64,000 nucleotides of DNA from Escherichia phage phiLLS. The DNA is taken from sequence record NC_047822.1. One strand, 5' to 3'. Below, piece after piece: positions 1 to 64,000 of this stretch. Positions within the stretch are counted from its first letter, which is position 1; every line of letters begins with the position of its first letter. A program made the position numbers and the translations under genes. The notes below the pieces were generated by a model, which made no database searches, had not been told where the DNA came from, and worked only from the letters and a program-made list of their open reading frames with translations.

Positions 1-1
1 C

Positions 2-1843
2 GCCGCTGCTATTTCCGCTACAAAAGCGGGTAACAGTGCTGTTGAGGCTGGGCAACAAGCTAGTAATGCTGCTAGTAGCGCACAAAGCGCATCTACCGAC
101 GCTGGACGTGCAGAAGTGGCTGCTGGAAAAGCTGAAGGTATTATTGGTAAATCGTTACTAAAAGAAAATAATCTTTCAGATCTGTCGGATATTAATGCTT
201 CTCGTCAGACGCTCCTTATAGACTCACTTGTGCAGGATGGGGCTCATACTTTTTTATACTCGCATAATAGATTATATAGATTTGTTATGAGAGATGATGG
301 GCTTATTGTACTCCAGAAAAACATAAAGGGTGATGGTATCTCATGGGAATCTCTTCCATTATCAATTATTGCTGGTGGTACTGGAGCGGATACACTTGAA
401 GGTGCTAGATATAATTTAGGAGTTGATAGGCTGTTTCAGAATTCTGGTGAAACAGTTTTATATTCCCCAAATAAAAACAAGTATCTAACCATTCCAGATG
501 GTGGGGATCATTGGGGCGTTTATGATGCTACAACCGAGCAATGGCTACCCCTAGGTATTCAATTTGGTGGTACGGGTGCTAAGGATGCGAATGGTATTAG
601 AAATAATATAGGACTCGGGGAAAAACATGCGCCAAAGTTCCTAAGTCTTACTGTTGAAAATGAAACTGAAAATGCAACTACTGCAAACGCAGGTATATAC
701 CATTCAAAATTAAAGAATACACAAGGCGAGGATATTGGTTCTTCTCAGTCTTACTTTGAAACTCAACTTGGCGTAGGAAAGCATACTATAGGTGTATTTC
801 ATAATAACTTGTCTCACTATTATCAGTTTAATGAAAATGGTACTTTTTCAGGAGCGAAAAGTATTTCCTTAGCTCCTGGGGCTGGTATTTATGTAGACGG
901 AAATGAGCGAAATGCGTCGCAATTGTTTTCAATTATGAATCCACCAATCAACACATGGACTGGTGTAAGTCGTTACAACTGGTATGACGATTACGCTATC
1001 GCTGGTTTAATCAGAAGAGACGATACACACGTTGAATCTTTTGGAATAGAATTGTATCAAGCAGGGATACAGGCCTATATGCACAAGTTTTACCCGGACG
1101 GCAGAACGCATTCTGCCCAATACACAGGGAAGACACAACAGATGGGCTGGGACGATCCTAACTATTGGGGTAATGCTCTTGTTTGGGGTGAGATTATTGC
1201 TAACAATGACGGTGGTTGGGCACCGGGTCTTTCATGGGGAACCCAGTCCACCGGTGGCTATCCTATTCGCGCAACTTGGGGTCTTATTCCACAGGGAAAT
1301 AATGCATGGCCTTTTTGCTCGTTAAGGCTTCGTGGTGATGGTAATTTTTTCTGTAACTTCCAGTTCCAGCCAGCATCAAATGATATAACTACATGGTCAT
1401 CAAGTGGAAATTTCATTTTTCAAAAGGCCGCTAACTCTGACAGAGATTTAAAGCACGATATCATCTATACAGATGGAAAAGAAAGCTATGATCGCGTTAT
1501 GCAGTGGCTGCCTACAATGTTTAAGTACAATGGAAGCAATATCCAGCGATTTGGTTTAATAGCCCAAGACCTACTAAAAATAGACCCGGAATATGTAAAA
1601 TTAATTCCTGGCGGGGACATCTTTGCAGACGTTATAGGTGTTAATGAAGAAGGTGAAGAATATGTAGACCGTCAAATTGTTGTTGATAAAGCGGACGATA
1701 CATTAGCTCTTGATAATAACGTAATTATGGCTGATTTAGCTTGTGCATTTCGTTATCAAGCTGACAAAGTTAACAAACTTGAGCAAGAATTAACTGAACT
1801 GAAAAAACTTGTGAGCGAGCTCATTAAGCCAAATAACTCATAA
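2..1843 (+). CDS. L-shaped tail fibre protein, C-terminal part (5' end outside window); C-terminal intramolecular chaperone-like domain
   Basis: Open frame runs from window edge to stop at 1843; Gly/Ala-rich N-terminal repeats; C-terminal ...NVIMADLACAFRYQADKVNKLEQEL resembles autoproteolytic chaperone domain of phage fibres. Confidence 0.7.
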   Translation, partial: AAAISATKAGNSAVEAGQQASNAASSAQSASTDAGRAEVAAGKAEGIIGKSLLKENNLSDLSDINASRQTLLIDSLVQDGAHTFLYSHNRLYRFVMRDDGLIVLQKNIKGDGISWESLPLSIIAGGTGADTLEGARYNLGVDRLFQNSGETVLYSPNKNKYLTIPDGGDHWGVYDATTEQWLPLGIQFGGTGAKDANGIRNNIGLGEKHAPKFLSLTVENETENATTANAGIYHSKLKNTQGEDIGSSQSYFETQLGVGKHTIGVFHNNLSHYYQFNENGTFSGAKSISLAPGAGIYVDGNERNASQLFSIMNPPINTWTGVSRYNWYDDYAIAGLIRRDDTHVESFGIELYQAGIQAYMHKFYPDGRTHSAQYTGKTQQMGWDDPNYWGNALVWGEIIANNDGGWAPGLSWGTQSTGGYPIRATWGLIPQGNNAWPFCSLRLRGDGNFFCNFQFQPASNDITTWSSSGNFIFQKAANSDRDLKHDIIYTDGKESYDRVMQWLPTMFKYNGSNIQRFGLIAQDLLKIDPEYVKLIPGGDIFADVIGVNEEGEEYVDRQIVVDKADDTLALDNNVIMADLACAFRYQADKVNKLEQELTELKKLVSELIKPNNS

Positions 1844-1862
1844 TGTATACATAGTAAAAAGA

Positions 1863-1894
1863 AACCCCAGTGGACAAAATCCACTGGGGTTTTA
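1863..1894. terminator. bidirectional rho-independent terminator between convergent tail-fibre and early genes
   Basis: ccccagtgga/tccactgggg hairpin flanked by A-run upstream and T-run downstream. Confidence 0.7.
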
Positions 1895-1898
1895 CTAT

Positions 1899-2156
1899 TT
1901 ATTTACTGCCTTCTATAATACCAAGATTATAAATAATTAATAGTAATTTTAACTGCTCATTATCTGTATTAGTACAAAGCTCTACAAAACCTTCAGGATC
2001 CCAGAAAATAACGTTACCTTCTTTATCTATTTTTAATACAATCTTTTCTGGTTCAGTAGTTTTAATCTGATAAGTTGACATATTAGTATCAATACCTACC
2101 ATATTATGATGAACAAAATTACTTGCTTCCTGAGCTTCCAAATCCACCTTCTCCAC
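1899..2156 (-). CDS. hypothetical protein
   Basis: ORF; overlaps dUTPase 3' end, true start may be internal (MVGIDT...). Confidence 0.35.
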   Translation of the reverse strand: MEKVDLEAQEASNFVHHNMVGIDTNMSTYQIKTTEPEKIVLKIDKEGNVIFWDPEGFVELCTNTDNEQLKLLLIIYNLGIIEGSK

Positions 2157-2565
2157 GAATAGTCTCCTCTAGTTCGTCAACGATTTTAAAGTTATGGGTT
2201 GAATAATGTGGGAGTACCACTAGTTGACAAAGTCTCTCGAAATTCTCCAGAGTTTGCATTTCAGAACCGTAATTATAGAGGTTCATCTTAATAGTGCCAC
2301 GATAATCTGAGTCGATCACTCCTGCGGTGTTTGCAATCATCAGATGACGCTTTCCTAAAGAACTACGAGGAACCACCAAACCGAACCAACCTCGCGGAAT
2401 TTCCACCGCGACACCGGTGTCAATCATTAAGGATTTGCCTGGTGCAATAGCCCGTAAATCTGCAGCAGGGTTAGTACCAAAGAATGCTCGCAGATCCATA
2501 CCTGCGGCATCTTCAGAGCCGATCTTAGGCATACAATCTGGATGAGTTAACTTAATTTTAATCAT
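2119..2565 (-). CDS. dut: dUTP diphosphatase (dUTPase)
   Basis: 148 aa; motifs AGMDLRA, GLVVPRSS, TAGVIDSDYRG, RGEGGFGSSG typical of trimeric dUTPase. Confidence 0.9.
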   Translation of the reverse strand: MIKIKLTHPDCMPKIGSEDAAGMDLRAFFGTNPAADLRAIAPGKSLMIDTGVAVEIPRGWFGLVVPRSSLGKRHLMIANTAGVIDSDYRGTIKMNLYNYGSEMQTLENFERLCQLVVLPHYSTHNFKIVDELEETIRGEGGFGSSGSK

Positions 2566-3437
2566 TGTTCTGCAATCTCCAAAATATCTTTTGTAAACTT
2601 ATCTAATACGTCTTGACCTACAGCAGCAATAGCATCCACACAGTAGGTAGGTAAATCAACCAGAATTAGGTTTCGATAAAGCAATTCTTCCGAAGCATTT
2701 AAATTCTGTATATATTTCTGTTTTCCAGGTAGTGGAAGCTGATCAATAATATCCAGAACGTTACCAAATTCACGAATAATATTATATCCGCGTTTTGCCC
2801 CAATACCTTCAACACCCCGGATATTATCCCCTAAATCACCCATAATTGCCTTTAGAGAGATGAACTGCTCTACATCGTCAACATTATGATGCTCATACAT
2901 ATCACGAAGATGATATTCACGACGTGTTGTGAAAGAGAAGCGAGAAACTTTATCAGTTAATAAAGTATCCCAGTCGCCATCGGTAGAAATTAGCCAAACA
3001 TGATCATATAGATGCCCAATCAGCTTAACAATATAAGCTGCCATATCATCTGCTTCTACGCCACGAATAGTGAAAGTTGGGAATGTAGTTTCACACAACT
3101 CGAAAGCATCACGCAGGTACTCAAAGAACTGTTCATCCAGTGCTTTCTCTTCCTCTGTACGTTGTGAGTATTTTTCATCACGATTACCTTTATACTCTGG
3201 TAGATGTTCTAGACGAAATACAGATTTACCTTTATCGCCTAAAACAATCGTAGTTCTTGCGGAGTAGGATTTTGCCAGAGATTGAATAGTTGAAACATAA
3301 CTTGAGGCAAAGGGTTTCTTACTATTATTATGTTTGAATCGAAAACCTAAGTTAGTTCCGTCAACGATCATTAGATTACGACGAGAGGCCATTTCAGCCT
3401 CTTCCTCTTCAATAAATTTTCCCCAGGATTTGCTCAT
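2562..3437 (-). CDS. flap endonuclease / 5'-3' exonuclease (T5 D15-like)
   Basis: 291 aa; LMIVDGTNLGFRF, EADDMAAY, GDLGDNIRGVEGIGAKRG (H3TH) motifs of FEN family. Confidence 0.9.
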   Translation of the reverse strand: MSKSWGKFIEEEEAEMASRRNLMIVDGTNLGFRFKHNNSKKPFASSYVSTIQSLAKSYSARTTIVLGDKGKSVFRLEHLPEYKGNRDEKYSQRTEEEKALDEQFFEYLRDAFELCETTFPTFTIRGVEADDMAAYIVKLIGHLYDHVWLISTDGDWDTLLTDKVSRFSFTTRREYHLRDMYEHHNVDDVEQFISLKAIMGDLGDNIRGVEGIGAKRGYNIIREFGNVLDIIDQLPLPGKQKYIQNLNASEELLYRNLILVDLPTYCVDAIAAVGQDVLDKFTKDILEIAEQ

Positions 3438-3919
3438 TATTTAATTAAGTCCTCAACAGATGCATGATGTAGCCACGGCTCAAACAACCCTATTACAATT
3501 TCCATATCTTTCTTATTTAACACCATATGTGTACGACTCATTAGGTTATCCACCATTGGGTCAGAACTATCTAAAGCAATTAGCCACTGTCCTCTGTCTT
3601 TTTTGAATATTAATGCTGGTTTAGAGTTCATTTGCTCACCTTCACGCGAGCATTGCTGCCACCATTTCTCTAGAGTGGATTCACCAACATTAAATAAATT
3701 GCTTGAAATATTATCATCTTTATACCACTTAACTTCGAAGCAGTATTTACTAATATGTCCACTTTGTGGGGGAAGGTAGATATCACCCTTTAGTCCATGA
3801 CTCTGGCCAAAAGCACCAGAGCCTGGAACACGTTCCCACTCAAGACCTGTACGCTCACGTAGAATATCTCTTACCTGATATTCACCACGTTTACCTTTCT
3901 CTCTACTATCTACAGCCAT
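3437..3919 (-). CDS. putative PD-(D/E)XK-type nuclease (hypothetical)
   Basis: 160 aa; GDIY...FEVKWYK arrangement resembles D...ExK nuclease core; inference only. Confidence 0.45.
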   Translation of the reverse strand: MAVDSREKGKRGEYQVRDILRERTGLEWERVPGSGAFGQSHGLKGDIYLPPQSGHISKYCFEVKWYKDDNISSNLFNVGESTLEKWWQQCSREGEQMNSKPALIFKKDRGQWLIALDSSDPMVDNLMSRTHMVLNKKDMEIVIGLFEPWLHHASVEDLIK

Positions 3920-3922
3920 GTT

Positions 3923-5761
3923 TTATTCTAAGTAGGAAAATCCTTCTGCATCTTTTTTGACAGTAATCTTATGAGCTAATGGATGCGTATGCCCATGAGA
4001 AACAATGATAGAATTTAGACTTTCTTCCTCATTTAATAGCTCAACGAGAGTATCAAGTCCCTTCGTATCAATAAAGCTAATTACTTCATCAAGGAATAGA
4101 AGATTAATATTAACTTTACTAATAGATGTTAACAGCATCCGAATAGCTAACAGGGTTGCTAGATTAATTCGACTTTGCTGACCAGTAGAGCAGTTTTCCA
4201 TACTGGTACGGTTTCCATCATTGAAGATTACTACTTGTAATTTAGTTTCATCTAGTTCAAATCCAAGTGCGAATTTACCACCAGTCATAATAGAAAGATA
4301 TTTATTAATTAGCTCTTCAAATACTTTCACACTATGCTCTAGTTTATATCCAACCAGATTTTTCAATGCAGCAATTAGAATATCGAGATCAGCAACAGCT
4401 TCTGATACTCCATCCAGTTTGGAAGTAATCTCAGTCATTTCTGCTTCTGCTTTCTCAATCTGTTCTAGCTTTGCTTTATATTTTGCATTGGCTAATTCGA
4501 CATTTGCATTATGCTCTTTGGCAATTGCAACCTTAGAACGGCCATCAGCGATTTCCTGTTCTAATTGTCGGATTTGCACCTGTAGGATTTGCACATTGAG
4601 TTCTTCAAAAGAAGCATCACTCATTGAATTTTTGAACTCGTCTCTAGCTACCACTGCTTTATCCAAAGCATCCTTTGCTCTAGTATACGCAACGTACTCA
4701 AGTTGTTCTTTCTTCAACTGTTCTAGCTTAGCTTCAAGAGATTGCTTCTCTTTGAACAGAGGATCATATTCTACTCTAGCCATATCCATTGCTTTTTGAG
4801 CAGCAGTTGTATCCAGATGAGTACCACAAGTAGGACATTCAGTATTTGAAGCCTCTTGCTTGAACTTCTGATAACGTTTCTTAACTTCGATCGCACGTGA
4901 GGTCACAATCGTTAAGTCACGCGTAACACTTGAGATCTCTTCGTTTTGGTCAGTGGGCGCGGGCAAATTTTTGAAAGGCTCGAAAGATTGTTCGGCAACT
5001 TGTACAGCTTTGTCCAAATTACGCAATTTAGTAATATTAGCCTCTTGAGACTTGGCTAATGCCGCCTTAATTTTCGATTCAGTAAGTTCTTGTGCTAATG
5101 GCTCTTCATCAAACTCCGGTACTTCTACAGGTTCCTGCAAAGTTCCTAGATTATTTTTTCCATTAAGGATTTTCGTAATTACAGCCATTTGGCCCTGCAA
5201 ATTATTTAAGGTATTTGCTATTTCTTTACGGTCAGCCTTAATAGTTTCCGACATTTCTTTGTATTGTTCTTGATTGAACAAGTTGACAAGAAAAGCCTTA
5301 CGTGTTGCATCTGTTGCTTTTAGAAAATCTAGGTTGGAACCCACTGATTGATAAATCAGTTTGGTGAATGTTTGAAAGTCACCACCCATAATCTCTTCAA
5401 TCATCTTGTATGTTTGGGTTGCCGTATGTCCACTAATATCTTCCCCATTCTTAATCAACGTTACTTTAGCAGTTGACTTAACTACTTTATGCAGCTCATA
5501 CTCATCATCATCTTTTGAAAAGTAAGCGTGCATATCGTATTCTTTCTTAGGGGCATTCCAAGAGAACAGAGCATCTTTCTTAATACCACGTGAGTTCTTG
5601 TTATAAAATAGTTCTTCAATAACCGTAGCGATGGTGGATTTCCCTAGTCCATTGCCACCAATTAGTTGAGTAACTGGATTCTTATCGAAATGAATTACGA
5701 TGTCCTTACCATAAGACATAACGTTACTAAATTTTAGTGTCTTAATTGTAATCTTTGACAT
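3923..5761 (-). CDS. SbcC/Rad50-like recombination ATPase
   Basis: Walker A GGNGLGKST near N-terminus, long coiled-coil, CPTCG zinc hook, C-terminal LFLDEVISFID signature; start chosen at MSKITIK (track ORF extends to 5842). Confidence 0.8.
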   Translation of the reverse strand: MSKITIKTLKFSNVMSYGKDIVIHFDKNPVTQLIGGNGLGKSTIATVIEELFYNKNSRGIKKDALFSWNAPKKEYDMHAYFSKDDDEYELHKVVKSTAKVTLIKNGEDISGHTATQTYKMIEEIMGGDFQTFTKLIYQSVGSNLDFLKATDATRKAFLVNLFNQEQYKEMSETIKADRKEIANTLNNLQGQMAVITKILNGKNNLGTLQEPVEVPEFDEEPLAQELTESKIKAALAKSQEANITKLRNLDKAVQVAEQSFEPFKNLPAPTDQNEEISSVTRDLTIVTSRAIEVKKRYQKFKQEASNTECPTCGTHLDTTAAQKAMDMARVEYDPLFKEKQSLEAKLEQLKKEQLEYVAYTRAKDALDKAVVARDEFKNSMSDASFEELNVQILQVQIRQLEQEIADGRSKVAIAKEHNANVELANAKYKAKLEQIEKAEAEMTEITSKLDGVSEAVADLDILIAALKNLVGYKLEHSVKVFEELINKYLSIMTGGKFALGFELDETKLQVVIFNDGNRTSMENCSTGQQSRINLATLLAIRMLLTSISKVNINLLFLDEVISFIDTKGLDTLVELLNEEESLNSIIVSHGHTHPLAHKITVKKDAEGFSYLE

Positions 5762-6719
5762 ATTTCGCAGCTCTAGCCAAGATTCTATCAATGTCGCCTT
5801 GAGATAGCTTCTCGACTTCACGGAAGTAAAGTTCAAGTTCACCTAACATATCAAGATCAACAAGATTTAACTTAGCGTCTTTAGTGACTCGATGATTAAT
5901 CTTCTTATCTAATAAATCAGAGTCTTTGATAGACTTTAATTGAACAACGTCACCAGTAACTTCATAGACTACACGATCATAATCACTAGGTTCCATCTCT
6001 TCACCAGCTCCGATTGTTTTACGAATCAGTTGTGGTAAATCACCTAGTTCAATCCATTCTACTTTTAATGTGTCGGTATCAATGATAAAGCAACCATTTG
6101 TACCTTTTGTGCGTTCTCTATGGAACGATGTAGTTAATGGGGATCCTGGGTAGAGAAGTCTAGTAGATCCGATAGTCTGGCTATTAGTATAAGAATGTAA
6201 ATCGCCAGCAATTACAGTATCATAACAGTTGTACTTAGTTAGATCAATTTCTGGTTTTACATGTGGAGGGATTTCACCACGAACATGTGTGAAACATAGT
6301 TTTGATTCAGATGGTTTCCATTTGGATTTATGGATCTCATCATACGGAACAATATCAAATTCAGGGGAACGATATGGTTTGGTAATTACTTCCCACTTAC
6401 CACTCGTTACTTTATTAATAACTCCTGCATAGTGATATAGACATGAAATGGTTTTAGTTAGCATTTCATGATTTCCAGTAAAGATTTTACCTGGATGGTC
6501 AAGTCTTGACATGAACTGTTCAAGCAGTTCTATTTCTTCTGACGACGGATCGGCAACATCAAGTATATCACCACCAGCAATATGAAGATCACAGTTATGA
6601 TTATGGAATATATCATTTAACCGTTCTCCTAGCATCAGGAAGCGACGCTTCTGCCATTCCTTTGGAACTTTATCTTGTCCTAGTTTGATATGATGATCAG
6701 CACTAAATAATATTCTCAT
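5742..6719 (-). CDS. SbcD/Mre11-like nuclease (calcineurin-like metallophosphatase)
   Basis: MRILFSADHH, GGDILD, GNHE, GDLH motifs. Confidence 0.85.
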   Translation of the reverse strand: MRILFSADHHIKLGQDKVPKEWQKRRFLMLGERLNDIFHNHNCDLHIAGGDILDVADPSSEEIELLEQFMSRLDHPGKIFTGNHEMLTKTISCLYHYAGVINKVTSGKWEVITKPYRSPEFDIVPYDEIHKSKWKPSESKLCFTHVRGEIPPHVKPEIDLTKYNCYDTVIAGDLHSYTNSQTIGSTRLLYPGSPLTTSFHRERTKGTNGCFIIDTDTLKVEWIELGDLPQLIRKTIGAGEEMEPSDYDRVVYEVTGDVVQLKSIKDSDLLDKKINHRVTKDAKLNLVDLDMLGELELYFREVEKLSQGDIDRILARAAKYVKDYN

Positions 6720-6721
6720 TG

Positions 6722-6750
6722 GTTAAAAAGAAAGGGGCCGAAGCCCCTCT
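6722..6750 (-). terminator. rho-independent terminator
   Basis: aggggccgaagcccct hairpin with T-run on minus strand. Confidence 0.6.
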
Positions 6751-6755
6751 ATTTA

Positions 6756-7529
6756 TTAATCGTCCAGATCGCTTGCAGCTTCTGAGTCAATACCTTTCTG
6801 GGAACCTGCATTGCTATTACCAGATTTGGCATCATCATCTTTATTCTCACGACCTTCCATGAAGGCTAGAATTGCTTCTTTCTGCTCTTCATAGGTAGGA
6901 ACCGGATAGGTTTGTTCCAGAGAAGGAACTTTTTCGAACTTAATGATGTCGCCATCTTCATCACACATAGCTTCACCGATCAGATCGACATCCGCAGCAT
7001 ATTGCTTAGATTCCGCACTGTTAGGATCTTGCAGCTTAATCTGGAACTGCATAGCAGCAATCTGCTGTACATCATACTCAGTATCGAAACCTTTACCTTT
7101 TTTCTCGATAGAAATATCAATATCAAACGGAGTTGCCAGGTTCAACTGCTTCATGATAGACTGGATGCCTTTCAGAATAGTAGCCTTGACTTCCATTACT
7201 TTCAGTTTGTTATCAGAACGGTCAATAACAAAGGCGATATAGTTTTTCTTAGGTTTCAGCGGAACACGATTACCATCTTTATCCAGCTCTTTCTCGAAGA
7301 AGCCCATCTCATGAACCGGATCAGCTTTACCACGAACAAAGCTCTCTTTGTCACGGTTAAAACGGAGACATTCGAAAGGAGCTACGCTACCCTCTTTATT
7401 AGTCAGCCAATAGACATAACGTGGAAGAACACCAGAAACGATACGAACACGAGTGATACCGTTGTTGAACTTCAGGAATTCGATTTTATCGTTAGAACCG
7501 CCAGTAGTTTCGCCCCAAGACTTAGCCAT
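6756..7529 (-). CDS. hypothetical protein (T5 D11-like), acidic C-terminus
   Basis: 257 aa ORF in replication module. Confidence 0.6.
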   Translation of the reverse strand: MAKSWGETTGGSNDKIEFLKFNNGITRVRIVSGVLPRYVYWLTNKEGSVAPFECLRFNRDKESFVRGKADPVHEMGFFEKELDKDGNRVPLKPKKNYIAFVIDRSDNKLKVMEVKATILKGIQSIMKQLNLATPFDIDISIEKKGKGFDTEYDVQQIAAMQFQIKLQDPNSAESKQYAADVDLIGEAMCDEDGDIIKFEKVPSLEQTYPVPTYEEQKEAILAFMEGRENKDDDAKSGNSNAGSQKGIDSEAASDLDD

Positions 7530-7806
7530 ATTTTATTTCCTCTTTAAAGATTAATTTCGATTTGTTAATTGCGATTAGTGGGTTAGTGTCGATTACTAAA
7601 CGTGGTATCCATACTGGAACATATTGTATGTCCAAACTAGGATCGTTTGTAAACTTGTATTCGGCATAATTTCGTAGACTTAAAATTCCTAGATATTCTG
7701 CCAGTTGTCTATTAGACAATTTATTTGGATTATCAACAATAGTTGACTCATTTAAAATGAATGAGGAACCGACCAATAATTGATGAGCATCAGGCTCTGT
7801 AAGCAT
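7522..7806 (-). CDS. hypothetical protein
   Basis: 94 aa ORF downstream of promoter module. Confidence 0.4.
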   Translation of the reverse strand: MLTEPDAHQLLVGSSFILNESTIVDNPNKLSNRQLAEYLGILSLRNYAEYKFTNDPSLDIQYVPVWIPRLVIDTNPLIAINKSKLIFKEEIKYG

Positions 7807-7913
7807 TCTTTTGAATAGCTTAATAATTAGGTCGGAATTTCCTCTAGCTAGTAAGTATAGCTTTTCATAATCGAAGAATTTAATTTTTGTTTTCTCCTCG
7901 AATTTATGTATAT

Positions 7914-7943
7914 ATTATACTAGATTTCGAGAGAATTTAGCAA
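7914..7943 (-). promoter_or_regulatory. sigma70-type early promoter (conserved module), minus strand
   Basis: reverse-complement gives TTGCTA -35, ~17-18 bp spacer, TATAAT -10, ACATAAATT downstream; second copy at ~7990-8030. Confidence 0.6.
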
Positions 7944-8026
7944 CTAAAATTTTTATTTTTCTGCTTCGGACTTTCTTATCAATCCGAAACTTTCTCTCTC
8001 AAATTTATGTATATATTATACATCAT

Positions 8027-9379
8027 TTATGAGCTATTGCCAAATGCAATTTTAGCTAATTGAACTGCTTTCTCAGGAGTCATGGTAATAGTTTTCCACC
8101 CGTTATTACGATATACTGCCATACGCCCAGAAGCCTGTCTTAGTCCAGTGCCCCCTTTCATAATTAGATCTACAACAATAGGGTCGAGTTTACCTTCAAC
8201 AATACGTTGAACACGACCTGCAAGCTGTTCAATGAGAGATTCATTATTAATAAGACTTCCCATTATTAAACAAGATAGCTCATTAAGGGAAATACCTTCA
8301 GAGAAGATACTCTGAGCTGCTGCAAGTACACAAGGACCACCTTTTGCTATATCTTCTTGAATTTTTAATCGGTCATCCAAGTGGGTTGCCCCTATAATTT
8401 CATATGTTGTAACACCACGCTGTGCAAGAGCTTCTAGTACTGTTTGGATTAACTCTGTTCTATCACTTACAATGAGTACTTTATGCCCCATATTCACATA
8501 TAAATGTGCTAGGTTTATAATAGTTTCTCGATATTCAGGATGATTATACACATCGTTAGCACGTAATGCCCATGGTACGTTTTGGTTTCCTGATAACTCA
8601 ACAGGTACGGAGTACCTATGGATTGTAGGTGCAACAGTATTATTAACCGGCGGACTAAATATCTTATATCCAAAGAAATCTTTGAACATAACTTGTAGAC
8701 CGTCTTTCCGTTTTAATGTGCCGGATAGTCCAATTTTATAGCGAGCACAGGATATTTCTAGGAAGTTAGTGAAAGTTGTAGCCACACAATGGTGAACTTC
8801 ATCAACTATAACAGTACCGAATACTTTAGAAAGATTATTCGCATGTTTATTCACTGTTTGAATATTACTGACCACAATTGGTGGATCAATGTTATATTTC
8901 CCAGAACCTATTATGCCTGGTTCAAACCCAAACCATTTACGAACTTCTGCTGCCCACATCTCACGAATAGATGTATTTGTACAGATTACCAAAGTTTTCT
9001 GGCCAAATTTATATGCAAGTGCAAGGGCTAGGATAGTTTTGCCAAATCCAGGCTTACCGTTAATAATACAGGTATCATCGCATTCTTCGTATATTGGAAG
9101 TTGATCTTCTTCACGCAGCTTGAACTTAGGTTTTGGTATATCTACCGGAGCTAATGTGCGTTTATCGACTAATTCGTATTTTACTCCTTTAGCATCTAAT
9201 AAGTCCAGACGCGTAATAGGAATCCACTTAATCTCTTTAGCAACAACACCACTATTCTTATACATAATAGGGTATTTACTAGTCATTGTCTCAATGTGAT
9301 AAGTGGTTTGCTTACTACAATAATCCCAAAGTTCATCATCGGGCTTGAAATAGGCTTTATTAGATATAACAACCTTCAT
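8027..9379 (-). CDS. SF2 DNA helicase (T5 D10-like)
   Basis: 450 aa; Walker A GKPGFGKT, DEVHH box, helicase C-terminal motifs QLAGRVQR. Confidence 0.8.
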   Translation of the reverse strand: MKVVISNKAYFKPDDELWDYCSKQTTYHIETMTSKYPIMYKNSGVVAKEIKWIPITRLDLLDAKGVKYELVDKRTLAPVDIPKPKFKLREEDQLPIYEECDDTCIINGKPGFGKTILALALAYKFGQKTLVICTNTSIREMWAAEVRKWFGFEPGIIGSGKYNIDPPIVVSNIQTVNKHANNLSKVFGTVIVDEVHHCVATTFTNFLEISCARYKIGLSGTLKRKDGLQVMFKDFFGYKIFSPPVNNTVAPTIHRYSVPVELSGNQNVPWALRANDVYNHPEYRETIINLAHLYVNMGHKVLIVSDRTELIQTVLEALAQRGVTTYEIIGATHLDDRLKIQEDIAKGGPCVLAAAQSIFSEGISLNELSCLIMGSLINNESLIEQLAGRVQRIVEGKLDPIVVDLIMKGGTGLRQASGRMAVYRNNGWKTITMTPEKAVQLAKIAFGNSS

Positions 9380-9873
9380 AATTTTATTCTAAGTCTAGGA
9401 ATTTCAGGCTCCTCTTGATGGACTTGATAAATAACAGGGCTATTATTTACCAGAATATAGCTTATATAAGCTGGAACATAGGATAATACAAATGGATATG
9501 GAACTTTAGCCACATAGCATTGGTATTTTCCATTATAAATTCTAGCTGAATGCAAAACTTTAGAGGTGACAACATCATAGAACGTAGTTTTCTTCCAATT
9601 AATAAGATTTCCATCAGAATCTATAAATTGGTTACGCTTTGACCCCACTAATTGAGACAACATTGATATTCTACCCCTAATAGGATAGAGCTTGTATGGT
9701 AATTCTTTCCGTTTCTCAAATAGAATAAGCCTACGTTGAGAAAACGTGCCAGGCAACTTCCTGTTATCTAGCACATATTTATTATATCTTGTTGTAATTA
9801 CGGAATAATCACCTTCTTGCTCAATTGATACAAATGCCCGTAACGCATAGACGGGCAATTTGAAATTAAGCAC
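9376..9873 (-). CDS. hypothetical protein
   Basis: 165 aa ORF, translationally coupled between helicase and polymerase. Confidence 0.5.
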   Translation of the reverse strand: MLNFKLPVYALRAFVSIEQEGDYSVITTRYNKYVLDNRKLPGTFSQRRLILFEKRKELPYKLYPIRGRISMLSQLVGSKRNQFIDSDGNLINWKKTTFYDVVTSKVLHSARIYNGKYQCYVAKVPYPFVLSYVPAYISYILVNNSPVIYQVHQEEPEIPRLRIKL

Positions 9874-12433
9874 CGAGAATCCTTTTCACGTTATCCAGAT
9901 CTTTACATATAGCAATAAACTTATCATCCTTGTACTTGCTATGATCTGGATGCTCTTTATCCATTGCAGCTAGTTTCTTATACTCGAACTCTGCATCAAG
10001 TAATACACCCTTGACATAACGAGTATATTCATCATCATCAATACAAGCGATTGATGGATGCTGTTTCTTCATCTTACCACAGGAGTAGTCACGAGAACCT
10101 CCAGCCTCAGAATCAGAATCAATACCAATCGGACAGCCAGGGATACTGATACCACGGTCTTTCTGAATATTACGAATCAGGATTTCATTGTATTGGTCGA
10201 TCAAATCCTCACGAACAATAGCAACTACGGAGTCATGAACCAGCATAACAATCTTCATCTCTTGTTCTAGGCCAAGAGAAATGATCTCATTATCTGCATC
10301 TACCGCACCTAAAAGGAGGCTATCAGAAGAAGCAGACTGAATGATTGCGTTAAATCCAGAACGGATTTCTTCACCCTGAACACCACGGTCTTCGGAGTGG
10401 ATATTATGCAGACGACGTTTACGACCAAAGTGACTGTAGATAAATCCATGATTCTTGATCTGATCGTGGCACTTATCAATCCAACGCTTAAGCTGCGGGA
10501 ACTGACCGAAGTAAGTTTCAATGTACTCTTTAGCATCTGCAACAGTACACTCTACAAACGGTTCGCCTGTCTTAGCAGCCTGTTCCAGAAGAGCTTCGTT
10601 AACAGAATGAGCTACTTTAGCTGGGCCAGAACCATACAGAATACCAAAGGTGATTGCTTTAGCTGCTTGACGCAGAGCTGGGAATAACTTTTTAACATCA
10701 CGAGGTTCGCATTGGAGCTTAAATACCATGTGTGCGATGTTAGAGTGGAAGTCAGGGTATTTATCAGGTTCATTTCTCATGTTGATAAATACCTGTTGCA
10801 TATTTCTATCACCAGATAGAACAGCAGCATAATAAACTTCCGCAGTTGTTAAGTCCCATGCGATTACACGGTATCCAGGTGGTGCAACCACACAACCCTT
10901 GATAATAGATTCATCACGAGGTAACTGTTGCAGGTTCAGTTTACCAGAAGAACTCAGACGACCAGAAGTAGTCATGTGTTCGTGGAAGCCAGTACGAATG
11001 CAACCATCAGCATCAATGCTCAGAAGAATCTTCTCAACGTAAGTAGAGATCAGCTTAGTCAGCTTACGAATCTCCAGCAAAGTCTTAGCAATTGGATGCT
11101 GTGTAGACAATTCGTTCAGAGCTTCTGCATCTGTAGAGTCTGCTCCAGTATCCGTCAATTTACCTGTTGGAGTTAAGCCAACATAATCAAACAGAAGAAC
11201 ACGTAGCTGCTTAACAGAGTTTGGGTTAAATGCTTCGTTCTGATCTTTCTCTAGCTGAACGACTTCTGGATAAGTATACAGCTTCTCACGGGCTTTATTC
11301 AGATTATGAGTTAACTGATATTGAGCTTCTTTCAAGCGATCAATAGAAATTGGTACACCACGATCCTCAACACGCTGGAGAAATACACAACCAGGCATTA
11401 GAACATCATAATACAGACTGCAAAGTTTTTCATTCTTCTCAATTTTTGGTAAGAAGAAGTTGTGCAAACGTATGGTGGCATCGGTATCTTTTGCAGCGTA
11501 AGGCCACATAATATCAAACGGAATTAAATCATAGGTGAAATCTTCTTTCTTGATTTTATGTGCTTTGCAGTAATCCTCTTTGAACTTATCTAGTTCGAAG
11601 TCATAGTCACCCATATCGGTGTACTTCATCGCTAGAGATTTCAAGCCATGAGTACCACGACGCTCATCTAGAACATAATGCTGCAACATAGTATCATGGA
11701 GCCTGCGTTCTTTATGTGCTTTATCAAAAGTAAGTCCCAGATGGTACTTATAAAAGTGCATATCAAACTTCAAGTTGTGAAAAACAATAGTGTGGTTTTC
11801 ACTATCCAGAATTTTCTGGAGATAATATACTGCAACCTCTGTGAGACAATCAGAATCGATATACACACCCTGATACTCTTGGTGAGATATAGAAACACCA
11901 AGCAGATAACCATCTCGACAGTATAGTGCTGAGGTTTCGGAGTCGAATGCGACAGGTCCGATAACCATGTTATACACCATCTTGATATATTCTTCCGCCT
12001 CATCAGGGTCCGTAATAGGACGGTAATCACCAGCTTTTGCAACCTTCTCACGACCATTGATAATATCGTGGATATTCTCTACTGTTGCATCAAAAACTGG
12101 TTTCATTTCAGGCTTAAAGTGTAACTGGGCTGGGCTGATACTCGCAATCCAGTTAGCATATCCATTATACTCTACACGTTTACCAGTATAGTCACCAATG
12201 CCTTTCTTACCTGCGAAGTACAGGAAAGGTTCAGCACCTACTAGTATAACAAAATCATAATCATTCGGATCAAATGGGTTTTCTGGTGTTCCAATAGTAA
12301 TATGCTTTTTAAGCAAACGACCAGATAACTTCTCGTTACACATATGGAATACATCAACTTCCTCACCGTATAGCTGGAAGTGTTTATCGTAACGAGTGTT
12401 GTTTAGAGCTTTATCAACTACTGCGATTTTCAA
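9866..12433 (-). CDS. DNA polymerase, family A, with 3'-5' exonuclease domain
   Basis: 855 aa; exonuclease motifs (VAFDSETSAL, HNLKFD), polymerase motifs (RQAAKAITFGILYGSG, VHDSVV). Confidence 0.95.
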   Translation of the reverse strand: MKIAVVDKALNNTRYDKHFQLYGEEVDVFHMCNEKLSGRLLKKHITIGTPENPFDPNDYDFVILVGAEPFLYFAGKKGIGDYTGKRVEYNGYANWIASISPAQLHFKPEMKPVFDATVENIHDIINGREKVAKAGDYRPITDPDEAEEYIKMVYNMVIGPVAFDSETSALYCRDGYLLGVSISHQEYQGVYIDSDCLTEVAVYYLQKILDSENHTIVFHNLKFDMHFYKYHLGLTFDKAHKERRLHDTMLQHYVLDERRGTHGLKSLAMKYTDMGDYDFELDKFKEDYCKAHKIKKEDFTYDLIPFDIMWPYAAKDTDATIRLHNFFLPKIEKNEKLCSLYYDVLMPGCVFLQRVEDRGVPISIDRLKEAQYQLTHNLNKAREKLYTYPEVVQLEKDQNEAFNPNSVKQLRVLLFDYVGLTPTGKLTDTGADSTDAEALNELSTQHPIAKTLLEIRKLTKLISTYVEKILLSIDADGCIRTGFHEHMTTSGRLSSSGKLNLQQLPRDESIIKGCVVAPPGYRVIAWDLTTAEVYYAAVLSGDRNMQQVFINMRNEPDKYPDFHSNIAHMVFKLQCEPRDVKKLFPALRQAAKAITFGILYGSGPAKVAHSVNEALLEQAAKTGEPFVECTVADAKEYIETYFGQFPQLKRWIDKCHDQIKNHGFIYSHFGRKRRLHNIHSEDRGVQGEEIRSGFNAIIQSASSDSLLLGAVDADNEIISLGLEQEMKIVMLVHDSVVAIVREDLIDQYNEILIRNIQKDRGISIPGCPIGIDSDSEAGGSRDYSCGKMKKQHPSIACIDDDEYTRYVKGVLLDAEFEYKKLAAMDKEHPDHSKYKDDKFIAICKDLDNVKRILGA

Positions 12434-12494
12434 ATTTAATCTCCTCTTGGTAAGTAAGTATAACTTCAGTGTTTCTTCTCTAACTTACCAATAT

Positions 12495-12523
12495 ATTATA
12501 TCAAAGTATTAGGATAATAGCAA
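12495..12523 (-). promoter_or_regulatory. sigma70-type early promoter (conserved module), minus strand
   Basis: rc TTGCTA-17-TATAAT. Confidence 0.55.
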
Positions 12524-12526
12524 ATA

Positions 12527-12856
12527 CTATTTATATGTGTGTAGTAGTTTAAGCATTTCGTTGCGCTGCTTTTCTACTGCCTTAAGTTCTTCATCTATGC
12601 GCAAGAAAGCTCTGAGTACTTTCATAGATTGCTCAGTATTTTCTACAACAGCCCAATCATACGTTAGATATACCTCTTGACCAGTATCTTTTACTATAAA
12701 GTAAATATATGATGCTGGTAATTTAGAGTCTCCAAATAGATGGAAATCCTTTCGTTTATTAAGGGATTCTAGTACCGTAAACCGTTCTAACTCCACTCTT
12801 TCATGTGTTGTACTGTCGTATACTGGAACATCCTCATAAATATATACATATTCCAT
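12527..12856 (-). CDS. hypothetical protein
   Basis: 109 aa ORF. Confidence 0.5.
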   Translation of the reverse strand: MEYVYIYEDVPVYDSTTHERVELERFTVLESLNKRKDFHLFGDSKLPASYIYFIVKDTGQEVYLTYDWAVVENTEQSMKVLRAFLRIDEELKAVEKQRNEMLKLLHTYK

Positions 12857-12884
12857 AGTGACTCCTCAGTTATTTATGAAAATA

Positions 12885-13775
12885 TTATACCAAATCTTTA
12901 AGCGATTCAGCAACTAAAATTTCAATACGTTTTGCTAACATATCAATTTCATCTTTGTTTAAATCACCCGGATCTTTACCTTCTGGCAGAAGAAAGTTAG
13001 CAACTACAGGTGTTAAACGCGTTTTTGTACGAATTAACTTGGCCAATGCTTGTGCAGCCTTATTACCAGAAGCATCATTATCTAGTAAGATAACAACAAC
13101 TTTAACACCAGCAATAATATAAGGACTGAACTTATCTGCAATGTTATCCGAGGTAAACTGATGTGTACCAAAGCAGCAAGAAGCATAGTCTATACCATTA
13201 TCCTCTAGGTTCAGCATATCAAAGATACCTTCAACTAGAATAAGAACTGGAGTATTATATCGTACAGGGAAAATCGGTGGTGAAACTTGTTTTGGTTTTA
13301 CTAAGTATTTAGGAGGGGCAGAACTGTTTATAGAACGACCCAAAAATAGGATATTGCGTCCAACAGCATCTGTGATTGGGAATACAATTCTGCCTTCCCA
13401 GTCTGCTTGGTGTTGGAAAGCAAAATATTTCTTCAAGGTCTTAGAACTTATACCTCGGAAATCACCTTCGAAAAGGTAAGCAGATTCAGGAATTGCAAGA
13501 TTCGTTGATCCATTCCTAATCTCTGAAATCTTTTTGCGTACTTGCGATAGCCTTGGGGACTGTCGGTACTGAGTCTCATTAAAATAATGGTAAATGCTCG
13601 GTATACCTTTACCGAAGCCACAACTCAAGCAGTGCATAATACCTGTTTCAGGATCAATACGCAAACTTGGATGTTTATCGTCATGATCTGGATTGAGACA
13701 ACAGATGAGGATGTCCCCACCTGTGTCTTTATATTCAATGCCTTTCAGATCAAGTAGTTCTGTTATTCTACTCAT
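12885..13775 (-). CDS. DNA primase (zinc ribbon + TOPRIM)
   Basis: 296 aa; CHC2-type zinc ribbon CCLNPDHDDKHPS...CLSCG; TOPRIM LVEGIFD. Confidence 0.8.
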   Translation of the reverse strand: MSRITELLDLKGIEYKDTGGDILICCLNPDHDDKHPSLRIDPETGIMHCLSCGFGKGIPSIYHYFNETQYRQSPRLSQVRKKISEIRNGSTNLAIPESAYLFEGDFRGISSKTLKKYFAFQHQADWEGRIVFPITDAVGRNILFLGRSINSSAPPKYLVKPKQVSPPIFPVRYNTPVLILVEGIFDMLNLEDNGIDYASCCFGTHQFTSDNIADKFSPYIIAGVKVVVILLDNDASGNKAAQALAKLIRTKTRLTPVVANFLLPEGKDPGDLNKDEIDMLAKRIEILVAESLKDLV

Positions 13776-15244
13776 ATATCGCTGGCCTGTTCACCTGTTG
13801 AATTTTCAGTTTTGTCTTTCTTAGCACGTTTAGGTTGAGCCGGCTTATCCTTCTCAATAGGGATAACGAACTCAGCTTCCATTTGAGATATATCTTCCAT
13901 TGCTAGGTTGGTAGTGTTATCCATCCGCAGGGTTTCCCAGTTCATTTTAGGCATAAACTTCACACTATCAGAAGAACGAGTCTTAACGAAGTCAAACATA
14001 ATAGCACCTTGACCATTATCAGCTTTTGCAGCATTAAGATTAGCAGCCATGTCTGCGGAATCAAGAATACCCTTTGACATACGTGTTCTACCATCTTGAT
14101 CGATCTGGTAAGGAGCTACACCAGCCACGTTATGTTTCTGGCAGATAGATTTGAAAGACGAGCTAACAACCATCTGTTCTTTCCAGTCATACATATCAAT
14201 GGTTTTAGAGTCTGGAAGTCGGGTTTGGTTAATATAGTCCAGTAAAGCTACTGTAACTTTATCACCATATCTAGCAACTAATTTATTTAATTCTACGTCA
14301 ACTGTTGTAATGGACAGTTCAGGGTCATAAACGATAATCATAGGAGTATGTAGTTCATATCCCTCTATTAGCTTACTCTCCATATCGTAGAAATCACTCA
14401 TCTTAGCCATTGTGTACTGTTTAACGAAGTTGTCGAAAAGCTCTTCACCACCATTAAACATCCTAGCTCTAGTTCTGGCTAATCTCAACAGAGCTGCACC
14501 TTCTAGAGTATTATTACGCATTGCTAATGCTGATACACCAGCTAACATGGCTAGATTACGTCTAAATACTTCATGTTCTTTCATCTCAATTGAGAAGTAT
14601 GGAGCAATATCTCCATTCAAATATTGCTGAACCTGTATGTTTGAACAGATAATGGATTTACCAGTACCACGCCAACCACCAAGCAGTAACGTTTCTGTGC
14701 GAGCTAAACCAATTTGAGCGTCAAACTCATTACAAATACCAAGAGCGATTAGGTTCAGTTTGGTATCTTCTTCTCTCTGGAAAATACGCATATTATCTGC
14801 GTTGAATACTTTTCCAGTATTCGTTACTTTCTCTTCTAATTTTAAGTGAAGGGAGGCAACTCGGTTGAGAATTTCTCCCTGATCCAGCATTGTTAAATCT
14901 TGAAGCACGTCTGTTTCTAGAAGCTTCAGGAATAAATCCTGTGTATATTCGGCTTCTAGGACTTCAAGTGCCTGTTCCATGCTCACTTCTGGAATTTGAG
15001 TGTTAGCTAAGACGACTAGAGCTTGAGAAAGGCGGGCGTTCCTATTAGCTTCAAGCATAAGTGCGTCAATGGACGGCATTGTGTTATATTTTTTATAATA
15101 ATTCTGGACGGCTTGGTAAATTGAGGAGAAAGCGTCATTAAAATGATCTTTATGCAGTTTTGAGAATGTTTCCAATGCTATTTGCTTCTGTTCGGAAGCT
15201 AGAAGCATCTTCAACACTACAGCTTGCACGTTAAACAAGGTCAT
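13772..15244 (-). CDS. replicative DNA helicase (DnaB-like)
   Basis: Walker A GGWRGTGKS; start chosen at MTLFN with AAGGAG SD (track ORF extends to 15295 into hairpin). Confidence 0.75.
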   Translation of the reverse strand: MTLFNVQAVVLKMLLASEQKQIALETFSKLHKDHFNDAFSSIYQAVQNYYKKYNTMPSIDALMLEANRNARLSQALVVLANTQIPEVSMEQALEVLEAEYTQDLFLKLLETDVLQDLTMLDQGEILNRVASLHLKLEEKVTNTGKVFNADNMRIFQREEDTKLNLIALGICNEFDAQIGLARTETLLLGGWRGTGKSIICSNIQVQQYLNGDIAPYFSIEMKEHEVFRRNLAMLAGVSALAMRNNTLEGAALLRLARTRARMFNGGEELFDNFVKQYTMAKMSDFYDMESKLIEGYELHTPMIIVYDPELSITTVDVELNKLVARYGDKVTVALLDYINQTRLPDSKTIDMYDWKEQMVVSSSFKSICQKHNVAGVAPYQIDQDGRTRMSKGILDSADMAANLNAAKADNGQGAIMFDFVKTRSSDSVKFMPKMNWETLRMDNTTNLAMEDISQMEAEFVIPIEKDKPAQPKRAKKDKTENSTGEQASDI

Positions 15245-15286
15245 TCTCCTTTGCACGCTTTCGTGCCTTCTAAATGCAAAAAGGGG

Positions 15287-15326
15287 AAGGAGCATAGCCC
15301 CCTCCCCTTAGGTTTAATTTACCAGA
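15287..15326 (-). terminator. rho-independent terminator (minus strand)
   Basis: GC-rich hairpin ggggaggggg...ccttcccc followed by T-run on minus strand. Confidence 0.5.
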
Positions 15327-16094
15327 TTATTCAGCAGCCGCAGCTTTTGCATCCAGTTTAGCACGCTTAGCGGCACCATCATAGTCCTTAGCAACCAGAC
15401 CACGACGAGACAGCATAGATTTAACACCGCGCTCAGACTTACCAGTTTTCTCAGCGATCTCAGCAACAGTCATGTTAACCAGATCCAGACCTTCTAACAG
15501 ATCTTCACGAGTTTTAGCACTTGAGGTTTCCTGTACCGGCATAGCGGCGATACGACCTTCACGAAGCAAGCTCAGAGCTTTACCACGAATCTGCTTGATA
15601 TTGCGACCGAAGTGAGCAGCGATAGCTTCAATAGTAGCACCAGCAACAACCTGATTAACAAAATCAGTTTCTTCATCCGGAGTGAAGGAACGAACAGCAG
15701 CAGCTTTTTCGGTTGGTTTAACAGAAGCGGTCATTTCCAGACTCAGAATCTTACCCTGTACCTGCTTAGCACCGAACTGACCACCAGCTACAGCAGCAGC
15801 AATTTCAGCATAGGTATACTGACCAGCATGAGCGTTCAGGAAATCAACCAGTTCAGCTTCCTGCTCAGGAGTCCACGGGGATTTCTGTACTTCGTTAGCT
15901 TTTTGTACTTCAAAACCTTCTTTACGCAGTTTAGAGCCAACAGAGCGAGCAGTAACATCTTTACCAGTTTCAGCAGCCAGTTCAGCAGCGATAGCAGCTA
16001 CTTGTTCTTGAGAGATTACAGCAACACCCAGAGCAGTGGCTTTTGCTTTCAGAGACTCGGTTACACCTTCTACGTTCCAGTTCAGTTTAGACAT
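15327..16094 (-). CDS. Ala-rich putative DNA-binding protein (T5 D5-like)
   Basis: 255 aa ORF with internally repeated helical segments. Confidence 0.5.
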   Translation of the reverse strand: MSKLNWNVEGVTESLKAKATALGVAVISQEQVAAIAAELAAETGKDVTARSVGSKLRKEGFEVQKANEVQKSPWTPEQEAELVDFLNAHAGQYTYAEIAAAVAGGQFGAKQVQGKILSLEMTASVKPTEKAAAVRSFTPDEETDFVNQVVAGATIEAIAAHFGRNIKQIRGKALSLLREGRIAAMPVQETSSAKTREDLLEGLDLVNMTVAEIAEKTGKSERGVKSMLSRRGLVAKDYDGAAKRAKLDAKAAAAE

Positions 16095-16869
16095 TATTAT
16101 TTTTCTCCAATAGTTCTTTAATCGACAGGATTTCTATCCCATTCGTTTCGGCTTTCTTATAAGATGAGGAAGAACATTTTGATTCATCCTCACAGATTAG
16201 GTATTTGACGTCTTTGGTAACGGATTTCTTAACCGTATACCCTAGACTTTCTAAATAGTTTGTTGCATCCGTTCTATTTGCAAAATCTTGCAAAGATCCG
16301 GTAATACACACCGCGATTCCATTTGGCTGGGCAACTAATTCATCCGTAATGATAATATTAGCTTTAGTGCCCTTAATACCAGTTGAAAATTTCCACGGTA
16401 GTTCGATAACATCCTTGCCTTGTGGGGAATTTAGCCAGGCTTTATAATTTTCTCCAGCCTTGCCGTCAGCCTTCACATCGTGGAAGCTAGTGCAATTTTG
16501 GGATAATTTCTTTGCTGCAACCTCTCCAATTAGAGGGATTCCTAAAGAACCGAGAACTGAACCAAAGTCAATGTCTCCGCGAACTTTAGTATTTAATTCG
16601 CTAATTAACTTAGCGGCAACCTTGCTACCCACGGCTCTAACCAAATCTTCTTCGGTTAGGTAAAATAGTTCTGAAATCTTCGTCAGCTCCAGCTTCTCAA
16701 TAGTTTTTGGACCAAAGCCCTTTAACTTCATTTTTGAACAGAAGTTCTCAATTAACTTGCTTGATTGCGCTGGACAATTGGACTTATTACGACAGAATAA
16801 TTGTCCGTTGACAAGATCTAGCTTAGAACCACAAGAGGGACATTGTGTTGGAATTTCGATTTTCATCAA
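16087..16869 (-). CDS. NAD-dependent DNA ligase, C-terminal part (Zn-finger/HhH/BRCT-like)
   Basis: 260 aa; CPSCGSKL...C Zn finger, HhH-like GFGPKTIEKL. Confidence 0.75.
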   Translation of the reverse strand: MMKIEIPTQCPSCGSKLDLVNGQLFCRNKSNCPAQSSKLIENFCSKMKLKGFGPKTIEKLELTKISELFYLTEEDLVRAVGSKVAAKLISELNTKVRGDIDFGSVLGSLGIPLIGEVAAKKLSQNCTSFHDVKADGKAGENYKAWLNSPQGKDVIELPWKFSTGIKGTKANIIITDELVAQPNGIAVCITGSLQDFANRTDATNYLESLGYTVKKSVTKDVKYLICEDESKCSSSSYKKAETNGIEILSIKELLEKNNNV

Positions 16870-16896
16870 ATTTCTTCCTTATCAATTTATATAAAT

Positions 16897-16925
16897 ATTA
16901 TAGCAAGTATTTAAGCATTTAGCAA
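16897..16925 (-). promoter_or_regulatory. sigma70-type early promoter between the two ligase ORFs (minus strand)
   Basis: rc TTGCTA-17-TATAAT with ATAAATTGA downstream. Confidence 0.55.
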
Positions 16926-17068
16926 CTACAATTTTAACTAACTTTGCTTACCCTCGCCATAACTTTCTATCCCTCAACTGAATGATAATAGTATATACCT
17001 AAGCGGCGAAAATGTCAATAACCACTTTATAATTCCGATATGGTAGATGGGTAGCAAGGGGTTATGTA

Positions 17069-18040
17069 TTAATCGTATACTCGCTCTACTATGCACGGGA
17101 TTACACCACCAGCACGAATCACTCGAATCTGGCAACCGATCTCTAGATCGAGAGAGTTAATATAATCAACGTTATTAAGAGTCGCTTTAACAATTGTAGC
17201 ATCATCAATAATTACCGGTTCGAAATAACCAACTGGAGTTACTTTACCAGAAGCCCCTACCTGCCATTCAACTCTAGTAAGAGTTGTAATCTCGCCTTCT
17301 TCATCCTCTTTAATAGCGAATGCTCCACGAGGGAATTTATTAGTCCAGCCTTCCCGGAAGAATTTGTTGTTGTCATTAATACGAACAACTTTACCGTCCG
17401 TCGGAATCCATTTAAAGAAGGAACGCACATTAACAACTGTTAAGAAATCTTCATTCTCTAGCCAAAGCATATCTTTTAAGTACGATTCTGTAATACCCAC
17501 AGATTCAGCAGAACACTGGATACCGTATGCAACGAAGATTAAACCACCTTCCCCGATACGTTGTACGAAATCATCGCTATCTTTGAGGTTAATAGCACCT
17601 GAGGCAAAGTTACGTTTATTTTCTACTTCTTTTGTAATTAGAACTTCACCAGTGATTTGAGTAGGTACTTTTTGGGAAATCTTTTTAGGGATATTCAGCA
17701 GTCTTACGTTGCTTGTGACATCATTCCCTAGAATACCATTACCACGAGTTAGTGCTTGAACAAATTCGCCATTAATATATAATAGAGAAATCGCACAACC
17801 ATCTAACTTGTCAGTTTCTACCTGACCTAATGGGTTAAATGGGGGTTTATCTCCACGATTATAATAAACTTTCTGTAAAGAATACATACGGTACAGATGT
17901 GGAATATCACCCTTAGGCCCGATCTCTTCTTCTAACGGAAATCTTTTAATCAGACGATCATATTCTTCATCAGAGATTAAAGACATTCCCTGGTAATATG
18001 CTTCTTGGCAACGTTTAATAAATTCTTTTACATTGGTCAT
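17069..18040 (-). CDS. NAD-dependent DNA ligase, N-terminal adenylation part
   Basis: 323 aa; KxDG adenylation motif (TDKLDGCAISL), N-terminal NAD-binding Ia-like region. Confidence 0.8.
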   Translation of the reverse strand: MTNVKEFIKRCQEAYYQGMSLISDEEYDRLIKRFPLEEEIGPKGDIPHLYRMYSLQKVYYNRGDKPPFNPLGQVETDKLDGCAISLLYINGEFVQALTRGNGILGNDVTSNVRLLNIPKKISQKVPTQITGEVLITKEVENKRNFASGAINLKDSDDFVQRIGEGGLIFVAYGIQCSAESVGITESYLKDMLWLENEDFLTVVNVRSFFKWIPTDGKVVRINDNNKFFREGWTNKFPRGAFAIKEDEEGEITTLTRVEWQVGASGKVTPVGYFEPVIIDDATIVKATLNNVDYINSLDLEIGCQIRVIRAGGVIPCIVERVYD

Positions 18041-18313
18041 TTATTCTGCCTCATAGTACGTGGGTTGTCTGGTAGATCCGTGCCACGTATAATTTTTGCA
18101 AAGATGCAAATATGTAGTTTTTACTAGCCTATCCGATAATGGAGAGTATATTTCAGCTATTAATACTTCTTTTTCGTAATAAAGTGAAATCAGTTTATAC
18201 CCAATTCTAGTTTTAGTATACTTTTCCCCATTAATCTTTTCCTCCCACATGAGTATGAGGGGCTGTCCGATATATGGAAAAGGTTTAAGTGTACTTATGT
18301 TTATCTTTTTCAC
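18041..18313 (-). CDS. hypothetical protein
   Basis: 90 aa ORF abutting ligase. Confidence 0.45.
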   Translation of the reverse strand: MKKINISTLKPFPYIGQPLILMWEEKINGEKYTKTRIGYKLISLYYEKEVLIAEIYSPLSDRLVKTTYLHLCKNYTWHGSTRQPTYYEAE

Positions 18314-18343
18314 TTTGCAACCCTCTCATTAATTTATATAAAT

Positions 18344-18372
18344 ATTATATAACAAAACTGAGTTGAAAGCAA
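18344..18372 (-). promoter_or_regulatory. sigma70-type early promoter (minus strand)
   Basis: rc TTGCTT-17-TATAAT. Confidence 0.55.
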
Positions 18373-18399
18373 ATACATTTATAAAGAAAAAGCCAAGAA

Positions 18400-18708
18400 C
18401 TAGGCATTCTTGGCTTTGAGTTCTTCAGCTCGTTTCTGTACTTCATGTAAAACCTCAGATTCACTAAGAATCTGTGTAAACGCGTAGAAAAGCTGTGATG
18501 TTGTTTCTAGGGTGTAAGGAAAAGAGAAGCCAGATTTCGTTGGAAACCATTCATCATTAATATCAAGAAGCCAGTAACGAATACCCATGTATAGATTCCC
18601 ACGAAATTCAGATACTGTTAATCTTACTTGTTCTCCCTCCTTCTCCCAAAGTATGATGGACTGGTCATCAACGTGTCCTTCATAGTTTTGATTTACCTGT
18701 TCGCTCAT
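18400..18708 (-). CDS. hypothetical protein
   Basis: 102 aa ORF. Confidence 0.5.
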   Translation of the reverse strand: MSEQVNQNYEGHVDDQSIILWEKEGEQVRLTVSEFRGNLYMGIRYWLLDINDEWFPTKSGFSFPYTLETTSQLFYAFTQILSESEVLHEVQKRAEELKAKNA

Positions 18709-18727
18709 TTACATATCCCAAATACAC

Positions 18728-18752
18728 AAAAAGCCCCATATAGGGGCTAATT
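18728..18752 (-). terminator. rho-independent terminator (minus strand)
   Basis: agcccctatatggggct hairpin plus T-run on minus strand. Confidence 0.55.
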
Positions 18753-18758
18753 GGTTTC

Positions 18759-19055
18759 TTATCGGCCTACTGGAGAAGCACGATCTAACTCTGATTGGAG
18801 GCTAGTCACACGACGGACTTTCTCAACAGGAATAAAACGGAAGCTATCATTAGTACGAGAGAAGACAAGGATCTCATCATCTTTCGCTTTACGAATACGT
18901 TCACGTTTAATACGCTCAGCCAGATATTTATCTTGGGCTGGATCAAATTCCATCGTACCCTGAAGGTACGTGGTTCCTTTCTGACGAAGTTTCTCGTAAT
19001 GAAGATAAAACTCACCAAATTTTTCACATTGTGCGATAATTTCAGCTTTGGTCAT
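18759..19055 (-). CDS. hypothetical protein
   Basis: 98 aa ORF. Confidence 0.5.
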   Translation of the reverse strand: MTKAEIIAQCEKFGEFYLHYEKLRQKGTTYLQGTMEFDPAQDKYLAERIKRERIRKAKDDEILVFSRTNDSFRFIPVEKVRRVTSLQSELDRASPVGR

Positions 19056-19091
19056 AACTGTGTTCCTTTTGTTGGTGGATTTATCTAAATA

Positions 19092-19502
19092 TTACTTAGT
19101 AATAGCTCGGATTGCTTCTGCCAGATGAGCAGCCGCTTTACCGGTCAGTTTGTCGATAATTGCATCATCCAGAAAATCTGGTGCTAAGCCAGCGTCAGAG
19201 AATGCTGCGCGAAGGTCGGCATGGGCTTGAGCTTTGGAGGTACGAGAACCACCGGAAGCTTTTTCTCCAGTAGATGCGCTAGATTTAGAAGTAGAACCAG
19301 CAGCTTTCTTAATATACAAACCTGCTTTAGTCAGCTTCATACGAAAACCGTTCGGAGTTACACCATTTTCCTGGGCAATTTCGCTAACAATTTCCATGCT
19401 AACACCCGGACGTTCATCCTCTGGGAATTGCTCCATACGAGCAACGTATTCGGAAGACATTTTTTCGAACAGTTCATCAGTCCACTGAGTTGGAGTAGTC
19501 AT
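19092..19502 (-). CDS. hypothetical protein
   Basis: 136 aa ORF. Confidence 0.5.
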   Translation of the reverse strand: MTTPTQWTDELFEKMSSEYVARMEQFPEDERPGVSMEIVSEIAQENGVTPNGFRMKLTKAGLYIKKAAGSTSKSSASTGEKASGGSRTSKAQAHADLRAAFSDAGLAPDFLDDAIIDKLTGKAAAHLAEAIRAITK

Positions 19503-19549
19503 ATTTTATATTTCCTTAATTAAGAATTAAACAGAATAGTTCTTTCAAA

Positions 19550-19578
19550 CTATGAGAATATTATATCAAGAATTGTAG
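19550..19578 (-). promoter_or_regulatory. sigma70-type early promoter (minus strand)
   Basis: rc TTGCTT-17-TATAAT. Confidence 0.5.
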
Positions 19579-19605
19579 GATTAAGCAACTGAAATTTTTA
19601 AGTAG

Positions 19606-19881
19606 TTACTCCACCAGGCCAACAGCGAGCATATCCTCGATGCTGGCAACCTCCCAATCATCTGCAATAGCTTCGCATACTGTTAATGAAACAACCTCGC
19701 TATATGGATAGTTACCGGCTACCCAGGTATGCTGAGTAGCTATATCCGAGTCAGCATCTAAAGTTAGTAACACTAAGCCGTTATTATCGTTATCCCAGCT
19801 TCTACGATATAGTGTTTTTACTTCCCCATCTTTAAGTAAATCAGTTAGTCTACTCACGGCGTTTTCCTTTTTCTTTATCAA
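19606..19881 (-). CDS. hypothetical protein
   Basis: 91 aa ORF. Confidence 0.45.
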   Translation of the reverse strand: MIKKKENAVSRLTDLLKDGEVKTLYRRSWDNDNNGLVLLTLDADSDIATQHTWVAGNYPYSEVVSLTVCEAIADDWEVASIEDMLAVGLVE

Positions 19882-20575
19882 GTTTCAAGGCGGCCTTAAC
19901 AGCTTCGTTAATCAACGTAATGACTTCTTCCCGAGTCCACTTATACCCTAGAGATTTTACATCAACCCCTAGCTTTTCCAGATGTTTAACAGAAGCCAAC
20001 TCATAATTCATATAATGAACGTTCTGTTGTTTGCCTTCTGATAGAAGCCATACACGGTAACAACCAACAGGGTTATCCATTGCTTTTTTGATTTCACCGA
20101 TACACTGGTATCCAGGAACCCAAACAAGCTCACCTACCTCAAATTCTTCTGCTACAGCATCATCAGGAATAATTGGTGGATTCAATGGATCTACAATATC
20201 GTTCAAACGAAGCAGAGCACCATAGCGTTCCAGAACAGATTTAACCATTGCTACAGAGCGGTAATTACGATCGGCAATTTCTTCAAAAGAATCACCAGAT
20301 AAATACTGTTCAATAACGTTGGCCAACTCAATACCTTCAATGAGTGTACCACGTTTCTTTTTCTTCATCTCGGCAACTTGAACCTGGCGGTCTTGCCACT
20401 CTTCAATCATCCTTTCCATAGTTGGATTGGATGATACGCCGAGCATTTCACAAGCTGCTTTCTTAGTACCACCGTTCTCCAGATGCTCTATAACTTTTTT
20501 AAAGACTTCATCCGGGATTTCATGGATATGTTTCTTTCTGCGAGAACCGGCCATATTTAAACTCCTCTCTCTCAA
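19850..20575 (-). CDS. hypothetical protein with putative N-terminal HTH
   Basis: 241 aa; GGTKKAACEMLGVSSNPTMERM resembles HTH. Confidence 0.5.
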   Translation of the reverse strand: MRERSLNMAGSRRKKHIHEIPDEVFKKVIEHLENGGTKKAACEMLGVSSNPTMERMIEEWQDRQVQVAEMKKKKRGTLIEGIELANVIEQYLSGDSFEEIADRNYRSVAMVKSVLERYGALLRLNDIVDPLNPPIIPDDAVAEEFEVGELVWVPGYQCIGEIKKAMDNPVGCYRVWLLSEGKQQNVHYMNYELASVKHLEKLGVDVKSLGYKWTREEVITLINEAVKAALKLDKEKGKRRE

Positions 20576-20577
20576 AT

Positions 20578-20606
20578 TTATGAATCTATTATACAGAAAT
20601 TTTTTG
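20578..20606 (-). promoter_or_regulatory. sigma70-type early promoter (minus strand)
   Basis: rc TTGCAT-17-TATAAT. Confidence 0.5.
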
Positions 20607-20624
20607 AACTATGCAAATAAATTT

Positions 20625-20867
20625 TTACGATTCCTTGAGCAAAGAAGCAAGTTCAGCATAGACTTTATCTAACTCAAAGCCGATGCGAAGAGACACGTTT
20701 GTTTTCCGTTGTTTAAGTAACCACTCGGATATGTTAGGGATGCCAGCTAATCTGTGTGGTACCACCCTACATAGCTTTTCCGAAGTGTCGTAAACAGGAA
20801 TTTTACGTTCTTTTACTGGAAACTTCCTTGTTTCCCATTTTTTATTCTTCACTGTCATTTCTAGCAC
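20625..20867 (-). CDS. hypothetical protein
   Basis: 80 aa ORF. Confidence 0.4.
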   Translation of the reverse strand: MLEMTVKNKKWETRKFPVKERKIPVYDTSEKLCRVVPHRLAGIPNISEWLLKQRKTNVSLRIGFELDKVYAELASLLKES

Positions 20868-23709
20868 CTAACTCTGACATTGCTTCATCATGCATATGTT
20901 TTTCCTCGTCAGTCATGAACTTATAAGGAATTGGCATACACTCGATTTTACAATAGGTTCTATACCAGTCTACAATATTTTCAGTGTTCATATCCTTACC
21001 AATACCCATCATACCAAGATACATTCTAGCATATTTTGGGTTAGCACTCTGACCTGTTTTAAGGAAGAAGTCTTTCTTCTTACCTTTCAGAGCCTCTATG
21101 AATGGTTTAATGGTCACATTTGAACACTTCTTAATATCTTCCCAGAACATCTCGTGCATCTTATGGAAGAATGCAGCTCGATCATTTGGTTTATCTTTGA
21201 TATATTGTTCGACATGCTCAACTGTTACATCTTTAATAGACTCAAGATGATAATAGCGAACAAGAAGTAGTTTAGCCTCATACGCATCCGCATGACGTGG
21301 AGCACAATAATCCGGAGTTGAATGTAGAATAGCTTTAATTCGCTCTTCTGTGTACTCTTTACCAGCACCTTCAATAGTTCCCCAGCTTTCGCTGAAAATA
21401 TCAATAGTTGCACCCTGATCAAGCAAGTAATAACGTAAAGTACTAGTATAGTTCCTAGATTCTAGCTCCCTGCGACGTGCGTATAATTGCTGTGCTAACT
21501 CCAGCCAACCTTCATCAATATTATATTGTTCAGAACCTGCGGAGAACCCACTAGTGGATTTATCAATAAAATAATAGATGTTCTGAGCACCACGGTCGCG
21601 CCTGATTGCTTGGAAACGCATGTTTGGCGCCTGGTTTGAGGTTCTAGTAATAACGAATACGTTATCAAAATAGTTGAAGTCAACGCCACTCGTTACGGAT
21701 GGGCTACATAATAAGCAATCAATTTGTTGATCAATTAGCTCATTAGTTGTATAATCCAGAATACGTCGAATATCCACATCTGAGGTAGAGTTTGAATGGA
21801 TTTCCTTAACTAACGCACCCGTATTACGACGCAGTGCCATACCCTTCTCATTCAGCTCATCAGGACCACAATCAGATACTAGAATAGATTTCTCACCCAT
21901 CTCTAGAGAAGTCTGAAGTGCAACCCAAATACTGGATTCATCAGGGAACTCATAAGCATGAGCTTTTGACAGCATCTTACGATGATGATTATAAAATGCG
22001 ACCGGTTTATCAAACTCAATCAAAGAACCATATGCTTCAATTGTTTCTGCACTAATATCACCATCAGATAATATAATGATTTTTGCAGTTGCAAGAATAT
22101 CCCGAAGAACCTGAATACACTCGCGACGTTGCTTAACAACCGGGGCGAATAATAGGTCATTCATTACAGCATCACATTCATCGATAAAGATTGCATCAAT
22201 TTGACCAATAAAACTCTTGAATTTATGCAAAGAGTGAATAGTTGTGGACATACGGTCAATAGCACCGCGCTTAAAATTAAGCATATCTACAGACTTATCA
22301 TATTGCCCTGCACTAAATTTCTTAGCATTTGAAGACACTAGTGCCCTAGTATTGGTAATTGCTAAGAAATTACCTTTAATAACTCCTGAATCCAGCCAAC
22401 GAACAACAGCCGTTGTTTTACCTGTACCTAGACTTGCTTTTACAAAAGTCATATAACCTTCTGGTGGCACAGTATTTAATTTCAAGAAGTTATCAGTTTC
22501 TAGAGAATTAGTTTCTAGCTTTTTAAGTGGAATACCTTTTAAAACATCTGGTATATCACGTTTAGAATTATTAACAAACGCTTTCAGAGCCTGCTTACGA
22601 CCGTTGTTAAAGTAGTCTTGAATATTACGACTATTATCTTTAGTTGCAATATACTCTGATAAGGCTGGGCGGATTTCTTTTTCTAGCCATGCAAAATCAA
22701 CACCATCCTCTAAAGCCCTGTGATAGAGTTTAGGAATAATACGTAGATACACTCCATCCTCAGCTTCTTCTAGTTCGCTGATAGTTTCTTCTACTTTATC
22801 AGAGGCAGCTTTTTTACCCTTAATTTGGTCGAGTAAAGAGTAGAACTCTTCTTTAAACTCACCTCTAGTTGTTTCATAGTCAACCAGATTATTGGGTAAA
22901 TTTACTTTTGAGCCTTTAACAAATACCAGACGTGAAGCACCCTCCGCTTTAAACGGATCTACTATACCATCAGTGAATAAAGGATCTGCAAAGTAATGGA
23001 GCTGTACGGAAGAGTAATAAGCTAAGTCGGCAATATCAAAGCCATACTTTTGTCTACTACTTTCGTTGATAGATGTAAATAAGAATTTGATTTGACCCTG
23101 AGTTACTTTAACATTAGATTCTAGTATTAAGTGCATTCGGATACCTGGTTTTAACCCAGCCGAAGACGATGCATGAGCGATAAACCCTGCATCAAGAGGA
23201 AACATATCCTCACTAATACTATTTAACATCCTAATAATATGTCGAGCCATGCCAACAAGATCAAACTTGTTACAACCACCTGTATCTACAATACCATCCA
23301 CGTCCATTGCAATTATATGACTTGGGTTAGATACATTAAAGTTGCCCTTCTTACGTCGCACATTATTTTTAGGTGCAAGACATCGACCTCGTACCGCAAC
23401 GATATGAGGGTCAGACGTTAAACGTCTCATAAGAGGGAGCATTTCTACTAGGGTTTGAGGATCAACTTCATCAATTACATCAAACTTGAAGGGCATTGAA
23501 GCTGGTTTACCTTCAGGATGCTTTGAGGAAAATCTTTTAGCAAAAAGATAATCTTCTGCTTTAACTTCTCGCCAATTGCCTGTGGCTAAATCGCGATGAA
23601 ATCCTGCATGACCTTGTAGGATTGAAAACACAACAATACTCCTGTGTTGGAAATGAAATAAGTTTTCTTTAGGACTATTCAGAAAGAATAGAACAACTGT
23701 TACTGTCAA
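20842..23709 (-). CDS. replication origin-binding-type helicase (SF2 family)
   Basis: 955 aa; Walker A SLGTGKTTAV, DECD box (FIDECDAVM); start uncertain. Confidence 0.7.
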   Translation of the reverse strand: MTVTVVLFFLNSPKENLFHFQHRSIVVFSILQGHAGFHRDLATGNWREVKAEDYLFAKRFSSKHPEGKPASMPFKFDVIDEVDPQTLVEMLPLMRRLTSDPHIVAVRGRCLAPKNNVRRKKGNFNVSNPSHIIAMDVDGIVDTGGCNKFDLVGMARHIIRMLNSISEDMFPLDAGFIAHASSSAGLKPGIRMHLILESNVKVTQGQIKFLFTSINESSRQKYGFDIADLAYYSSVQLHYFADPLFTDGIVDPFKAEGASRLVFVKGSKVNLPNNLVDYETTRGEFKEEFYSLLDQIKGKKAASDKVEETISELEEAEDGVYLRIIPKLYHRALEDGVDFAWLEKEIRPALSEYIATKDNSRNIQDYFNNGRKQALKAFVNNSKRDIPDVLKGIPLKKLETNSLETDNFLKLNTVPPEGYMTFVKASLGTGKTTAVVRWLDSGVIKGNFLAITNTRALVSSNAKKFSAGQYDKSVDMLNFKRGAIDRMSTTIHSLHKFKSFIGQIDAIFIDECDAVMNDLLFAPVVKQRRECIQVLRDILATAKIIILSDGDISAETIEAYGSLIEFDKPVAFYNHHRKMLSKAHAYEFPDESSIWVALQTSLEMGEKSILVSDCGPDELNEKGMALRRNTGALVKEIHSNSTSDVDIRRILDYTTNELIDQQIDCLLCSPSVTSGVDFNYFDNVFVITRTSNQAPNMRFQAIRRDRGAQNIYYFIDKSTSGFSAGSEQYNIDEGWLELAQQLYARRRELESRNYTSTLRYYLLDQGATIDIFSESWGTIEGAGKEYTEERIKAILHSTPDYCAPRHADAYEAKLLLVRYYHLESIKDVTVEHVEQYIKDKPNDRAAFFHKMHEMFWEDIKKCSNVTIKPFIEALKGKKKDFFLKTGQSANPKYARMYLGMMGIGKDMNTENIVDWYRTYCKIECMPIPYKFMTDEEKHMHDEAMSELGARNDSEE

Positions 23710-24130
23710 TTTCTCAACAAATTAATCGCAAATACTGAAGGGGGGTGGCAACTTCCCCTTTCACGCTACACTGCCGCTTCACTATACCGCACAAATCCTT
23801 GAGGATGGCCGCTAAGCCAGATTTGCTCACCTAATGCTTCATGTACTAGCTCATACTAGATGTAGTATACCTTACGTCATCACTTCTCAGAGTTTTTCAC
23901 TCTTCCCGTCTCACTTCACAACCACCTCACACTAGGTTGCTTCGAGGCCTTACCAGGGTTCCTACGGGATGTAGATCGCTAAGTATTCTATTAACTATTT
24001 GTTTAAAAACTAACACGTAACAGTTAAAACAACCCTTAATGGGGCAGCCTAACTGTTCCGTATCGCGGATTGTAAACAAGAAAAATTAGCAAAATCAATT
24101 TTTACTAATGTCTCTCGATTCAATATAAAT

Positions 24131-24159
24131 ATTATATCAAGATTTTGGGCATCATGCAA
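24131..24159 (-). promoter_or_regulatory. sigma70-type early promoter (minus strand)
   Basis: rc TTGCAT-17-TATAAT. Confidence 0.5.
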
Positions 24160-24250
24160 GTAAAATTTTCCGGATGGTGCTAACATTGGTCTTGGGTACG
24201 GATAAAACCGAGCCAAAATGACTCGGTAATCAGAGTTCAGCTAATAAAAA

Positions 24251-24643
24251 TCATTCATCATTTAATCCCGGAACATAGATCCCAACACGGCTTAATTGTT
24301 CTTTAGCTTCTGCGAGAATATCTGGAGTGTACTCCCAAATATCATCTTCCACCTGTAAAAGATGGGGCGAACAACCATCATCCGGCACACGACATATGGC
24401 CAACCCACGTGGATGGAATATAGAGAAGTTTAGGGCAACAATCAAGCCCATAACAGACAATTCATTCCAATCCAATTCCCATTCCCCGGCATATCCAGAC
24501 AGGAAAACGCCAATGCAGGGGTCATCTATTTGCTGCTCCGGAAAAGTGAAGGAGGCTTGCCTTACCCCCAACCAACGTTGTAGCAGTTTTTCCGCACGTT
24601 TCACCAAACTAGGGTCAATATGTCGCCAAAATACTCGTTCCAT
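24251..24643 (-). CDS. hypothetical protein, paralog of adjacent ORF
   Basis: 130 aa; shares CIG(V/L)...W.ELD.MGL(I/V)(V/F)ALN...IPGL(N/T) blocks with 24653-25081. Confidence 0.55.
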   Translation of the reverse strand: MERVFWRHIDPSLVKRAEKLLQRWLGVRQASFTFPEQQIDDPCIGVFLSGYAGEWELDWNELSVMGLIVALNFSIFHPRGLAICRVPDDGCSPHLLQVEDDIWEYTPDILAEAKEQLSRVGIYVPGLNDE

Positions 24644-24652
24644 TCTGCCTCC

Positions 24653-25081
24653 TTAAGCAGTTAAACCTGGGATGATATACCCGAAACGTCGAAGTTTCTG
24701 AATCCCCTCATTTACTTCTTCCGGTGAGTAAGACCAACCATAACGTTCATTAACCTGAAAACCAGGAGATTCACTAGTCTTATAGTTAACAACGAGGCGA
24801 TGCTTAGCAGGCATAAACAGCTTATAGTTTAACGCAAAAACTAAGCCCATTTCATCTAGCTCTTTCCATCCCACAATCTCTTCAAGACCATCCTCTACCT
24901 GCACAATTAAACCAATACATGGGGCCTCATCAATATCATCTTTAAAAGCAAAGGAGATTTCGTTATTCTCACACCATATTTTCAAAAAGTTAATAGCCTC
25001 ATTATACAGGCTAGCCGGGAGAGTACGCCAAAAGTTAACCAAAATTGGGTTAGCTTCTTTAGAGAATACATTATTGAACAT
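24653..25081 (-). CDS. hypothetical protein, paralog of adjacent ORF
   Basis: 142 aa; tandem duplicate of 24251-24643. Confidence 0.55.
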   Translation of the reverse strand: MFNNVFSKEANPILVNFWRTLPASLYNEAINFLKIWCENNEISFAFKDDIDEAPCIGLIVQVEDGLEEIVGWKELDEMGLVFALNYKLFMPAKHRLVVNYKTSESPGFQVNERYGWSYSPEEVNEGIQKLRRFGYIIPGLTA

Positions 25082-25083
25082 AC

Positions 25084-25590
25084 TTACACCTTAAATTGTT
25101 GTAAGGATTTACACATTTCAAGATCTGGGCTAAATTCTAGCATATAGCTAACAGCCATTAAATCTTGAAGATTTATTCCAGTTCTACCATTGACTATAAC
25201 CGTTGGATACTGGTACATCATAGCACCAGCGTCATCCAGTACACACCAATGTTTGAGCTTATGCTTTTCAACGAAGCGAAGAACAGAATTACCCCTAGAT
25301 AGCCCACCACCAGTAAAATCCGTTGTACCAAGAAAACGATCGATAAGACCCAATCCGGTCATAATCTGAACGTTCTCCATCTCATTCCTGACAGAGAACC
25401 ATGAGGATACCCCAACAATCATTATCGGAGAAGGACGAATAAAGTCCTGAAAAGCCTTGAGAAGCGGTTTGAAAACCCAGTCACTTCCAAAGAAAATCTT
25501 TTCATCATCAGGTGCATGATGGTGGGAGATGCTCGAATTGAGCACCCCATCAATGTCTAGAAAAATAATTGGAGTATTACTTATTTCCAT
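25084..25590 (-). CDS. HAD-superfamily phosphatase (putative deoxyribonucleotidase)
   Basis: 168 aa; N-terminal FLDIDGVL matches HAD motif I (DxDGxL). Confidence 0.65.
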   Translation of the reverse strand: MEISNTPIIFLDIDGVLNSSISHHHAPDDEKIFFGSDWVFKPLLKAFQDFIRPSPIMIVGVSSWFSVRNEMENVQIMTGLGLIDRFLGTTDFTGGGLSRGNSVLRFVEKHKLKHWCVLDDAGAMMYQYPTVIVNGRTGINLQDLMAVSYMLEFSPDLEMCKSLQQFKV

Positions 25591-25759
25591 TTTTGTTCCT
25601 TTCTAAGAACGTATCATACTCAGCCGTATCAACATATATGACACCATAGTCATCGGATTTATAGTCCATTTCCCACAGTTCACAGCGATAGCACCAACTA
25701 CCGTCCGCCCATACAAATATATCATCAGAGTGTGTATACACAGATTTAATTATGGACAT
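25577..25759 (-). CDS. hypothetical protein
   Basis: 60 aa ORF overlapping neighbours by a few nt (translational coupling). Confidence 0.35.
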   Translation of the reverse strand: MSIIKSVYTHSDDIFVWADGSWCYRCELWEMDYKSDDYGVIYVDTAEYDTFLERNKNGNK

Positions 25760-26574
25760 ATTTGTTTCCCCGGCATATAAGGTCTACCCTCTAGATGAGC
25801 TTCTACACGAGCAATAAAATCAGGGTCACTGAAAGCATCTACCGCACCTTTACTCCAGTAAGGGATACCGCGTTCTTCCAGCTGGTACATCTCACTACGA
25901 GTCATACCTTGATAGCCCGGTTCCGCCGCTAGGGCACTATCATAGTAGTTAACAACCATAAGTTTCGCAGCAGTCAAATTAAGAACAGGAAATAATTCCC
26001 AGTAGAAATTAATTACTTGGTTAGAGCAACCAACCACAATGATCATATCTTGACTGGTAATACCATCAAAAACATTGTACATTTCTGCATATGCAGGAGC
26101 ATGCTCTCCAAAGAAGATTACATTAGGTTTAACCCATTTATAATCATCTGGATCAATAGAATTATATCCTACATCAATAATCCGTTTATTGCTACTATTG
26201 TAGCTATCAGCTACAACAACCTCTTTTAAATATCCGTGAATGTGCAGAATATCACTATGTGGAACGCCAGCACGCTCAATAAGGTCATCAACGTTGGTAG
26301 TCAAGTTTACTACTTGACCGGGGTATTGTTTATACCATTCACCAATACGCAAATGCGCAAGATTGGGTTCAACAGTTTTTAGCTCTTCACGACGCTTGTT
26401 GTAAAACATATGGGTTTTATGATAAAAATTACCACGAAAGGCATGAATATTACATACTTCTTCTAGATCATAATCATCCCACAATGCTTTACCACTAGCA
26501 GTATCAGTACGAAAAGCTCGTACACCACTTTCAACACTCAAACCTGCACCGCTAATAATAATTAATCTACGCAC
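25750..26574 (-). CDS. Sir2-like (sirtuin family) protein
   Basis: 274 aa; ISGAGLSVESGVRAFR matches Sir2 GAGIS..SGI..FR NAD-binding motif. Confidence 0.7.
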   Translation of the reverse strand: MRRLIIISGAGLSVESGVRAFRTDTASGKALWDDYDLEEVCNIHAFRGNFYHKTHMFYNKRREELKTVEPNLAHLRIGEWYKQYPGQVVNLTTNVDDLIERAGVPHSDILHIHGYLKEVVVADSYNSSNKRIIDVGYNSIDPDDYKWVKPNVIFFGEHAPAYAEMYNVFDGITSQDMIIVVGCSNQVINFYWELFPVLNLTAAKLMVVNYYDSALAAEPGYQGMTRSEMYQLEERGIPYWSKGAVDAFSDPDFIARVEAHLEGRPYMPGKQICP

Positions 26575-26768
26575 TATACGATTCCTCGCTTAAATCCTTC
26601 GATAATATCTCGGAGTAAAATTGCTTCCTCCGGGCGTACCTTTTCTTGCTTAATAAGCATATCTAATCTAGCAATACAAGTAGCTATACCAGCATTATAA
26701 CCATAGTTCCATTGCTCAATAAGCATATTTTCTGGATTACTTTTTGGATTCTGATTCAAGAAGTCCAT
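26574..26768 (-). CDS. hypothetical protein
   Basis: 64 aa ORF. Confidence 0.35.
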   Translation of the reverse strand: MDFLNQNPKSNPENMLIEQWNYGYNAGIATCIARLDMLIKQEKVRPEEAILLRDIIEGFKRGIV

Positions 26769-26940
26769 AAAGTTTTTCCTCTAGTTCCATAACACGATTT
26801 TCATAAGAAGCACGCAACTTTTCAATTGCCAGCGCACGCACTGTAACCTCATTAGAATTAATAGCTAATTGGGCCAGGTCTTCTGTTTCCATACGTCCGT
26901 TGTAAATTAAGCGATATTTAAGATGTTTTACGTTTTTCAT
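26737..26940 (-). CDS. hypothetical protein
   Basis: 67 aa ORF. Confidence 0.35.
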   Translation of the reverse strand: MKNVKHLKYRLIYNGRMETEDLAQLAINSNEVTVRALAIEKLRASYENRVMELEEKLYGLLESESKK

Positions 26941-27311
26941 TCTTTTAGCTCCGTTCCAATATCCTCATAGAAGTAGTCGTAGTAAACCTGCTTAATATGA
27001 TGTTTAATAACAGAAGAGAAATCCTCTGTGCCATTAAGGGTAACATTAAACACTTGTAAGTGGTTCCAATATACAAATTCTAGAGTCTCTTTTAAGTCTT
27101 CAGGTTCTTCATATATAGGATTATAGACAGTAATATCTAGTTCTTGCTCTACGAAGTCACCTAGTAATGCAGGATACCCAATACCCCCTAGTAATGAGTA
27201 ATCACCTGTAGCAGCAAAAATAGCTTCCTGAACAGTATCTACTCCTAAGTGATAATGTCCTAACTTAGATACAACAATAAATGGTTTTAGGTCCATATAC
27301 CCTCCTCTCAA
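26937..27311 (-). CDS. hypothetical protein
   Basis: 124 aa ORF downstream of promoter. Confidence 0.45.
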   Translation of the reverse strand: MRGGYMDLKPFIVVSKLGHYHLGVDTVQEAIFAATGDYSLLGGIGYPALLGDFVEQELDITVYNPIYEEPEDLKETLEFVYWNHLQVFNVTLNGTEDFSSVIKHHIKQVYYDYFYEDIGTELKE

Positions 27312-27323
27312 ATTTATAAATCA

Positions 27324-27352
27324 ATTATACATAAATTTTAGCTCGAAAGCAA
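27324..27352 (-). promoter_or_regulatory. sigma70-type early promoter (minus strand)
   Basis: rc TTGCTT-17-TATAAT. Confidence 0.55.
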
Positions 27353-27394
27353 ATAAAATAAAAGCCAGGTCGACTAGCAACCCGGCTGATTAGC

Positions 27395-29269
27395 TTATTT
27401 AGCTCGAATATCCTGATGTTTCACCCTGCCCATAACCTCGTGCTGTTTGCCGGGGTTAAATGGACGAGCGCCCGGATTTCCAAGATACCCACAAACTCGA
27501 CGAGTTACTTCAAGAGTTTCGGGGTCATGATTACCACAGATAGGGCACTTAAATCCATCTTCGGATGCTATTGTTTCACCTAAGAATCCACATTTACCAC
27601 AGGAATCCACTGGGGTATTAATACCGAAGTAATGAACCTTACTAGCAGCATAATTAATAACCCATTCCAGTGCATCTGGGAATCGTTTCATATCCGGTAG
27701 TTCTACATAGGAAATGCACCCACCAGAAGCAATCGGAGTAAAGTTAGATTCATAATCAAATTTGACGTTAGGAGCAACTTTACGTTCCACATCAAGGTGA
27801 TGCGAGTTAGTGTAGTATCCTTTAGACAGAATATCTTCATGCTCTGGGAAATATTCACGGTCTAAACGGCAAAACCTATCACATAGGGACTCTGATGGTG
27901 TAGCATACAGGCTATAACCTAACTTAGTCTCTTCCTTCTTCTGATCGACTCTATCTCGCATGTACTGCAATACACGCTGAACAAACTTGATGCAGGTCTC
28001 TGACATTGTGTCTACATCTTTGCCAAACATGAACTGTAGCATTTCATGGCAACCAATATACCCTAGAGATACAGAAGCACGGTTATAGAAATGATCGAAT
28101 ACATATTCATCAGGCTCCAAGCGTAACCCAAAGGCTCCTGACATATAGAGGATGGGTGCAGCTTTAGCTTGGATGTACTTTAAGCGATCAACTCTCCACT
28201 CCAATGCTTTTAACGCTGTATCCACACGTAGCTCAAGCAAATCAAAGAATAGATCAATATTTCCTTCAGCTTCGATAGCAATTCTAGGCAAGTTTACAGA
28301 AACAACACCTAAGTTATTACGGCCAGCAGTTTCACCATCTTCTGCAGCAGCTAGGAATGAACGGCAGCCCATAGAAACTTTATAGTCTCCAGTAACTTCT
28401 ACAACTTTGTCATAGCTGATATAATCTGGATACATACGTTCAGCAGTACATTTCATAGCTAACTTCTTGATGTCATAATTAACATCTCCTGGTTTCATAT
28501 TTACGCCATCGCGAAGTACAAATACCAGTTTCGGGAAGATAGCTGTACGTTTATTGATACCTAAACCATCCATGCGTACTTTCAGTATTGCTTTCTGTAC
28601 TAGACGTGCTTCCCAGGAAGTTCCTAGACCAAAACCAAAGGTAATAAATGGACTCTGACCATTAGAGTTGAACATGGTATTGATTTCATATTCTAAACCC
28701 TGACAAGCGTCATAGACTTCTTTTTCAGTCATCTCCGTAGCCATTACTGATGCTTTGGCTTCATCCTTAGTCCAACGTTTTGCAAACGCATGATTTTTGT
28801 CATAGGATTTACGAACATAAGGGGCTAATACTTCATCAAGGCGATCTACAGAAGTACCACCATACTGATGGGAGCTAACCTGAGTGATAATCTGAGCAGT
28901 AATAGCCGCCGCAGTAGTGATAGAGTTTGGAGTGCTAATTTCAGCATTACCAACCTTCATACCATTCTTCAACATATCTTCCAGAGCTACCAGACAACAG
29001 TTAGTCATGCCTAATGCAGCATAATCAGCATCATGGAAATGAATATCCCCAATCATATGAGCATTTCGAATCTGAATTGGCATTTCTTCTAGAATCAGAT
29101 ACTTACTCAATTCACCTGCAAGCATATCCCTTTGTGTAGGGAAACGTTCTGAGGGTTTATTGGCATTATTAAACAGCAGCTCTTCATCTGCTGACCCTTC
29201 GATAATCTCTTTGCAGTTTCTAATTAACGCCTGCATTTCTTTATATTTTAGTTCTTCATTACGATTCAT
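27395..29269 (-). CDS. nrdD: anaerobic ribonucleoside-triphosphate reductase (class III RNR)
   Basis: 624 aa; C-terminal glycyl-radical motif RVCGYLG and Zn-ribbon CGKCGF...CPICG. Confidence 0.9.
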   Translation of the reverse strand: MNRNEELKYKEMQALIRNCKEIIEGSADEELLFNNANKPSERFPTQRDMLAGELSKYLILEEMPIQIRNAHMIGDIHFHDADYAALGMTNCCLVALEDMLKNGMKVGNAEISTPNSITTAAAITAQIITQVSSHQYGGTSVDRLDEVLAPYVRKSYDKNHAFAKRWTKDEAKASVMATEMTEKEVYDACQGLEYEINTMFNSNGQSPFITFGFGLGTSWEARLVQKAILKVRMDGLGINKRTAIFPKLVFVLRDGVNMKPGDVNYDIKKLAMKCTAERMYPDYISYDKVVEVTGDYKVSMGCRSFLAAAEDGETAGRNNLGVVSVNLPRIAIEAEGNIDLFFDLLELRVDTALKALEWRVDRLKYIQAKAAPILYMSGAFGLRLEPDEYVFDHFYNRASVSLGYIGCHEMLQFMFGKDVDTMSETCIKFVQRVLQYMRDRVDQKKEETKLGYSLYATPSESLCDRFCRLDREYFPEHEDILSKGYYTNSHHLDVERKVAPNVKFDYESNFTPIASGGCISYVELPDMKRFPDALEWVINYAASKVHYFGINTPVDSCGKCGFLGETIASEDGFKCPICGNHDPETLEVTRRVCGYLGNPGARPFNPGKQHEVMGRVKHQDIRAK

Positions 29270-29462
29270 TACACCCTCCTTCTCTAACTAAGACTACTAT
29301 TATAACTCATTCGAGGGCGGATGTCAATATAATTTTTCTCTTAGATATTGTATTTTGATCTGTGCTAAGAAAATTGATCAGAATGTCAAAATTTTATTGA
29401 CACCACCATAACTTTTGTATAAGATATATACATAACTTAAAAAATTTGACAAGGAAATAAAA

Positions 29463-29954
29463 ATGAACACTGAAATAACACAAGACCTACTAAGAACCTA
29501 CTTTGACTATAAAGATGGAGAATTGTTTTACAAACCAACCTATAAAACCCCTGCGGGAAGAATATCCAAAAAAGCAGGTAAATCTGCCAGACTAACTCCG
29601 TGTAACGGGTACTATCGTATAAATGTACCAAGAATAGGTGTACAGAAAGAACATAGGATGATTTTCCTATATCATGAAGGATACCTACCAGAAGTAGTAG
29701 ATCATATTGATAGGGATAAAGAAAATAATAGGATAGAGAACCTTAGGGCATCTAATCTTCAGGACAACGCTATTAATCGCTCCATAAGTAAGAGTAATAC
29801 CTCTGGTATTGTGGGTGTCCATTATGATGAATCGTATGGTAAGTGGGTTGTAACGTATAGGGGTAAGTACTTTGGAAGATTTGATACCAAAGAAGAAGCT
29901 GCCGAAGTTAATGCTAATGTTCGTGCCCTTGATCAAACCCGTATAAATAGTTGA
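29463..29954 (+). CDS. HNH homing endonuclease with AP2-like DNA-binding domain
   Basis: 163 aa; VDHIDRDKENNRIENLRASN HNH motif; paralog of 33690, 37181, 54193 ORFs. Confidence 0.8.
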   Translation: MNTEITQDLLRTYFDYKDGELFYKPTYKTPAGRISKKAGKSARLTPCNGYYRINVPRIGVQKEHRMIFLYHEGYLPEVVDHIDRDKENNRIENLRASNLQDNAINRSISKSNTSGIVGVHYDESYGKWVVTYRGKYFGRFDTKEEAAEVNANVRALDQTRINS

Positions 29955-30037
29955 GTATCTAATATCACACATCTCACGTTAAAAGCAAGCAAATTTTTTA
30001 TTTAAATGCAATATCATAGGCTTATTTAAAATTGTAG

Positions 30038-30066
30038 TTGCTTTTTACTGTATATATTGGTATAAT
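30038..30066 (+). promoter_or_regulatory. sigma70-type early promoter
   Basis: TTGCTT-17-TATAAT. Confidence 0.55.
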
Positions 30067-30139
30067 ATATTTGTAAGTTGATAAACAAGATCTTTTTGTT
30101 GATCCTCTGTTAGCGAAGTACACTATAGGAGTGTTATTT

Positions 30140-30892
30140 ATGGGAAAAGCACGTCAAAAAAGAGAGAACCGCAATGGTTCAAGAAAGCGTGGCAACAAAT
30201 ATGAGAATAACGTAATTCAGGCTGATTTTTCTAATGATTACGCTAACCCAGTTGCTAAATCCCTAGTAGGTAAAAACCGCGAGCAAAAATCATATATCAA
30301 TATGATCAAGAACAACACAGTGACTGTGGGTATCGGTGAGCCAGGTACTGGTAAAACCTTTATCCCGTCCGTTCTTGCAGCTCAGGAACTAGTAGACATT
30401 CACTCAGATATTGAGCAAGTGATTCTCGTACGTCCTAATGAACCTCTAGGTAAGTCTCTTGGTATGCTTCCTGGTGATCTAGCGGAAAAGCTAGAGCCTT
30501 GGTTGGAGCCAATAGCTGATGGTATGAAATGGGCCATCGGCGATCATGCATATAAGGGATATGTCGAACGTCAGAAAATTAAATTTTTGGCTATCGAACA
30601 TGCTCGTGGCAGAACTTTCAACAACTCCTATGTAATTGTCGATGAAGCTCAGAATATTTCCGTTGAGGCAATGATTTGTCTCCTAACTCGTGTAGGACAA
30701 GACTGCCGTTTAATTATCTGCGGAGATATAGCTCAGAAAGACATTAAAGGTGACTCAGGTCTAGCACTCCTTATGGAAGTCTATGGGAAATACGAAAATG
30801 CCCCATTCTCAATGATCGAATTGATTGATAACGTTCGTTCTGTTGAGTCTAAAGCATTCTATGACATTTTTAAAGACATGGGGAAGGTGTAA
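30140..30892 (+). CDS. phoH: PhoH-like ATPase
   Basis: Walker A GEPGTGKT, Walker B VIVDEAQN; AGGAG SD before ATG at 30140. Confidence 0.85.
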   Translation: MGKARQKRENRNGSRKRGNKYENNVIQADFSNDYANPVAKSLVGKNREQKSYINMIKNNTVTVGIGEPGTGKTFIPSVLAAQELVDIHSDIEQVILVRPNEPLGKSLGMLPGDLAEKLEPWLEPIADGMKWAIGDHAYKGYVERQKIKFLAIEHARGRTFNNSYVIVDEAQNISVEAMICLLTRVGQDCRLIICGDIAQKDIKGDSGLALLMEVYGKYENAPFSMIELIDNVRSVESKAFYDIFKDMGKV

Positions 30893-30893
30893 T

Positions 30894-31115
30894 ATGGGAA
30901 ACGTAGTTCATCTGAGCCGTAAAACTAAAATACATCGTACTTCACTGAGTGCTGCTAATATGATTACACGTAAGGAAGGGGAAGAAAGTCCTAAGACAAC
31001 CCTAGCGTGGAAAATTGTAACCTCAAATCCAAATAAACCATTCAATTATAACGAGCTGAGCACCTCCATAGATATTTTATTAAAAGAAGTAGCTAGAGCT
31101 AAAGTAATTGAATAA
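30894..31115 (+). CDS. hypothetical protein
   Basis: 73 aa; start MGNVVHL with AAGGTG SD. Confidence 0.45.
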   Translation: MGNVVHLSRKTKIHRTSLSAANMITRKEGEESPKTTLAWKIVTSNPNKPFNYNELSTSIDILLKEVARAKVIE

Positions 31116-31257
31116 GCTAAAAAGCTAGACTGGTAATATATAGGGCCTGGGTATGAAAATACTCGGGCCTTTTCTATCAGAAAATTTTATTTGCCTAATG
31201 ACCGATAATAAAATAGAATATTCCTTAAATCCTGATAACTATAAAAAGGAAAGCCAA

Positions 31258-33588
31258 ATGAGCCATCGCATTGAAAAAGTAATTAAACGTGACGGTACTG
31301 TAGAAGACTTTGCTCCTGAAAAACTCAATGGTTGGGCAGAGTATGGTTGCAAAACAGTTGATGTAAGTTGGTCAGCCATTACTATGGCTGCTCAAAAAAC
31401 TCTGCCTAAAGGGGTTGTAGATTCCGATACTCTGATGGATGCATTAATTAAAGCTGCTGAAAGTCTTATCAAAGATAATCCAGCATACGATGTGCCAGCA
31501 AAGGAATTACGTCTTGCGCAAATGCGTAAACGCCTTTATGATTCTTTCGAACCACCCTCTCTACGCTTCTTCCATGACCATATGGTTAGCGTAGGTGCAT
31601 GGGAAGATATGAGTGCATGGATTACCGATGAGCAATTTGAAGCTCTGAATCAGGTTATAGACCACGATCGTGACCGTCTTTTTACTAGTGGTGGGCTGAA
31701 ACAGTTCTTTGATAAGTATTCCCGTCGTAACATAGCCACTGGTGAAATTTACGAAACCCCGCAGTTTGCCTACATGGGTATGGCAATGGCGATGTTATCT
31801 CAACCTAACTGGACAATTCTAGATGCAATCGACCTCTACAACGCAATGTCACTCCACAAAATCAACGTTCCTACGCCGCCACTGGTTGGTCTGCGCTCTA
31901 GTGACCGTGGATTTGCTAGTTGTTGCCTCGTGGATTCCACTGACACGTTGGATTCAATCGACACCGCCGAGCACATCGTCTTCAAAATGGTCGCAGCCAG
32001 AGCGGGAATCGGGTATCATCTTGAAAGCAGATCAATTGCTGATCCGGTGCGAAATGGGGCATTCCCGCATTCCGGAAAACTGCCATATTATCGACACATT
32101 GACCGCTCAGTAAAGGCCAATACTCAGCAAACTCGTGGTGGTTCTGCTACAGTGTCTTATCCATACTTCGACCCTGAAATCATTCAATTGATGCAGGTTA
32201 AGCAACAACGTGCTACAGATGAGAATAAAATCGATAAGATGGATTATTCTCTGAGCTTCAACAATCTTTTACTAAAACGTTATCTTAAAAACGAAGATAT
32301 TACGCTAATGTCATACTTCTATGCTCCAGAAGTTCATGAAGCGTTTTATAGTGATGACGAGGCTAAATTTGAAGAAATCTACGTGGCAGCGGAGAAACGT
32401 GTGGCATCTCTTACAAAGATCGACCACGAAGGAAAAACAGTTCCTGCAGCTCCTAAAGTCTCTGCAAAAGAAATCCTAGATACTTGGCTACGTATCCGAA
32501 TGGAAACAGGACGTATGTATGCTCATCACATCGGGGAATCTAATCGTCACGGTAACTTCCTTGATCCAATCCGTATGACAAACCTTTGTGTTGAAATTAC
32601 TCAGCCTACGCGCCCGTTCCATCATATCACAGAACTGTATAAGACAAAAGAGCAGCTTGATCAAATGAAGCCGGAGGATATTGGTGAAGTATCTCTGTGT
32701 AACTTAGGTGGTGTTGTACTGGGGCGCATGGAATCTCTGGCTGAGTGGGAAAAAACTTGCTACATCCTCCTGAAATTCGTTGATACAATTATTGAAATTC
32801 AGGATTATCCGTTCCCAACTATGGAATATACGGCTAAGAAACGTCGTAATGTTGGTATTGGCCTAATGAACGCAGCAGGTGCAATGGCAGCAGAAGGTCT
32901 GGCTTATGAAGGTATTGAAGCCCGTAACTGGATTCACCGTGAGGCTGAAAAACTGTCCTACTTCCTGCATAAAGCCTCTGTACGCCTAGCTAAAGAACAG
33001 GGTGCATGTGAGTGGTTTGATCGTACTAAACCATCTAAAGGAATTCTGGTAATCGACACGTACAAGAAAACTGTTGATGAACTGGTATCCGTAGGTCTAG
33101 AAATGGATTGGGAGTCTCTGCGTGCAGATATTCTGAAATACGGTATGCGTAACTCTGTTCTGACTGCTCAGATGCCAGGAGAAAGTTCTTCTGTTCTGTT
33201 AGGTGTTACTAATTCTATTGAACCGCCTCGTAAGATTGTATCTATCAAGGGTAGTGCAGTGAATAAAGTAATTGCAATTGCTCCGGGTGCAACCGATTGG
33301 GAAACGTTAATGAGCTATAAACTGGCTTATGATGTAGATCGTATCGAGTGGATCAAATGGGTAGCAACTATGCAGAAATTCTTCAGTCAGTCTATCAGTA
33401 CGAATATGTACTATGACTACACCAAGTTTGAGAATGAAATCATTCCTGGCCCAGTAGTAGTTCGTGATTTCATGACTGCTGTTAAGTATGGGTGGAAGAC
33501 TTTCTACTACGCAAACTTCAACACCGCAAATGGTGGGGGTGCTGGAGAAGAAGCAGCCGGTTGTGCATCCGGTGGTTGTACTATTTAA
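31258..33588 (+). CDS. nrdA: ribonucleoside-diphosphate reductase large subunit (class I RNR alpha)
   Basis: N-terminal ATP-cone (IKRDGTVEDF), catalytic core motifs, C-terminal Cys pair; start MSHRIEK with SD. Confidence 0.9.
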   Translation: MSHRIEKVIKRDGTVEDFAPEKLNGWAEYGCKTVDVSWSAITMAAQKTLPKGVVDSDTLMDALIKAAESLIKDNPAYDVPAKELRLAQMRKRLYDSFEPPSLRFFHDHMVSVGAWEDMSAWITDEQFEALNQVIDHDRDRLFTSGGLKQFFDKYSRRNIATGEIYETPQFAYMGMAMAMLSQPNWTILDAIDLYNAMSLHKINVPTPPLVGLRSSDRGFASCCLVDSTDTLDSIDTAEHIVFKMVAARAGIGYHLESRSIADPVRNGAFPHSGKLPYYRHIDRSVKANTQQTRGGSATVSYPYFDPEIIQLMQVKQQRATDENKIDKMDYSLSFNNLLLKRYLKNEDITLMSYFYAPEVHEAFYSDDEAKFEEIYVAAEKRVASLTKIDHEGKTVPAAPKVSAKEILDTWLRIRMETGRMYAHHIGESNRHGNFLDPIRMTNLCVEITQPTRPFHHITELYKTKEQLDQMKPEDIGEVSLCNLGGVVLGRMESLAEWEKTCYILLKFVDTIIEIQDYPFPTMEYTAKKRRNVGIGLMNAAGAMAAEGLAYEGIEARNWIHREAEKLSYFLHKASVRLAKEQGACEWFDRTKPSKGILVIDTYKKTVDELVSVGLEMDWESLRADILKYGMRNSVLTAQMPGESSSVLLGVTNSIEPPRKIVSIKGSAVNKVIAIAPGATDWETLMSYKLAYDVDRIEWIKWVATMQKFFSQSISTNMYYDYTKFENEIIPGPVVVRDFMTAVKYGWKTFYYANFNTANGGGAGEEAAGCASGGCTI

Positions 33589-33620
33589 TAAAAACAAGGA
33601 GATCTTCGGGTCTCCTTTTT
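33589..33620 (+). terminator. rho-independent terminator
   Basis: ggagatcttcgggtctcc hairpin + TTTTTC. Confidence 0.65.
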
Positions 33621-33634
33621 CTTTGAAATTTTAC

Positions 33635-33663
33635 TTGCTAATCGCTATCAGATTTGCTATAAT
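33635..33663 (+). promoter_or_regulatory. sigma70-type early promoter
   Basis: TTGCTA-17-TATAAT. Confidence 0.55.
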
Positions 33664-33689
33664 ATCTTCATTAATTAGGGAGATATAAT

Positions 33690-34190
33690 TTGATTACGCA
33701 AGAAGAATTAAAACTTTTATTGGATTATGGCCCAATAAAAGGAATCTTTATATGGAAAGAACGAAATCCAGATAAAGGTGGATTTAACAAACAATTCGCA
33801 GGAAAAGTAGCAGGAACATATGATGATCTTGGCTACCTACGAATTAAGATTAACGGTGTGCAATATTTAGCGCATAGATTGGCCTTCCTTTTCGTAAAAG
33901 GATATATGCCAGAATTAGTAGACCATAAAGACCGTAATCCTAGTAATCTAGCTTGGGACAACCTTAGAGAAGCTACCAATTCTCAAAATATAATGAACTC
34001 AGCTGCTAGATCAGATAATAAACTAGGACTAAAGAACATAAGAATCAAGGGAAACTCATATCAGGTACGAATAGGCAAGAATGGCAAATCGTACACCAAG
34101 ACTATGAAATCTCTTGAAGAAGCCATAGAATGGCGGGATACTAAACTAGCTGAACTACACCAAGAATTTGCTAACAATGGAGAAGATTAA
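33690..34190 (+). CDS. HNH homing endonuclease (AP2-like domain), free-standing between nrdA and nrdB
   Basis: 166 aa; VDHKDRNPSNLAWDNLREAT HNH motif; TTG start with GGGAG SD. Confidence 0.8.
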   Translation: MITQEELKLLLDYGPIKGIFIWKERNPDKGGFNKQFAGKVAGTYDDLGYLRIKINGVQYLAHRLAFLFVKGYMPELVDHKDRNPSNLAWDNLREATNSQNIMNSAARSDNKLGLKNIRIKGNSYQVRIGKNGKSYTKTMKSLEEAIEWRDTKLAELHQEFANNGED

Positions 34191-35335
34191 TGACGACTTT
34201 ACTTAACCTAGCGTGGGATCATACTAATCCTGAACTTTTCTTAGGTGACTCCCTGGGTATTGCTGACTATGTACGAGTAGCCCACCCTGAGTTAGAACGT
34301 CTAGCACTGCTACAGCGTTCCCAATTCTGGACTGAGACAGAAATTAGTCTAGAGAGCGACAAAAAACAATGGCCTAATCTCCAACGAGAAATTCAGGAAA
34401 TTACACTCCTGAACTTAGCATGGCAGACTCAAACTGATTCCTTTATCAGTCGTGCCCCTGAAGCAGCTATTATGCCGCTTGTAAGTCGTCCAGAATTGGA
34501 AGGTATGCTCAAACAGTGGAGCTATTTTGAAGACCTGCATAGTCGTGCTTATAGCAATATTATTCGTAATGTTCTGACTGATCCAGCAGAATTTATTGAT
34601 TCTGTAACCAAAAACCAAGAAGCATTCGCACGAATCGCTGATTCTGTTGAACTATTCGATGAACTGTACCAGTTAGGTCAGTATTTCATCGCAGTACGCG
34701 ATCATCGTGGCGACAATACATATCCAGAAACTGAGTTCCCTGAAGTTAAACGTGAAACTCAGGCTAAACTATTAGACGCTTACTTTGCTATCTATGGTCT
34801 GGAAGCAATGCAGTTTTACGCATCCTTTGCATGTACCTTTGCACTAGCAGAGAACGATATTCTGCAAGGTATTGCTAAAAATCTGCAATTAATCGCTAAA
34901 GATGAGGCTCTGCATACTCAGATGTCCAAAGCAATCATCCAGATTATGTTCCAGCAGTTTGACAAAGACCTGGTGGATGAAGCCGTGGCTAAAGCACCAG
35001 CACAGCTCCTGAAAACTCTGAAAACTGAAATTGAATGGGGTCATTTCATTTTCAAAGGTCGTAGTCTGATTGGCTTGAATGCAGAACTTCTAGAAGAATA
35101 TTTGTACTTTGTGGGGCGTAATGCATTTATGCACATCGGTGTAGAATGGCCTAGTCATTTACCAGTAATCACCAAAAATCCTATTCCGTGGATCATGAAC
35201 TGGTTGGATACTACTTCTCTACAGCCTGCTCCACAAGAAATCCAGATTGGTGCAGCCTACCGTGTAGGTCAGGTAACTGAGACCTCTACTGATACTCTGA
35301 AAGATCTGGGCAATGAATTTGGAGATTTCTTATGA
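34190..35335 (+). CDS. nrdB: ribonucleoside-diphosphate reductase small subunit (class I RNR beta)
   Basis: 381 aa; di-iron ligand helices (EDLHSRAYS, EALHTQ). Confidence 0.9.
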   Translation: MTTLLNLAWDHTNPELFLGDSLGIADYVRVAHPELERLALLQRSQFWTETEISLESDKKQWPNLQREIQEITLLNLAWQTQTDSFISRAPEAAIMPLVSRPELEGMLKQWSYFEDLHSRAYSNIIRNVLTDPAEFIDSVTKNQEAFARIADSVELFDELYQLGQYFIAVRDHRGDNTYPETEFPEVKRETQAKLLDAYFAIYGLEAMQFYASFACTFALAENDILQGIAKNLQLIAKDEALHTQMSKAIIQIMFQQFDKDLVDEAVAKAPAQLLKTLKTEIEWGHFIFKGRSLIGLNAELLEEYLYFVGRNAFMHIGVEWPSHLPVITKNPIPWIMNWLDTTSLQPAPQEIQIGAAYRVGQVTETSTDTLKDLGNEFGDFL

Positions 35336-35865
35336 TTACAGCAATGTATGCAGTTGGGCCGAATGGGGAGTTCGGCCTCCGCGGTAAACTTCCATGGGGT
35401 TCCTTCAAAGAAGAACTAGATGCTTTCTATTCTCAACTGGACGTGTTGAATCCAGATAACATCATCATTGGTGCGGGTACTTATTTAGCTCTTCCATACG
35501 CCGTTAGAGAACGTATGATTGGAGCTTCTGACCTATTTATTCGTGCTGATCGTCCACTGCCAGATGATATTACACATGATATTTACACCCCAATTTCTAA
35601 GATTGGGGATGCTTTACCTACTTTTCTGAAAGATCAGCAGACAGTAGTTCTAGGTGGGGCTAACCTTCTTCTAGAAATGTATATTCATGGACATATTGAA
35701 AGTGCTTTTGTATCCACAATCTTTAGTGATCAAAAACTAGAGGCAGATGTACATCTGGATAATACGATTCTAGATTACAACTATGAATCTACTCGTTTAG
35801 TTTACGCAACTGGCGCAAACAGTGATAACAGCCTGCGATTTGTACAGGAATTGGTTACTTATTAA
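35332..35865 (+). CDS. folA: dihydrofolate reductase
   Basis: 177 aa; N-terminal MITAMYAVGPNGEFGLRGKLPW DHFR signature. Confidence 0.85.
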   Translation: MITAMYAVGPNGEFGLRGKLPWGSFKEELDAFYSQLDVLNPDNIIIGAGTYLALPYAVRERMIGASDLFIRADRPLPDDITHDIYTPISKIGDALPTFLKDQQTVVLGGANLLLEMYIHGHIESAFVSTIFSDQKLEADVHLDNTILDYNYESTRLVYATGANSDNSLRFVQELVTY

Positions 35866-36704
35866 TGCAACAATACTTAAAAATTTTGACAGATGTAATT
35901 TTACTAGGTGAACCACGTAACGATCGTACAGGGACAGGCACAGTTTCAATTTTTGATTCCTATGCTAAGTTCGATCTACGTGAAGGGTTCCCGGCTGTAA
36001 CTACTAAACGCCTGGCCTGGAAATCAGTAGTAGGAGAACTCTTATGGTTCTTGTCTGGTTCCACAAATCTCCATGATCTACGTGTATTCACCTTTGGTCG
36101 TGACGAAGGACAGTGGACCATCTGGACTCCAAATTATGAAGACCAAGCTATAAGTATGGGGTATGATAAGGGTAATCTAGGACCAGTATATGGTAAACAA
36201 TGGCGCAACTTTGGTGGACGAGATCAGATCCTAGAACTCATTGAGGGTCTCAAGAATAATCCACATGGTCGTAGACACCTAGTATCTGCATGGAACGTAG
36301 CTGAACTTGATAAAATGGCATTACCACCCTGTCACTACGGCTTCCAGTGCTATGTAAGTAACGATGGATACCTAGATCTTAAATGGACACAACGTTCTGT
36401 AGATTGTTTCCTCGGTTTACCTTTCAATATTGCTAGTTATGCTTTATTAACGCATATATTAGCAAAACTGACAGGATTAAAACCTCGTTATCTTATCTTT
36501 AGTGGCGGTGATACTCATATCTATAATGACCACATGGAACAGGTAGAAGAACAGGTAAAACGTAAACCTCGTGCTTTACCTACTCTAGTAATGCCAGAGT
36601 TTGTAGATCTTTACGATTTATTAGAAAATAATACGGCAGCTTGGTCCTTCCAGCTTGAAGGATATGATCCGCATCCGGCTCTTAAAGCTAAAATGTCCTC
36701 TTAA
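35865..36704 (+). CDS. thyA: thymidylate synthase
   Basis: 279 aa; RRHLVSAWNV...ALPPCHYGFQCYV active-site motif. Confidence 0.9.
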   Translation: MQQYLKILTDVILLGEPRNDRTGTGTVSIFDSYAKFDLREGFPAVTTKRLAWKSVVGELLWFLSGSTNLHDLRVFTFGRDEGQWTIWTPNYEDQAISMGYDKGNLGPVYGKQWRNFGGRDQILELIEGLKNNPHGRRHLVSAWNVAELDKMALPPCHYGFQCYVSNDGYLDLKWTQRSVDCFLGLPFNIASYALLTHILAKLTGLKPRYLIFSGGDTHIYNDHMEQVEEQVKRKPRALPTLVMPEFVDLYDLLENNTAAWSFQLEGYDPHPALKAKMSS

Positions 36705-36706
36705 CT

Positions 36707-36735
36707 TAAATAGCCCTTCGGGGCTATTATATTTG
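36707..36735 (+). terminator. rho-independent terminator
   Basis: tagcccttcggggcta hairpin + T-rich tail. Confidence 0.6.
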
Positions 36736-36743
36736 AAATTGTA

Positions 36744-36773
36744 TTTGCTTATTAAGTACAATTTCAAATATAA
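36744..36773 (+). promoter_or_regulatory. sigma70-type early promoter
   Basis: TTGCTT-18-TATAAT. Confidence 0.55.
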
Positions 36774-36804
36774 TATACTCAATAAGTACAAAAAGGATAA
36801 TAAA

Positions 36805-37188
36805 ATGAGTAAAGAAATTGAATTAGAACAAGCCCTTCTGAGTTACTCCAATTACTTGCAGAGTGATAAAGAAACTATTACTAAGGAACAGGTATTATTA
36901 ATACTAGACTCTATCACTTCTAAATTCAGGACTTTAGAAGACTACTACTCTGTAGGCAATGGAGATGAGAAGGTAGAGTTACGTCTAAATCTTCTAGAAG
37001 ATATGGGTTGGGACGAGGAAGATCAATTAGGATATTTAGGTATATCTACAGAAATTCTAGAAAATACAGAGCATGAAAATATACTTGAAGTAAAGAGCAA
37101 AAGTGCTATTCGATATAATACTTATGGTACAGGTATTACAGGAATAAAAGCATTACTTAGTATAGACATAGGATGGTTAGATGAGTAA
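36805..37188 (+). CDS. hypothetical protein
   Basis: 127 aa from MSKEIELE with AAGGA SD. Confidence 0.5.
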   Translation: MSKEIELEQALLSYSNYLQSDKETITKEQVLLILDSITSKFRTLEDYYSVGNGDEKVELRLNLLEDMGWDEEDQLGYLGISTEILENTEHENILEVKSKSAIRYNTYGTGITGIKALLSIDIGWLDE

Positions 37189-37729
37189 AAAGTTACCTAG
37201 CCAAGAAAGATTAAAAGAAATACTAATCTATGACCCAGATACTGGTATATTTACTAATAAGGTAAGTCGTGGTAGGGGAGGAAAAGCAGGTTCGCTAGCT
37301 GGATACCTAAGAAAAGACGGCTATATAACTATTAAGATAGATAAAATAGATTATTTAGCGCATAGGTTAGCCTTTCTATACATGACAGGATCAATACCTG
37401 ATTTAATAGACCACAAAAATAGAATTAGGTCAGATAATAGGTGGATAAATCTAAGAGAAGCTACAAGCCAGTCTAATAACAGAAATTGTACCGCATCGAG
37501 TAAATCTGGATATCTAGGTGTACACTGGAACAAACAACTACAGAAATGGCAAGTACAGGTGATTGATAATAATGGTAAAAATATTTACGGGGGTGTTTTT
37601 GACTACTTAGACCTAGAAAGTGCGGTCATAAAGGCTAATGAACTAAGAAAAACACTTCATGGTAACGAAGCAGTTATAGAAGATTTCTATACCAACTATT
37701 ACCCACCAATAGAGGAACTTAATAAGTGA
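37181..37729 (+). CDS. HNH homing endonuclease (AP2-like domain)
   Basis: 182 aa; IDHKNRIRSDNRWINLREAT HNH motif. Confidence 0.8.
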   Translation: MSKKLPSQERLKEILIYDPDTGIFTNKVSRGRGGKAGSLAGYLRKDGYITIKIDKIDYLAHRLAFLYMTGSIPDLIDHKNRIRSDNRWINLREATSQSNNRNCTASSKSGYLGVHWNKQLQKWQVQVIDNNGKNIYGGVFDYLDLESAVIKANELRKTLHGNEAVIEDFYTNYYPPIEELNK

Positions 37730-38202
37730 GCGTTTTCCACATTTACACAGATGGTGCTTGTAAGTCTAACCCAGGTCCAGGTGCTTGGGGTTTTATTGTC
37801 TATGATGATAACGACGATCGTTTAGGTTCTAAATCTGGATATAGTCCTAAAACTACAAATAATGAGATGGAACTCACGGCTATTGTAGAGGCTCTACGTT
37901 GGTCAGTTAAAAAAGATAATAGACCAATTGTTATCTATACTGACTCTGCTTATTGCAAAAATGGCATGGAAAGTTGGATGTTTTCTTGGCAAAGGAAAGG
38001 CTGGAAGAAAGCAGATGGTGAAGTTCCTCTTAATCTAGAACTTTGGCAGGAAGCATTTAAATTAACACAGCAGTATATCAACTTTCATAATACTAACCCT
38101 ACCTTTATTAAGGTTAAAGGACATTCTGGTATTAGTGGTAATGAAGCTGTAGACGCCTTATGTAACACAGTTATTACTGAAGCTGAAATGGCTGAGATGT
38201 AA
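37726..38202 (+). CDS. rnhA: ribonuclease H
   Basis: 158 aa; IYTDGACKSNPGPGAWG and YTDSAY, GHSG motifs. Confidence 0.85.
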   Translation: MSVFHIYTDGACKSNPGPGAWGFIVYDDNDDRLGSKSGYSPKTTNNEMELTAIVEALRWSVKKDNRPIVIYTDSAYCKNGMESWMFSWQRKGWKKADGEVPLNLELWQEAFKLTQQYINFHNTNPTFIKVKGHSGISGNEAVDALCNTVITEAEMAEM

Positions 38203-38222
38203 TAAATAAATTAAAAATTCTC

Positions 38223-38251
38223 TTGCTTAAATCTCTCTAATTTAGTATAAT
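38223..38251 (+). promoter_or_regulatory. sigma70-type early promoter
   Basis: TTGCTT-17-TATAAT. Confidence 0.55.
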
Positions 38252-38278
38252 ATTTGTATTGAAAGTGAGGAGGGCTTT

Positions 38279-38557
38279 ATGCGGATTTATAACTCAAATT
38301 CATTAGGATTTAAACCATTGAGAAAACGTGCACAATCACCTCGTCAAATAAGAAAGGCTAATATTGGTGAGCCAGAAACACGTCTTCCACCTCCTCCAGA
38401 ACAACGTTTAGTTTATCTGGATGAAGAGTTAGCTGAACGCGAAAGAAAAGCTCAAGAAGAGATTGAGCGTAAGAAAATGTGTACTGCTCCAGCGTATAAT
38501 AAAGGAGCGTATCAATATGTTTCCGATGCAGAACAAGCCAAGATGGTTGGTAGATAA
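38279..38557 (+). CDS. hypothetical protein
   Basis: 92 aa ORF with GAGGAGGG SD. Confidence 0.5.
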   Translation: MRIYNSNSLGFKPLRKRAQSPRQIRKANIGEPETRLPPPPEQRLVYLDEELAERERKAQEEIERKKMCTAPAYNKGAYQYVSDAEQAKMVGR

Positions 38558-38573
38558 TTTTTAAAAAATTCAT

Positions 38574-38602
38574 TTGCTAAACGCTTCAAATTCTCGTATA
38601 AT
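38574..38602 (+). promoter_or_regulatory. sigma70-type early promoter (canonical copy of repeated module)
   Basis: AAAAATTCATTTGCTA -35, 17 bp, TATAAT, then CATAAATTGA. Confidence 0.65.
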
Positions 38603-38640
38603 ATACTTCATAAATTGATAAACAAAAAGGAAAATAAATA

Positions 38641-39156
38641 ATGGCTAAGCAGAAAAACGCAAAAACTCAAGCAGCTACTACAGTTAAAACTTTCCCTCAG
38701 ACTGAGGCTAACCGCAAAGCTCGTCTGGAACGCCACCTGCGCAAGCACCCTACTGATGCTCAAGCTGCACAGGCACTGAATCGTCCGGCTCCGATTCGTC
38801 AAAAGCCGAAGGCTAAGAACGCAACTCGTTCTGTAGCCCGCCTTGTGACCTATGTACAGGGTTACGGTCACAAATCTGTTCCAGTAGCACTGAGTTTCAA
38901 TGCTGGAGCAGAATTGTTCCCTCGTAATGGCATGGCCATGAAAGATTACGAGAAAGCAGTTAACCAGAAACGCAAACCAACGGCAGATGTATTGCGTGAT
39001 ACTCGTGGACAGTTTGGTTCTGTTAAGCCAAATATCTTTGGCGTAGAGTATAGTAAAGATAATGTTCGTGCTCTGTGTTACGGTGTAGGCATTAAGTTCA
39101 CGGGTGATTCTGCTCGTAAATCTGCTAAACCAGCTCGTAAACGTAAAGCGAAGTAA
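38641..39156 (+). CDS. hypothetical basic protein (possible nucleic-acid binding)
   Basis: 171 aa, Lys/Arg-rich termini. Confidence 0.5.
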   Translation: MAKQKNAKTQAATTVKTFPQTEANRKARLERHLRKHPTDAQAAQALNRPAPIRQKPKAKNATRSVARLVTYVQGYGHKSVPVALSFNAGAELFPRNGMAMKDYEKAVNQKRKPTADVLRDTRGQFGSVKPNIFGVEYSKDNVRALCYGVGIKFTGDSARKSAKPARKRKAK

Positions 39157-39219
39157 TAGATAAATAGGGGCTTCTGCCCCTAGAATCTACTAATTCTCTA
39201 ACTAATCAAGGATATTTTT

Positions 39220-39435
39220 ATGTTCTCTAAGAAACCACGTTCTGTTACTGAAATCGTTGCTTCCTTTACCATCATCACTGATGAGCTTCAAGCTCGTATT
39301 GAGGCTGATCAAAAAATTGCTGCGGATATTCAGAAACAGCAGGAAGAACTCGCTTTAAAGTTGGCTGAAACCAACAAGAGTGAAAAATCTGCCCAAACTA
39401 TTATGGAAAATATCCTTAAACTGCTGGGCAAGTGA
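39220..39435 (+). CDS. hypothetical protein
   Basis: 71 aa ORF. Confidence 0.45.
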   Translation: MFSKKPRSVTEIVASFTIITDELQARIEADQKIAADIQKQQEELALKLAETNKSEKSAQTIMENILKLLGK

Positions 39436-39566
39436 TTTAAATCAGGGGGCGAAAGCCACTCTTATTTGGAGAAACTATGCGTAATTTTGTAGCAAAGAAT
39501 GATTTTAACCGTGCTAGCACCCATAAGTCAGCTAGGGATTATACATGACTTTCTAGTCATGAGGTA

Positions 39567-39713
39567 ATGGATGCCTGTTATGAAGAGCTGGAAGGTAGCT
39601 GGAATGAATGGCCCGACTTCTCTATGGAAGAGAACTGGGATGTCAGTGAGGATATGCTTCCTGGTTTTAAAGACCCCAAGAAGTGGGAGTCTATTAAAGA
39701 GACAGCTCTTTAA
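39567..39713 (+). CDS. hypothetical small acidic Trp-rich protein
   Basis: 48 aa ORF (MDACYEELEGSWNEW...), GAGG SD; below track size cutoff. Confidence 0.3.
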   Translation: MDACYEELEGSWNEWPDFSMEENWDVSEDMLPGFKDPKKWESIKETAL

Positions 39714-39741
39714 TAGTTTTCTACACAATAAAGGATAAGTT

Positions 39742-40443
39742 ATGAAAGTAAAACCATTTGGTATGCTAGATATTGAATCTCTAGGAACTCCAGGAGATTG
39801 TGGTACTACTCATATCGCAATGCCTTCTTTCGCTTTTGTGGCTATGCATGGGATTGACAAAGACCCTGACTTAGTATTTGTTACTTTGGATGTGCAGGAT
39901 CAGCTTAATTCTGGTGCCAAAGTTACAGCATCTACTCTAGCATTCTGGATGGATCAAGCTAAAAATAGCCCCTCTGCTATTCACATAATGGAAGCTATGA
40001 AGGAACGTAATCCAAAACTGATTGCCTTCCAAAATGGTAAACATCACTGTACTAATAAGCTCGGCTCTAACTATGCTGCCTTCTCTATGGCTCAAAATAT
40101 TATGGAGTTGGCTCTAGGCGAAAATGCTTTGTATTATGGCAATGGCCCAGAGTTTGATATGACTATCTACTCTGCAAACACGTTCCATGCTGGAACCAAT
40201 GAAGAGGTAGTTCCGTGGAAATTCTGGAATTTGGGTAATGTTCGATCTCTTCGTAATCTCTGGATGCAAGCTGGATACAGTTATAAGGCTCTAGAGACCG
40301 AAGCTATTAGCTGGGCAATAGCTAAAATGGAGAAGATGGACACCATTCGTTATGGGATCTATCCGGTTAAGCACGACCCAGCATTCGATGCACTAGTTGA
40401 GGGCTATTGTGTTGCAGCTATGATCGAAAAAATGAAAATTTGA
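39742..40443 (+). CDS. putative DEDDh-type 3'-5' exonuclease
   Basis: 233 aa; MLDIESLG (Exo I DxE-like) and YPVKHDPAFDA (Exo III H-x4-D-like). Confidence 0.5.
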   Translation: MKVKPFGMLDIESLGTPGDCGTTHIAMPSFAFVAMHGIDKDPDLVFVTLDVQDQLNSGAKVTASTLAFWMDQAKNSPSAIHIMEAMKERNPKLIAFQNGKHHCTNKLGSNYAAFSMAQNIMELALGENALYYGNGPEFDMTIYSANTFHAGTNEEVVPWKFWNLGNVRSLRNLWMQAGYSYKALETEAISWAIAKMEKMDTIRYGIYPVKHDPAFDALVEGYCVAAMIEKMKI

Positions 40444-40444
40444 T

Positions 40445-40473
40445 TTGCTTCCGGCTTCAAAATTCTGTATAAT
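40445..40473 (+). promoter_or_regulatory. sigma70-type early promoter
   Basis: TTGCTT-17-TATAAT. Confidence 0.55.
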
Positions 40474-40513
40474 ATATTCATAAATTTGAGAAAACAATAA
40501 AAGGAAAACAAAT

Positions 40514-40696
40514 ATGCCAGTATCTAAAAATGTTCGTAAAAATGGTAAGAAAGCTACTCGTAATCTGGGTATCCGTCGTATGGCTGAACGTCAATCAGGT
40601 GTCCAGAAAATCTTTGATCTGCTAAATCGTGCTAATCCTAAAATTGATAACAGTAACGATACTGTTCTACGCACTCTGCTGGCAATTGGTCTGTAA
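40514..40696 (+). CDS. hypothetical small basic protein
   Basis: 60 aa ORF. Confidence 0.4.
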   Translation: MPVSKNVRKNGKKATRNLGIRRMAERQSGVQKIFDLLNRANPKIDNSNDTVLRTLLAIGL

Positions 40697-40749
40697 TAGA
40701 CCAACTTTAAACAAATTCAAATCTCAAACTTCATATAAGGAAGCAAATA

Positions 40750-41388
40750 ATGACTACTCGTATTTCTAAAACTCGCGCTCTAGCAACTATCAAATCTCTG
40801 GAAGCTAAAATCCGTAAAGCTACTGAACAGCAGCTTCTGATCGCTGTTGGTGAAGGTAAGGATAAAAACCAGGTTGTAGTTGGCGCTGCAATCGAAGTAG
40901 CTGATCTGTCTACTCGTATTAAGACTGATTTCCAGTCTCTGCTGGATATGATGTCCCAGCGTGATTGTATCAAAGCTGCTCTGATTAAAAGCAATGCGGA
41001 AACAATCGTTGAGATTGGCTCTCGTAAGATGACTGTTGCGGAAGCAATTGAAGCTAAGCGTTCTATGGAACTTAAAGCCCAATTGCTGGCTAACATGCGT
41101 AAGCAGTTCCATGCCGCTACGGTTAAGTTTAATACGCAGAAAGCACAGTTTGATGCTAAATATGAGCGTTTGCAGGATAGCATGGCTACCCGCGATAAGA
41201 AAACTTCCGAAGATGAAGTTAAAATGCAGCTCAACCTGCTGGAACTCAAGAATACTCCATTCTTGATTGATCCGCTGGAACTGGAAAAGCTGATTAAGCA
41301 GCATGACGAGGAATACCAGGACTTTGCAACAAATGTTGACTTTGTTCTGTCCGAGTCTAACGCCTCTACCTTCATTGAAGTAGAGTAA
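40750..41388 (+). CDS. hypothetical protein
   Basis: 212 aa ORF; antisense ORFs 40731-41430 rejected. Confidence 0.55.
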   Translation: MTTRISKTRALATIKSLEAKIRKATEQQLLIAVGEGKDKNQVVVGAAIEVADLSTRIKTDFQSLLDMMSQRDCIKAALIKSNAETIVEIGSRKMTVAEAIEAKRSMELKAQLLANMRKQFHAATVKFNTQKAQFDAKYERLQDSMATRDKKTSEDEVKMQLNLLELKNTPFLIDPLELEKLIKQHDEEYQDFATNVDFVLSESNASTFIEVE

Positions 41389-41771
41389 TAATTTAAAAGC
41401 TAGTAAATCGGTAGACGAAAGCCCAAGCATCTTACCTCGCAGCAGCGGTTGAAATACGAGGTTAAATAAGACCGCTGACCATACTATAAAATATAATCTA
41501 TTGGAGATTATGTTTATTACACCAGCCTTTTAAGCTGACACGTAAGAACAAAGCGTCGTTGATATTACCGACACAACTTCAAAGATCAACATTTAAGTAT
41601 GAAAGCTGAAAAGTTTAAAGAACTCAAACTTCTAAACTTCTAAAGCTAAAAGATGCAAAGTATTCGTTGATGATTCAAACCCTAGATCAAAGGTACATGG
41701 CTCATAAGATATGGCCTGTGGCGCCTCTAGGCTGTTTATCGGTTTACTAGTTTCACAATTTAAAAATGTAT

Positions 41772-41800
41772 TTGCTAATTTACTAAGTTATCTGTATAAT
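41772..41800 (+). promoter_or_regulatory. sigma70-type early promoter
   Basis: TTGCTA-17-TATAAT. Confidence 0.55.
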
Positions 41801-41830
41801 ATATTTTTAAATTGATGAAACGAGGCTATT

Positions 41831-42148
41831 ATGACTTTTCATATTTTGATTGATGATGTGCGTAATCTTCACGGAATGGACATTATCATTCGAACCCCAG
41901 AAGCCGCTGTCGAGTTTCTGAATAAAACTGATACCACAGGCCACTTCGTTTATATGGATAATGACTTGGCTGTAGATGGTATGGAAGGTTATCAAATTCT
42001 TCGTTTACTCTTAGAATTTGGGCAGAGACCAAAGAAAGTGGTACTAGTAACCTCGAACCCAGTAGCTAAGCAACATATGCGTAATGATTTGCTTGACTTA
42101 GGGTACAAAGAAAGCCCCAATCGTGTTGAATATGATTGGCAGGAGTAA
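41831..42148 (+). CDS. stand-alone CheY-like receiver (REC) domain protein
   Basis: 105 aa; ILIDDV acidic pocket, FVYMDNDL (phospho-acceptor Asp region), VVLVTS (conserved Thr/Ser), downstream Lys; alignable to CheY by eye. Confidence 0.5.
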   Translation: MTFHILIDDVRNLHGMDIIIRTPEAAVEFLNKTDTTGHFVYMDNDLAVDGMEGYQILRLLLEFGQRPKKVVLVTSNPVAKQHMRNDLLDLGYKESPNRVEYDWQE

Positions 42149-42603
42149 AAAGAATGAAGGCAGCTTTGCTTTTAGTAGCTGCCCTTACCTTCAGCTTTAG
42201 TAGTCAGGCATCGCACGATGCAAAAGAAATAGATTGCATTGCTAAAAATATCTATTTCGAAAGTCGTGGTGAGGGCATAAAGGGAATGACGGCGATTGCA
42301 CACGTTACTAAAAACCGTGTAAACTCCGGTAAATTCCCAGATTCCTACTGTAAAGTAGTATATCAGTCTAACCAGTTCTCTTGGGTATCTAAGAGACCAA
42401 AAGTTGATAAAACTGATGAGGCTTGGCAAACCGCTAAGAATTTAGCTAGAGTGATATACTACGTTGATTTACCACAAGATCCTACACATGGAGCACTATA
42501 CTTCCATAGTGGTAAAGATAAACCTTACTGGACAAAGAAGTTTAAGAAAACAACTAAGATTAAGGGACATACGTTTTATAAACCTGTTGTCACTAAAACT
42601 TAA
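42136..42603 (+). CDS. secreted SleB-like cell-wall hydrolase
   Basis: 155 aa; N-terminal signal peptide; NIYFESRGEG...AHVTKNRV...YCKVVYQSNQFSW. Confidence 0.65.
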   Translation: MAGVKRMKAALLLVAALTFSFSSQASHDAKEIDCIAKNIYFESRGEGIKGMTAIAHVTKNRVNSGKFPDSYCKVVYQSNQFSWVSKRPKVDKTDEAWQTAKNLARVIYYVDLPQDPTHGALYFHSGKDKPYWTKKFKKTTKIKGHTFYKPVVTKT

Positions 42604-42611
42604 AAATTTAC

Positions 42612-42640
42612 TTGCTTAAATACTTAAATTTCCGTATAAT
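42612..42640 (+). promoter_or_regulatory. sigma70-type early promoter
   Basis: TTGCTT-17-TATAAT. Confidence 0.55.
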
Positions 42641-42671
42641 ACTTCCATAAATTAATGAGAGGAAGCGAAAT

Positions 42672-42842
42672 ATGAAATCAGTTGTAATTATTGGTGTTAA
42701 CACTCGCGGTATTCGTACTACGAAAATTGTTAAAACTTCTAACGTTGCTGAGATCACTACGAACCCTAAAAAGTTTGATTTCGCCAAAGTCTCAGCAGTT
42801 ATGACAGAACAATCTTTTAACCAAGCGTTAGGAATGAAATAA
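42672..42842 (+). CDS. hypothetical small protein
   Basis: 56 aa ORF, TAATG overlap with next gene. Confidence 0.4.
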   Translation: MKSVVIIGVNTRGIRTTKIVKTSNVAEITTNPKKFDFAKVSAVMTEQSFNQALGMK

Positions 42843-43285
42843 TGGAAGAGAATATTTTAGATGTTTTGCGTAGAGCTTTGCAGGATTCTAAGTTTAATGG
42901 TTCTGATAAAGAAGTCGCTAAAAGCTATCAGACCATAATCGGGGATCTTCAGCGTATTGATAAAGATTTCATCACTTCTGAACAATTTGTGTCTTATCTC
43001 AAAGCTCAACTAAAAAGCATTAACCAGATGAAAGCTAAACTTCATGGTCAAGATCTTGATAGTTATAGCTTGCAGTCCGCTCAGTATGAATACATTCTAA
43101 ATAAGTGGTTGCAGGAGTATCTGCCTCCTCAGTTATCTGATACTGAGATTCGTAAATACTTTGCAGAATTAGTTAAGCTAAACCCTGGAATTACAAAAGG
43201 TATGCTGATGAAAGCGATTAAGGAAGAATTTCCTGGGCGTTACGATGGTGGTACTGCTGCTCAGATTGCTGGCGAATTTAATTAA
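42842..43285 (+). CDS. GatB/YqeY-domain-like protein
   Basis: 147 aa; resemblance to YqeY/GatB C-terminal domain by eye. Confidence 0.4.
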   Translation: MEENILDVLRRALQDSKFNGSDKEVAKSYQTIIGDLQRIDKDFITSEQFVSYLKAQLKSINQMKAKLHGQDLDSYSLQSAQYEYILNKWLQEYLPPQLSDTEIRKYFAELVKLNPGITKGMLMKAIKEEFPGRYDGGTAAQIAGEFN

Positions 43286-43293
43286 AAATTTAT

Positions 43294-43322
43294 TTGCTAA
43301 ATGCTTATAAATTCTGTATAAT
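43294..43322 (+). promoter_or_regulatory. sigma70-type early promoter preceding ORF-free region
   Basis: TTGCTA-17-TATAAT. Confidence 0.55.
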
Positions 43323-43339
43323 ATATTCATAAATTAGAG

Positions 43340-44135
43340 AACAGCGAGCCGATTACGCTGAACTTGTCTTAATGTAAGATGCGTCGAGCACTAAGATTCG
43401 TTGAATAGAGTCGGTGGGTTAGTTGTAAAACTAGTACACAGGGGGCGGCAATCCCGGTTAGTGGCTAGAACGTGTAAAATGAGGCGTCTGAAACCTCTCC
43501 CCTAAACTCTTCTCTAATTTATAAATAGTGGGGTGTGGAAATCACTTATGTAGTAACACTGCCGTCCTAGTATAATTGGTATTATCAAGCCGTAACCGGT
43601 GGAAGATGTAGGTTCGAATCCTACGGTCGGTAAGAACTGGATAACTGATGCTTTTAACGTAAAAGCTTCCGAGGTTAGTTGCGCACTGCCTAAACCACGC
43701 GGTAGTTGGTTCCAGACTAACCAACCAGTCTGCTGAATAGTTTTATTACGATTTAACTATGTCCAGGCTAAAGAAGAACTTTAGAAGGTATTCTAGGATA
43801 GTGAAGTTCTTTCTCCATATCGGAGTAGTTTTTCAAGCTATCCACAAAGTGGGAAATGCTGACATGAGAGATGTCACTAATGGTGCACAATAGCACAGGT
43901 AATTCGCGATAACTCCTGTTGAGTAGCAGCAAAAGGCGGGAAGTCATGACCCCAAGCCTAACCGAGTCCTCAATATACCGCAGGACATAACCACTAAGTC
44001 ACCCTGACTTAAACTGGAAAATAATAGACGTTACTGTATTTTGTCTTGAAATACTTAATGAGTGAGACTTATGACTCTCCCGGTATCGTCTGTATTTTTA
44101 AGAGTTTTTTACGAGAGTTCTTAAAAATACTTAAA
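43340..44135 (+). ncRNA. candidate non-coding RNA region (promoter-driven, ORF-free, tRNA-like fragments)
   Basis: ~800 bp with no ORF above ~26 codons; internal T-arm-like GTAGGTTCGAATCCTAC at 43608-43624; several hairpins. Confidence 0.3.
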
Positions 44136-44207
44136 CGGGGTGTAGTCTAAGGGAGAGGCAGGAGTCTTCTAAATTCCTTTATGCAGGTTCGAATCCTGTC
44201 ACCTCGG
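44136..44207 (+). tRNA. tRNA-Arg (anticodon TCT)
   Basis: 7-bp acceptor, D/anticodon/T arms fold; TTCGAAT T-loop; CCA encoded. Confidence 0.8.
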
Positions 44208-44244
44208 CCAATTTTATTAACTGTAACTAAAACAAAGGAAATAT

Positions 44245-45192
44245 ATGTTTGCTACTAAAAATATGAAAGAACTGACTTCTGAGCAGAAAGTAATTCGTAC
44301 TATTAAACGTTGGGGTATTGGTGCTGTAGTTGGTTTAGCAGGTTTAGTCCTAGCTTTTAATTCATATACTATTGTTTCTGATGGTACGGTTAAAACCCAA
44401 ACATTCCTGGGTAAAGTAGACCCTAATCCTGTATTACCTGGTTTTCATCTTGTAAACCCATTTGCATCTTTCGATACTTTTAGTACAAAAGACATTGCTG
44501 TAAAATTAGATAAACTTCAGGTTCCTAGTCAGGATAAGTTTAAATCCACTGTTGACCTGACTGTTATGTTGCAGTTTGATGGTTCTAAGGCACCAATTAA
44601 CCGTATTAACGCAGGTACTCAGGACCAGGCGCTAGACAAGTATGTAACTGAAAAATTACTGTCTACTATTCGTGAGTTTGGTAAATCTGTACCTAAAGCA
44701 CAAGATTTATTTGATGCTAAAATTCAGGCTCAATTGCAAACTGCAATTCAACAGGAAGTTGAAGAGTATGCACGCCCATATGGTTACACAGTTAAGCAGG
44801 TGTTTCTTCAGGATATTACTTTGCCACCAGTAATTATGGAGCAAGTACAAAATACAAAAGTTCGTGAAGAACAAGTTAATGCGGCTAAAGCTGAATTGGC
44901 TCGTGTTGAACAAGAAGCACAGCAGAAAGTCAAACAAGCTGAAGCAGATCGTGAAGCACGTAACAACCAAGCTATCGCTAATGAACGTGACGCCGATGCT
45001 AAGCTGTATGCAGCTAAGAAAGAAGCTGAAGCTAACGCCGCATTGCAACGTACCATTACTCCTGAGATGATTCGTTGGAAGCAATTGGAAGTCGAAATGA
45101 TTCGTGCTCAGAAATATCAAGGTGGTGTACCTCAGACTGTGGTAGGTACTGGCTACGATGGTCAAATGATCATGGATATGCGTAATAAATAA
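44245..45192 (+). CDS. SPFH/band-7 (HflC/prohibitin-like) membrane protein
   Basis: 315 aa; N-terminal TM helix, SPFH-like core, long Ala/Gln/Glu-rich coiled coil. Confidence 0.7.
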   Translation: MFATKNMKELTSEQKVIRTIKRWGIGAVVGLAGLVLAFNSYTIVSDGTVKTQTFLGKVDPNPVLPGFHLVNPFASFDTFSTKDIAVKLDKLQVPSQDKFKSTVDLTVMLQFDGSKAPINRINAGTQDQALDKYVTEKLLSTIREFGKSVPKAQDLFDAKIQAQLQTAIQQEVEEYARPYGYTVKQVFLQDITLPPVIMEQVQNTKVREEQVNAAKAELARVEQEAQQKVKQAEADREARNNQAIANERDADAKLYAAKKEAEANAALQRTITPEMIRWKQLEVEMIRAQKYQGGVPQTVVGTGYDGQMIMDMRNK

Positions 45193-45214
45193 TATCCGCA
45201 CGTAACATCTGAAG

Positions 45215-45252
45215 TAAGCCCTGCGTTCCCTGGAGAGCGCAGGGCTTTTCTG
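45215..45252 (+). terminator. rho-independent terminator
   Basis: agccctgcg...cgcagggct hairpin + TTTTCT. Confidence 0.7.
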
Positions 45253-45269
45253 TACTTAAGATAAAAGAA

Positions 45270-45302
45270 AAGCCCCTAAGTCTTTCTACTAGGGGCTTTA
45301 TT
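45270..45302. terminator. bidirectional terminator hairpin
   Basis: agcccctag...ctaggggct hairpin flanked by A-run and T-rich tail. Confidence 0.6.
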
Positions 45303-45516
45303 GTTTGGTTTCTTAGAACCATATACTCTTGTTACAGCAACCACCCATACGGGAGGCCAATCTTGACTGAAAATCTACTCTAGGGGGCAGGATAAGAGTA
45401 GGCTTAAAGGCAAAGGGATTGAACGCCGGTATTTGTGTAAACATTGCTGGAGAGCAACAACGTGCTACAGGCATTGGGCAGCACGAAACAGATTTTCTGC
45501 AACACATAATTTCTCC

Positions 45517-45933
45517 TTAGGAGTTATTACCACCATTTTGAGCTTTTGCAACTTGGCTTTGGCAGAAGCTATTAAACTTACCCATAAGTGATACAAGCTG
45601 TTTCCCATCCTCTGTCTTTGCGAAGTCTTCGAAAAGGGCTAGTACTGCCTGTCCTTCCGCAGAAACCTGCGGTTGTTGGGTTTGTTGCTGAACTTGCTGC
45701 TGAGCCACCTGTTGCTGCATTTGTTGAGGCATTTGCGACTGCCCGCTCATTTGCTGCATCATTTGCATAGGACTCACACTTCCAGGGTTTTGCTGGAGTT
45801 GTTGCTGCATCTGTTGCGCTTCTGCTAAACGCTGTTGCAATTGTTGTAAGTAGGGGTTATCCAGACCCGGAATGGGCTGCTGGGAGCCCCTACTTTGATT
45901 AAGTCCGTTATTTACAAAACCATATTTACTCAT
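45517..45933 (-). CDS. Gln-rich low-complexity protein (hypothetical)
   Basis: 138 aa; poly-Q/QQM repeats; co-oriented with 45955-46947. Confidence 0.55.
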   Translation of the reverse strand: MSKYGFVNNGLNQSRGSQQPIPGLDNPYLQQLQQRLAEAQQMQQQLQQNPGSVSPMQMMQQMSGQSQMPQQMQQQVAQQQVQQQTQQPQVSAEGQAVLALFEDFAKTEDGKQLVSLMGKFNSFCQSQVAKAQNGGNNS

Positions 45934-45954
45934 AATGGGCTCCTCCCCCTAATA

Positions 45955-46947
45955 TTAAGCCGGCAGTTTAGCCTGCAGACCAGCCAGAGTCTGAGTGATA
46001 GCACCAAGACTTACAGCGATTTGATTAATTACCTGACCGTTAGCACCGTTACCCGCAGCGATTGCTTCACGTAGGCGACATGCATCTAACTCATCCTGAA
46101 TACGAGCAGTAGTTACACCAGCGATAGCAGTCTGAAGTTCACAGCAACATTCAGCGATCTGACGTTCCAGAGAGTTCTGGTTAGCACACATCTGAGCCTG
46201 AACAGCGGCAAACTGGTTATTAGTTTGTAAAGTCTGCTGGAAAGCGATCTGTGCAGAATCAAACTTATCTTGTGCACGAGCTATCTGATTAGCTGCGAAA
46301 GATTGATCAATCTGGCGAGAAAGATCGAACTGACCCTGAATAACGTTGCGAGTTTCCTGACAGATCTGATTAGACAGATTAGCACCTGTACCATAGATCG
46401 TAGTTAGTACAGACTGAGTATCACGGCTCTGGTTTTGGGATGTCTGGCTAAACCCATTGTTAACTGCGCTTAAAACAGCTCCAGTACCCTGGTTAGCTTC
46501 TGTACGAGTAGTGTTAATAGCTGCTAGAATACTAGCGGTATCTTGGTTCTGAAGTACTGCATCAACTGCGGTACCATCACCAACTACACCACGTCCACCG
46601 AATCCACCGAAACCACCGAATCCGCCTGTTAATAGAGCACCGATTAGGATAGCTCCGAATAGTCCCATACCTTCACCACCGAAAGCACCTGCGTTTGCTG
46701 GGTAACCACCCAGTAGGCCAGGGAAGCCACTAGTAAATACGTTTACTGGTTCTTGCATTTTATGTTTTCCATATTTATGACAATGTTCATCGTCATCTTC
46801 TTCATCATCGTGTTCACGATGTTTTTCTTCGTAGGCTCTGACCTTCTCCCACTTTTTCTTATCTGATTCCTCGTGACGGTGCAGTTCTGCTGCAACGCTA
46901 GCGACGGTCTCAGGACTCTTAGCTACTTCTTCTGTCATTTTTGACAC
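45955..46947 (-). CDS. Gly-rich / Gln-Asn-Ala-rich hypothetical protein with His/acidic N-terminus
   Basis: 330 aa; strong SD (AGGAGGTG); GGFGGFGGFGG hydrophobic Gly segment; C-terminal half predicted helical. Confidence 0.6.
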   Translation of the reverse strand: MSKMTEEVAKSPETVASVAAELHRHEESDKKKWEKVRAYEEKHREHDDEEDDDEHCHKYGKHKMQEPVNVFTSGFPGLLGGYPANAGAFGGEGMGLFGAILIGALLTGGFGGFGGFGGRGVVGDGTAVDAVLQNQDTASILAAINTTRTEANQGTGAVLSAVNNGFSQTSQNQSRDTQSVLTTIYGTGANLSNQICQETRNVIQGQFDLSRQIDQSFAANQIARAQDKFDSAQIAFQQTLQTNNQFAAVQAQMCANQNSLERQIAECCCELQTAIAGVTTARIQDELDACRLREAIAAGNGANGQVINQIAVSLGAITQTLAGLQAKLPA

Positions 46948-47145
46948 CTCCTAGTATATAGAAAATGTGTGTCTCTTTGATCACTCATCCATAACATATA
47001 CTTTACACTACCCCAGCGAAAATGTCAAGGGGTCTTTAAAAATTGCCCCTGAATTTTTAGTGGGGTCACAAATTTTGGTCCTCACCACTTATCTGCTATC
47101 CTTAAGTGCCCTATGATTTTCCTCTAAAAAGTTAAAAAAATTTGA

Positions 47146-47174
47146 TTGCTTGAATGCTAAATTCTCTGTATAAT
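47146..47174 (+). promoter_or_regulatory. sigma70-type early promoter
   Basis: TTGCTT-17-TATAAT. Confidence 0.55.
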
Positions 47175-47204
47175 ATATCTATAAATTTGAAAGAGGAACC
47201 AAAT

Positions 47205-47723
47205 ATGAATGTTGATGAGCTAACACAGCACCTCTTATCTAGAGGATTTGATACAGATAAATATCATTGCTGGTTAAGTCCGGAAGGATGGCTAACAGTC
47301 CCGTTGTATGACTTCTCTGGGATGTTGAGGGGCTATCAAACTTATAATCCTTCTGCTCCAAAAGGTCATGGTAAGTGCCCCTTTGAAGCTAAATACTTTA
47401 CTTATTCTACTACCCAGTGTGTATGGGGACTAGAAACTCTCAATGGAGATGAAAAAGTAGTATTGATTGCTGAATCTGTATTTAAGGCAGTTGCGTTACA
47501 TAATGCTGGTTATCCAGCCCTAGCAATGTTGGGTTCTTCTCCAGGAAAAGCGTTATTAAAGCAACTGAAATTACTACCTTTTAAATTGGTAGCTGTCGGA
47601 GATAATGATCCTGCGGGTGAAAAATTTGCTAGAAAATTAAACGGCTTTGTTTCTCCCGTAGATGTGGATGAGATGTCTACCGAAAACTTGAAAAATTTTC
47701 TTGCTATGAAGCTAAATTTCTAA
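47205..47723 (+). CDS. TOPRIM-domain protein (hypothetical)
   Basis: 172 aa; VVLIAESVFKAV ... AVGDNDPAGEKFARKL resembles TOPRIM E...DxD core. Confidence 0.5.
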   Translation: MNVDELTQHLLSRGFDTDKYHCWLSPEGWLTVPLYDFSGMLRGYQTYNPSAPKGHGKCPFEAKYFTYSTTQCVWGLETLNGDEKVVLIAESVFKAVALHNAGYPALAMLGSSPGKALLKQLKLLPFKLVAVGDNDPAGEKFARKLNGFVSPVDVDEMSTENLKNFLAMKLNF

Positions 47724-47729
47724 TATAAT
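47700..47729 (+). promoter_or_regulatory. sigma70-type promoter overlapping 3' end of preceding ORF
   Basis: TTGCTA-18-TATAAT. Confidence 0.45.
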
Positions 47730-47744
47730 ATATCTTATAAATTC

Positions 47745-47830
47745 GGAAGAATAGCATAACGGTATTGCAGCAGATTGCTAATCTGTCGGTTTGAAATATA
47801 GCCTTGTGGGTTCGATTCCCGCTTCTTCCG
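47745..47830 (+). tRNA. tRNA-Ser (anticodon GCT), class II
   Basis: perfect acceptor ggaagaa/ttcttcc, long variable arm, TTCGATT T-loop, CCA encoded. Confidence 0.8.
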
Positions 47831-47839
47831 CCAAATTCT

Positions 47840-47914
47840 GGTTCTCAAGCTCATATGGTATGAGCACCCGGCTCATAACCGGAAGGTACGTAGGTTCGAA
47901 TCCTCGGGGAGCCA
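47840..47914 (+). tRNA. tRNA with CAT anticodon (Met/fMet/Ile2)
   Basis: acceptor and D stems pair; anticodon loop CTCATAA; CCA encoded; T-stem imperfect. Confidence 0.65.
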
Positions 47915-47936
47915 CCAAATTAAATAGAGGTCACAA

Positions 47937-48125
47937 ATGGATCTATATATAGTTTATGTTGTGTTTATCCAAGATAGAGAATACCCGGATGAATATAAAA
48001 AAGGGTATAGGTTGGCCAGAGCTACCTCTGAAGCCCAAGCTATGGATAAAGTGGCAGATTATATGATTACGGTAGAAAACATACACTATATCGACTACCT
48101 TGAAGCCTCAAAAGTAATTGACTAA
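47937..48125 (+). CDS. hypothetical protein
   Basis: 62 aa ORF. Confidence 0.4.
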   Translation: MDLYIVYVVFIQDREYPDEYKKGYRLARATSEAQAMDKVADYMITVENIHYIDYLEASKVID

Positions 48126-48131
48126 ACTACA

Positions 48132-48205
48132 CGGGGGTGTAATCGAATTGGCATAGGTACTGGACTTAAAATTCAGGTTTTGTGGGTTCGAATCCCACCA
48201 CCCCT
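48132..48205 (+). tRNA. tRNA with TAA anticodon (Leu-decoding) but short variable arm
   Basis: perfect T-arm GTGGG/CCCAC, anticodon stem CTGGA/TTCAG, loop CTTAAAA; CCA encoded. Confidence 0.6.
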
Positions 48206-48384
48206 ACCAAACTAAGGAAATAAGATGTATAGACATCCACCTCCGCCAACACGTCGTTCTAGAGAAGTTATCCTCATGGAATTGACTAAAAACTTCAAGG
48301 CAACTCTTGAAGATAGAGATCTAGGTACAGATGAAGACGTTGATTTCATTTGTAAACTATTAAAAATGAAGCTGGAGAAACATC

Positions 48385-48591
48385 ATGGCTAACCGTGAAA
48401 TTACTATGCAACGAATCATGACTAAAGGCATGATAGCCGAGGCAGGTATTGAACAAGAAGTAAAAGGCTATTACGAACAGATTAAGACTATTATAGACTC
48501 TGCTAAAAACACCGGAGAAAAAGAGCATGGTGCGGCAATTATGGCTATAACTCTTATTAGTCTAGACTTGGCCGAAGAATCTGGAGTTTAG
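48385..48591 (+). CDS. hypothetical protein
   Basis: 68 aa ORF. Confidence 0.4.
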   Translation: MANREITMQRIMTKGMIAEAGIEQEVKGYYEQIKTIIDSAKNTGEKEHGAAIMAITLISLDLAEESGV

Positions 48592-48621
48592 CTCCTCCAA
48601 ACAGAATTTTTAAAAATGTAC

Positions 48622-48651
48622 TTGCCTTTTGCTTTAAATTTCTGATATAAT
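48622..48651 (+). promoter_or_regulatory. sigma70-type early promoter
   Basis: TTGCCT-18-TATAAT. Confidence 0.5.
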
Positions 48652-48681
48652 AGTTATATAAATTGATGGAGGAGTTAACGA

Positions 48682-48957
48682 ATGCAAAATCGTGTTGTAG
48701 CAACTGGTATTGAAAGTGCAATCTGTAAATCCTGGGAAGGCTGGGAAGGTGAGATTGAATGGCTTTATTTCTATGATGTAGAACTTCTACCGGAAGTTAA
48801 AGCTAAATGTATTGAAGCTGGCATGGCTCCAGATGCAAAAGCTGATATTGATATTTTAATGTCTGAACTTAAAGGTCGTGTAGTTACCGTTAGTAATGAG
48901 GGCGAAGAAGTTTTCGAACTTCCGTTCTCCTTAACTGTCACTCCTAAGTTCGACTAA
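48682..48957 (+). CDS. hypothetical protein
   Basis: 91 aa ORF with GGAGG SD. Confidence 0.5.
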   Translation: MQNRVVATGIESAICKSWEGWEGEIEWLYFYDVELLPEVKAKCIEAGMAPDAKADIDILMSELKGRVVTVSNEGEEVFELPFSLTVTPKFD

Positions 48958-48993
48958 CTAATACAGCACTGAGCAAGTTCTTTAAAATTTGAC

Positions 48994-49022
48994 TTGCTCA
49001 GTGCTATAAAACTTGATATAAT
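48994..49022 (+). promoter_or_regulatory. sigma70-type promoter overlapping a 15-bp inverted repeat
   Basis: TTGCTC-17-TATAAT; IR cagcactgagcaagt / acttgctcagtgctat spans the -35. Confidence 0.5.
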
Positions 49023-49156
49023 AGTTATCTAATTTGGAAAGTTCTTTTTAAGGTAGTTCCTACTTTAGTAGAGTAAATTTTTGGCAGATGGCCCCCACCA
49101 TTTTACCGATAACTCCTAGTCAGTGCGGCAACACTGGCTACCTTAAAGAGAATTTT

Positions 49157-49241
49157 GGGCGTTTATTCCGTAAGTGGTAGCGGAGGGGATTGTAAATCCC
49201 TGGTCATTGCGACTCGAGTGGTTCGACTCCATTAACGCCCA
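49157..49241 (+). tRNA. tRNA-Tyr (anticodon GTA), class II
   Basis: perfect acceptor gggcgtt/aacgccc; anticodon loop TTGTAAA; CCA encoded. Confidence 0.8.
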
Positions 49242-49251
49242 CCAATTTAAT

Positions 49252-49323
49252 GCACCTATCGTCTAGCGGTTAGGACACCACTCTTTCACAGTGGGAACAC
49301 GAGTTCGACCCTCGTTGGGTGTG
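49252..49323 (+). tRNA. tRNA-Glu (anticodon TTC)
   Basis: perfect T and anticodon stems; loop CTTTCAC; CCA encoded. Confidence 0.8.
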
Positions 49324-49335
49324 CCAATTAATAAT

Positions 49336-49403
49336 TGGGGTACGCATAGGTTGCAAATGGGCCTCCAAAACCCATGAAAAGGTTTCGAATACCTTTACCC
49401 CTG
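49336..49403 (+). tRNA. tRNA-like element (possible pseudo-tRNA; 9-nt anticodon-like loop)
   Basis: T-arm AAGGT/ACCTT with TTCGAAT loop and CCA, but 5' acceptor mismatch and no consistent cloverleaf. Confidence 0.3.
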
Positions 49404-49412
49404 CCAAAATTT

Positions 49413-49484
49413 GCACCTTTAGCTGAGATGGATTAGCGCTTGCCTGAAGAGCTTGAGAGGTTCGTTCGATTCGAACAGGGTGCA
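49413..49484 (+). tRNA. tRNA-Phe (anticodon GAA)
   Basis: acceptor, D and T arms pair; anticodon loop CTGAAGA; CCA encoded; two U-U mismatches in anticodon stem. Confidence 0.65.
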
Positions 49485-49504
49485 CCAATTTGAAGGAGCT
49501 GCTG

Positions 49505-49777
49505 ATGCATACTGAAAACTTCTTTATTTACTGCGCGGATAAGTCGCTGAAACGTAGAATTAACAAAGTCTATCATTATCGTGTTAGTCAACAGCCTTAT
49601 GTATATGCTTTTGACGGTGATCACATTCCACTAGAACAATTATCTTGTGATTACATGATATTGAAGAACTTTGACGAGACAAAGATCTCAAGCGTTCATA
49701 ATCGACAGAATCCATTAACGTGGAAATATAAGAAGAAAAAGAAAGGCATCAAATTCTTAAAAAATGTAGTTGCTTAG
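49505..49777 (+). CDS. hypothetical protein
   Basis: 90 aa ORF between tRNA genes. Confidence 0.45.
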   Translation: MHTENFFIYCADKSLKRRINKVYHYRVSQQPYVYAFDGDHIPLEQLSCDYMILKNFDETKISSVHNRQNPLTWKYKKKKKGIKFLKNVVA

Positions 49778-49798
49778 TTTCCAAAAGTTCTGTATAAT
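49770..49798 (+). promoter_or_regulatory. sigma70-type early promoter
   Basis: TTGCTT-17-TATAAT. Confidence 0.5.
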
Positions 49799-49846
49799 AA
49801 TTACATAAATTGAACTGGAGAAGCAACATGACAGAATAAGATAAAC

Positions 49847-49919
49847 CGACCGTTGGCTGAATGGCTTAGGCGAAGGATTGCAAATCCTTTTTATGTGAGT
49901 TCAAATCTCATGCGGTCGT
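49847..49919 (+). tRNA. tRNA-Cys (anticodon GCA)
   Basis: acceptor cgaccgt/gcggtcg, perfect anticodon stem AAGGA/TCCTT; CCA encoded. Confidence 0.8.
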
Positions 49920-49943
49920 CCAAATTACTAAAGGAAAGAAGTA

Positions 49944-50462
49944 GTGCATACAAAAGTTTTTGATAGTTTGGTAAAGAAAGGCATTGTTACTAATAAGCCT
50001 TTCTGTATAACCGCAGAACTAATCCAAAGATTTATGGAAGAATATATAAATCTTTCAGGAACTAATGGTAATACCAAAAAGAATACAAATACTATGTATT
50101 CGAGAAAACTTGCCGCACTTTCCTTTATAAAGTTTAAGCAGGAAAATAAACTTCCTATTTCTGAAGGTTTTGTATACTGTATTAGTAATCCTGCATGGAA
50201 AAATCAGTATAAAATAGGTATGAGTCAAAATCCAAAAGAGAGATTAGCTCAATATCAGACCTATTCCCCCTATAGGGATTATAAATTAGAGCATTGGTCG
50301 TTTTGGTTTGACAAACGAAAAGGTGAAAAACTAATTCACCAGTATTTCAAAGATTTAAAAGAACATGAGTGGTTTAGTATAAATTCTAGGGATCTTAGTA
50401 AATATCTAGAACGTATTAACTCTAGTTCTGACTTATATGGTTCCTTAGCTCTAATTGGTTAG
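49944..50462 (+). CDS. T5orf172-domain (GIY-YIG-like) protein
   Basis: 172 aa; GFVYCISNPAWKNQYKIGMS...EHEWF pattern; GTG start with AAGGAAAG SD; 3' end overlaps next tRNA. Confidence 0.55.
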   Translation: MHTKVFDSLVKKGIVTNKPFCITAELIQRFMEEYINLSGTNGNTKKNTNTMYSRKLAALSFIKFKQENKLPISEGFVYCISNPAWKNQYKIGMSQNPKERLAQYQTYSPYRDYKLEHWSFWFDKRKGEKLIHQYFKDLKEHEWFSINSRDLSKYLERINSSSDLYGSLALIG

Positions 50463-50513
50463 AGCGGCATCTTGTTAAGTTGAGGGTTGCTGGTTCGAAT
50501 CCAGCAGGAACCG
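50439..50513 (+). tRNA. tRNA-Asn (anticodon GTT)
   Basis: perfect acceptor ggttcct/aggaacc, D and T stems; loop TTGTTAA; CCA encoded. Confidence 0.7.
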
Positions 50514-50618
50514 CCAAATTCTGTGTAGAGTTAAGTAAACCGGTAGCCAACCAGCTATCATTGCTGACATCGAATTCAGCCACAGATACCATTTTCATTA
50601 ATAACTGAGGAAATAAGC

Positions 50619-50804
50619 ATGTCCAAGAATGTAATTGCGCAGCTAGAAGTTCATCGTGATAGCACTATCAACAATATTGAAGTTGAAAAGAAATACATCG
50701 AAGAACTTAAACACGATATACTAATAAGTCTCAATCGTCTTAATGTACGAAAAGAGTTTCTTAAAGAACTTAATGCAGCTATTGAAAAACTCAAAGCTGA
50801 GTAA
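50619..50804 (+). CDS. hypothetical protein
   Basis: 61 aa ORF with GAGGAAA SD. Confidence 0.45.
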   Translation: MSKNVIAQLEVHRDSTINNIEVEKKYIEELKHDILISLNRLNVRKEFLKELNAAIEKLKAE

Positions 50805-50813
50805 ATGAATTAT

Positions 50814-50887
50814 GCGACCGGGGCTGGCTTGGTAATGGTACTCCCCTGTCACGGGAGGGAATGTGGGTTCAAATCCCATCGGTCGCG
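50814..50887 (+). tRNA. tRNA-Asp (anticodon GTC)
   Basis: perfect acceptor gcgaccg/cggtcgc and anticodon stem; CCA encoded. Confidence 0.8.
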
Positions 50888-50915
50888 CCAAATTAATTTA
50901 GTATGAGAATATACT

Positions 50916-51263
50916 ATGCGTAATGCCAAAGAAGAGCTGTTACTTGCCTTAAAAAATACTAATTCTGAAGTTAAATGTATTAAAATAGAATTCGGGTATT
51001 ATGGGGATAAAAAAGTTTGGGTATTGCCTTTAGGTTACACAGAAGAAGATATTGAGGATTTTCTTAATAACCTAGACTTTAAATATGACTCTGGGTACGG
51101 TGGACAATTACTTTATGGTAATGTATGGTTTGCCGATGGAACTTGGCTAGAACGTGGAGAATATGATGGTGCTGAGTGGTGGGAATACAAAGCCACACCA
51201 GCAATTCCAGAGGAATGCCGAACAATTAATGGTGAAGTAGATAATACTTTACGGTTAAACTAA
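50916..51263 (+). CDS. hypothetical protein
   Basis: 115 aa ORF. Confidence 0.5.
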   Translation: MRNAKEELLLALKNTNSEVKCIKIEFGYYGDKKVWVLPLGYTEEDIEDFLNNLDFKYDSGYGGQLLYGNVWFADGTWLERGEYDGAEWWEYKATPAIPEECRTINGEVDNTLRLN

Positions 51264-51385
51264 TAAAATTTCAGTGCAGAACACGGAGCTAGCAATTCGG
51301 AAGTGCTGACTCATGATAAGCTGCCTATGTACTTGCGAAGCGGTCGTGTCCAAGACTCGGACTCTTGCACTGAAAACAATCAAAC

Positions 51386-51506
51386 ATTCTAGCGTGGTTG
51401 ATGGGGAAACCAGCTTGGCTAGGGCAGAAGCTCGTTCGATTCGAGTGAAAGAATGGTTCTCGTAAGTCCGCACAAGTGATAACAGGTTCGAGTCCTGTCT
51501 AGAATG
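51386..51506 (+). ncRNA. tRNA-like structured RNA (~120 nt) with perfect 7-bp acceptor-type closing helix and T-arm
   Basis: attctag (51386-92) pairs with ctagaat (51499-505); T-arm ACAGG-TTCGAGT-CCTGT; internal hairpins; no CCA. Confidence 0.35.
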
Positions 51507-51692
51507 ACATATTCTGGAGATTCTATGGATTATGAAGAGTTAGATAAATTAGCTGATACATTATCAGAACTATCTGATAATGTAGTAATAAAAGATTCTA
51601 GGATAGACAGTTTTATTGCTGATTATCGTAATGGTATTATCTCTAGGCAAGAACTAGTAGATAAAACTTATCAATATTTAAAGGGAAAGTAA
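51504..51692 (+). CDS. hypothetical protein
   Basis: 62 aa ORF. Confidence 0.4.
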   Translation: MTYSGDSMDYEELDKLADTLSELSDNVVIKDSRIDSFIADYRNGIISRQELVDKTYQYLKGK

Positions 51693-51712
51693 ACGAAAGT
51701 TTACTTATTATG

Positions 51713-51810
51713 TAGGTTCCGATAGATCGGCGGGTCTATTCTGGCATTTAAGAGAAGTCTCGCAAACTTCTTTGTCAGCCGTGGGGTTGGTAGCCTCCAG
51801 GTGGCCTACA
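51713..51810 (+). ncRNA. tRNA-like element (~98 nt) without canonical T-loop
   Basis: terminal helix gtaggtt/ggcctac; internal anticodon-like hairpin AGAAGT-CTCGCAA-ACTTCT. Confidence 0.3.
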
Positions 51811-51837
51811 CAATAAGTAAATTTATTAAAAATTCAT

Positions 51838-51866
51838 TTGCTATTCTGCTTTATTATCTGTATAAT
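51838..51866 (+). promoter_or_regulatory. sigma70-type early promoter
   Basis: AAAAATTCATTTGCTA-17-TATAAT. Confidence 0.6.
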
Positions 51867-51899
51867 ATATTTTATAAAGTGAAGAGAAGGAAAGCAAAA

Positions 51900-52058
51900 T
51901 GAAACACAAGATAGCTCAAGTTTTTATGGCATTATGGTGTATGCCAATAGCTATAACAGCATTTAATCTAGATACTTTTACTATAGAAGAAAAATGTATC
52001 GGATTAGTTAGCGGTTTTAGTATGCTGGGCTTATCTTTGCTGTGGTTAAAGAAATAAT
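51900..52058 (+). CDS. hypothetical small membrane protein
   Basis: 52 aa ORF (MKHKIAQVFMALWCMPIAITAF...) with AAGGAAAG SD; below track cutoff. Confidence 0.4.
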
Positions 52059-52061
52059 ATT

Positions 52062-52136
52062 CTCCGTGTAGCTCAGTTTGGCCAGAGCGTTTCGTTTGGG
52101 GCGATAGGGTCGGGGGTTCAAATCCTCCCACGGAGA
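52062..52136 (+). tRNA. tRNA-Pro (anticodon TGG)
   Basis: perfect acceptor ctccgtg/cacggag, D stem GCTC/GAGC, T-loop TTCAAAT; CCA encoded. Confidence 0.75.
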
Positions 52137-52145
52137 CCAAACAAT

Positions 52146-52220
52146 TGCGGGTTAGATCTCTGGTAGAGATCGCTAGTCTCATAAGCTAGAAAGAGGTAGG
52201 TTCGATTCCTGCACCCGCTT
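52146..52220 (+). tRNA. tRNA with CAT anticodon (Met/fMet/Ile2); 1:72 mismatch
   Basis: anticodon stem CTAGT/GCTAG, loop CTCATAA; CCA encoded. Confidence 0.7.
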
Positions 52221-52243
52221 CCATTTTAATAGAGGATTTCGAA

Positions 52244-52411
52244 ATGAAAGTATTTCGATTAGTAGTAAGTGACAAACGTTTAGGTAATAATACCTCAAGA
52301 TCCTTACTTGCACATTATGGAAAAGATGAAAAAGAAGTAATGGCGGAGTTTGGGATTAATCATTCTTACTTAAAAGTCCATTCTATTAAAGAAGTATACA
52401 ATGGTTACTAA
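52244..52411 (+). CDS. hypothetical small protein
   Basis: 55 aa ORF with AGAGGA SD between tRNA genes. Confidence 0.4.
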   Translation: MKVFRLVVSDKRLGNNTSRSLLAHYGKDEKEVMAEFGINHSYLKVHSIKEVYNGY

Positions 52412-52412
52412 T

Positions 52413-52488
52413 AGATCGCTAGCTCAATAGGTTTAGTAGCATCCGACTTTTAATCGGAAGGTTCTGGGTTCGAGTCCCAGGCGATCTA
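52413..52488 (+). tRNA. tRNA-Lys (anticodon TTT)
   Basis: perfect acceptor, anticodon stem TCCGA/TCGGA, T-arm CTGGG/CCCAG; CCA encoded. Confidence 0.85.
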
Positions 52489-52509
52489 CCAATTTCAAGA
52501 AAAACGCAG

Positions 52510-52538
52510 TTGCTTGATGCTTAATTTCTTGTTATAAT
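52510..52538 (+). promoter_or_regulatory. sigma70-type early promoter preceding ORF-free region
   Basis: TTGCTT-17-TATAAT. Confidence 0.55.
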
Positions 52539-52559
52539 ATTTATATAAATTGATGCGAA

Positions 52560-52870
52560 AATAGCTGCCTAGATACCAGGTGTATGACGTCTACACTAGC
52601 AGAGCTACCGAAAAAGAGATCCTCAGGATAAACGTCGTAGCAAAATTAGTCTGGTATCCATCAATTTAGTTCACTAAGGTATTAGCTCGACCTAGGACTG
52701 GCTGCCAAAAAGCACGATCCCTACGATTCGGGAGAAGTTCTAGATTAGTCCACTAGATTCAGCGGCAACTGAATAGTGTATTGGGTTTGCGAGATGACGC
52801 AGTTCCTTCCGCTCGAAGCGAAGGTGCTGTAGTTACGCCGAGCTAATAGCCTTAGTAAACTAAAGAATTT
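52560..52870 (+). ncRNA. candidate structured non-coding RNA (~310 nt, ORF-free, downstream of promoter)
   Basis: long imperfect hairpin 52562-52608; further hairpins near 52800-52825; no ORF, no canonical tRNA fold. Confidence 0.3.
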
Positions 52871-52871
52871 G

Positions 52872-52947
52872 GGGGAATGGGTCTGCATGGAGTGGACACC
52901 TCGCTTGCACCGAGGACATCAGAACGGTTCGATTCCGTTATTCTCCA
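52872..52947 (+). tRNA. tRNA-Ala (anticodon TGC)
   Basis: perfect anticodon stem CCTCG/CGAGG, loop CTTGCAC, T-arm AACGG/CCGTT; 3' end CAA rather than CCA. Confidence 0.65.
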
Positions 52948-52955
52948 CAAAATAC

Positions 52956-53029
52956 GCGTGATTGATGGAATTGGCATACATACCGTCCTTAGAAGTCGGG
53001 TTTTGAGGGTTCGAATCCCTTGTCACGCA
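52956..53029 (+). tRNA. tRNA with TAG anticodon (Leu-decoding) but short variable arm
   Basis: acceptor gcgtgat/gtcacgc, T-arm GAGGG/CCCTT; loop CTTAGAA; CCA encoded. Confidence 0.55.
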
Positions 53030-53144
53030 CCAAATTTGATGGTCAGAGTAAATTAAACCTACTATCTCGGTTGAGCTGTTTTAATGGGTTCGAATCCCAG
53101 CGGGGCGTAACTGCCTGGTGTGATAGAGGCATCATCTTATTATT

Positions 53145-53232
53145 GGAAGAGCAAATCGAATTGGCGACGAAAACCGCTTGGAAAGTGGCTGACTGGTAAA
53201 ACGGCTTGAGAGTTCAAATCTCTCCTCTTCCG
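53145..53232 (+). tRNA. tRNA-Ser (anticodon GGA), class II
   Basis: perfect acceptor ggaagag/ctcttcc, T-arm GAGAG/CTCTC, long variable region; CCA encoded; anticodon assignment tentative. Confidence 0.65.
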
Positions 53233-53247
53233 CCAAACAATTTATAT

Positions 53248-53339
53248 GGTAGGTCAATCCAACGGCTGGCGCTGGACTCCGACTTGAAATCGGTTGATCG
53301 TAGTGATACGGTGTAAGGGTTCGATCCCCTTACCTACCT
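53248..53339 (+). tRNA. tRNA-Ser (anticodon TGA), class II
   Basis: perfect acceptor ggtaggt/acctacc, T-arm AAGGG/CCCTT, loop CTTGAAA; CCA encoded. Confidence 0.7.
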
Positions 53340-53342
53340 CCA

Positions 53343-53478
53343 AATCTTGGAATATGCCGGAATTGGTAGACGGGACTGCCGAATAGGTTTACTAGGAACA
53401 TCCACTCCTAGAAATATACCTTAAAAGCGGTTGAGTTAAATGGTCTAACTCATGAAGGTTCAAATCCTTCTATTCCTT
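53343..53478 (+). ncRNA. tRNA-like element / possible pseudo-tRNA with insertion
   Basis: canonical T-arm GAAGG-TTCAAAT-CCTTC and acceptor-like 3' strand; upstream D-loop consensus AATTGGTAGAC; no consistent cloverleaf. Confidence 0.3.
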
Positions 53479-53707
53479 GATACATCAATGGCTCAAAGTG
53501 TAACGGTGCTATTTGATGCACTTGGAAAGACTTTCCCGACATGCGTTCGGGGGTAAGCTTCTGAGGCTAGAATAGAAGAGTTTCTGGGAGCCGCCACAAT
53601 CGAAAATTCGTACTCGTCTTGAGCTGCGTGCAATAGGAGATAACTTGATTAGTATTCTAGAACATGCTAATTGAGGATGGTTTCGCTAACCCTGCGAGTT
53701 TTCAATT

Positions 53708-53781
53708 GTGGCTATATCATAATTGGTTAATGATCCTGATTGTGAATCAGGCCTATGTGGATTCGAATTCCACTAGCCACC
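53708..53781 (+). tRNA. tRNA-His (anticodon GTG)
   Basis: perfect acceptor gtggcta/tagccac, anticodon stem CCTGA/TCAGG; CCA encoded. Confidence 0.8.
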
Positions 53782-53809
53782 CCAAATTAATTTAAATAGG
53801 AAATAAAAT

Positions 53810-54004
53810 ATGGCTGATTTCTGCAAACAATGCTCCATTGATATGTGGGGCAGAGATACTGGTGACTTAGCTGGTCTGATTACAGAAGCCGAAGTCAAAG
53901 AAGGTTATGGTGCAGTTGTGGTTTGCGAAGGATGCGGAGTCATTCGAGTAGACCATAAAGGTAAGCGCCTTGAAGAACCTGAGCCAGTTACTCTATTTCC
54001 ATAG
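53810..54004 (+). CDS. hypothetical Cys-rich small protein (zinc-ribbon-like)
   Basis: 64 aa; CKQC...CEGC pairs. Confidence 0.45.
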   Translation: MADFCKQCSIDMWGRDTGDLAGLITEAEVKEGYGAVVVCEGCGVIRVDHKGKRLEEPEPVTLFP

Positions 54005-54017
54005 AGTAAAGAATTAT

Positions 54018-54090
54018 TGGGATGTAGATCAATTGGCAGATCGTCGGCCTCTGACTCCGAAGGTTCCACGTTCGATCCGTGGCATCCCAG
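54018..54090 (+). tRNA. tRNA-Gln (anticodon CTG)
   Basis: perfect acceptor tgggatg/catccca, T-arm CCACG/CGTGG; CCA encoded. Confidence 0.75.
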
Positions 54091-54099
54091 CCAAATTAT

Positions 54100-54172
54100 T
54101 GGAGAGTAGTGTAACGGTTAGCACAACGGCCTTTGACTCCGTTAATGGTAGGTTCGATTCCTCCTTCTCCAG
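54100..54172 (+). tRNA. tRNA-Gln (anticodon TTG)
   Basis: acceptor tggagag/ttctcca, loop CTTTGAC; CCA encoded. Confidence 0.7.
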
Positions 54173-54192
54173 CCAACTTAAAAGGTAAAAAT

Positions 54193-54753
54193 GTGAAGGT
54201 AATACCGGAATTTCCATTATATAGTATATCTGAGGATGGTAAAGTTTGGTCAACTTATTCTAATAAGTTTTTATCCTCTTATATTAACAATGATGGGTAT
54301 CCCTGTTATAAATTACATAAGAAGGGGGTTCAGTATACTCAACTAATACATAGATTATTAGCTAGAGTATACAAAGATCTGCCTTCTCTGGATTCTGACC
54401 TAGAGGTAGATCACAAAGATACTAATATTCTTAACTATGCACTAGAGAATATACAAGTTCTCAGTAAAGAGGATCACAGAAAGAAAACCTTACTAGATAA
54501 TGGGTATACTGCGTATAACAAGGTATGTCCAACTTGCTCAGGATACAAAGATCCCGGAGCTATTCAGTGTAAGGGATGTTCTTCGCTATCCCAAGTAAAG
54601 AATAAAGATGTTACTGCTGAGCAAATAGAATACTGGGTGTCCAAGTATTCATGGGTTAGAGCAGCCAAAGAATTTGGATACTCAGATAATGGACTTCGTA
54701 AAAGGTATAAATCCCTTACTGGTAAAGATCCAAAAACAATAAAACGCGGTTAG
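54193..54753 (+). CDS. HNH homing endonuclease inserted in tRNA cluster
   Basis: HNH motif EVDHKDTNILNYALENIQVL and C-terminal Zn-finger-like CPTCSG...CKGC; probable GTG start at 54193 after tRNA-Gln. Confidence 0.7.
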   Translation: MKVIPEFPLYSISEDGKVWSTYSNKFLSSYINNDGYPCYKLHKKGVQYTQLIHRLLARVYKDLPSLDSDLEVDHKDTNILNYALENIQVLSKEDHRKKTLLDNGYTAYNKVCPTCSGYKDPGAIQCKGCSSLSQVKNKDVTAEQIEYWVSKYSWVRAAKEFGYSDNGLRKRYKSLTGKDPKTIKRG

Positions 54754-54814
54754 CCTCATGGTGGGGACTCAGCCTTCCAAGCTGATGGAGAGGGTTCGAT
54801 TCCCTCTAGCCGCT
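54746..54814 (+). tRNA. tRNA-Gly (anticodon TCC), compact
   Basis: acceptor gcggtta/tagccgc, perfect anticodon stem TCAGC/GCTGA, T-arm GAGGG/CCCTC; CCA encoded; overlaps stop of HNH ORF. Confidence 0.65.
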
Positions 54815-54833
54815 CCAACTTTAAGGAAACACT

Positions 54834-55085
54834 ATGCACGTTTTTGAGTTTCGTAATAAAAGTACTGATAAGCGAGTTATCATTATTGGAGAAACATATC
54901 GAGCATATGAACAAACTGACGGCTCTGTTATCTTGAATGATGAGAAAGGAGGTTTTAGCTTTTATCCAGAAGAACCTTATGAAGAGTTTCGAAAACAATT
55001 TAACCTAGACTGGAGAAAGCATTTAAACACTGTTGCTCCATCTGTAGTATTGCCAACTACCAGTACTGTACCCTCTAATGGCTGA
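54834..55085 (+). CDS. hypothetical protein
   Basis: 83 aa ORF. Confidence 0.45.
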   Translation: MHVFEFRNKSTDKRVIIIGETYRAYEQTDGSVILNDEKGGFSFYPEEPYEEFRKQFNLDWRKHLNTVAPSVVLPTTSTVPSNG

Positions 55086-55242
55086 CAACCTAAAAGTAAA
55101 GATTGATAAACAAAAGAAACGTGTAGAAGTAGAGATTGGCGAAGAACGTGTTGCCTTTACTTTCGAGTTTCTTCAGCAGTTGGCAATGACAGTAATGTCA
55201 GATAAATCCCCTGTATTTGAAAAAGAAATCCCGTTGAAATAA
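55078..55242 (+). CDS. hypothetical small protein
   Basis: 54 aa ORF (MADNLKVKIDKQ...); below track cutoff. Confidence 0.35.
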   Translation: MADNLKVKIDKQKKRVEVEIGEERVAFTFEFLQQLAMTVMSDKSPVFEKEIPLK

Positions 55243-55252
55243 CGGGATTATC

Positions 55253-55324
55253 GCTCCTAAAGCATTGCTGGCGATGCAGTTGCCTTGTAAGCATCTGAAC
55301 CGGGTTCGATTCCTGGTGGGAGCA
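55253..55324 (+). tRNA. tRNA-Thr (anticodon TGT)
   Basis: acceptor gctccta/tgggagc, D stem GCAT/ATGC, loop CTTGTAA; CCA encoded. Confidence 0.75.
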
Positions 55325-55342
55325 CCAAATTTAAAAATTCAT

Positions 55343-55371
55343 TTGCTTTCTCCCTTATTTATTGCTATAAT
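55343..55371 (+). promoter_or_regulatory. sigma70-type early promoter
   Basis: AAAAATTCATTTGCTT-17-TATAAT. Confidence 0.6.
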
Positions 55372-55401
55372 ATTTATATAAATTAATGAGAGGGAAACCA
55401 A

Positions 55402-55692
55402 ATGAAACGTTATCTTTCTGTAATATTCCAAACTGGTGGCCAAAGATACACCTATGAATTTCCATCCTCTTGGAAAATCAAAGAGGGTGATCAAGTAGTA
55501 GTGCTAACACCGCGTGAAGGATATAAAGTAGTAACGGTTAAACAAGTATTTCCAAAAGATCATGAACCAGCTAAAGGCATCCGCTATAAGATGATTCATG
55601 GTGTGGTTCGTCAAGTACCACGAACTGAGGTAGAAGTAGATAAGACTGGAGAAACTAAATTCCATTATACTTCTTACTTAGACAGTGTGTGA
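55402..55692 (+). CDS. hypothetical protein
   Basis: 96 aa ORF with GAGGGAAA SD. Confidence 0.5.
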   Translation: MKRYLSVIFQTGGQRYTYEFPSSWKIKEGDQVVVLTPREGYKVVTVKQVFPKDHEPAKGIRYKMIHGVVRQVPRTEVEVDKTGETKFHYTSYLDSV

Positions 55693-55707
55693 TGTAAATA
55701 TTTTAAT

Positions 55708-55781
55708 GCTTCGGTAGCTTAGCGATCTAAAGCACTCGGCCGATAACCGAGAGATCGGGGGTTTAAATCCCTCCCGGAGTA
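55708..55781 (+). tRNA. tRNA-Ile (anticodon GAT) with non-canonical C33 and TTTAAAT T-loop
   Basis: perfect D stem GCTT/AAGC and anticodon stem CTCGG/CCGAG; CCA encoded. Confidence 0.65.
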
Positions 55782-55870
55782 CCAAATTTAGGAATTAAGA
55801 CTATGCGTCCAGGAAAGTTTAAAAAAGCTAATTGGTCTAAAGAGTATAAAGAATACTTACTTAGTCTAGT

Positions 55871-55943
55871 AAAACATAACAGTTAGTTGGCAGAGTGGTT
55901 ATGCACCTCCTTCATACGGAGCGACTACAGTGGTTCAAATCCA
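55871..55943 (+). tRNA. tRNA with CAT anticodon (third CAT tRNA; Met/fMet/Ile2)
   Basis: perfect acceptor agttagt/actaact and T-arm AGTGG/CCACT; loop TTCATAC; CCA encoded. Confidence 0.7.
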
Positions 55944-55993
55944 CTACTAACTACCATTAAAATAGCTAGAGATAGCTAAATTTAGGAGCAGCT

Positions 55994-56188
55994 ATGTTAA
56001 CAATTAAAATAATGTCAGCCAAGAATGGGGAGCAGATTCATACAGGCAAAAGTGTAAGCTTTAATCCTAGAAATAAAAGATTAGCTATAGTTGGAGTAGA
56101 CCAAGCCATCTTTTTAAAAGAAGATGAAGTAGCATATGTTATGAACCAAACTGGTAAGACAGTTTCCGTATACTATGGAAAAGTATAA
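55994..56188 (+). CDS. hypothetical protein
   Basis: 64 aa ORF with AGGAG SD. Confidence 0.45.
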   Translation: MLTIKIMSAKNGEQIHTGKSVSFNPRNKRLAIVGVDQAIFLKEDEVAYVMNQTGKTVSVYYGKV

Positions 56189-56230
56189 AGAATAAAGAGC
56201 TGAGCCAAATTCTAACATCGGGGAGATCTA

Positions 56231-56599
56231 ATGAAAGCATATCAAAACCTTAAATCTGGCGTAATTAATATTGTTCATAATAATCAGATCATTCAGCTAT
56301 ACTCCGACAATGGTGAACTTAAACAGAAAGTTCTAGTTGAAGATCTAGAAGGTATTACACCACAATTCGATCCTGAATCCTTCCGTGAAGTTAAGGTGGA
56401 AGTCGCCCCTCAAATCGAAGGTGGTCAGCACCTAAATGTCAATGTATTAAGCCGTGATCAGCTTTTGGATGCACAGAAACATCCTGAAAAGTACCCTCAA
56501 TTAACTATCCGTGTTTCAGGGTACGCTGTACGTTTTAATGCACTGACTCGTGAACAGCAGAACGACGTTATTAGTCGTACATTTACTCAGGCGATGTAA
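56231..56599 (+). CDS. grcA: autonomous glycyl-radical cofactor (GrcA/YfiD-like)
   Basis: 122 aa; C-terminal [19 protein letters not shown] glycyl-radical signature. Confidence 0.75.
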
Positions 56600-56680
56600 T
56601 GGGGTTTGGATACGATTTCTCCGAATTACGTGAGGTAGTCGAGCAAATTCCATTTATCTCCCAAGTTTTAGGAGAAATGT

Positions 56681-56995
56681 GTGGATCGAGCATTAAGACG
56701 CCATCACCGGCAACGTGTGAAGAACAACCGCAAGAAGTATTGGACAGTATTTCCACATGAAGAAAGCCCTAAGCGGTTAGGTATTATCACTACTACTCCT
56801 TGCATCTGTTCTTGTTGGATGTGCGGGAACCCTCGCAAATATTATAAGAATAGTAAAGCAGGCATGAAAATTTCGGAGATTAGGAAAATGGAAGCAATGA
56901 TTATGGGCATCTCAAATGATGAATTTGATGGCTTTGTAGGATTCGGAGAAGGAATTAGCTCAGGCTGTTTCGAAGATGAACGCCCCGATCTGTAA
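56681..56995 (+). CDS. hypothetical Cys-rich basic protein
   Basis: 104 aa; CICSCWMCGN cluster; GTG start with AGGAG SD. Confidence 0.45.
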   Translation: MDRALRRHHRQRVKNNRKKYWTVFPHEESPKRLGIITTTPCICSCWMCGNPRKYYKNSKAGMKISEIRKMEAMIMGISNDEFDGFVGFGEGISSGCFEDERPDL

Positions 56996-57004
56996 TTAAT
57001 AACA

Positions 57005-57040
57005 AACCCCAGCTATTGAATAAGTAGTCTGGGGTTTTTC
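57005..57040 (+). terminator. rho-independent terminator
   Basis: accccag...ctggggt hairpin + TTTTTCT. Confidence 0.7.
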
Positions 57041-57116
57041 TGTATAAAGGTACATAATATATGTATAACAAAATTCATCCACATTAGGTTAATTTAAAAG
57101 ACTTAATGGAGGTAAT

Positions 57117-57464
57117 ATGAGCCGTACTTATCGTAAACAATCTGGTGATCAGTGGTGGAAGTCTAAAGAACAATTCTCTCAAGAATATTCTTTCATCAAA
57201 GAAAATGGCTACTGGATTCGTGTTATTTATGCTAAATCCTGGGATGATGTAGAACAGGAAATGAAGGAAGCAACCATTCGTAATGAGAAAAAGGATGGTT
57301 ATAACTGGAATTCTATTAGTAAGAATGTTAAGTGGCATTCTAATAAAATGGTTCGTCAAGGGAATCGTCAAGAACTCCACCGCGTGATGAAAGATCCAGA
57401 AAATTATGATTATAATCGCGATCATGACATGCGTAAGCGTGGATTATGGTGGTGCTATGACTAA
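57117..57464 (+). CDS. hypothetical protein
   Basis: 115 aa ORF with GGAGG SD. Confidence 0.5.
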   Translation: MSRTYRKQSGDQWWKSKEQFSQEYSFIKENGYWIRVIYAKSWDDVEQEMKEATIRNEKKDGYNWNSISKNVKWHSNKMVRQGNRQELHRVMKDPENYDYNRDHDMRKRGLWWCYD

Positions 57465-57481
57465 ATTCTGAAATAATTCAT

Positions 57482-57510
57482 TTGCTAAACCTCTCTTTTC
57501 TTGCTATAAT
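57482..57510 (+). promoter_or_regulatory. sigma70-type early promoter
   Basis: ATTCATTTGCTA-17-TATAAT. Confidence 0.6.
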
Positions 57511-57540
57511 ATATTTATAAATTGATGAGAGAGGTTTGAA

Positions 57541-57822
57541 ATGAAAACTCGTCTAGACTGTGCTGTTCATGTTCTTGAACATGATGTTGTGGGAACCTGT
57601 ATGTCTTATCACGAAGCAGGTCGTTTAATTAAAGAACGTGTGGCAGATGTGTGCGGATTGAAGATTACTGCTGAGGAAGCTGATGATCTTTTAGGTCAAG
57701 CACTAGAGAAAACCGAAATGTTTCTCTGCGATTCTTGTTCTTGGTGGTGTGAAGCTCACGAACGTTCTTTCAACGATTATGATGTATGTCGTGATTGTAG
57801 TGGGGAGGATGAAGATGAATAA
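57541..57822 (+). CDS. hypothetical Cys-rich acidic protein
   Basis: 93 aa; CDSCSWWC and CRDCSG pairs. Confidence 0.5.
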   Translation: MKTRLDCAVHVLEHDVVGTCMSYHEAGRLIKERVADVCGLKITAEEADDLLGQALEKTEMFLCDSCSWWCEAHERSFNDYDVCRDCSGEDEDE

Positions 57823-58114
57823 GTTTATTATTGCACTGATGATCTCCACAGTTAGTTTCGGTTCTCTGGCATCTACCAAAGTTTCTATGAAAAATGGTAA
57901 TGTTAAAGTCCAACAGAACGGCATTATTACCGAGTATGGTAAAGTTCGTGATGTTAAGGAACGTAATGGTAAAGTAGAAATATATACTAATAAAAACTTC
58001 TCTACTCCAGCCGTTACTATTAGCAAACGCGGTGAAATAACCACTCAACGTACTAATAGCTCCAGTTCTTTTACTTGTCGTTATGATTGCGGCTTTGAAG
58101 GTGAAGATGAATAA
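57815..58114 (+). CDS. hypothetical secreted protein (signal peptide)
   Basis: MNKFIIALMISTVSFGSLAST N-terminus; ATG overlaps upstream stop (ATGAATAA). Confidence 0.5.
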   Translation: MNKFIIALMISTVSFGSLASTKVSMKNGNVKVQQNGIITEYGKVRDVKERNGKVEIYTNKNFSTPAVTISKRGEITTQRTNSSSSFTCRYDCGFEGEDE

Positions 58115-58502
58115 TTTAGACCCTAGAATTAAATTTGCAATTACAGAAATCCAAGATCAAATTGATGAGGATTTCACTGTTTGGTCAAGATCTGGTAATG
58201 GAGAATATTGCCAGCTTTATAGCATGAAAATGGGTATCTCAATTGATCTTAATATCAACTCTGAAGGTAGAGTGGAAGCCCAACCCATGTTCAGTGTTCC
58301 AGGCTTCTCTGGATTTGTTGCAGGTATAAAATTGTGTCTACCAAATAACCATCTTCATCGAGTTATTTGTCAGCTAGAGACTATTAAGCATTTCTTGCCA
58401 GAAGGTAACATTAATGACTACTATCATGAAGTTGTAGCAGCTCATATGATGAAAGAATGCAAACGTCGGAGAGAAGAGCGTGAAAAAGCTAAACATCAAT
58501 AG
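58107..58502 (+). CDS. hypothetical protein
   Basis: 131 aa from MNNLDP; coupled to upstream gene. Confidence 0.5.
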   Translation: MNNLDPRIKFAITEIQDQIDEDFTVWSRSGNGEYCQLYSMKMGISIDLNINSEGRVEAQPMFSVPGFSGFVAGIKLCLPNNHLHRVICQLETIKHFLPEGNINDYYHEVVAAHMMKECKRRREEREKAKHQ

Positions 58503-58776
58503 CACAGTGCAGATTCCAGCAACTAAGGATATTTTAACATTCCTACGTAGTGAGAATACCCAGTTTTGGCATGACTATATTCAGGAAAATAAAAATAATC
58601 CAGACATAGTTGCTTTTGCCAAAAAACGTATTGGGGAATATAAAGATCCAGAGATTAAAGATGGCATGATTACTATGCAATTGTGGGTAGCCATGAATAC
58701 GTTTGGACCTACTATGAGTCTAGGAGTTACTCCACTGTTTACTAATATTCTAATTAATGAAAAGGATCTAAAATGA
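58480..58776 (+). CDS. hypothetical protein
   Basis: 98 aa ORF. Confidence 0.45.
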   Translation: MKKLNINSTVQIPATKDILTFLRSENTQFWHDYIQENKNNPDIVAFAKKRIGEYKDPEIKDGMITMQLWVAMNTFGPTMSLGVTPLFTNILINEKDLK

Positions 58777-59057
58777 TTATCTCTCCCTTTGCTCTTTGGT
58801 TCGTCATTGGATCTATAGTAGCTATTTACAGCTTGGTTGATGATCTGTATATTTCTAAGAATAAAGATGTAATATTATACGTTATACATAAAACTCGACC
58901 GTTAGATATACCTCCTCTTGATGATAAAACATTACTGAGATGTGCTAGATCTATGATATTTATTGTGGATATTCTTCTAGGCCCAACATCTGTGTTTTTC
59001 TTTTATAGAAAGACTCGTAATATGAAAAAATTTAAAGCTGAAATGCAGAATACCTAA
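58773..59057 (+). CDS. hypothetical membrane protein
   Basis: 94 aa; two hydrophobic segments. Confidence 0.45.
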   Translation: MIISPFALWFVIGSIVAIYSLVDDLYISKNKDVILYVIHKTRPLDIPPLDDKTLLRCARSMIFIVDILLGPTSVFFFYRKTRNMKKFKAEMQNT

Positions 59058-59167
59058 AGAACTCGCGTAGGACCGAGTTGCGTCACCTGCAACTGTTACG
59101 GATAAGGGAGTCGTGCCCCTTAGTGCGGTAAGTGGTGAGGTGGCTGCTAGCCCTAACTGGAGATAAT

Positions 59168-59512
59168 ATGACTATATTACTAATTCTTGTTACAACTTGG
59201 TTTTTAATCGGTGCTGGATACGCGATAGCTATTATTAGACATTTGGATGAACATTCTGCTGAATGGTTTGTTAAGTATCTACGTATTGATGGTCAAGAAC
59301 AGAAGTTTAAAGACGAAAAGCAGAAAAAAGCAGTAAATAATATGACAGCCAAAGAATGCTTGTTCTACATGCGTATTGTAGGGTTCTTTGGACTATTAGT
59401 TGCTGGCCCAATTGGTTCTACCATTGCTCCGTATAAGGAAACAGTTGCTGACATCAAATTGTGGAGAAATGCAGGGGTACTGCACAAAGCTAGAAAAACT
59501 AATATTACATAA
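59168..59512 (+). CDS. hypothetical membrane protein
   Basis: 114 aa from MTILLILVTTWFLIGAGY with GGAG SD. Confidence 0.5.
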   Translation: MTILLILVTTWFLIGAGYAIAIIRHLDEHSAEWFVKYLRIDGQEQKFKDEKQKKAVNNMTAKECLFYMRIVGFFGLLVAGPIGSTIAPYKETVADIKLWRNAGVLHKARKTNIT

Positions 59513-59554
59513 GATTGACACTAAGTCAGCTTACTAGCAAAAGCAAATAATGAC

Positions 59555-59592
59555 AAAGCCCAGCCTGCACTTTTGCGACTGGGCTATTTTTA
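59555..59592 (+). terminator. rho-independent terminator
   Basis: agcccag...ctgggct hairpin + TTTTTAT. Confidence 0.6.
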
Positions 59593-59606
59593 TAATAAAA
59601 TTTTAG

Positions 59607-59635
59607 TTGCTTAGATGCCCAAACTTTTGTATAAT
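59607..59635 (+). promoter_or_regulatory. sigma70-type early promoter
   Basis: TTGCTT-17-TATAAT. Confidence 0.55.
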
Positions 59636-59666
59636 ATGTTTATAGATTGAGGCAAGAGGATTAAAT

Positions 59667-60365
59667 ATGAGGATTATTTCTAAGTTCGCCGATGTGTATG
59701 ATTTGCAGAACAGTTTGTTTGACCCAGATCGTGTGTGGGAACGTAAAACTGAGGAGTTACTGGTTAAAGTAACCGATGATGCAGAAAAGAACATTGTGCA
59801 TACTCGCCAGGTATTTCGTGATGGTTCGCTATCTTTCCATGGTGATTTCGAATATTTTGTAAACCCACTATTTGTTGCAGGTGAAGTTTACTGGTTACAC
59901 GAGCTGTACTGCTGGCATCCAGCATTTAGCTTCAAAACGTTCAACCTCGACACTATGTTCGATAAAATGGAAGAGATGGGATTGCATGCTCGCTCTTACT
60001 TAATGGATAAAAGTCGTGGGGATGTTCGTGAAACAATGCGTGATCTGCTAGTTGAAGCAAAACCTAAAGCAGAACGTATCTTATCCGAACTGCGTGTACC
60101 GATTGCATATGTGAAAGGTATTAAAAAGAATGATAACGATGATGTTCGTAACTTCGTAATTCAGACTAACATTCGTTTCCATCAGTCAGGTATTCCGTGG
60201 CAGGAAATTGAAAGTAACTTATACCGTTTACACCAAGTTCTCGAACAGTATATCTTTGGTGTACTAGGAACTGGTGAGCCTGATATGATTAAAGTATCAG
60301 ATAAAGACAGGTTAGCAGCGCATGGATTTGATACAAAAACTTCTTTCAGGAATATGGCAAGGTAA
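59667..60365 (+). CDS. hypothetical protein
   Basis: 232 aa ORF with AGAGGA SD. Confidence 0.55.
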   Translation: MRIISKFADVYDLQNSLFDPDRVWERKTEELLVKVTDDAEKNIVHTRQVFRDGSLSFHGDFEYFVNPLFVAGEVYWLHELYCWHPAFSFKTFNLDTMFDKMEEMGLHARSYLMDKSRGDVRETMRDLLVEAKPKAERILSELRVPIAYVKGIKKNDNDDVRNFVIQTNIRFHQSGIPWQEIESNLYRLHQVLEQYIFGVLGTGEPDMIKVSDKDRLAAHGFDTKTSFRNMAR

Positions 60366-60771
60366 GTGGTATATCCTGGGAGCAGGTCTAGCGATAGGCA
60401 TCGGGTTCGGTGCTTATCACTTAGTAAATAAAGTGGAGACTTTGGCGGGAGATCTTGCGGTAGCTACTAAAAAGATTTCTTCTCTAGAGACTTCCCTTAA
60501 CAAGGTGAAAGCTGAAAGCGAACTTCGTGAGACTAGAATGAATCAGTATTTCACAATGAATAATATTTCGCAAGCAGATCTAGACAAAAAGATTAAGCAG
60601 CTAGATAAAGCTCTTAGTCGTCAAGATGTTATCGCTGCAAAGCCTGGATTGGTAACATTAATTGCTAAAAAGCAGAATAAAGAATTCGAGGAAAGATTAG
60701 CGTGTTTAACTGGAAACTTGGAGTACTGCTCGCAGCCACAATCACAATCGCAGGCTGTGCAGAAGAAATAA
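60322..60771 (+). CDS. putative i-spanin (Rz-like): N-terminal TM helix + coiled coil
   Basis: 149 aa; GKWYILGAGLAIGIGFGAY TM segment then helical periplasmic region; overlapped at 3' end by lipoprotein ORF. Confidence 0.5.
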   Translation: MDLIQKLLSGIWQGKWYILGAGLAIGIGFGAYHLVNKVETLAGDLAVATKKISSLETSLNKVKAESELRETRMNQYFTMNNISQADLDKKIKQLDKALSRQDVIAAKPGLVTLIAKKQNKEFEERLACLTGNLEYCSQPQSQSQAVQKK

Positions 60772-61055
60772 AACCAGAGCCATCTCATGAGTTAAAGCAA
60801 GCTCATGTAGACTGGCCTAAAGGACTTCAACCTTGTAGCTTTGACTTTAAGTTTGAAAAGAAATTAGCTACAAATGGAGAAGATGGCGTAGTAGTTGTTG
60901 TACCGTATAAAGATTGGAATGCAAAAGCAAAATGTGAGGAAGCAGTTTACTCTTACATTTCACGACTGACTGGTATGGTTTGCTTCTATCGCCAAGATTT
61001 ACAAGAAAAACGTTGCTTAGTTTACTATCCACCAATTAACAATAGGAAAGATTAA
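60702..61055 (+). CDS. putative o-spanin (Rz1-like outer-membrane lipoprotein)
   Basis: 117 aa; signal peptide with lipobox ITIAGC; starts inside 3' end of preceding ORF in another frame. Confidence 0.5.
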   Translation: MFNWKLGVLLAATITIAGCAEEIKPEPSHELKQAHVDWPKGLQPCSFDFKFEKKLATNGEDGVVVVVPYKDWNAKAKCEEAVYSYISRLTGMVCFYRQDLQEKRCLVYYPPINNRKD

Positions 61056-61807
61056 TGTCAGTATTAGTCGGTTTACATGGTGAAGCTGGTTCGGGAAAAG
61101 ATACCGTTGCAAAATTAATTATCGATTGGTGTAATGACACGTATCCAACGTGTTTATCCCGTCGTTATAGTTTTGCTAAGCCCGTTTATGAACTTGCATC
61201 CGTAATCCTCGGTGTAACTCCAGAGTTTTTAGGAGAGCGCAGGGGAAAAGAGATTGACCAATGGTTTACGGTCACACAATCTCAACTGGAGCGAGCCAGA
61301 GATGTGTGGTTTAAGTACGGTATCGATAAGTTTGAAGACTTCTCGTACGTTTGGCCTATTTTTGAGGAAAAATATCTTAATCCTCAACAACTTATCTCAG
61401 AGAATAAAGAAGACGGACTTTATAGTTTATTTATTTCTCCGAGAAAAATGTTACAGCTCGTAGGGACAGAGCTAGGAAGGCAGCTGGTGCATGAACGCAT
61501 TTGGCTCATAATTCTGGAGCAATCCATCGCTAAAGACGACCCAGATGTCGCCGTAATAACAGATGTTAGATTCCCCAATGAAGGAGAGTTACTCAGAGAA
61601 ACAAACCATTTAGATATGGATTCTTTGATAGTAAATGTAGTACCCGCTGAGCAGAAGTTCACTATTAAATCAGATCATCCATCTGAAAGTGGTATTCCTG
61701 CAAAATATATTACTCACGAATTAGTTAATAAATTCGATGGTATCAATAACCTTAAACTAGAAGTTTATAACTTCTGTGACTTAGAGCTAGAACCACTAGT
61801 TGGATAA
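61055..61807 (+). CDS. deoxynucleoside monophosphate kinase
   Basis: 250 aa; P-loop GLHGEAGSGKDT. Confidence 0.7.
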   Translation: MSVLVGLHGEAGSGKDTVAKLIIDWCNDTYPTCLSRRYSFAKPVYELASVILGVTPEFLGERRGKEIDQWFTVTQSQLERARDVWFKYGIDKFEDFSYVWPIFEEKYLNPQQLISENKEDGLYSLFISPRKMLQLVGTELGRQLVHERIWLIILEQSIAKDDPDVAVITDVRFPNEGELLRETNHLDMDSLIVNVVPAEQKFTIKSDHPSESGIPAKYITHELVNKFDGINNLKLEVYNFCDLELEPLVG

Positions 61808-61819
61808 TCAAGGATCGCT

Positions 61820-62416
61820 ATGGCTAATAAAAAAGAAAAGACTAATCTGTTTCACTCCATTCGCCAATCTAACGAGTATACCTTCTTCTTTGATGAAGAA
61901 TTAGGCCCGCCGGATGAATACCGTGATTTATCAATGGTACTTATGCAGGCAAATGAGGACGACGAAATTAATCTGATGATTAATGGTCCGGGTGGTTATG
62001 TTGATACTGCTGCACAGTTATCTAACTTAATTGCTAATTGCCGTGGAACAGTTATAGGACACCTGATTGGTCCTAGTGCTTCTGCTTACTGCACAATTTT
62101 CCTATCCTGTCATGGATGGGTAGTACATCCACATGCTACGCTAATGGGACACACGTTCTCTGGCGGATTCTGTGAGAAGGGTCAAGAAATTAAGAAAGCC
62201 TATGAATCTTACAACAAGTTCGTAGAAGATATGATGCTAGATGTCTACTATCCGTTCTTCTCAATAGACGAAATCGACGAGATGGTAAAAGACAACAAAA
62301 ATATCTATCTAGATAGCAAAGAAATCCATAAGCGTATTGAAATCTTGGCAAAATATCGATCTGAGCAATATAATAAAGCCCAGTTACCTCAATTTGAGGA
62401 GCACAGTGGAGAGTAA
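61820..62416 (+). CDS. ClpP-like serine protease
   Basis: 198 aa; ClpP-family fold by eye (GPGGYVDTA, GPSASAY Ser region, HPHAT His region). Confidence 0.6.
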   Translation: MANKKEKTNLFHSIRQSNEYTFFFDEELGPPDEYRDLSMVLMQANEDDEINLMINGPGGYVDTAAQLSNLIANCRGTVIGHLIGPSASAYCTIFLSCHGWVVHPHATLMGHTFSGGFCEKGQEIKKAYESYNKFVEDMMLDVYYPFFSIDEIDEMVKDNKNIYLDSKEIHKRIEILAKYRSEQYNKAQLPQFEEHSGE

Positions 62417-62423
62417 GTAGTTT

Positions 62424-62458
62424 TAAGCCAGGGTTTAACGACCCTGGCTTTTCTTTTA
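62424..62458 (+). terminator. rho-independent terminator
   Basis: aagccaggg...ccctggctt hairpin + TTTCTTTT. Confidence 0.7.
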
Positions 62459-62518
62459 TCTAAAATTCTTCTTGACAACGACAAAATTTTATGCTCCAGA
62501 AGTGATCTTTAAAAACAC

Positions 62519-62549
62519 ATTGTAATTTTCCTCCAAAATTAGTATAATG
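62519..62549 (+). promoter_or_regulatory. sigma70-type promoter upstream of lysis genes
   Basis: TATAAT at 62544 with TTGTAA-like -35; additional TTGACA at 62472. Confidence 0.4.
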
Positions 62550-62572
62550 GTACTGGTTAGAGGAGGTTACAA

Positions 62573-63229
62573 TTGGAAAAGTTCTTACAATTATTAACGG
62601 TACTGCTCCAAGAAGCGAAAGATCCAGCATCGCTTCTTAAACGTCTGCTAACTATCTTAGTTGCTGTCATTATTTTCTTATTTGTTAGTAATACTAGCGA
62701 GGTGATGTCATTCTTAAAGACTTTCTCCACGTCTGCGGTCCTACAGGATGTTCAAACTCAAAGGATAGATAACTTTCCTAATGTAGCTAGAGAAAAGAGC
62801 ATGGTACTCTTTTCTCAAACGGGTGCGGATGCTGTTTTTGTCGTCAAGTATAAACCCGATGCCATTAATGATTATTCTAACATTATTGCATGGGAAAGCA
62901 ATGCGCAATTAGATAGGGCTGACTTGGCCGATAAAGCGGTAAATAAAACGTCTGAGCTATATAGACGTCACTTGGAAGGCTTTAACTACGCATCGGATTT
63001 AAGTGTAAAAGTAAATAAATACATGGGGTTAAATATACCTGCGTTTAAGAACGTTACTTTTAATTACATATACACTTGTCCATATTTCAATCTAAACAAT
63101 ATCTATGCTGGATATATTGGTATTGCTTGGAAAGATAATCCTGTAGATGCAGCCGATTCTGAGAAATTTAACGAGTATTTAACAAAGCTCTGTTCCCCAC
63201 AACAGAGATCTTTAGGTAGATCAATATGA
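62573..63229 (+). CDS. putative holin
   Basis: 218 aa; N-terminal TM helix; immediately upstream of and overlapping endolysin; TTG start with AGGAGG SD. Confidence 0.6.
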   Translation: MEKFLQLLTVLLQEAKDPASLLKRLLTILVAVIIFLFVSNTSEVMSFLKTFSTSAVLQDVQTQRIDNFPNVAREKSMVLFSQTGADAVFVVKYKPDAINDYSNIIAWESNAQLDRADLADKAVNKTSELYRRHLEGFNYASDLSVKVNKYMGLNIPAFKNVTFNYIYTCPYFNLNNIYAGYIGIAWKDNPVDAADSEKFNEYLTKLCSPQQRSLGRSI

Positions 63230-63639
63230 GTTTTAAATTTGGTAAAAATAGCGAAAAACAATTAGCTACCGTTAAGCCAGAGCTACAAAAAGTAGCTCGT
63301 AGAGCTTTAGAATTATCTCCATATGATTTCACGATCGTACAGGGTATTCGTACAGTAGCACAAAGTGCCCAGAATATTGCTAATGGTACTTCATTTTTAA
63401 AAGATCCTAGTAAAAGCAAGCATATTACTGGTGATGCTCTTGATTTTGCTCCATACATTAATGGCAAAATTGATTGGAATGACTTAGAAGCATTTTGGGC
63501 AGTTAAAAAGGCTTTTGAACAAGCGGGTAAAGAACTAGGCATTAAACTTCGTTTTGGTGCTGATTGGAATGCTTCGGGAGACTATCACGATGAAATAAAA
63601 CGTGGTACCTATGATGGCGGTCATGTCGAACTAGTTTAA
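63226..63639 (+). CDS. endolysin, L-alanyl-D-glutamate peptidase-type
   Basis: 137 aa; Zn-ligand pattern (H...D...H) typical of T5-type endolysin. Confidence 0.8.
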   Translation: MSFKFGKNSEKQLATVKPELQKVARRALELSPYDFTIVQGIRTVAQSAQNIANGTSFLKDPSKSKHITGDALDFAPYINGKIDWNDLEAFWAVKKAFEQAGKELGIKLRFGADWNASGDYHDEIKRGTYDGGHVELV

Positions 63640-63658
63640 TTAATAACTGAGGCGGGAA

Positions 63659-63684
63659 TATTCCCGCCTTTTTAGGCAAAGGGG
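63659..63684 (+). terminator. rho-independent terminator
   Basis: ggcgggaatattcccgcc hairpin + TTTTT. Confidence 0.75.
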
Positions 63685-63716
63685 GCTTTAATAATTTTTA
63701 AAGATAGGAGAAAGCC

Positions 63717-64000
63717 ATGTTTGCAGAACTATTCACTATGATGCTGCTAGGTATCTGGAAAATAAGTCTAGTAGTATTCGTTTTAATGATAGTCTTTACT
63801 ATCATTGCATTAACTACCCGAAATAGCTTATTAATAAAGGTTATTCACGGACTAGAGTATATAATTATGGGTTCATTCGGCGTTTGTAAATGCAATTGCC
63901 ATAGAGATACGAAATATTGTTGGTTATGGATGGAACTAGAGAATCCTATATCCATAGCTTTGGCTGTTTCATTCGGCATGATTCTTATGGCCCTTACTCT
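63717..64000 (+). CDS. hypothetical membrane protein (3' end outside window)
   Basis: open frame from ATG 63717 to window end; hydrophobic N-terminus; AGGAG SD. Confidence 0.45.
   Translation, partial: MFAELFTMMLLGIWKISLVVFVLMIVFTIIALTTRNSLLIKVIHGLEYIIMGSFGVCKCNCHRDTKYCWLWMELENPISIALAVSFGMILMALT

What the first reader, a model, noticed from the sequence alone, without database searches (positions are those of the whole stretch)
43340..44135. About 800 bp promoter-driven ORF-free region: candidate stable RNA(s)
A canonical early promoter at 43294-43322 fires into a stretch with no ORF longer than about 26 codons, although the surrounding genome is almost gap-free. The stretch contains a T-arm-like GTAGG-TTCGAATC-CTAC element, but I could not fold a tRNA cloverleaf around it. 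It ends at tRNA-Arg. This fits structured non-coding RNA, degenerate tRNA genes or a processed leader. T5-type phages have been reported to encode small stable RNAs besides tRNAs (from memory, not verified here).
Basis: partly seen in the sequence, partly recalled or inferred. Interest (0 to 1): 0.55.

Follow-up and report, generated by a model that had tools for sequence, protein, structure and literature searches.

The report
Large structured RNA of T5-like phages
The gene-free 800 bases encode a large, intricately folded non-coding RNA, listed as 'RNAX, function unknown' in phage T5, that carries a tRNA look-alike and resembles the unexplained giant RNAs found beside tRNA genes in other phages.

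Summary
The window is a T5-like phage (Tequintavirus). The flagged stretch matches the feature the T5 GenBank record calls 'rnaX / RNAX, stable RNA with unknown functions'. It lies between early promoter 'P 16-17' and tRNA-Arg.

The promoter, the T-arm motif and tRNA-Arg are all present. The claim of no ORF above 26 codons is wrong: ORFs of 34-60 codons exist. None survives in relatives, so the region is non-coding.

Comparison across Demerecviridae shows one large modular RNA of about 600-1270 nt. Its helices are kept by compensatory changes:
- core with the tRNA-like element: 15 of 36 pairs;
- 3' multi-helix domain: 22 of 36 pairs;
- 3' three-way junction plus terminal hairpin: 24 of 41 pairs.
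Register-shifted controls gave at most 5.

The 'T-arm' belongs to a tRNA-like domain (Rfam tRNA 35.5 bits). It has a 6-nt anticodon loop and no CCA, and sits inside a covarying leader-trailer helix.

One hairpin loop switches between different palindromes, and another is an invariant palindrome. In OLE and GOLLD this pattern marks intermolecular kissing loops.

No Rfam family other than tRNA matches. I read it as a new class of large ornate phage RNA, analogous to GOLLD/ROOL. Its function is unknown, and self-assembly is a hypothesis.

The parts
43294..43329 (+). T5-type early sigma-70 promoter (-35 TTGCTA, -10 TATAAT at 43317-43322). The likely start is near A43329.
   Evidence: Consensus scan. 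It is identical over 43 nt to T5 'promoter P 16-17'. The start site is inferred by analogy with T5 PN25, recalled from memory and not tested.
43337..43523 (+). Domain I, optional and absent in T5, DT57C and mar003J3. It holds hairpin H1 (43342-43346 / 43356-43360), a variable arm H2 whose basal helix is 43361-43363 / 43400-43402, the motif GAAUAGAGUCGGUG (43403-43416), a GNRA hairpin (43420-43424 / 43429-43433), a helix at 43435-43439 / 43472-43476, hairpin H4 (43481-43484 / 43494-43497) and the motif UAAACUCUUCUCU (43503-43515).
   Evidence: Alignment of 13 lineages. H1 is CAGCG/CGCUG, changed to CAGCA/UGCUG in My1. The H2 base occurs in five sequence versions that all pair. H4 is GAGG/CCUC versus GCGG/CCGC versus CGGGA/UCCCG. 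The GNRA hairpin and the 43435-43439 / 43472-43476 helix are my own reading of the window sequence and were not tested comparatively.
43528..43698 (+). Domain II, closed by helix P0: GUGG 43528-43531 pairs with CCAC 43695-43698.
   Evidence: Compensatory versions are AUGG/CCAU (KKP3711, PSTCR5) and ACGG/CCGU (My1).
43544..43646 (+). Leader-trailer helices P1 (43544-43549 / 43641-43646) and P2 (43551-43554 / 43636-43639), which enclose the tRNA-like domain.
   Evidence: 5 of 10 pairs change on both sides and 90% of cells are paired. The helix is kept in GSW6 and Kp150049, where the tRNA-like insert is replaced.
43561..43632 (+). tRNA-like domain: acceptor 43561-43567 / 43625-43631, D arm 43570-43573 / 43582-43585, anticodon-arm stand-in 43588-43591 / 43598-43601 with a 6-nt loop, and T arm 43608-43612 / 43620-43624. 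No CCA is encoded.
   Evidence: Rfam RF00005 scores 35.5 bits against a gathering score of 29. ARAGORN is negative. Compensatory changes occur in the acceptor, anticodon-arm and T stems. The window's genuine tRNA genes end in CCA (20 of the 21 ARAGORN calls at the called end) and this element does not.
43650..43666 (+). Hairpin GCUUUU...AAAAGC.
   Evidence: Versions GCUUAU/AUAAGC, GCUUC/GAAGC and GGUUC/GAACC; 2 of 6 pairs are compensatory.
43672..43691 (+). Hairpin M1, whose loop contains UGCGCA (43680-43685).
   Evidence: Stem GGCAG/CUGCC changes to GACAG/CUGUC in KKP3711. The loop is UACGUA in GSW6. Support is weak.
43700..43845 (+). Domain III, variable hairpins: M2 (43705-43711 / 43719-43725), M3 (43737-43742 / 43755-43760), and extended M4 (43772-43781 / 43804-43814) with an inner hairpin (43782-43786 / 43791-43795).
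   Evidence: M2 is GUUGGUU/AACCAAC versus GUUGAUU/AAUCAAC. The M4 inner stem is UAGAA/UUCUA versus UAGGC/GCCUA. M3 occurs in three versions. All were read from the alignments; no formal count was made.
43846..43994 (+). Domain IV, a multi-helix junction. The closing helix pairs GUGG 43849-43852 with CCAC 43991-43994. Inside are Ha (43860-43865 / 43871-43876), Hc (43895-43899 / 43915-43919), Hd (43934-43941 / 43950-43959) and He (43966-43970 / 43982-43986).
   Evidence: MAFFT alignment: 96% of cells paired and 8 of 37 pairs compensatory, slid controls at most 2. Model-fitted alignment of 15 sequences: 22 of 36 compensatory, slid controls at most 5. The closing helix is invariant.
43904..43909 (+). 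Self-complementary UCGCGA in the Hc loop, a candidate symmetric kissing-loop site.
   Evidence: Other lineages carry CGCGCG, CUCGAG, CCGCGG/UCCGCGGA or GUGCGCAC at the equivalent loop; S124 has only CGCG.
43942..43949 (+). Hd loop AGUCAUGA, containing the palindrome UCAUGA. The sequence GGAGUCAUGACC is nearly invariant.
   Evidence: Invariant across 13 lineages while the stem covaries.
43997..44131 (+). Domain V: hairpin AGUCA-CCC-UGACU (43997-44009), motifs AACUGGAAAAUA and CUUAAU, and a three-way junction. The junction is P-x (44026-44030 + 44032-44035 / 44082-44085 + 44087-44091) enclosing P-w (44036-44041 / 44049-44054) and P-y (44060-44063 / 44074-44077). An 18-bp AU-rich terminal hairpin follows (44092-44109 / 44113-44130).
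   Evidence: Covariance model R1 finds it in all 22 loci searched, including My1. 95.7% of cells are paired and 24 of 41 pairs are compensatory, slid controls at most 5. Independent MFE folds of four sequence types give the same topology.
44136..44210 (+). tRNA-Arg(UCU), co-transcribed. Its RNase P site would create the RNAX 3' end.
   Evidence: ARAGORN and Rfam at 49.3 bits. The T5 record ends RNAX at the base before tRNA-Arg. The RNase P step is inferred.

Best explanation
The interval 43329/43337-44135 is the template for one large, modular, highly structured non-coding RNA. It is the homologue of T5 'RNAX'.

Transcription and ends (inferred): it is transcribed early by host RNA polymerase from a T5-type promoter, as the first part of a transcript that continues into tRNA-Arg and the SPFH-domain gene. 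RNase P cleavage at the 5' end of tRNA-Arg would release its 3' end. That end sits 4-5 nt after an 18-bp terminal hairpin, which would protect against 3' exonucleases.

Fold (shown by covariation): five domains.
- an optional 5' domain;
- a domain closed by GUGG/CCAC, carrying an optional tRNA-like arm inside a leader-trailer helix;
- a variable hairpin region;
- a conserved multi-helix junction;
- a conserved three-way junction.

tRNA-like arm (shown): it keeps the acceptor/T/D 'top half' of a tRNA but has no usable anticodon loop and no CCA. It is therefore not a decoding tRNA.

Self-association (inferred, about 0.4): two conserved hairpin loops in the 3' core are self-complementary, and one keeps its palindromy while its sequence changes. 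I infer that the RNA self-associates through symmetric kissing loops, as shown for OLE, GOLLD and ROOL.

Biological role (speculative, about 0.2): unknown. From its place in the dispensable tRNA / anti-defence island, I favour a role in tRNA-related host takeover or counter-defence, for example as a scaffold or decoy that displays or encloses tRNA-like RNA.
For: Identity with annotated RNAX:
- 92.9% identity to T5 over 78% of the query, with the same flanks: promoter P 16-17 upstream and tRNA-Arg downstream.

Non-coding:
- All seven ORFs of 23-60 codons are interrupted in relatives.
- Substitutions are spread evenly over codon positions.

Structure:
- 15 of 36, 24 of 41 and 22 of 36 pairs have changes on both sides.
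- 88-96% of cells are paired. In all four counts no shuffle (0/500) reached the observed values for percentage paired, pairs and cells changed on both sides, or covariation score; 'further pair types' was reached by 39, 2, 11 and 0 of 500 shuffles. Register-shifted controls gave at most 5 pairs.
- The unfitted MAFFT alignment of domain IV gives 8 of 37, against at most 2 in controls.
- Helix P0 and the 5' helices have several compensatory versions.

Strand:
- Many conserved G-U pairs (for example UG:18, GU:15 and GU:20; GU:18 and UG:20) would be A-C mismatches on the minus strand.

Breadth:
- Present in Tequintavirus, Epseptimavirus, Sugarlandvirus and Myunavirus, and partly in Priunavirus.
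- Absent from 185,579 bacterial and archaeal species genomes, by motif scan.

tRNA-like arm:
-.

Palindromic loops:
-. The same criterion was used for OLE and GOLLD kissing loops (PMC12286853).

Dispensability and island context:
- The BF23 deletion (PMC10644984).
- The anti-defence island (bioRxiv 10.1101/2023.03.15.532788).
Against: - No expression data could be examined. 'Stable RNA' rests only on the wording of the T5 GenBank annotation, whose experimental basis I could not find.
- Whole-region folding energy is not exceptional: z = -1.0 on the plus strand and -1.6 on the minus strand.
- The sequences are related and few independent lineages exist, about 6-8. Cell counts therefore overstate the number of independent events. 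Two of the four counts use model-fitted alignments, which lean towards the model.
- Shuffled loops of the same composition contain a palindrome of 6 nt or more 22% of the time. S124 has only CGCG.
- The modules are mosaic: domain I and the tRNA-like arm are missing in some phages. The RNA could therefore act as separate pieces after processing at the tRNA-like element.
- Nothing here bears on function.
Confidence: 0.8

Rival explanations
1. The region is a string of independent small RNAs. A tRNA-like pseudogene or processing signal is cut out by RNase P and RNase Z/E, and the flanking leader fragments, some stable, have no joint architecture.
For: T5 encodes several small stable and tRNA-like RNAs in the same island. 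The modules are mosaic and individually lost: domain I in T5, the tRNA-like arm in GSW6. The tRNA-like top half is a plausible RNase P substrate. Whole-region MFE is unremarkable.
Against: Helices that join sequence on both sides of the tRNA-like element covary (P1/P2, P0). The pieces therefore pair with each other even if nicked. The 3' 290 nt form closed multi-helix junctions with invariant junction motifs. The tRNA-like element shows compensatory changes rather than decay.
Confidence: 0.12
2. The region encodes one or more small proteins. GenBank records annotate ORFs of 34, 59 and 60 codons here, and conservation reflects coding.
For: ORFs of 34-60 codons exist on both strands. They are annotated as hypothetical proteins in Baret, PMBT29 and others.
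Against: Every ORF acquires stops or frameshifts in relatives as close as T5, mar003J3 or S124. Substitutions are not biased to third codon positions. T5 and DT57C curators annotated no CDS here.
Confidence: 0.02
3. It is a long cis-acting 5' leader that controls processing, stability or translation of the downstream tRNA-Arg / SPFH-domain operon, rather than a trans-acting RNA.
For: There is a single promoter and no predicted terminator before tRNA-Arg and the Band_7 gene. The terminal hairpin abuts tRNA-Arg in the window.
Against: In S124, GSW6, ende, KKP3711 and My1 an unrelated ORF lies between the terminal hairpin and tRNA-Arg. In Sugarlandvirus several ORFs intervene. The RNA, including its terminal hairpin, is nevertheless kept. 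tRNA processing would sever it from the mRNA. 600-1270 nt of conserved junctions is far beyond known leaders.
Confidence: 0.05
4. The conservation reflects a DNA-level element (replication, nick or recombination site, homing-endonuclease targets) or a minus-strand transcript.
For: The T5 tRNA island is rich in HNH endonucleases and recombination junctions: a BF23 junction lies inside the T-loop and mar003J3 has an HNH insertion. Minus-strand MFE is slightly better, z = -1.6. Palindromes could be protein-binding sites.
Against: Conserved G-U pairs are compatible only with the plus-strand RNA. The palindromes differ in sequence between lineages, which argues against one DNA-binding protein. The promoter points into the plus strand.
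Confidence: 0.02

Closest known systems
T5 'rnaX / RNAX' (misc_RNA T5s08 in NC_005859/AY543070; also annotated in DT57C)
   Same: It is the same locus: promoter P 16-17, then RNAX, then tRNA-Arg, downstream of the YqeY-like gene. Identity is 92.9% over window 43505-44135.
   Different: The window's version is 799 nt against 719 nt in T5. It has an extra 170-nt 5' domain that T5 lacks, and it lacks T5's 87-nt insertion and motif duplication near 44010. The annotation says only 'stable RNA with unknown functions'. No structure, tRNA-like domain or family-wide conservation is recorded, and I found no paper describing it.
GOLLD RNA (Rfam family; giant ornate phage/prophage RNA)
   Same: Both are large phage RNAs next to a tRNA island. 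Both have a conserved 3' region and a variable 5' region. tRNAs sometimes lie inside the GOLLD linker, and a tRNA-like domain is embedded here. GOLLD forms homo-oligomers through kissing loops, one of which (L21a) switches between palindromes, as the Hc loop does here (PMC12286853).
   Different: There is no sequence or structure match to the Rfam model at E up to 10 (relatives searched at E up to 0.1). The hosts are enterobacterial virulent phages. Oligomerisation here is only inferred.
ROOL RNA (Rfam family)
   Same: It is a phage-encoded large structured RNA of about 600 nt, often near tRNA islands. It is abundant but non-essential and of unknown function, and it self-assembles through conserved kissing loops (PMC12286853). 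RNAX is likewise dispensable (BF23).
   Different: No Rfam match. The helices and motifs are different.
tRNA and tRNA-like stable RNAs (RF00005; T5 RNA1, RNA2 and RNA3 'tRNA-like stable RNA'; mascRNA-type processing modules)
   Same: The acceptor, D and T arms with GG and UUCGAAU loops score above the tRNA gathering threshold. T5 annotates other tRNA-like stable RNAs in the same island. Leader-trailer pairing around a tRNA-like module is also described for MALAT1/mascRNA; I saw only the title and abstract of PMC8457004, listed.
   Different: It has a 6-nt loop on a 3-4 bp stem in place of the anticodon arm, and other lineages have a triloop or an inserted hairpin there. No CCA is encoded. It sits inside a larger RNA and is optional.

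Membership tests
T5 RNAX (annotated stable RNA) | Sequence homology to the T5 rnaX interval | tested here: met
   blastn gives 92.9% identity over query positions 176-811, with 'rnaX: RNAX' under the match. Locus map.
T5 RNAX (annotated stable RNA) | Same genomic position: after the YqeY-like gene and promoter P 16-17, immediately before tRNA-Arg(UCU) | tested here: met
T5 RNAX (annotated stable RNA) | Accumulates as a stable RNA in infected cells | not testable with these tools
   Only the annotation text says so. No paper was found.
tRNA (RF00005) | Cloverleaf scoring above the Rfam gathering threshold | tested here: met
   35.5 bits against 29 at 43561-43632. The anticodon arm is left unaligned.
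tRNA (RF00005) | 5-bp anticodon stem with a 7-nt loop (U33, anticodon) | tested here: not met
   The stem is 3-4 bp and the loop 6 nt (GUAACC). The arm is 1 nt shorter than in a tRNA. Other lineages have a triloop or an inserted hairpin. ARAGORN makes no call.
tRNA (RF00005) | Encoded 3' CCA, as in this phage's genuine tRNA genes | tested here: not met
   20 of the 21 ARAGORN tRNA calls end in CCA at the called end (tRNA-Ala reads ...CTCCAC). The tRNA-like ends GGTCGGTA|AGAAC.
GOLLD / ROOL / OLE / raiA / HEARO (large bacterial and phage RNAs in Rfam) | Match to the family covariance model | tested here: not met
   cmscan of 42800-44700 at E up to 10, the whole window at gathering score, and four relatives' loci at E up to 0.1 gave only tRNA hits and chance-level matches.
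Large ornate phage RNAs as a kind (works-like, not a homology family) | More than 500 nt, many covariation-supported helices and junctions, phage-encoded near a tRNA island | tested here: met
   Length is 606-1274 nt. Covariation is shown. The tRNA island starts at 44136.
Large ornate phage RNAs as a kind (works-like, not a homology family) | Homo-oligomerisation through symmetric kissing loops | tested here: inconclusive
   The palindromic loop switches between 5-6 palindromes, and a second loop is an invariant palindrome. The null rate of palindromes in such loops is 22%.
tmRNA | tRNA-like domain formed by the 5' and 3' ends, plus a tag reading frame | tested here: not met
   ARAGORN reports no tmRNA and Rfam has no hit. 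The tRNA-like domain is internal.

The most novel reading that the evidence does not exclude
RNAX is a previously unrecognised class of self-assembling 'ornate' phage RNA. It would be a functional analogue of GOLLD/ROOL in the classical model phage T5 and its relatives, which infect E. coli and Salmonella. Its conserved 3' core would oligomerise through two or three symmetric kissing loops. Its variable region would display or enclose a tRNA-like domain, serving tRNA-centred host takeover or counter-defence, for example as a decoy or shelter against tRNA-targeting nucleases.
Probability: 0.3. Interest if true: 0.85.

Novelty: new variant of a known kind. Interest (0 to 1): 0.68.

Why it matters
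GOLLD and ROOL show that phages carry giant self-assembling RNAs beside their tRNA genes. Nobody knows what these RNAs do, partly because their hosts and phages are hard to manipulate.

If RNAX is an analogous RNA, the same question becomes testable in T5 and E. coli, where genetics, defence-system panels, RNase mutants and deletion collections already exist.

There are practical consequences too:
- The region is mis-annotated in hundreds of phage genomes as hypothetical proteins, 'tRNA-OTHER', 'tRNA-Ser', 'tRNA-Leu', 'tRNA-Pro' or 'tRNA-Sec'.
- It is not represented in Rfam.

Tried and rejected
- Whole-region MFE z-scores on both strands were uninformative.
- Literature searches for RNAX or T5 stable RNAs, and for ornate/nanocage terms combined with T5, found nothing describing this RNA. 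One hit for 'RNAX' in a coliphage paper was not in its main text.
- IMG/VR and metagenome scans mostly returned the same isolate lineages. The genome-contig scan returned nothing.
- An automatic search for covarying column pairs on the MAFFT alignment of the full region gave a noisy mix of true local helices and implausible long-range pairs. I used it only as a pointer.
- Model R2 did not recover the Sugarlandvirus, ende or My1 versions of domain IV with default filters, because of large insertions. Their homology there rests on motif order.

Ideas I dropped:
- A closing helix between the 5' end (GAGAA) and UUCUC at 43511-43515. GAGAG belongs to the conserved downstream part of T5 promoters, and the pairing does not covary.
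- A hairpin at 43532-43545, whose register is inconsistent between lineages.
- A pseudoknot CAGAC/GUCUG around 43713-43733, which is not conserved.
- Helix Hb' (43884-43887 / 43925-43928), which has three invariant pairs plus one mostly unpaired.
- The My1 equivalent of the palindromic loop, which is ambiguous (AACGUU or GUGCAC) and was not counted.
Full report
**What the window is**

The 1.1 kb around the finding is 99.5% identical to Salmonella phages LVR16A and NBSal005. It matches 444 T5-like phage records at megablast sensitivity and 525 with the more sensitive blastn search. ARAGORN finds 21 tRNA genes downstream, the first being tRNA-Arg(UCU) at 44136-44210. The window is therefore the early tRNA island of a Tequintavirus.

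**Checking the observation**

- The promoter at 43294-43322 is real as a consensus match (TTGCTA-17-TATAAT, 10/12). It is identical over 43 nt to the promoter the T5 record names 'P 16-17'.
- No plus-strand terminator is predicted before tRNA-Arg. The first is at 45228, after the Band_7/SPFH gene.
- The 'T-arm-like' motif is present at 43608-43624.
- The statement that no ORF exceeds about 26 codons is wrong. ORFs of 34, 45 and 44 codons lie on the plus strand and of 60 and 59 codons on the minus strand. Several GenBank records annotate some of them.
- I projected all seven ORFs of 23-60 codons onto 12 relatives. Every one is broken by stop codons or frameshifts, some already in T5 or mar003J3. 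Substitutions are spread evenly over the three codon positions.

**It is already annotated, but barely**

The curated T5 record (NC_005859) annotates the homologous interval, from promoter P 16-17 to the base before tRNA-Arg, as misc_RNA 'rnaX, RNAX, stable RNA with unknown functions' (719 nt). DT57C copies this annotation (636 nt). The same record lists seven further 'stable' or 'tRNA-like' RNAs in the island.

I found no paper describing RNAX in the searchable library. A cited Russian paper on T5 tRNA-region deletions (Glukhov et al. 2018; seen) was not available. The deletions quoted from it in the PARIS paper (T5 coordinates 30661-38625 and 29191-32442) do not reach RNAX at 40848-41566.

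**The tRNA-like element**

Rfam's tRNA model scores 43561-43632 at 35.5 bits against a gathering score of 29, but leaves the anticodon arm unaligned. ARAGORN rejects it. Other annotators call the homologue 'tRNA-OTHER', 'tRNA-Ser(ACT)', 'tRNA-Pro', 'tRNA-Leu' or 'tRNA-Sec'.

Alignment of 22 distinct sequences shows several things:
- Compensatory changes occur in the acceptor stem (C-G to U-A at 6:67), the T stem (U-A to C-G, A-U to G-C) and the short stem that replaces the anticodon stem (C-G to G-C).
- That stem carries a 6-nt loop, so the arm is 1 nt shorter than in a tRNA.
- Other lineages have a 6-bp stem with a triloop (My1), a different 6-nt loop (metagenome contig L089), or a proper 5-bp stem capped by an inserted covarying hairpin (the 86-87 nt 'long allele' in Kpn02 and L083).
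- The window's genuine tRNA genes end in CCA (20 of the 21 ARAGORN calls at the called end; tRNA-Ala reads ...CTCCAC), but this element does not.

It is therefore a selected tRNA-like 'top half' without decoding capacity, not a decaying pseudogene. It is also optional. GSW6, Kp150049, L028, L029 and PSTCR5 carry an unrelated insert at the same point.

**It sits inside a larger fold**

- The sequences flanking the tRNA-like domain pair with each other: P1 is 43544-43549 with 43641-43646, and P2 is 43551-43554 with 43636-43639. Five of these ten pairs change on both sides. The helix is kept where the tRNA-like insert is replaced.
- For the whole block 43542-43670 (129 nt), 88% of cells pair. 15 of 36 pairs have changes on both sides, against 6.3 ± 1.4 in shuffles (0/500) and at most 4 in register-shifted controls.
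- A further 4-bp helix, P0 (GUGG 43528-43531 with CCAC 43695-43698), closes this domain. It becomes AUGG/CCAU in KKP3711 and PSTCR5, and ACGG/CCGU in My1.

**The 3' half is the conserved core**

Domain V (43997-44131):
- Covariance model R1, built from window-type sequences with my structure, found this domain in all 22 loci searched, including Pectobacterium phage My1 at 40 bits.
- On the resulting alignment 95.7% of cells pair. 24 of 41 pairs change on both sides, against at most 5 in slid controls.
- The three-way-junction helix P-x exists in at least three unrelated sequence versions: AGACGUUAC/GUAUCGUCU, CUGACGG/CCGUCGG and CAGUAG/CUACUG.
- Unconstrained MFE folds of four sequence types give the same topology.

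Domain IV (43846-43994), a junction closed by the invariant pairing GUGG/CCAC:
- A plain MFFT-type (MAFFT) alignment gives 96% paired and 8 of 37 compensatory pairs, against at most 2 in slid controls.
- The model-fitted alignment, with two more divergent lineages, gives 22 of 36, against at most 5.

Between the helices lie invariant motifs: GUGGGAAA, GGAGUCAUGACC, AACCAC, AGUCACCYUGACU, AACUGGAARAUA and CUUAAU.

Domain I (43337-43523) and the variable middle region also contain hairpins with compensatory versions. Domain I is cleanly absent from T5, DT57C and mar003J3.

Many conserved G-U pairs fix the structure to the plus-strand RNA.

**Breadth**

- The RNA spans 606 nt (mar003J3) to about 1270 nt (Klebsiella Sugarlandvirus phages), measured from promoter to terminal hairpin.
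- It occurs in Tequintavirus, Epseptimavirus, Sugarlandvirus and Myunavirus, and in part in Priunavirus.
- A diagnostic 23-nt motif is absent from 185,579 bacterial and archaeal species genomes.
- In S124, GSW6, ende, KKP3711 and My1 an ORF lies between the terminal hairpin and tRNA-Arg. In Sugarlandvirus several ORFs do. The hairpin therefore belongs to the RNA, not to the tRNA.
- BF23 has a natural deletion of about 4 kb. It starts inside the T-loop of the tRNA-like element and removes the rest of RNAX and tRNA-Arg. The RNA is therefore dispensable in the laboratory (PMC10644984).
- The region lies within the tRNA-rich early-gene region that the SP15/T5 work treats as an 'anti-defence island' (bioRxiv 10.1101/2023.03.15.532788); BF23's deletion there was read as loss of an antidefence locus.

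**Palindromic loops**

- The loop of hairpin Hc contains UCGCGA in the window. The equivalent loop holds CGCGCG in T5, CUCGAG in L029, CCGCGG (UCCGCGGA) in KKP3711 and Sugarlandvirus, and GUGCGCAC in ende. S124 has only CGCG.
- The loop of Hd, AGUCAUGA, is invariant and contains the palindrome UCAUGA, while its stem covaries.
- A 6-nt palindrome cannot pair within one loop. Keeping palindromy while the sequence changes is the criterion used to support intermolecular kissing loops in OLE (L9.3) and GOLLD (L21a) (PMC12286853).
- The caveat is that shuffled loops of this composition contain a palindrome of 6 nt or more 22% of the time, and only about six independent lineages exist. I rate self-association at about 0.4.

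**Comparison with known families**

No Rfam family other than tRNA matches the window or the relatives, at E up to 10 for the window region and up to 0.1 for the relatives. It is therefore not GOLLD, ROOL, OLE, raiA, HEARO or tmRNA.

It does share the defining traits of the kind with GOLLD and ROOL:
- a large, ornate, covariation-rich RNA;
- phage-encoded beside a tRNA island;
- a conserved 3' region with a variable 5' region;
- a tRNA or tRNA-like element inside a variable region;
- non-essential;
- probable symmetric kissing loops.

**Mechanism: what is shown and what is inferred**

Shown:
- a non-coding region;
- a plus-strand structure under selection;
- modular domains;
- a tRNA-like arm without anticodon or CCA;
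- conservation across Demerecviridae;
- dispensability in BF23.

Inferred:
- early transcription from the T5-type promoter;
- co-transcription with tRNA-Arg and the SPFH gene;
- release of the 3' end by RNase P at 44135/44136, with the 18-bp hairpin as an exonuclease block;
- possible nicking at the tRNA-like arm, with the pieces held together by P0, P1 and P2.

Hypothesised:
- homo-oligomerisation;
- a tRNA-centred host-takeover or counter-defence role.

**Verdict**

The interpretation as structured stable RNA is supported, and in T5 it is already annotated as RNAX. What appears new is that RNAX is a family-wide, large, ornate RNA with an embedded tRNA-like domain and palindrome-switching loops. 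That makes it a GOLLD/ROOL-like class in a tractable model phage.

Noticed in passing
window 47840-47914 (+): Rfam tRNA hit at 40.3 bits, directly after tRNA-Ser(GCU), that ARAGORN did not call. By position it corresponds to tRNA-Ile(CAU) of DT57C/T5. Conversely, ARAGORN's tRNA-Tyr (49157-49244) and tRNA-Ala (52872-52948) are missing from the Rfam gathering list.
   Followed up: no
L010 (phage BF23) about 1768-1800; window equivalent 43615-43622: In BF23 the tRNA-like element is cut inside its T-loop and fused to the 3' end of another tRNA (…GGTTCGAATCC|TCGGGGAGCCACCA). The HNH endonuclease gene hegA follows. This looks like a deletion by recombination between T-loops or by endonuclease-driven exchange.
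   Followed up: partly
L004 (T5) 3010-3075 and L078 7386-7451; window equivalent about 44010-44019: T5 and one metagenomic relative carry an 87-nt insertion. It is a long hairpin flanked by a second copy of the motif AGUCACCUUGAC-UAAACUGGAA, so a conserved RNAX motif has been tandemly duplicated.
   Followed up: partly
L006, L058, L059, L062, L099 (S124, GSW6, KKP3711, ende, My1), between the RNAX terminal hairpin and tRNA-Arg: An ORF of about 160-180 codons, annotated as hypothetical, is inserted here in several lineages and absent from the window. mar003J3 instead has an HNH endonuclease gene where the promoter and 5' domain would be.
   Followed up: no
window 43596: The window has C where every other sequence examined has T (GTAACCGG versus GTAACTGG) in the loop of the tRNA-like 'anticodon' arm. 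This would add a G-C pair and shrink the loop to 4 nt.
   Followed up: no
window about 42604-42654 and about 41764-41813, versus 43286-43336: Two upstream segments are 77-83% identical to the promoter module (seen as secondary BLAST hits in relatives). They are further copies of the conserved T5 early-promoter cassette, including its transcribed first bases.
   Followed up: no
window 42842-43285 (+): The gene immediately upstream of RNAX in most lineages is annotated 'tRNA amidotransferase' or 'recombination related exonuclease'. It gives only a weak YqeY match (25.4 bits, below Pfam's cutoff of 27). A tRNA-binding-type domain next to a tRNA-like RNA could be a partner, but this is untested.
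   Followed up: partly
window 43528-43535 and 43849-43856; 43692-43698 and 43988-43994: Two domains are each opened by A-GUGGG-R and closed by AACCAC (GUGG/CCAC helices). This hints at an internal duplication in the RNA's history.
   Followed up: no
window 43680-43685: A third hairpin loop contains the palindrome UGCGCA. It is UACGUA in GSW6, but UACGCA (not palindromic) in mar003J3. It may be another kissing site or chance.
   Followed up: partly

Follow-up and report, generated by a model that had tools for sequence, protein, structure and literature searches.

SPFH cages, including those of HflK/C, prohibitin, erlin, stomatin, and flotillin, have recently been solved, and their role is still debated. 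Prohibitin and erlin have a single N-terminal anchor and an ectodomain on the non-cytosolic side, an arrangement like that predicted below for a phage protein. In Escherichia coli, HflK and HflC, which lack an NfeD partner, are exposed to the periplasm, and QmcA and YqiK, each paired with an NfeD gene, to the cytoplasm (PMC10434171); the cages built by HflK/C surround FtsH hexamers at their periplasmic domains (PMC12048511). Among phages, the T4-like genes 44RR ORF098c, Aeh1 ORF064c, and RB43 ORF139c were recognized as Band 7 by Nolan et al. in 2006 (PMC1524935), and public labels of the family of phage T5 gene T5.080 are either SPFH/Band 7 or "lipoprotein" (PHROG, RefSeq). Both the gene and its domain are therefore already known, having been in databases since 2005-2006. 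Our searches of the literature on SPFH, phages, and T5 recovered no work on the function of an SPFH protein from any phage, and the text of the HIDEN-SEQ preprint mentions neither SPFH, T5-like phages, nor Tequintavirus.

We analyzed a window of 64,000 nucleotides from Escherichia phage phiLLS (NC_047822.1), in which an SPFH gene occupies positions 44245-45192 of the plus strand in the open reading frame (ORF) list (ATG start; 315 amino acids plus stop). The gene is the ortholog of T5.080 (YP_006908.1), judging from 99% amino acid identity and a dN/dS of 0.016; the two differ by synonymous divergence only (dS 0.43), and the protein matches phrog_200 at an E value of 2e-86. It sits at the same site as T5.080, after RNAX and tRNA-Arg, and shares with it the terminators and the convergent T5.077-079 cassette. 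The low dN/dS relative to T5, together with homologs in 738 phage records, indicates that this is no chance ORF. The locus comprises the following features.

43294..43322, plus strand: sigma-70-type promoter-like site, TTGCTA-17-TATAAT (consensus scan; T5 synteny)
43330..44135, plus strand: non-coding stretch, equivalent of the T5 stable RNA "RNAX" (T5 annotation; boundaries approximate)
44136..44210, plus strand: tRNA-Arg, anticodon TCT (ARAGORN; Rfam tRNA, 49.3 bits)
44236..44239, plus strand: Shine-Dalgarno AGGA, 5 nt before the ATG (read from the sequence)
45216..45249, plus strand: intrinsic terminator of the SPFH gene, a 13-bp hairpin followed by UUUU, also in T5
45262..45306, no strand assigned: second hairpin between an A-run and a T-run, folding on both strands at about -16 kcal/mol (aligned with T5)
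45313..46947, minus strand: convergent cassette of T5.079-, T5.078-, and T5.077-like ORFs (ORF list; phrog_7894, phrog_8119)

The promoter-like site at 43294..43322 is the positional equivalent of T5 promoter P16-17 and, by analogy with T5, would drive a unit made up of RNAX, tRNA-Arg, and the SPFH gene. An earlier sequence-only reading of this DNA had placed the gene directly after tRNA-Arg and converging on a Gly/Gln-rich cassette, and this position is correct: the tRNA lies 34 nt upstream, and three minus-strand ORFs face the gene, at 45313-45507, 45517-45933 (28% Gln), and 45955-46947 (Gly-rich). The same reading had gone on to suggest that tRNA, SPFH gene, and cassette form one membrane-directed module, a proposal that fared badly. 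The three are indeed adjacent both here and in T5, and a single Gly-rich, hydrophobic stretch of the T5.077-like protein (hydropathy 1.72) is a potential membrane span. However, the cassette has a promoter-like site of its own at 47028-47000, matching T5 P12 (consensus scan; T5 annotation), and two terminators, both also in T5, separate the units. The first of these folds at -24.6 kcal/mol (z = -5.7; 0 of 200 shuffles equally good), and the second, which stands between the SPFH gene and the cassette, is the counterpart of what is annotated in T5 as an "efficient bidirectional rho-independent terminator." The cassette is found in 221 phage records versus 738 for the SPFH gene, and the T4-like, FelixO1-like, Eps7, and Morganellaceae chromosomal copies of the gene all occur without it. 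Moreover, the deletion mutant T5Mos, which lacks the promoter of the cassette and the 5' portion of T5.077 but retains T5.080, is viable. Since the SPFH gene recurs with different neighbors each time, the module is not supported and we consider it extremely improbable; the cassette is a separate transcription unit and no functional partner of the SPFH gene.

The encoded protein is a bona fide member of the SPFH/Band_7 family on the evidence of both profile and predicted fold, and the identification of a phage-encoded SPFH/band-7 membrane protein thus stands. The profile search that the sequence-only reading had proposed as its check gave a significant Pfam Band_7 match (PF01145; residues 52-225, E = 2e-17; bit score 64.3, cutoff 23.6), so a refutation for want of an SPFH hit fails. 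An AlphaFold2 monomer model (mean pLDDT 77.5) consists of a helix at residues 12-39, an alpha/beta core at 41-192, a long helix at 195-270, and a second helix at 273-291, and Foldseek aligned this model over its full length, at a probability of 1.00, with erlin1/2 (1e-14), prohibitin (3e-13), HflK/C (2e-12), stomatin, QmcA, and flotillin, with a further full-length match to vault. Hydropathy, model, and fold matches agree with the N-terminal transmembrane helix, SPFH core, and long charged helix that had been read from the letters, and the protein can be divided as follows.

44245..44313, plus strand: residues 1-23, short N-terminal tail, predicted cytoplasmic (6 K/R versus 2 D/E)
44314..44373, plus strand: residues ~24-43, signal-anchor transmembrane helix without lipobox (hydropathy; model helix 12-39)
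44374..44820, plus strand: residues 44-192, SPFH alpha/beta core (Pfam; model secondary structure)
44827..45054, plus strand: residues 195-270, single long helix (model; Ala/Glu/Lys/Arg/Gln-rich composition)
45061..45189, plus strand: residues 273-315, second helix (273-291) and tail (model; invariant columns)

The charged helix that comes after the SPFH core runs for about 75 residues, and its equivalent in solved SPFH cages, CC1, forms the cage wall. Conservation across an alignment of 56 homologs is concentrated in the ectodomain, where the mean majority fraction is 0.68 to 0.81, versus 0.23 for the N-terminal tail and 0.50 for the anchor helix. The core at 44-192 is the best conserved part (0.81), and the second helix and the tail have values of 0.73 and 0.68; the tail is disordered in the monomer model and contains the invariant residues G293, P296, and G301, and by analogy with solved cages the segment 273-315 is a candidate for forming the cap. 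The anchor has a mean Kyte-Doolittle hydropathy of 1.77 over a 19-residue window (2.22 across the family), and in T4-like homologs its sequence is replaced altogether, tblastn matches beginning only at residue 38-39. Given this weak conservation and exchange, the N-terminal anchor is probably a generic signal-anchor.

Within the superfamily, our comparisons identify the protein as a generic cage-type SPFH protein rather than HflC or HflK. The sequence-only reading had termed it HflC/prohibitin-like, of which the SPFH affiliation holds and the specific assignment to the HflC type does not: identity is about equally low (14-20%) to erlin, prohibitin, HflK/C, stomatin, and QmcA, the gene is single, and an NCBIfam scan returned zero families at E ≤ 0.1, so no HflK or HflC model matches. 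HflK/C was likewise absent among PDB sequence matches at E ≤ 0.01, where QmcA and prohibitins were present, and in the fold search erlin and prohibitin rank at least as high as HflK/C. The phage protein does share with HflK/HflC a single-pass N-terminal anchor, the lack of an NfeD partner, and the order of SPFH domain, long helix, second helix, and tail (Foldseek E = 2e-12 over the full length), and its ectodomain is predicted to be periplasmic like theirs, but HflK and HflC are two adjacent paralogs that form a heteromer and are 16-19% identical to it, whereas the phage gene has no paralogous partner in the window or in any context examined. By fold, nothing matches better than prohibitin 1/2 and erlin 1/2, and by sequence prohibitin-2 ranks second among PDB matches (8e-5); the prohibitins and erlins are eukaryotic heteromers of 15-18% identity, however, and the likeness is at the superfamily level only. 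The best PDB sequence match is QmcA of the QmcA-YbbJ pair (PDB 8z5g; 1.6e-6 with the single sequence, 3.5e-7 with a profile), which is a homo-oligomeric cage but faces the cytoplasm and lies beside an NfeD gene, and from which the phage protein differs in its opposite charge bias and its lack of an NfeD neighbor. The SPFH genes of 44RR, Aeh1, and RB43 belong to the same clade (57-83% identity) but have a different anchor sequence and a different site, after rI/DUF5856 and before a NUDIX-cytidylyltransferase gene.

To orient the protein in the membrane we applied the positive-inside rule to charge counts. Of 68 non-redundant members, 63 have a more net-positive N-terminal flank than the 15-residue stretch that follows the helix, with 5 equal and 0 reversed (mean net charge, +2.2 versus +0.4). 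This bias moderately favors an N-in/C-out topology, in which the N-terminus would lie in the cytoplasm and the SPFH domain in the periplasm. With a cytoplasmic tail and an anchor crossing the inner membrane, the core, both helices, and the C-terminal tail would therefore all be periplasmic. The adjacent NfeD-family gene that characterizes the QmcA-YbbJ, YqiK-YqiJ, and stomatin-STOPP pairs is missing from the phage gene; no NfeD gene flanks it in the window, T5, Matisse, Eps7, five metagenomic/phage contexts, or the Morganella/Providencia chromosomes.

Neither the name lipoprotein given by PHROG and RefSeq nor a role as a virion component agrees with these data, and both are almost certainly wrong. 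No lipobox is present, leaving the public name without support: a lipobox cysteine occurs in 0 of 120 homologs ([LVI][ASTVI][GAS]C) and 0 of 14 genome-contig copies from a scan of bacterial genomes, searched with a looser PROSITE-type pattern, and the phiLLS protein has zero cysteines. We therefore rejected this name for the T5.080 family. A Morganella phage copy, P0115, has by eye an AIGSC motif that would fit a looser lipobox pattern. As for the virion, a distant Vi01-like homolog was found in a virion preparation, but with 3 peptide retrievals versus 196-311 for structural proteins, and in T5 the gene has annotated early promoters and tRNA genes around it, and plaque formation does not require it. 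A structural role, which the sequence-only reading had named as an outcome that would overturn it, thus has no sign in its favor from location, trace peptides, or knockdown.

The knockdown in question is that of T5.080 by CRISPRi-ART, which was scored "Not Fit" (fitness, -4.28; p = 0.85; PMC11879866 supplement); T5 does not depend on the gene for growth on laboratory E. coli, its knockdown carrying no fitness cost. The T5 tRNA-region deletions T5Mos (30661-38625) and T5-123 (29191-32442) end before T5.080 and are therefore uninformative on this point. Dispensability coexists with a broad distribution, as copies of 57-83% identity are found in at least five unrelated lineages of virulent phages with different neighbors each time. 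These include T5-like phages, T4-like phages (Slopekvirus, RB43, Aeromonas), FelixO1-like phages (SE131), and phages of 124-152 kb with Ter genes, and stand-alone copies also occur at non-prophage chromosomal sites of Morganella and Providencia; the clade has roughly 2,000 members. The dN/dS of 0.016 relative to T5 and values of 0.07-0.12 across lineages indicate that the gene is under very strong purifying selection, which holds it nearly unchanged across unrelated phages even though it is dispensable in the laboratory.

Taken together, these features lead us to propose, with a probability of roughly 40%, that the gene product is a stand-alone accessory scaffold in the membrane, whose dome encloses or excludes a host inner-membrane machine, with FtsH as the leading candidate. 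The positively charged tail would remain in the cytoplasm and the signal-anchor helix would pass through the inner membrane, presenting the ectodomain to the periplasm as in HflK/C, the prohibitins, and the erlins. Many copies would then probably assemble flank to flank, as every solved full-length SPFH protein does, into a closed homo-oligomeric dome, setting a patch of inner membrane apart from the rest; a large ring or dome is what the analogy of fold and the conserved C-terminal tail would suggest. Such a dome might enclose or exclude a conserved machine of the host inner membrane, conceivably FtsH by way of its small periplasmic domain, and the outcome could be a shift in which membrane proteins are degraded or stay stable during infection. 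Modulation of FtsH or remodeling of membrane microdomains by the phage protein is a plausible analogy only. As knockdown in the laboratory has no phenotype, an essential protease could be affected only subtly or under certain conditions, and the benefit might be confined to natural hosts or to stress, as opposed to rich-medium laboratory culture. The protein would act alone, outside any module with tRNA-Arg or the Gly/Gln-rich cassette. It is also the case that no HflK/HflC model matches, that the sequence is nearer to QmcA and the prohibitins, and that HflK/C is a heteromer where the phage has a single gene, observations that run against a link to FtsH.

The chromosomal copies and the conditional nature of any benefit bear also on a different interpretation, which we regard as unlikely but worth keeping in mind, namely that the protein stiffens or organizes the inner membrane in the manner of flotillin and PspA-linked SPFH proteins, with no specific protease client, so that proton-motive force and membrane-bound biosynthesis are sustained through the stress of infection until programmed lysis. 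Bacillus SPFH proteins are tied to membrane-stress systems such as PspA, one type of 124-152 kb phage has the gene directly after TelA, vWA-TerF-like, and TerD genes, and the stand-alone Morganellaceae copy shows usefulness to an uninfected cell; a conditional benefit would also be compatible with the "Not Fit" result. Nevertheless, the stress-linked bacterial SPFH proteins so far described face the cytoplasm whereas the phage protein is predicted to be periplasmic, neither a PspA-like nor an NfeD partner lies nearby, and the adjacency to Ter genes is limited to one lineage.

Anti-defense and exclusion genes are usually conserved, move between phage families, and can be dispensed with on a defense-poor laboratory strain; this gene fits the profile, and its protein could accordingly be a competition factor, acting in superinfection exclusion or as a shield against host defenses that kill through inner-membrane damage. 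Its accessory islands contain NAD-salvage genes (NMNAT and PnuC in Eps7, NUDIX-cytidylyltransferase in T4-like phages, PRPP synthase and NAMPT in SE131), the neighboring T5.076 carries an anti-defense label in CRISPRi-ART (PMC11879866 supplement), and a distant Vi01-like SPFH gene adjoins an annotated superinfection-exclusion gene. We consider this quite unlikely, since the evidence from adjacency is circumstantial, a PADLOC scan of the protein gave no match at E ≤ 0.1, the literature searched on SPFH, T5, and superinfection exclusion yielded no experimental report, and the conserved Morganellaceae chromosomal copy lies outside any defense island.

Control of the envelope or of lysis timing, in which a periplasmic dome would tune the time or place of breach by corralling the holin, the antiholin, or a secreted wall hydrolase, is very unlikely. 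In two diverged T4-like groups the SPFH gene is the second gene downstream of antiholin rI (Pfam Antiholin PF24205; gene order TK, Y05Q, rI, DUF5856, SPFH), and both T5-like phages and an unrelated phage of 124-152 kb encode a SleB-like hydrolase with a signal peptide (Hydrolase_2) within a few genes. The adjacency to rI is probably inherited synteny among T4-like phages, however; no gene for lysis lies near the FelixO1-like, 127-kb, or chromosomal copies, and the Morganellaceae chromosomes have no phage lysis system to regulate. More generally, neighbors elsewhere hint at several other themes (antiholin rI, the SleB-like wall hydrolase, TerD/TelA, and NAD-salvage genes), but no neighbor is kept across lineages in the contexts examined, and proximity to NAD-salvage, rI, Hydrolase_2, or Ter genes is thus a weak hint only.

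As the result of a genome scan this finding adds little, gene and domain having long been in databases, although it corrects the record in that the protein is not a lipoprotein, is not specifically HflC, and forms no module with its neighbors. The membrane scaffold that we favor is of broader interest in that SPFH function could be tested simply in this phage family, with a single gene, no partner, a probable homo-oligomer, and a probable periplasmic orientation. A client, if found, would show the purpose of a minimal SPFH cage and would reveal a host membrane process that large virulent phages must control in nature. In its most ambitious form, which we regard as doubtful, this would be the first case of a viral SPFH cage whose job is defined: a homo-oligomeric dome facing the periplasm, put into the host inner membrane by a virulent phage, that captures or screens off FtsH or some other conserved machine of the membrane, or that blunts membrane-targeting abortive-infection effectors, and that has been handed on among at least five unrelated phage families and captured once by Morganellaceae.

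Two smaller features of the transcription unit were also observed. The RNAX-equivalent stretch contains a tRNA-like element at 43561-43632 that scores 35.5 bits with the Rfam tRNA model, against a gathering score of 29, and for which ARAGORN makes no call. The 3' arm of the terminator at 45216..45249 has a GCGC motif at the place where the major DNA nick of T5 is annotated (45236/45237).

The genome in the window is of the Tequintavirus type; the window carries 21 tRNA genes at a G+C content of ~39%, and the 4.3 kb around the SPFH gene align at 97 to 98% identity with SP15, FFH1, slur09, and many other T5-like phages. The sequence-only reading had described an SPFH/band-7 ORF beside tRNA-Arg and a convergent cassette, and all of these elements are present where it placed them. 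The region contains the following:

43294-43322, promoter-like site at the start of the tRNA-containing unit, positional equivalent of T5 P16-17
44245-45192, + strand, SPFH gene, ATG start, 315 codons; AGGA in the sequence 5 nt 5' of the ATG (+ strand)
45313-45507, - strand, convergent ORF, 64-aa product with 8 cysteines, T5.079 match
45517-45933, - strand, convergent ORF, 138-aa product with 28% Gln, T5.078 match
45955-46947, - strand, convergent ORF, 330-aa product with a Gly-rich hydrophobic segment, T5.077 match

The SPFH/band-7 domain call is borne out by a Pfam Band_7 match over residues 52 to 225 (E=2e-17, 64.3 bits versus a cutoff of 23.6) and by an end-to-end match to PHROG family phrog_200 (2e-86). 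Its ortholog in T5 is T5.080 (YP_006908.1), with 99% protein identity, a synonymous divergence of 0.43, and a dN/dS of 0.016. According to the T5 record, T5.080 has one transmembrane domain and resembles Aeh1 ORF064c and 44RR ORF098c, both described as SPFH/Band 7 proteins in 2006 (PMC1524935). Names given to the T5-like gene in several GenBank records are "SPFH domain / Band 7 family protein," "PHB domain-containing protein," and "regulator of protease activity HflC." Hence the domain call, though right, is not new, and the feature is real, known, and already annotated. A "lipoprotein" label for this protein is wrong: under the patterns used, a lipobox cysteine was found in 0 of 120 homologs and 0 of the 14 copies on genome contigs recovered by the bacterial-genome scan, the query lacks cysteine altogether, and every homolog scanned has a hydrophobic signal-anchor helix in its place.

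An AlphaFold2 model built from a 56-sequence alignment (mean pLDDT, 77.5) divides the protein as follows:

residues 12-39, N-terminal helix
residues 41-192, strand-rich alpha/beta core
residues 195-270, single unbroken helix, by composition rich in Ala, Glu, Lys, Arg, and Gln
residues 273-291, second helix
C-terminal tail, disordered in the monomer, with G293, P296, and G301 invariant in the alignment

In a Foldseek comparison with the PDB, the entire chain aligned to every cage-forming SPFH protein at only 14 to 20% identity, including erlin1/2 (E=1e-14), prohibitin (3e-13), HflK/C (2e-12), stomatin (1e-11), and QmcA (4e-10), with weaker matches to flotillin and the vault protein. The closest solved proteins by sequence are QmcA (1.6e-6) and prohibitin-2 (8e-5); HflK and HflC stayed above E=0.01 in the PDB sequence search even with the family profile, and no NCBIfam model matched, hence none for HflK or HflC. 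The phage protein is a generic full-length SPFH scaffold without special affinity to HflC, and the HflC-specific reading proposed earlier is not supported.

The N-terminal flank of the helix is more positive than the 15 residues past it in 63 of 68 nonredundant members and equal in 5, with none reversed (mean net charge, +2.2 versus +0.4). By the positive-inside rule, this suggests with moderate confidence that the ectodomain is periplasmic and the N-tail cytoplasmic, which is the HflK/HflC orientation. The E. coli proteins QmcA and YqiK face the cytoplasm and their genes each adjoin an NfeD gene, whereas hflKC has no adjacent NfeD gene (PMC10434171); we found no NfeD neighbor of the phage SPFH gene in any genomic context examined, a likeness to hflKC that sets it apart from the QmcA and YqiK genes. 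Conservation, measured as majority fraction, is 0.23 in the N-tail, 0.50 in the anchor helix, and 0.68 to 0.81 in the ectodomain, and in tblastn alignments the first ~38 residues are wholly replaced in T4-like phage copies. We conclude that the anchor is generic and that the ectodomain carries the conserved function.

A tblastn search recovered the SPFH protein in 738 phage records, including all T5-like groups. It is present in T4-like phages (Slopekvirus, RB43-type, Cronobacter, Enterobacter, and Citrobacter phages) at ~83% identity over the aligned ectodomain and ~77% over the full length, in Aeromonas T4-like phages at ~60%, in ~90-kb phages such as FelixO1-like SE131 and Proteus phage J3S, and on metagenomic contigs of two further types, one of 124 to 152 kb and one of 127 kb. 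A full HMMER search over 1.84 billion representatives returned just 1,982 proteins at E≤1e-3, of which 326 reached E≤1e-10, and this family is a small, distinct clade inside the very large SPFH superfamily. In a scan of one genome per bacterial species, Morganella and Providencia chromosomes (several species; loci L012 to L024) carried copies at 57 to 60% identity, standing alone in ordinary metabolic or transport surroundings that differ in each genus; these contexts are nonprophage, with no phage genes, NfeD, or FtsH found nearby. In a neighbor-joining tree without support values, they nest in the phage and metagenome clade, adjoining a distant T5-like contig. Because synonymous sites are saturated between lineages and dN/dS is 0.07 to 0.12, we conclude that the transfers are old and that the protein is under tight constraint. 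Several records of 174 to 178 kb that were deposited as bacterial contigs or a Klebsiella "plasmid" encode the T4-like-phage version (proteins P0028, P0053, and P0062; locus L011 is Flagellimonas marina NZ_JBHSCL010000010.1, 178 kb) and, given their size and the SPFH gene, may be misfiled phage genomes.

The proposal that tRNA-Arg, the SPFH gene, and the Gly/Gln-rich cassette form one membrane-directed module was not sustained, since neighbors vary by lineage and the cassette has a separate promoter, with terminators between the units. Proteins of the cassette are found in 221 phage records (versus 738 for SPFH), essentially T5-like phages only, and tRNA-Arg (anticodon TCT), which ends 34 nt before the SPFH start codon, is just the upstream member of the tRNA-containing transcription unit that has the SPFH gene downstream. 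The T5 record places the cassette under its own promoter, P12, and parts it from the SPFH gene by the SPFH-gene terminator and an "efficient bidirectional terminator"; both hairpins are conserved in the window (-24.6 kcal/mol, z = -5.7, and ~-16 kcal/mol on either strand). T5Mos, in which P12 and the 5' portion of T5.077 are missing and T5.080 is kept, is viable (PMC11464382). None of the cassette proteins matches Pfam; the T5.077-like 330-aa protein has an acidic/His-rich N terminus ahead of its Gly-rich segment and a Q/N/A-rich C-terminal half, and the label "cAMP-dependent protein kinase catalytic subunit" that some records give the 138-aa protein lacks a Pfam or significant NCBIfam match. 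A conserved GCGC at 45236-45240 (+) lies where T5 has its annotated "major DNA single-chain interruption" (consensus Pu^GCGC). Because this motif falls within the 3' arm of the hairpin that terminates the SPFH gene, a genome nick site coincides with a transcription terminator.

Our literature search turned up no experimental work on a phage-encoded SPFH protein. In the transcriptome-wide CRISPRi-ART knockdown of T5, T5.080 was "Not Fit," with a mean guide fitness of -4.28 (p=0.85), and so were T5.077 to T5.079 (PMC11879866 supplement). T5 therefore does not need T5.080 to grow on laboratory E. coli, although the gene is very strongly conserved. A distant Vi01-like homolog gave 3 retrievals in a virion preparation versus 196 to 311 for structural proteins, which lends no support to a structural role.

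Taken together, the SPFH gene is strongly constrained, mobile, and self-sufficient; the anchor it encodes is generic and the ectodomain conserved. By analogy with all solved full-length SPFH proteins, the predicted periplasmic ectodomain would form a homo-oligomeric dome (moderate confidence), walled by the long helix and closed at its cap by the conserved tail. To our knowledge, every SPFH cage that faces away from the cytosol and has a known partner serves membrane protein quality control, HflK/C acting with FtsH, prohibitin with the m-AAA proteases, and erlin with ERAD. HflK/C surrounds the periplasmic domains of FtsH hexamers (PMC12048511). Because of this precedent, FtsH would be the leading candidate client, tentatively and at roughly one chance in four or five. 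The protein would be a minimal SPFH cage, probably facing the periplasm, that unrelated virulent phages keep under strong selection.

As rivals to a role with FtsH, the protein could be a general membrane-integrity scaffold, control lysis or envelope enzymes, or act in exclusion or anti-defence. T4-like phages have the order TK, Y05Q, antiholin rI, DUF5856, SPFH, and NUDIX-cytidylyltransferase; TelA, vWA-TerF-like, and TerD genes precede the SPFH gene in the 124- to 152-kb phage; in SE131 (L008) an nSTAND/AAA gene flanks it on one side and ProQ, PRPP-synthase, and NAMPT genes on the other; and in T5-like Eps7 (L010) same-strand NMN adenylyltransferase (NMNAT) and PnuC genes follow it. Such diverse neighbors, with the SleB-like hydrolase, hint at envelope or accessory-island themes, but the rI, hydrolase, Ter, and NAD-salvage neighbors are not conserved between lineages. 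NAD-salvage genes (NMNAT with PnuC, NUDIX-cytidylyltransferase, or PRPP synthase with NAMPT) lie a few genes from the SPFH gene in four lineages (Eps7, L002 Matisse, L003, and SE131), a proximity that may just reflect shared accessory islands. The SleB-like cell-wall hydrolase of the window (42136-42603, +; Pfam Hydrolase_2, E=2e-25; N-terminal signal-peptide-like sequence) corresponds to T5.083, labeled "endolysin"; a Hydrolase_2 gene is two genes from the SPFH gene in the unrelated 124- to 152-kb phage (L006 and L007), and on a distant T5-like contig (L004) one precedes the SPFH gene by a few genes.

Two genes border the tRNA region, one encoding a cREC_REC "cyclic-phosphate processing receiver" domain protein (41831-42148, +; E=1.6e-14) and the other a YqeY/GatB-like protein (42842-43285, +; under the Pfam cutoff, phrog "tRNA amidotransferase"), and their products may be linked to tRNA repair or charging. 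A tRNA-like element at 43561-43632 (+; Rfam tRNA, 35.5 bits versus a gathering score of 29; no ARAGORN call) lies between the promoter-like site and tRNA-Arg, inside the stretch (~43330-44135) equivalent to the T5 stable RNA "RNAX." Beyond the cassette, 47154-47723 (+) encodes a 189-aa Toprim-only protein, T5.076, which is annotated "DNA primase" and appears in the CRISPRi-ART T5 table as "Semi-Fit" in the category anti-defence.
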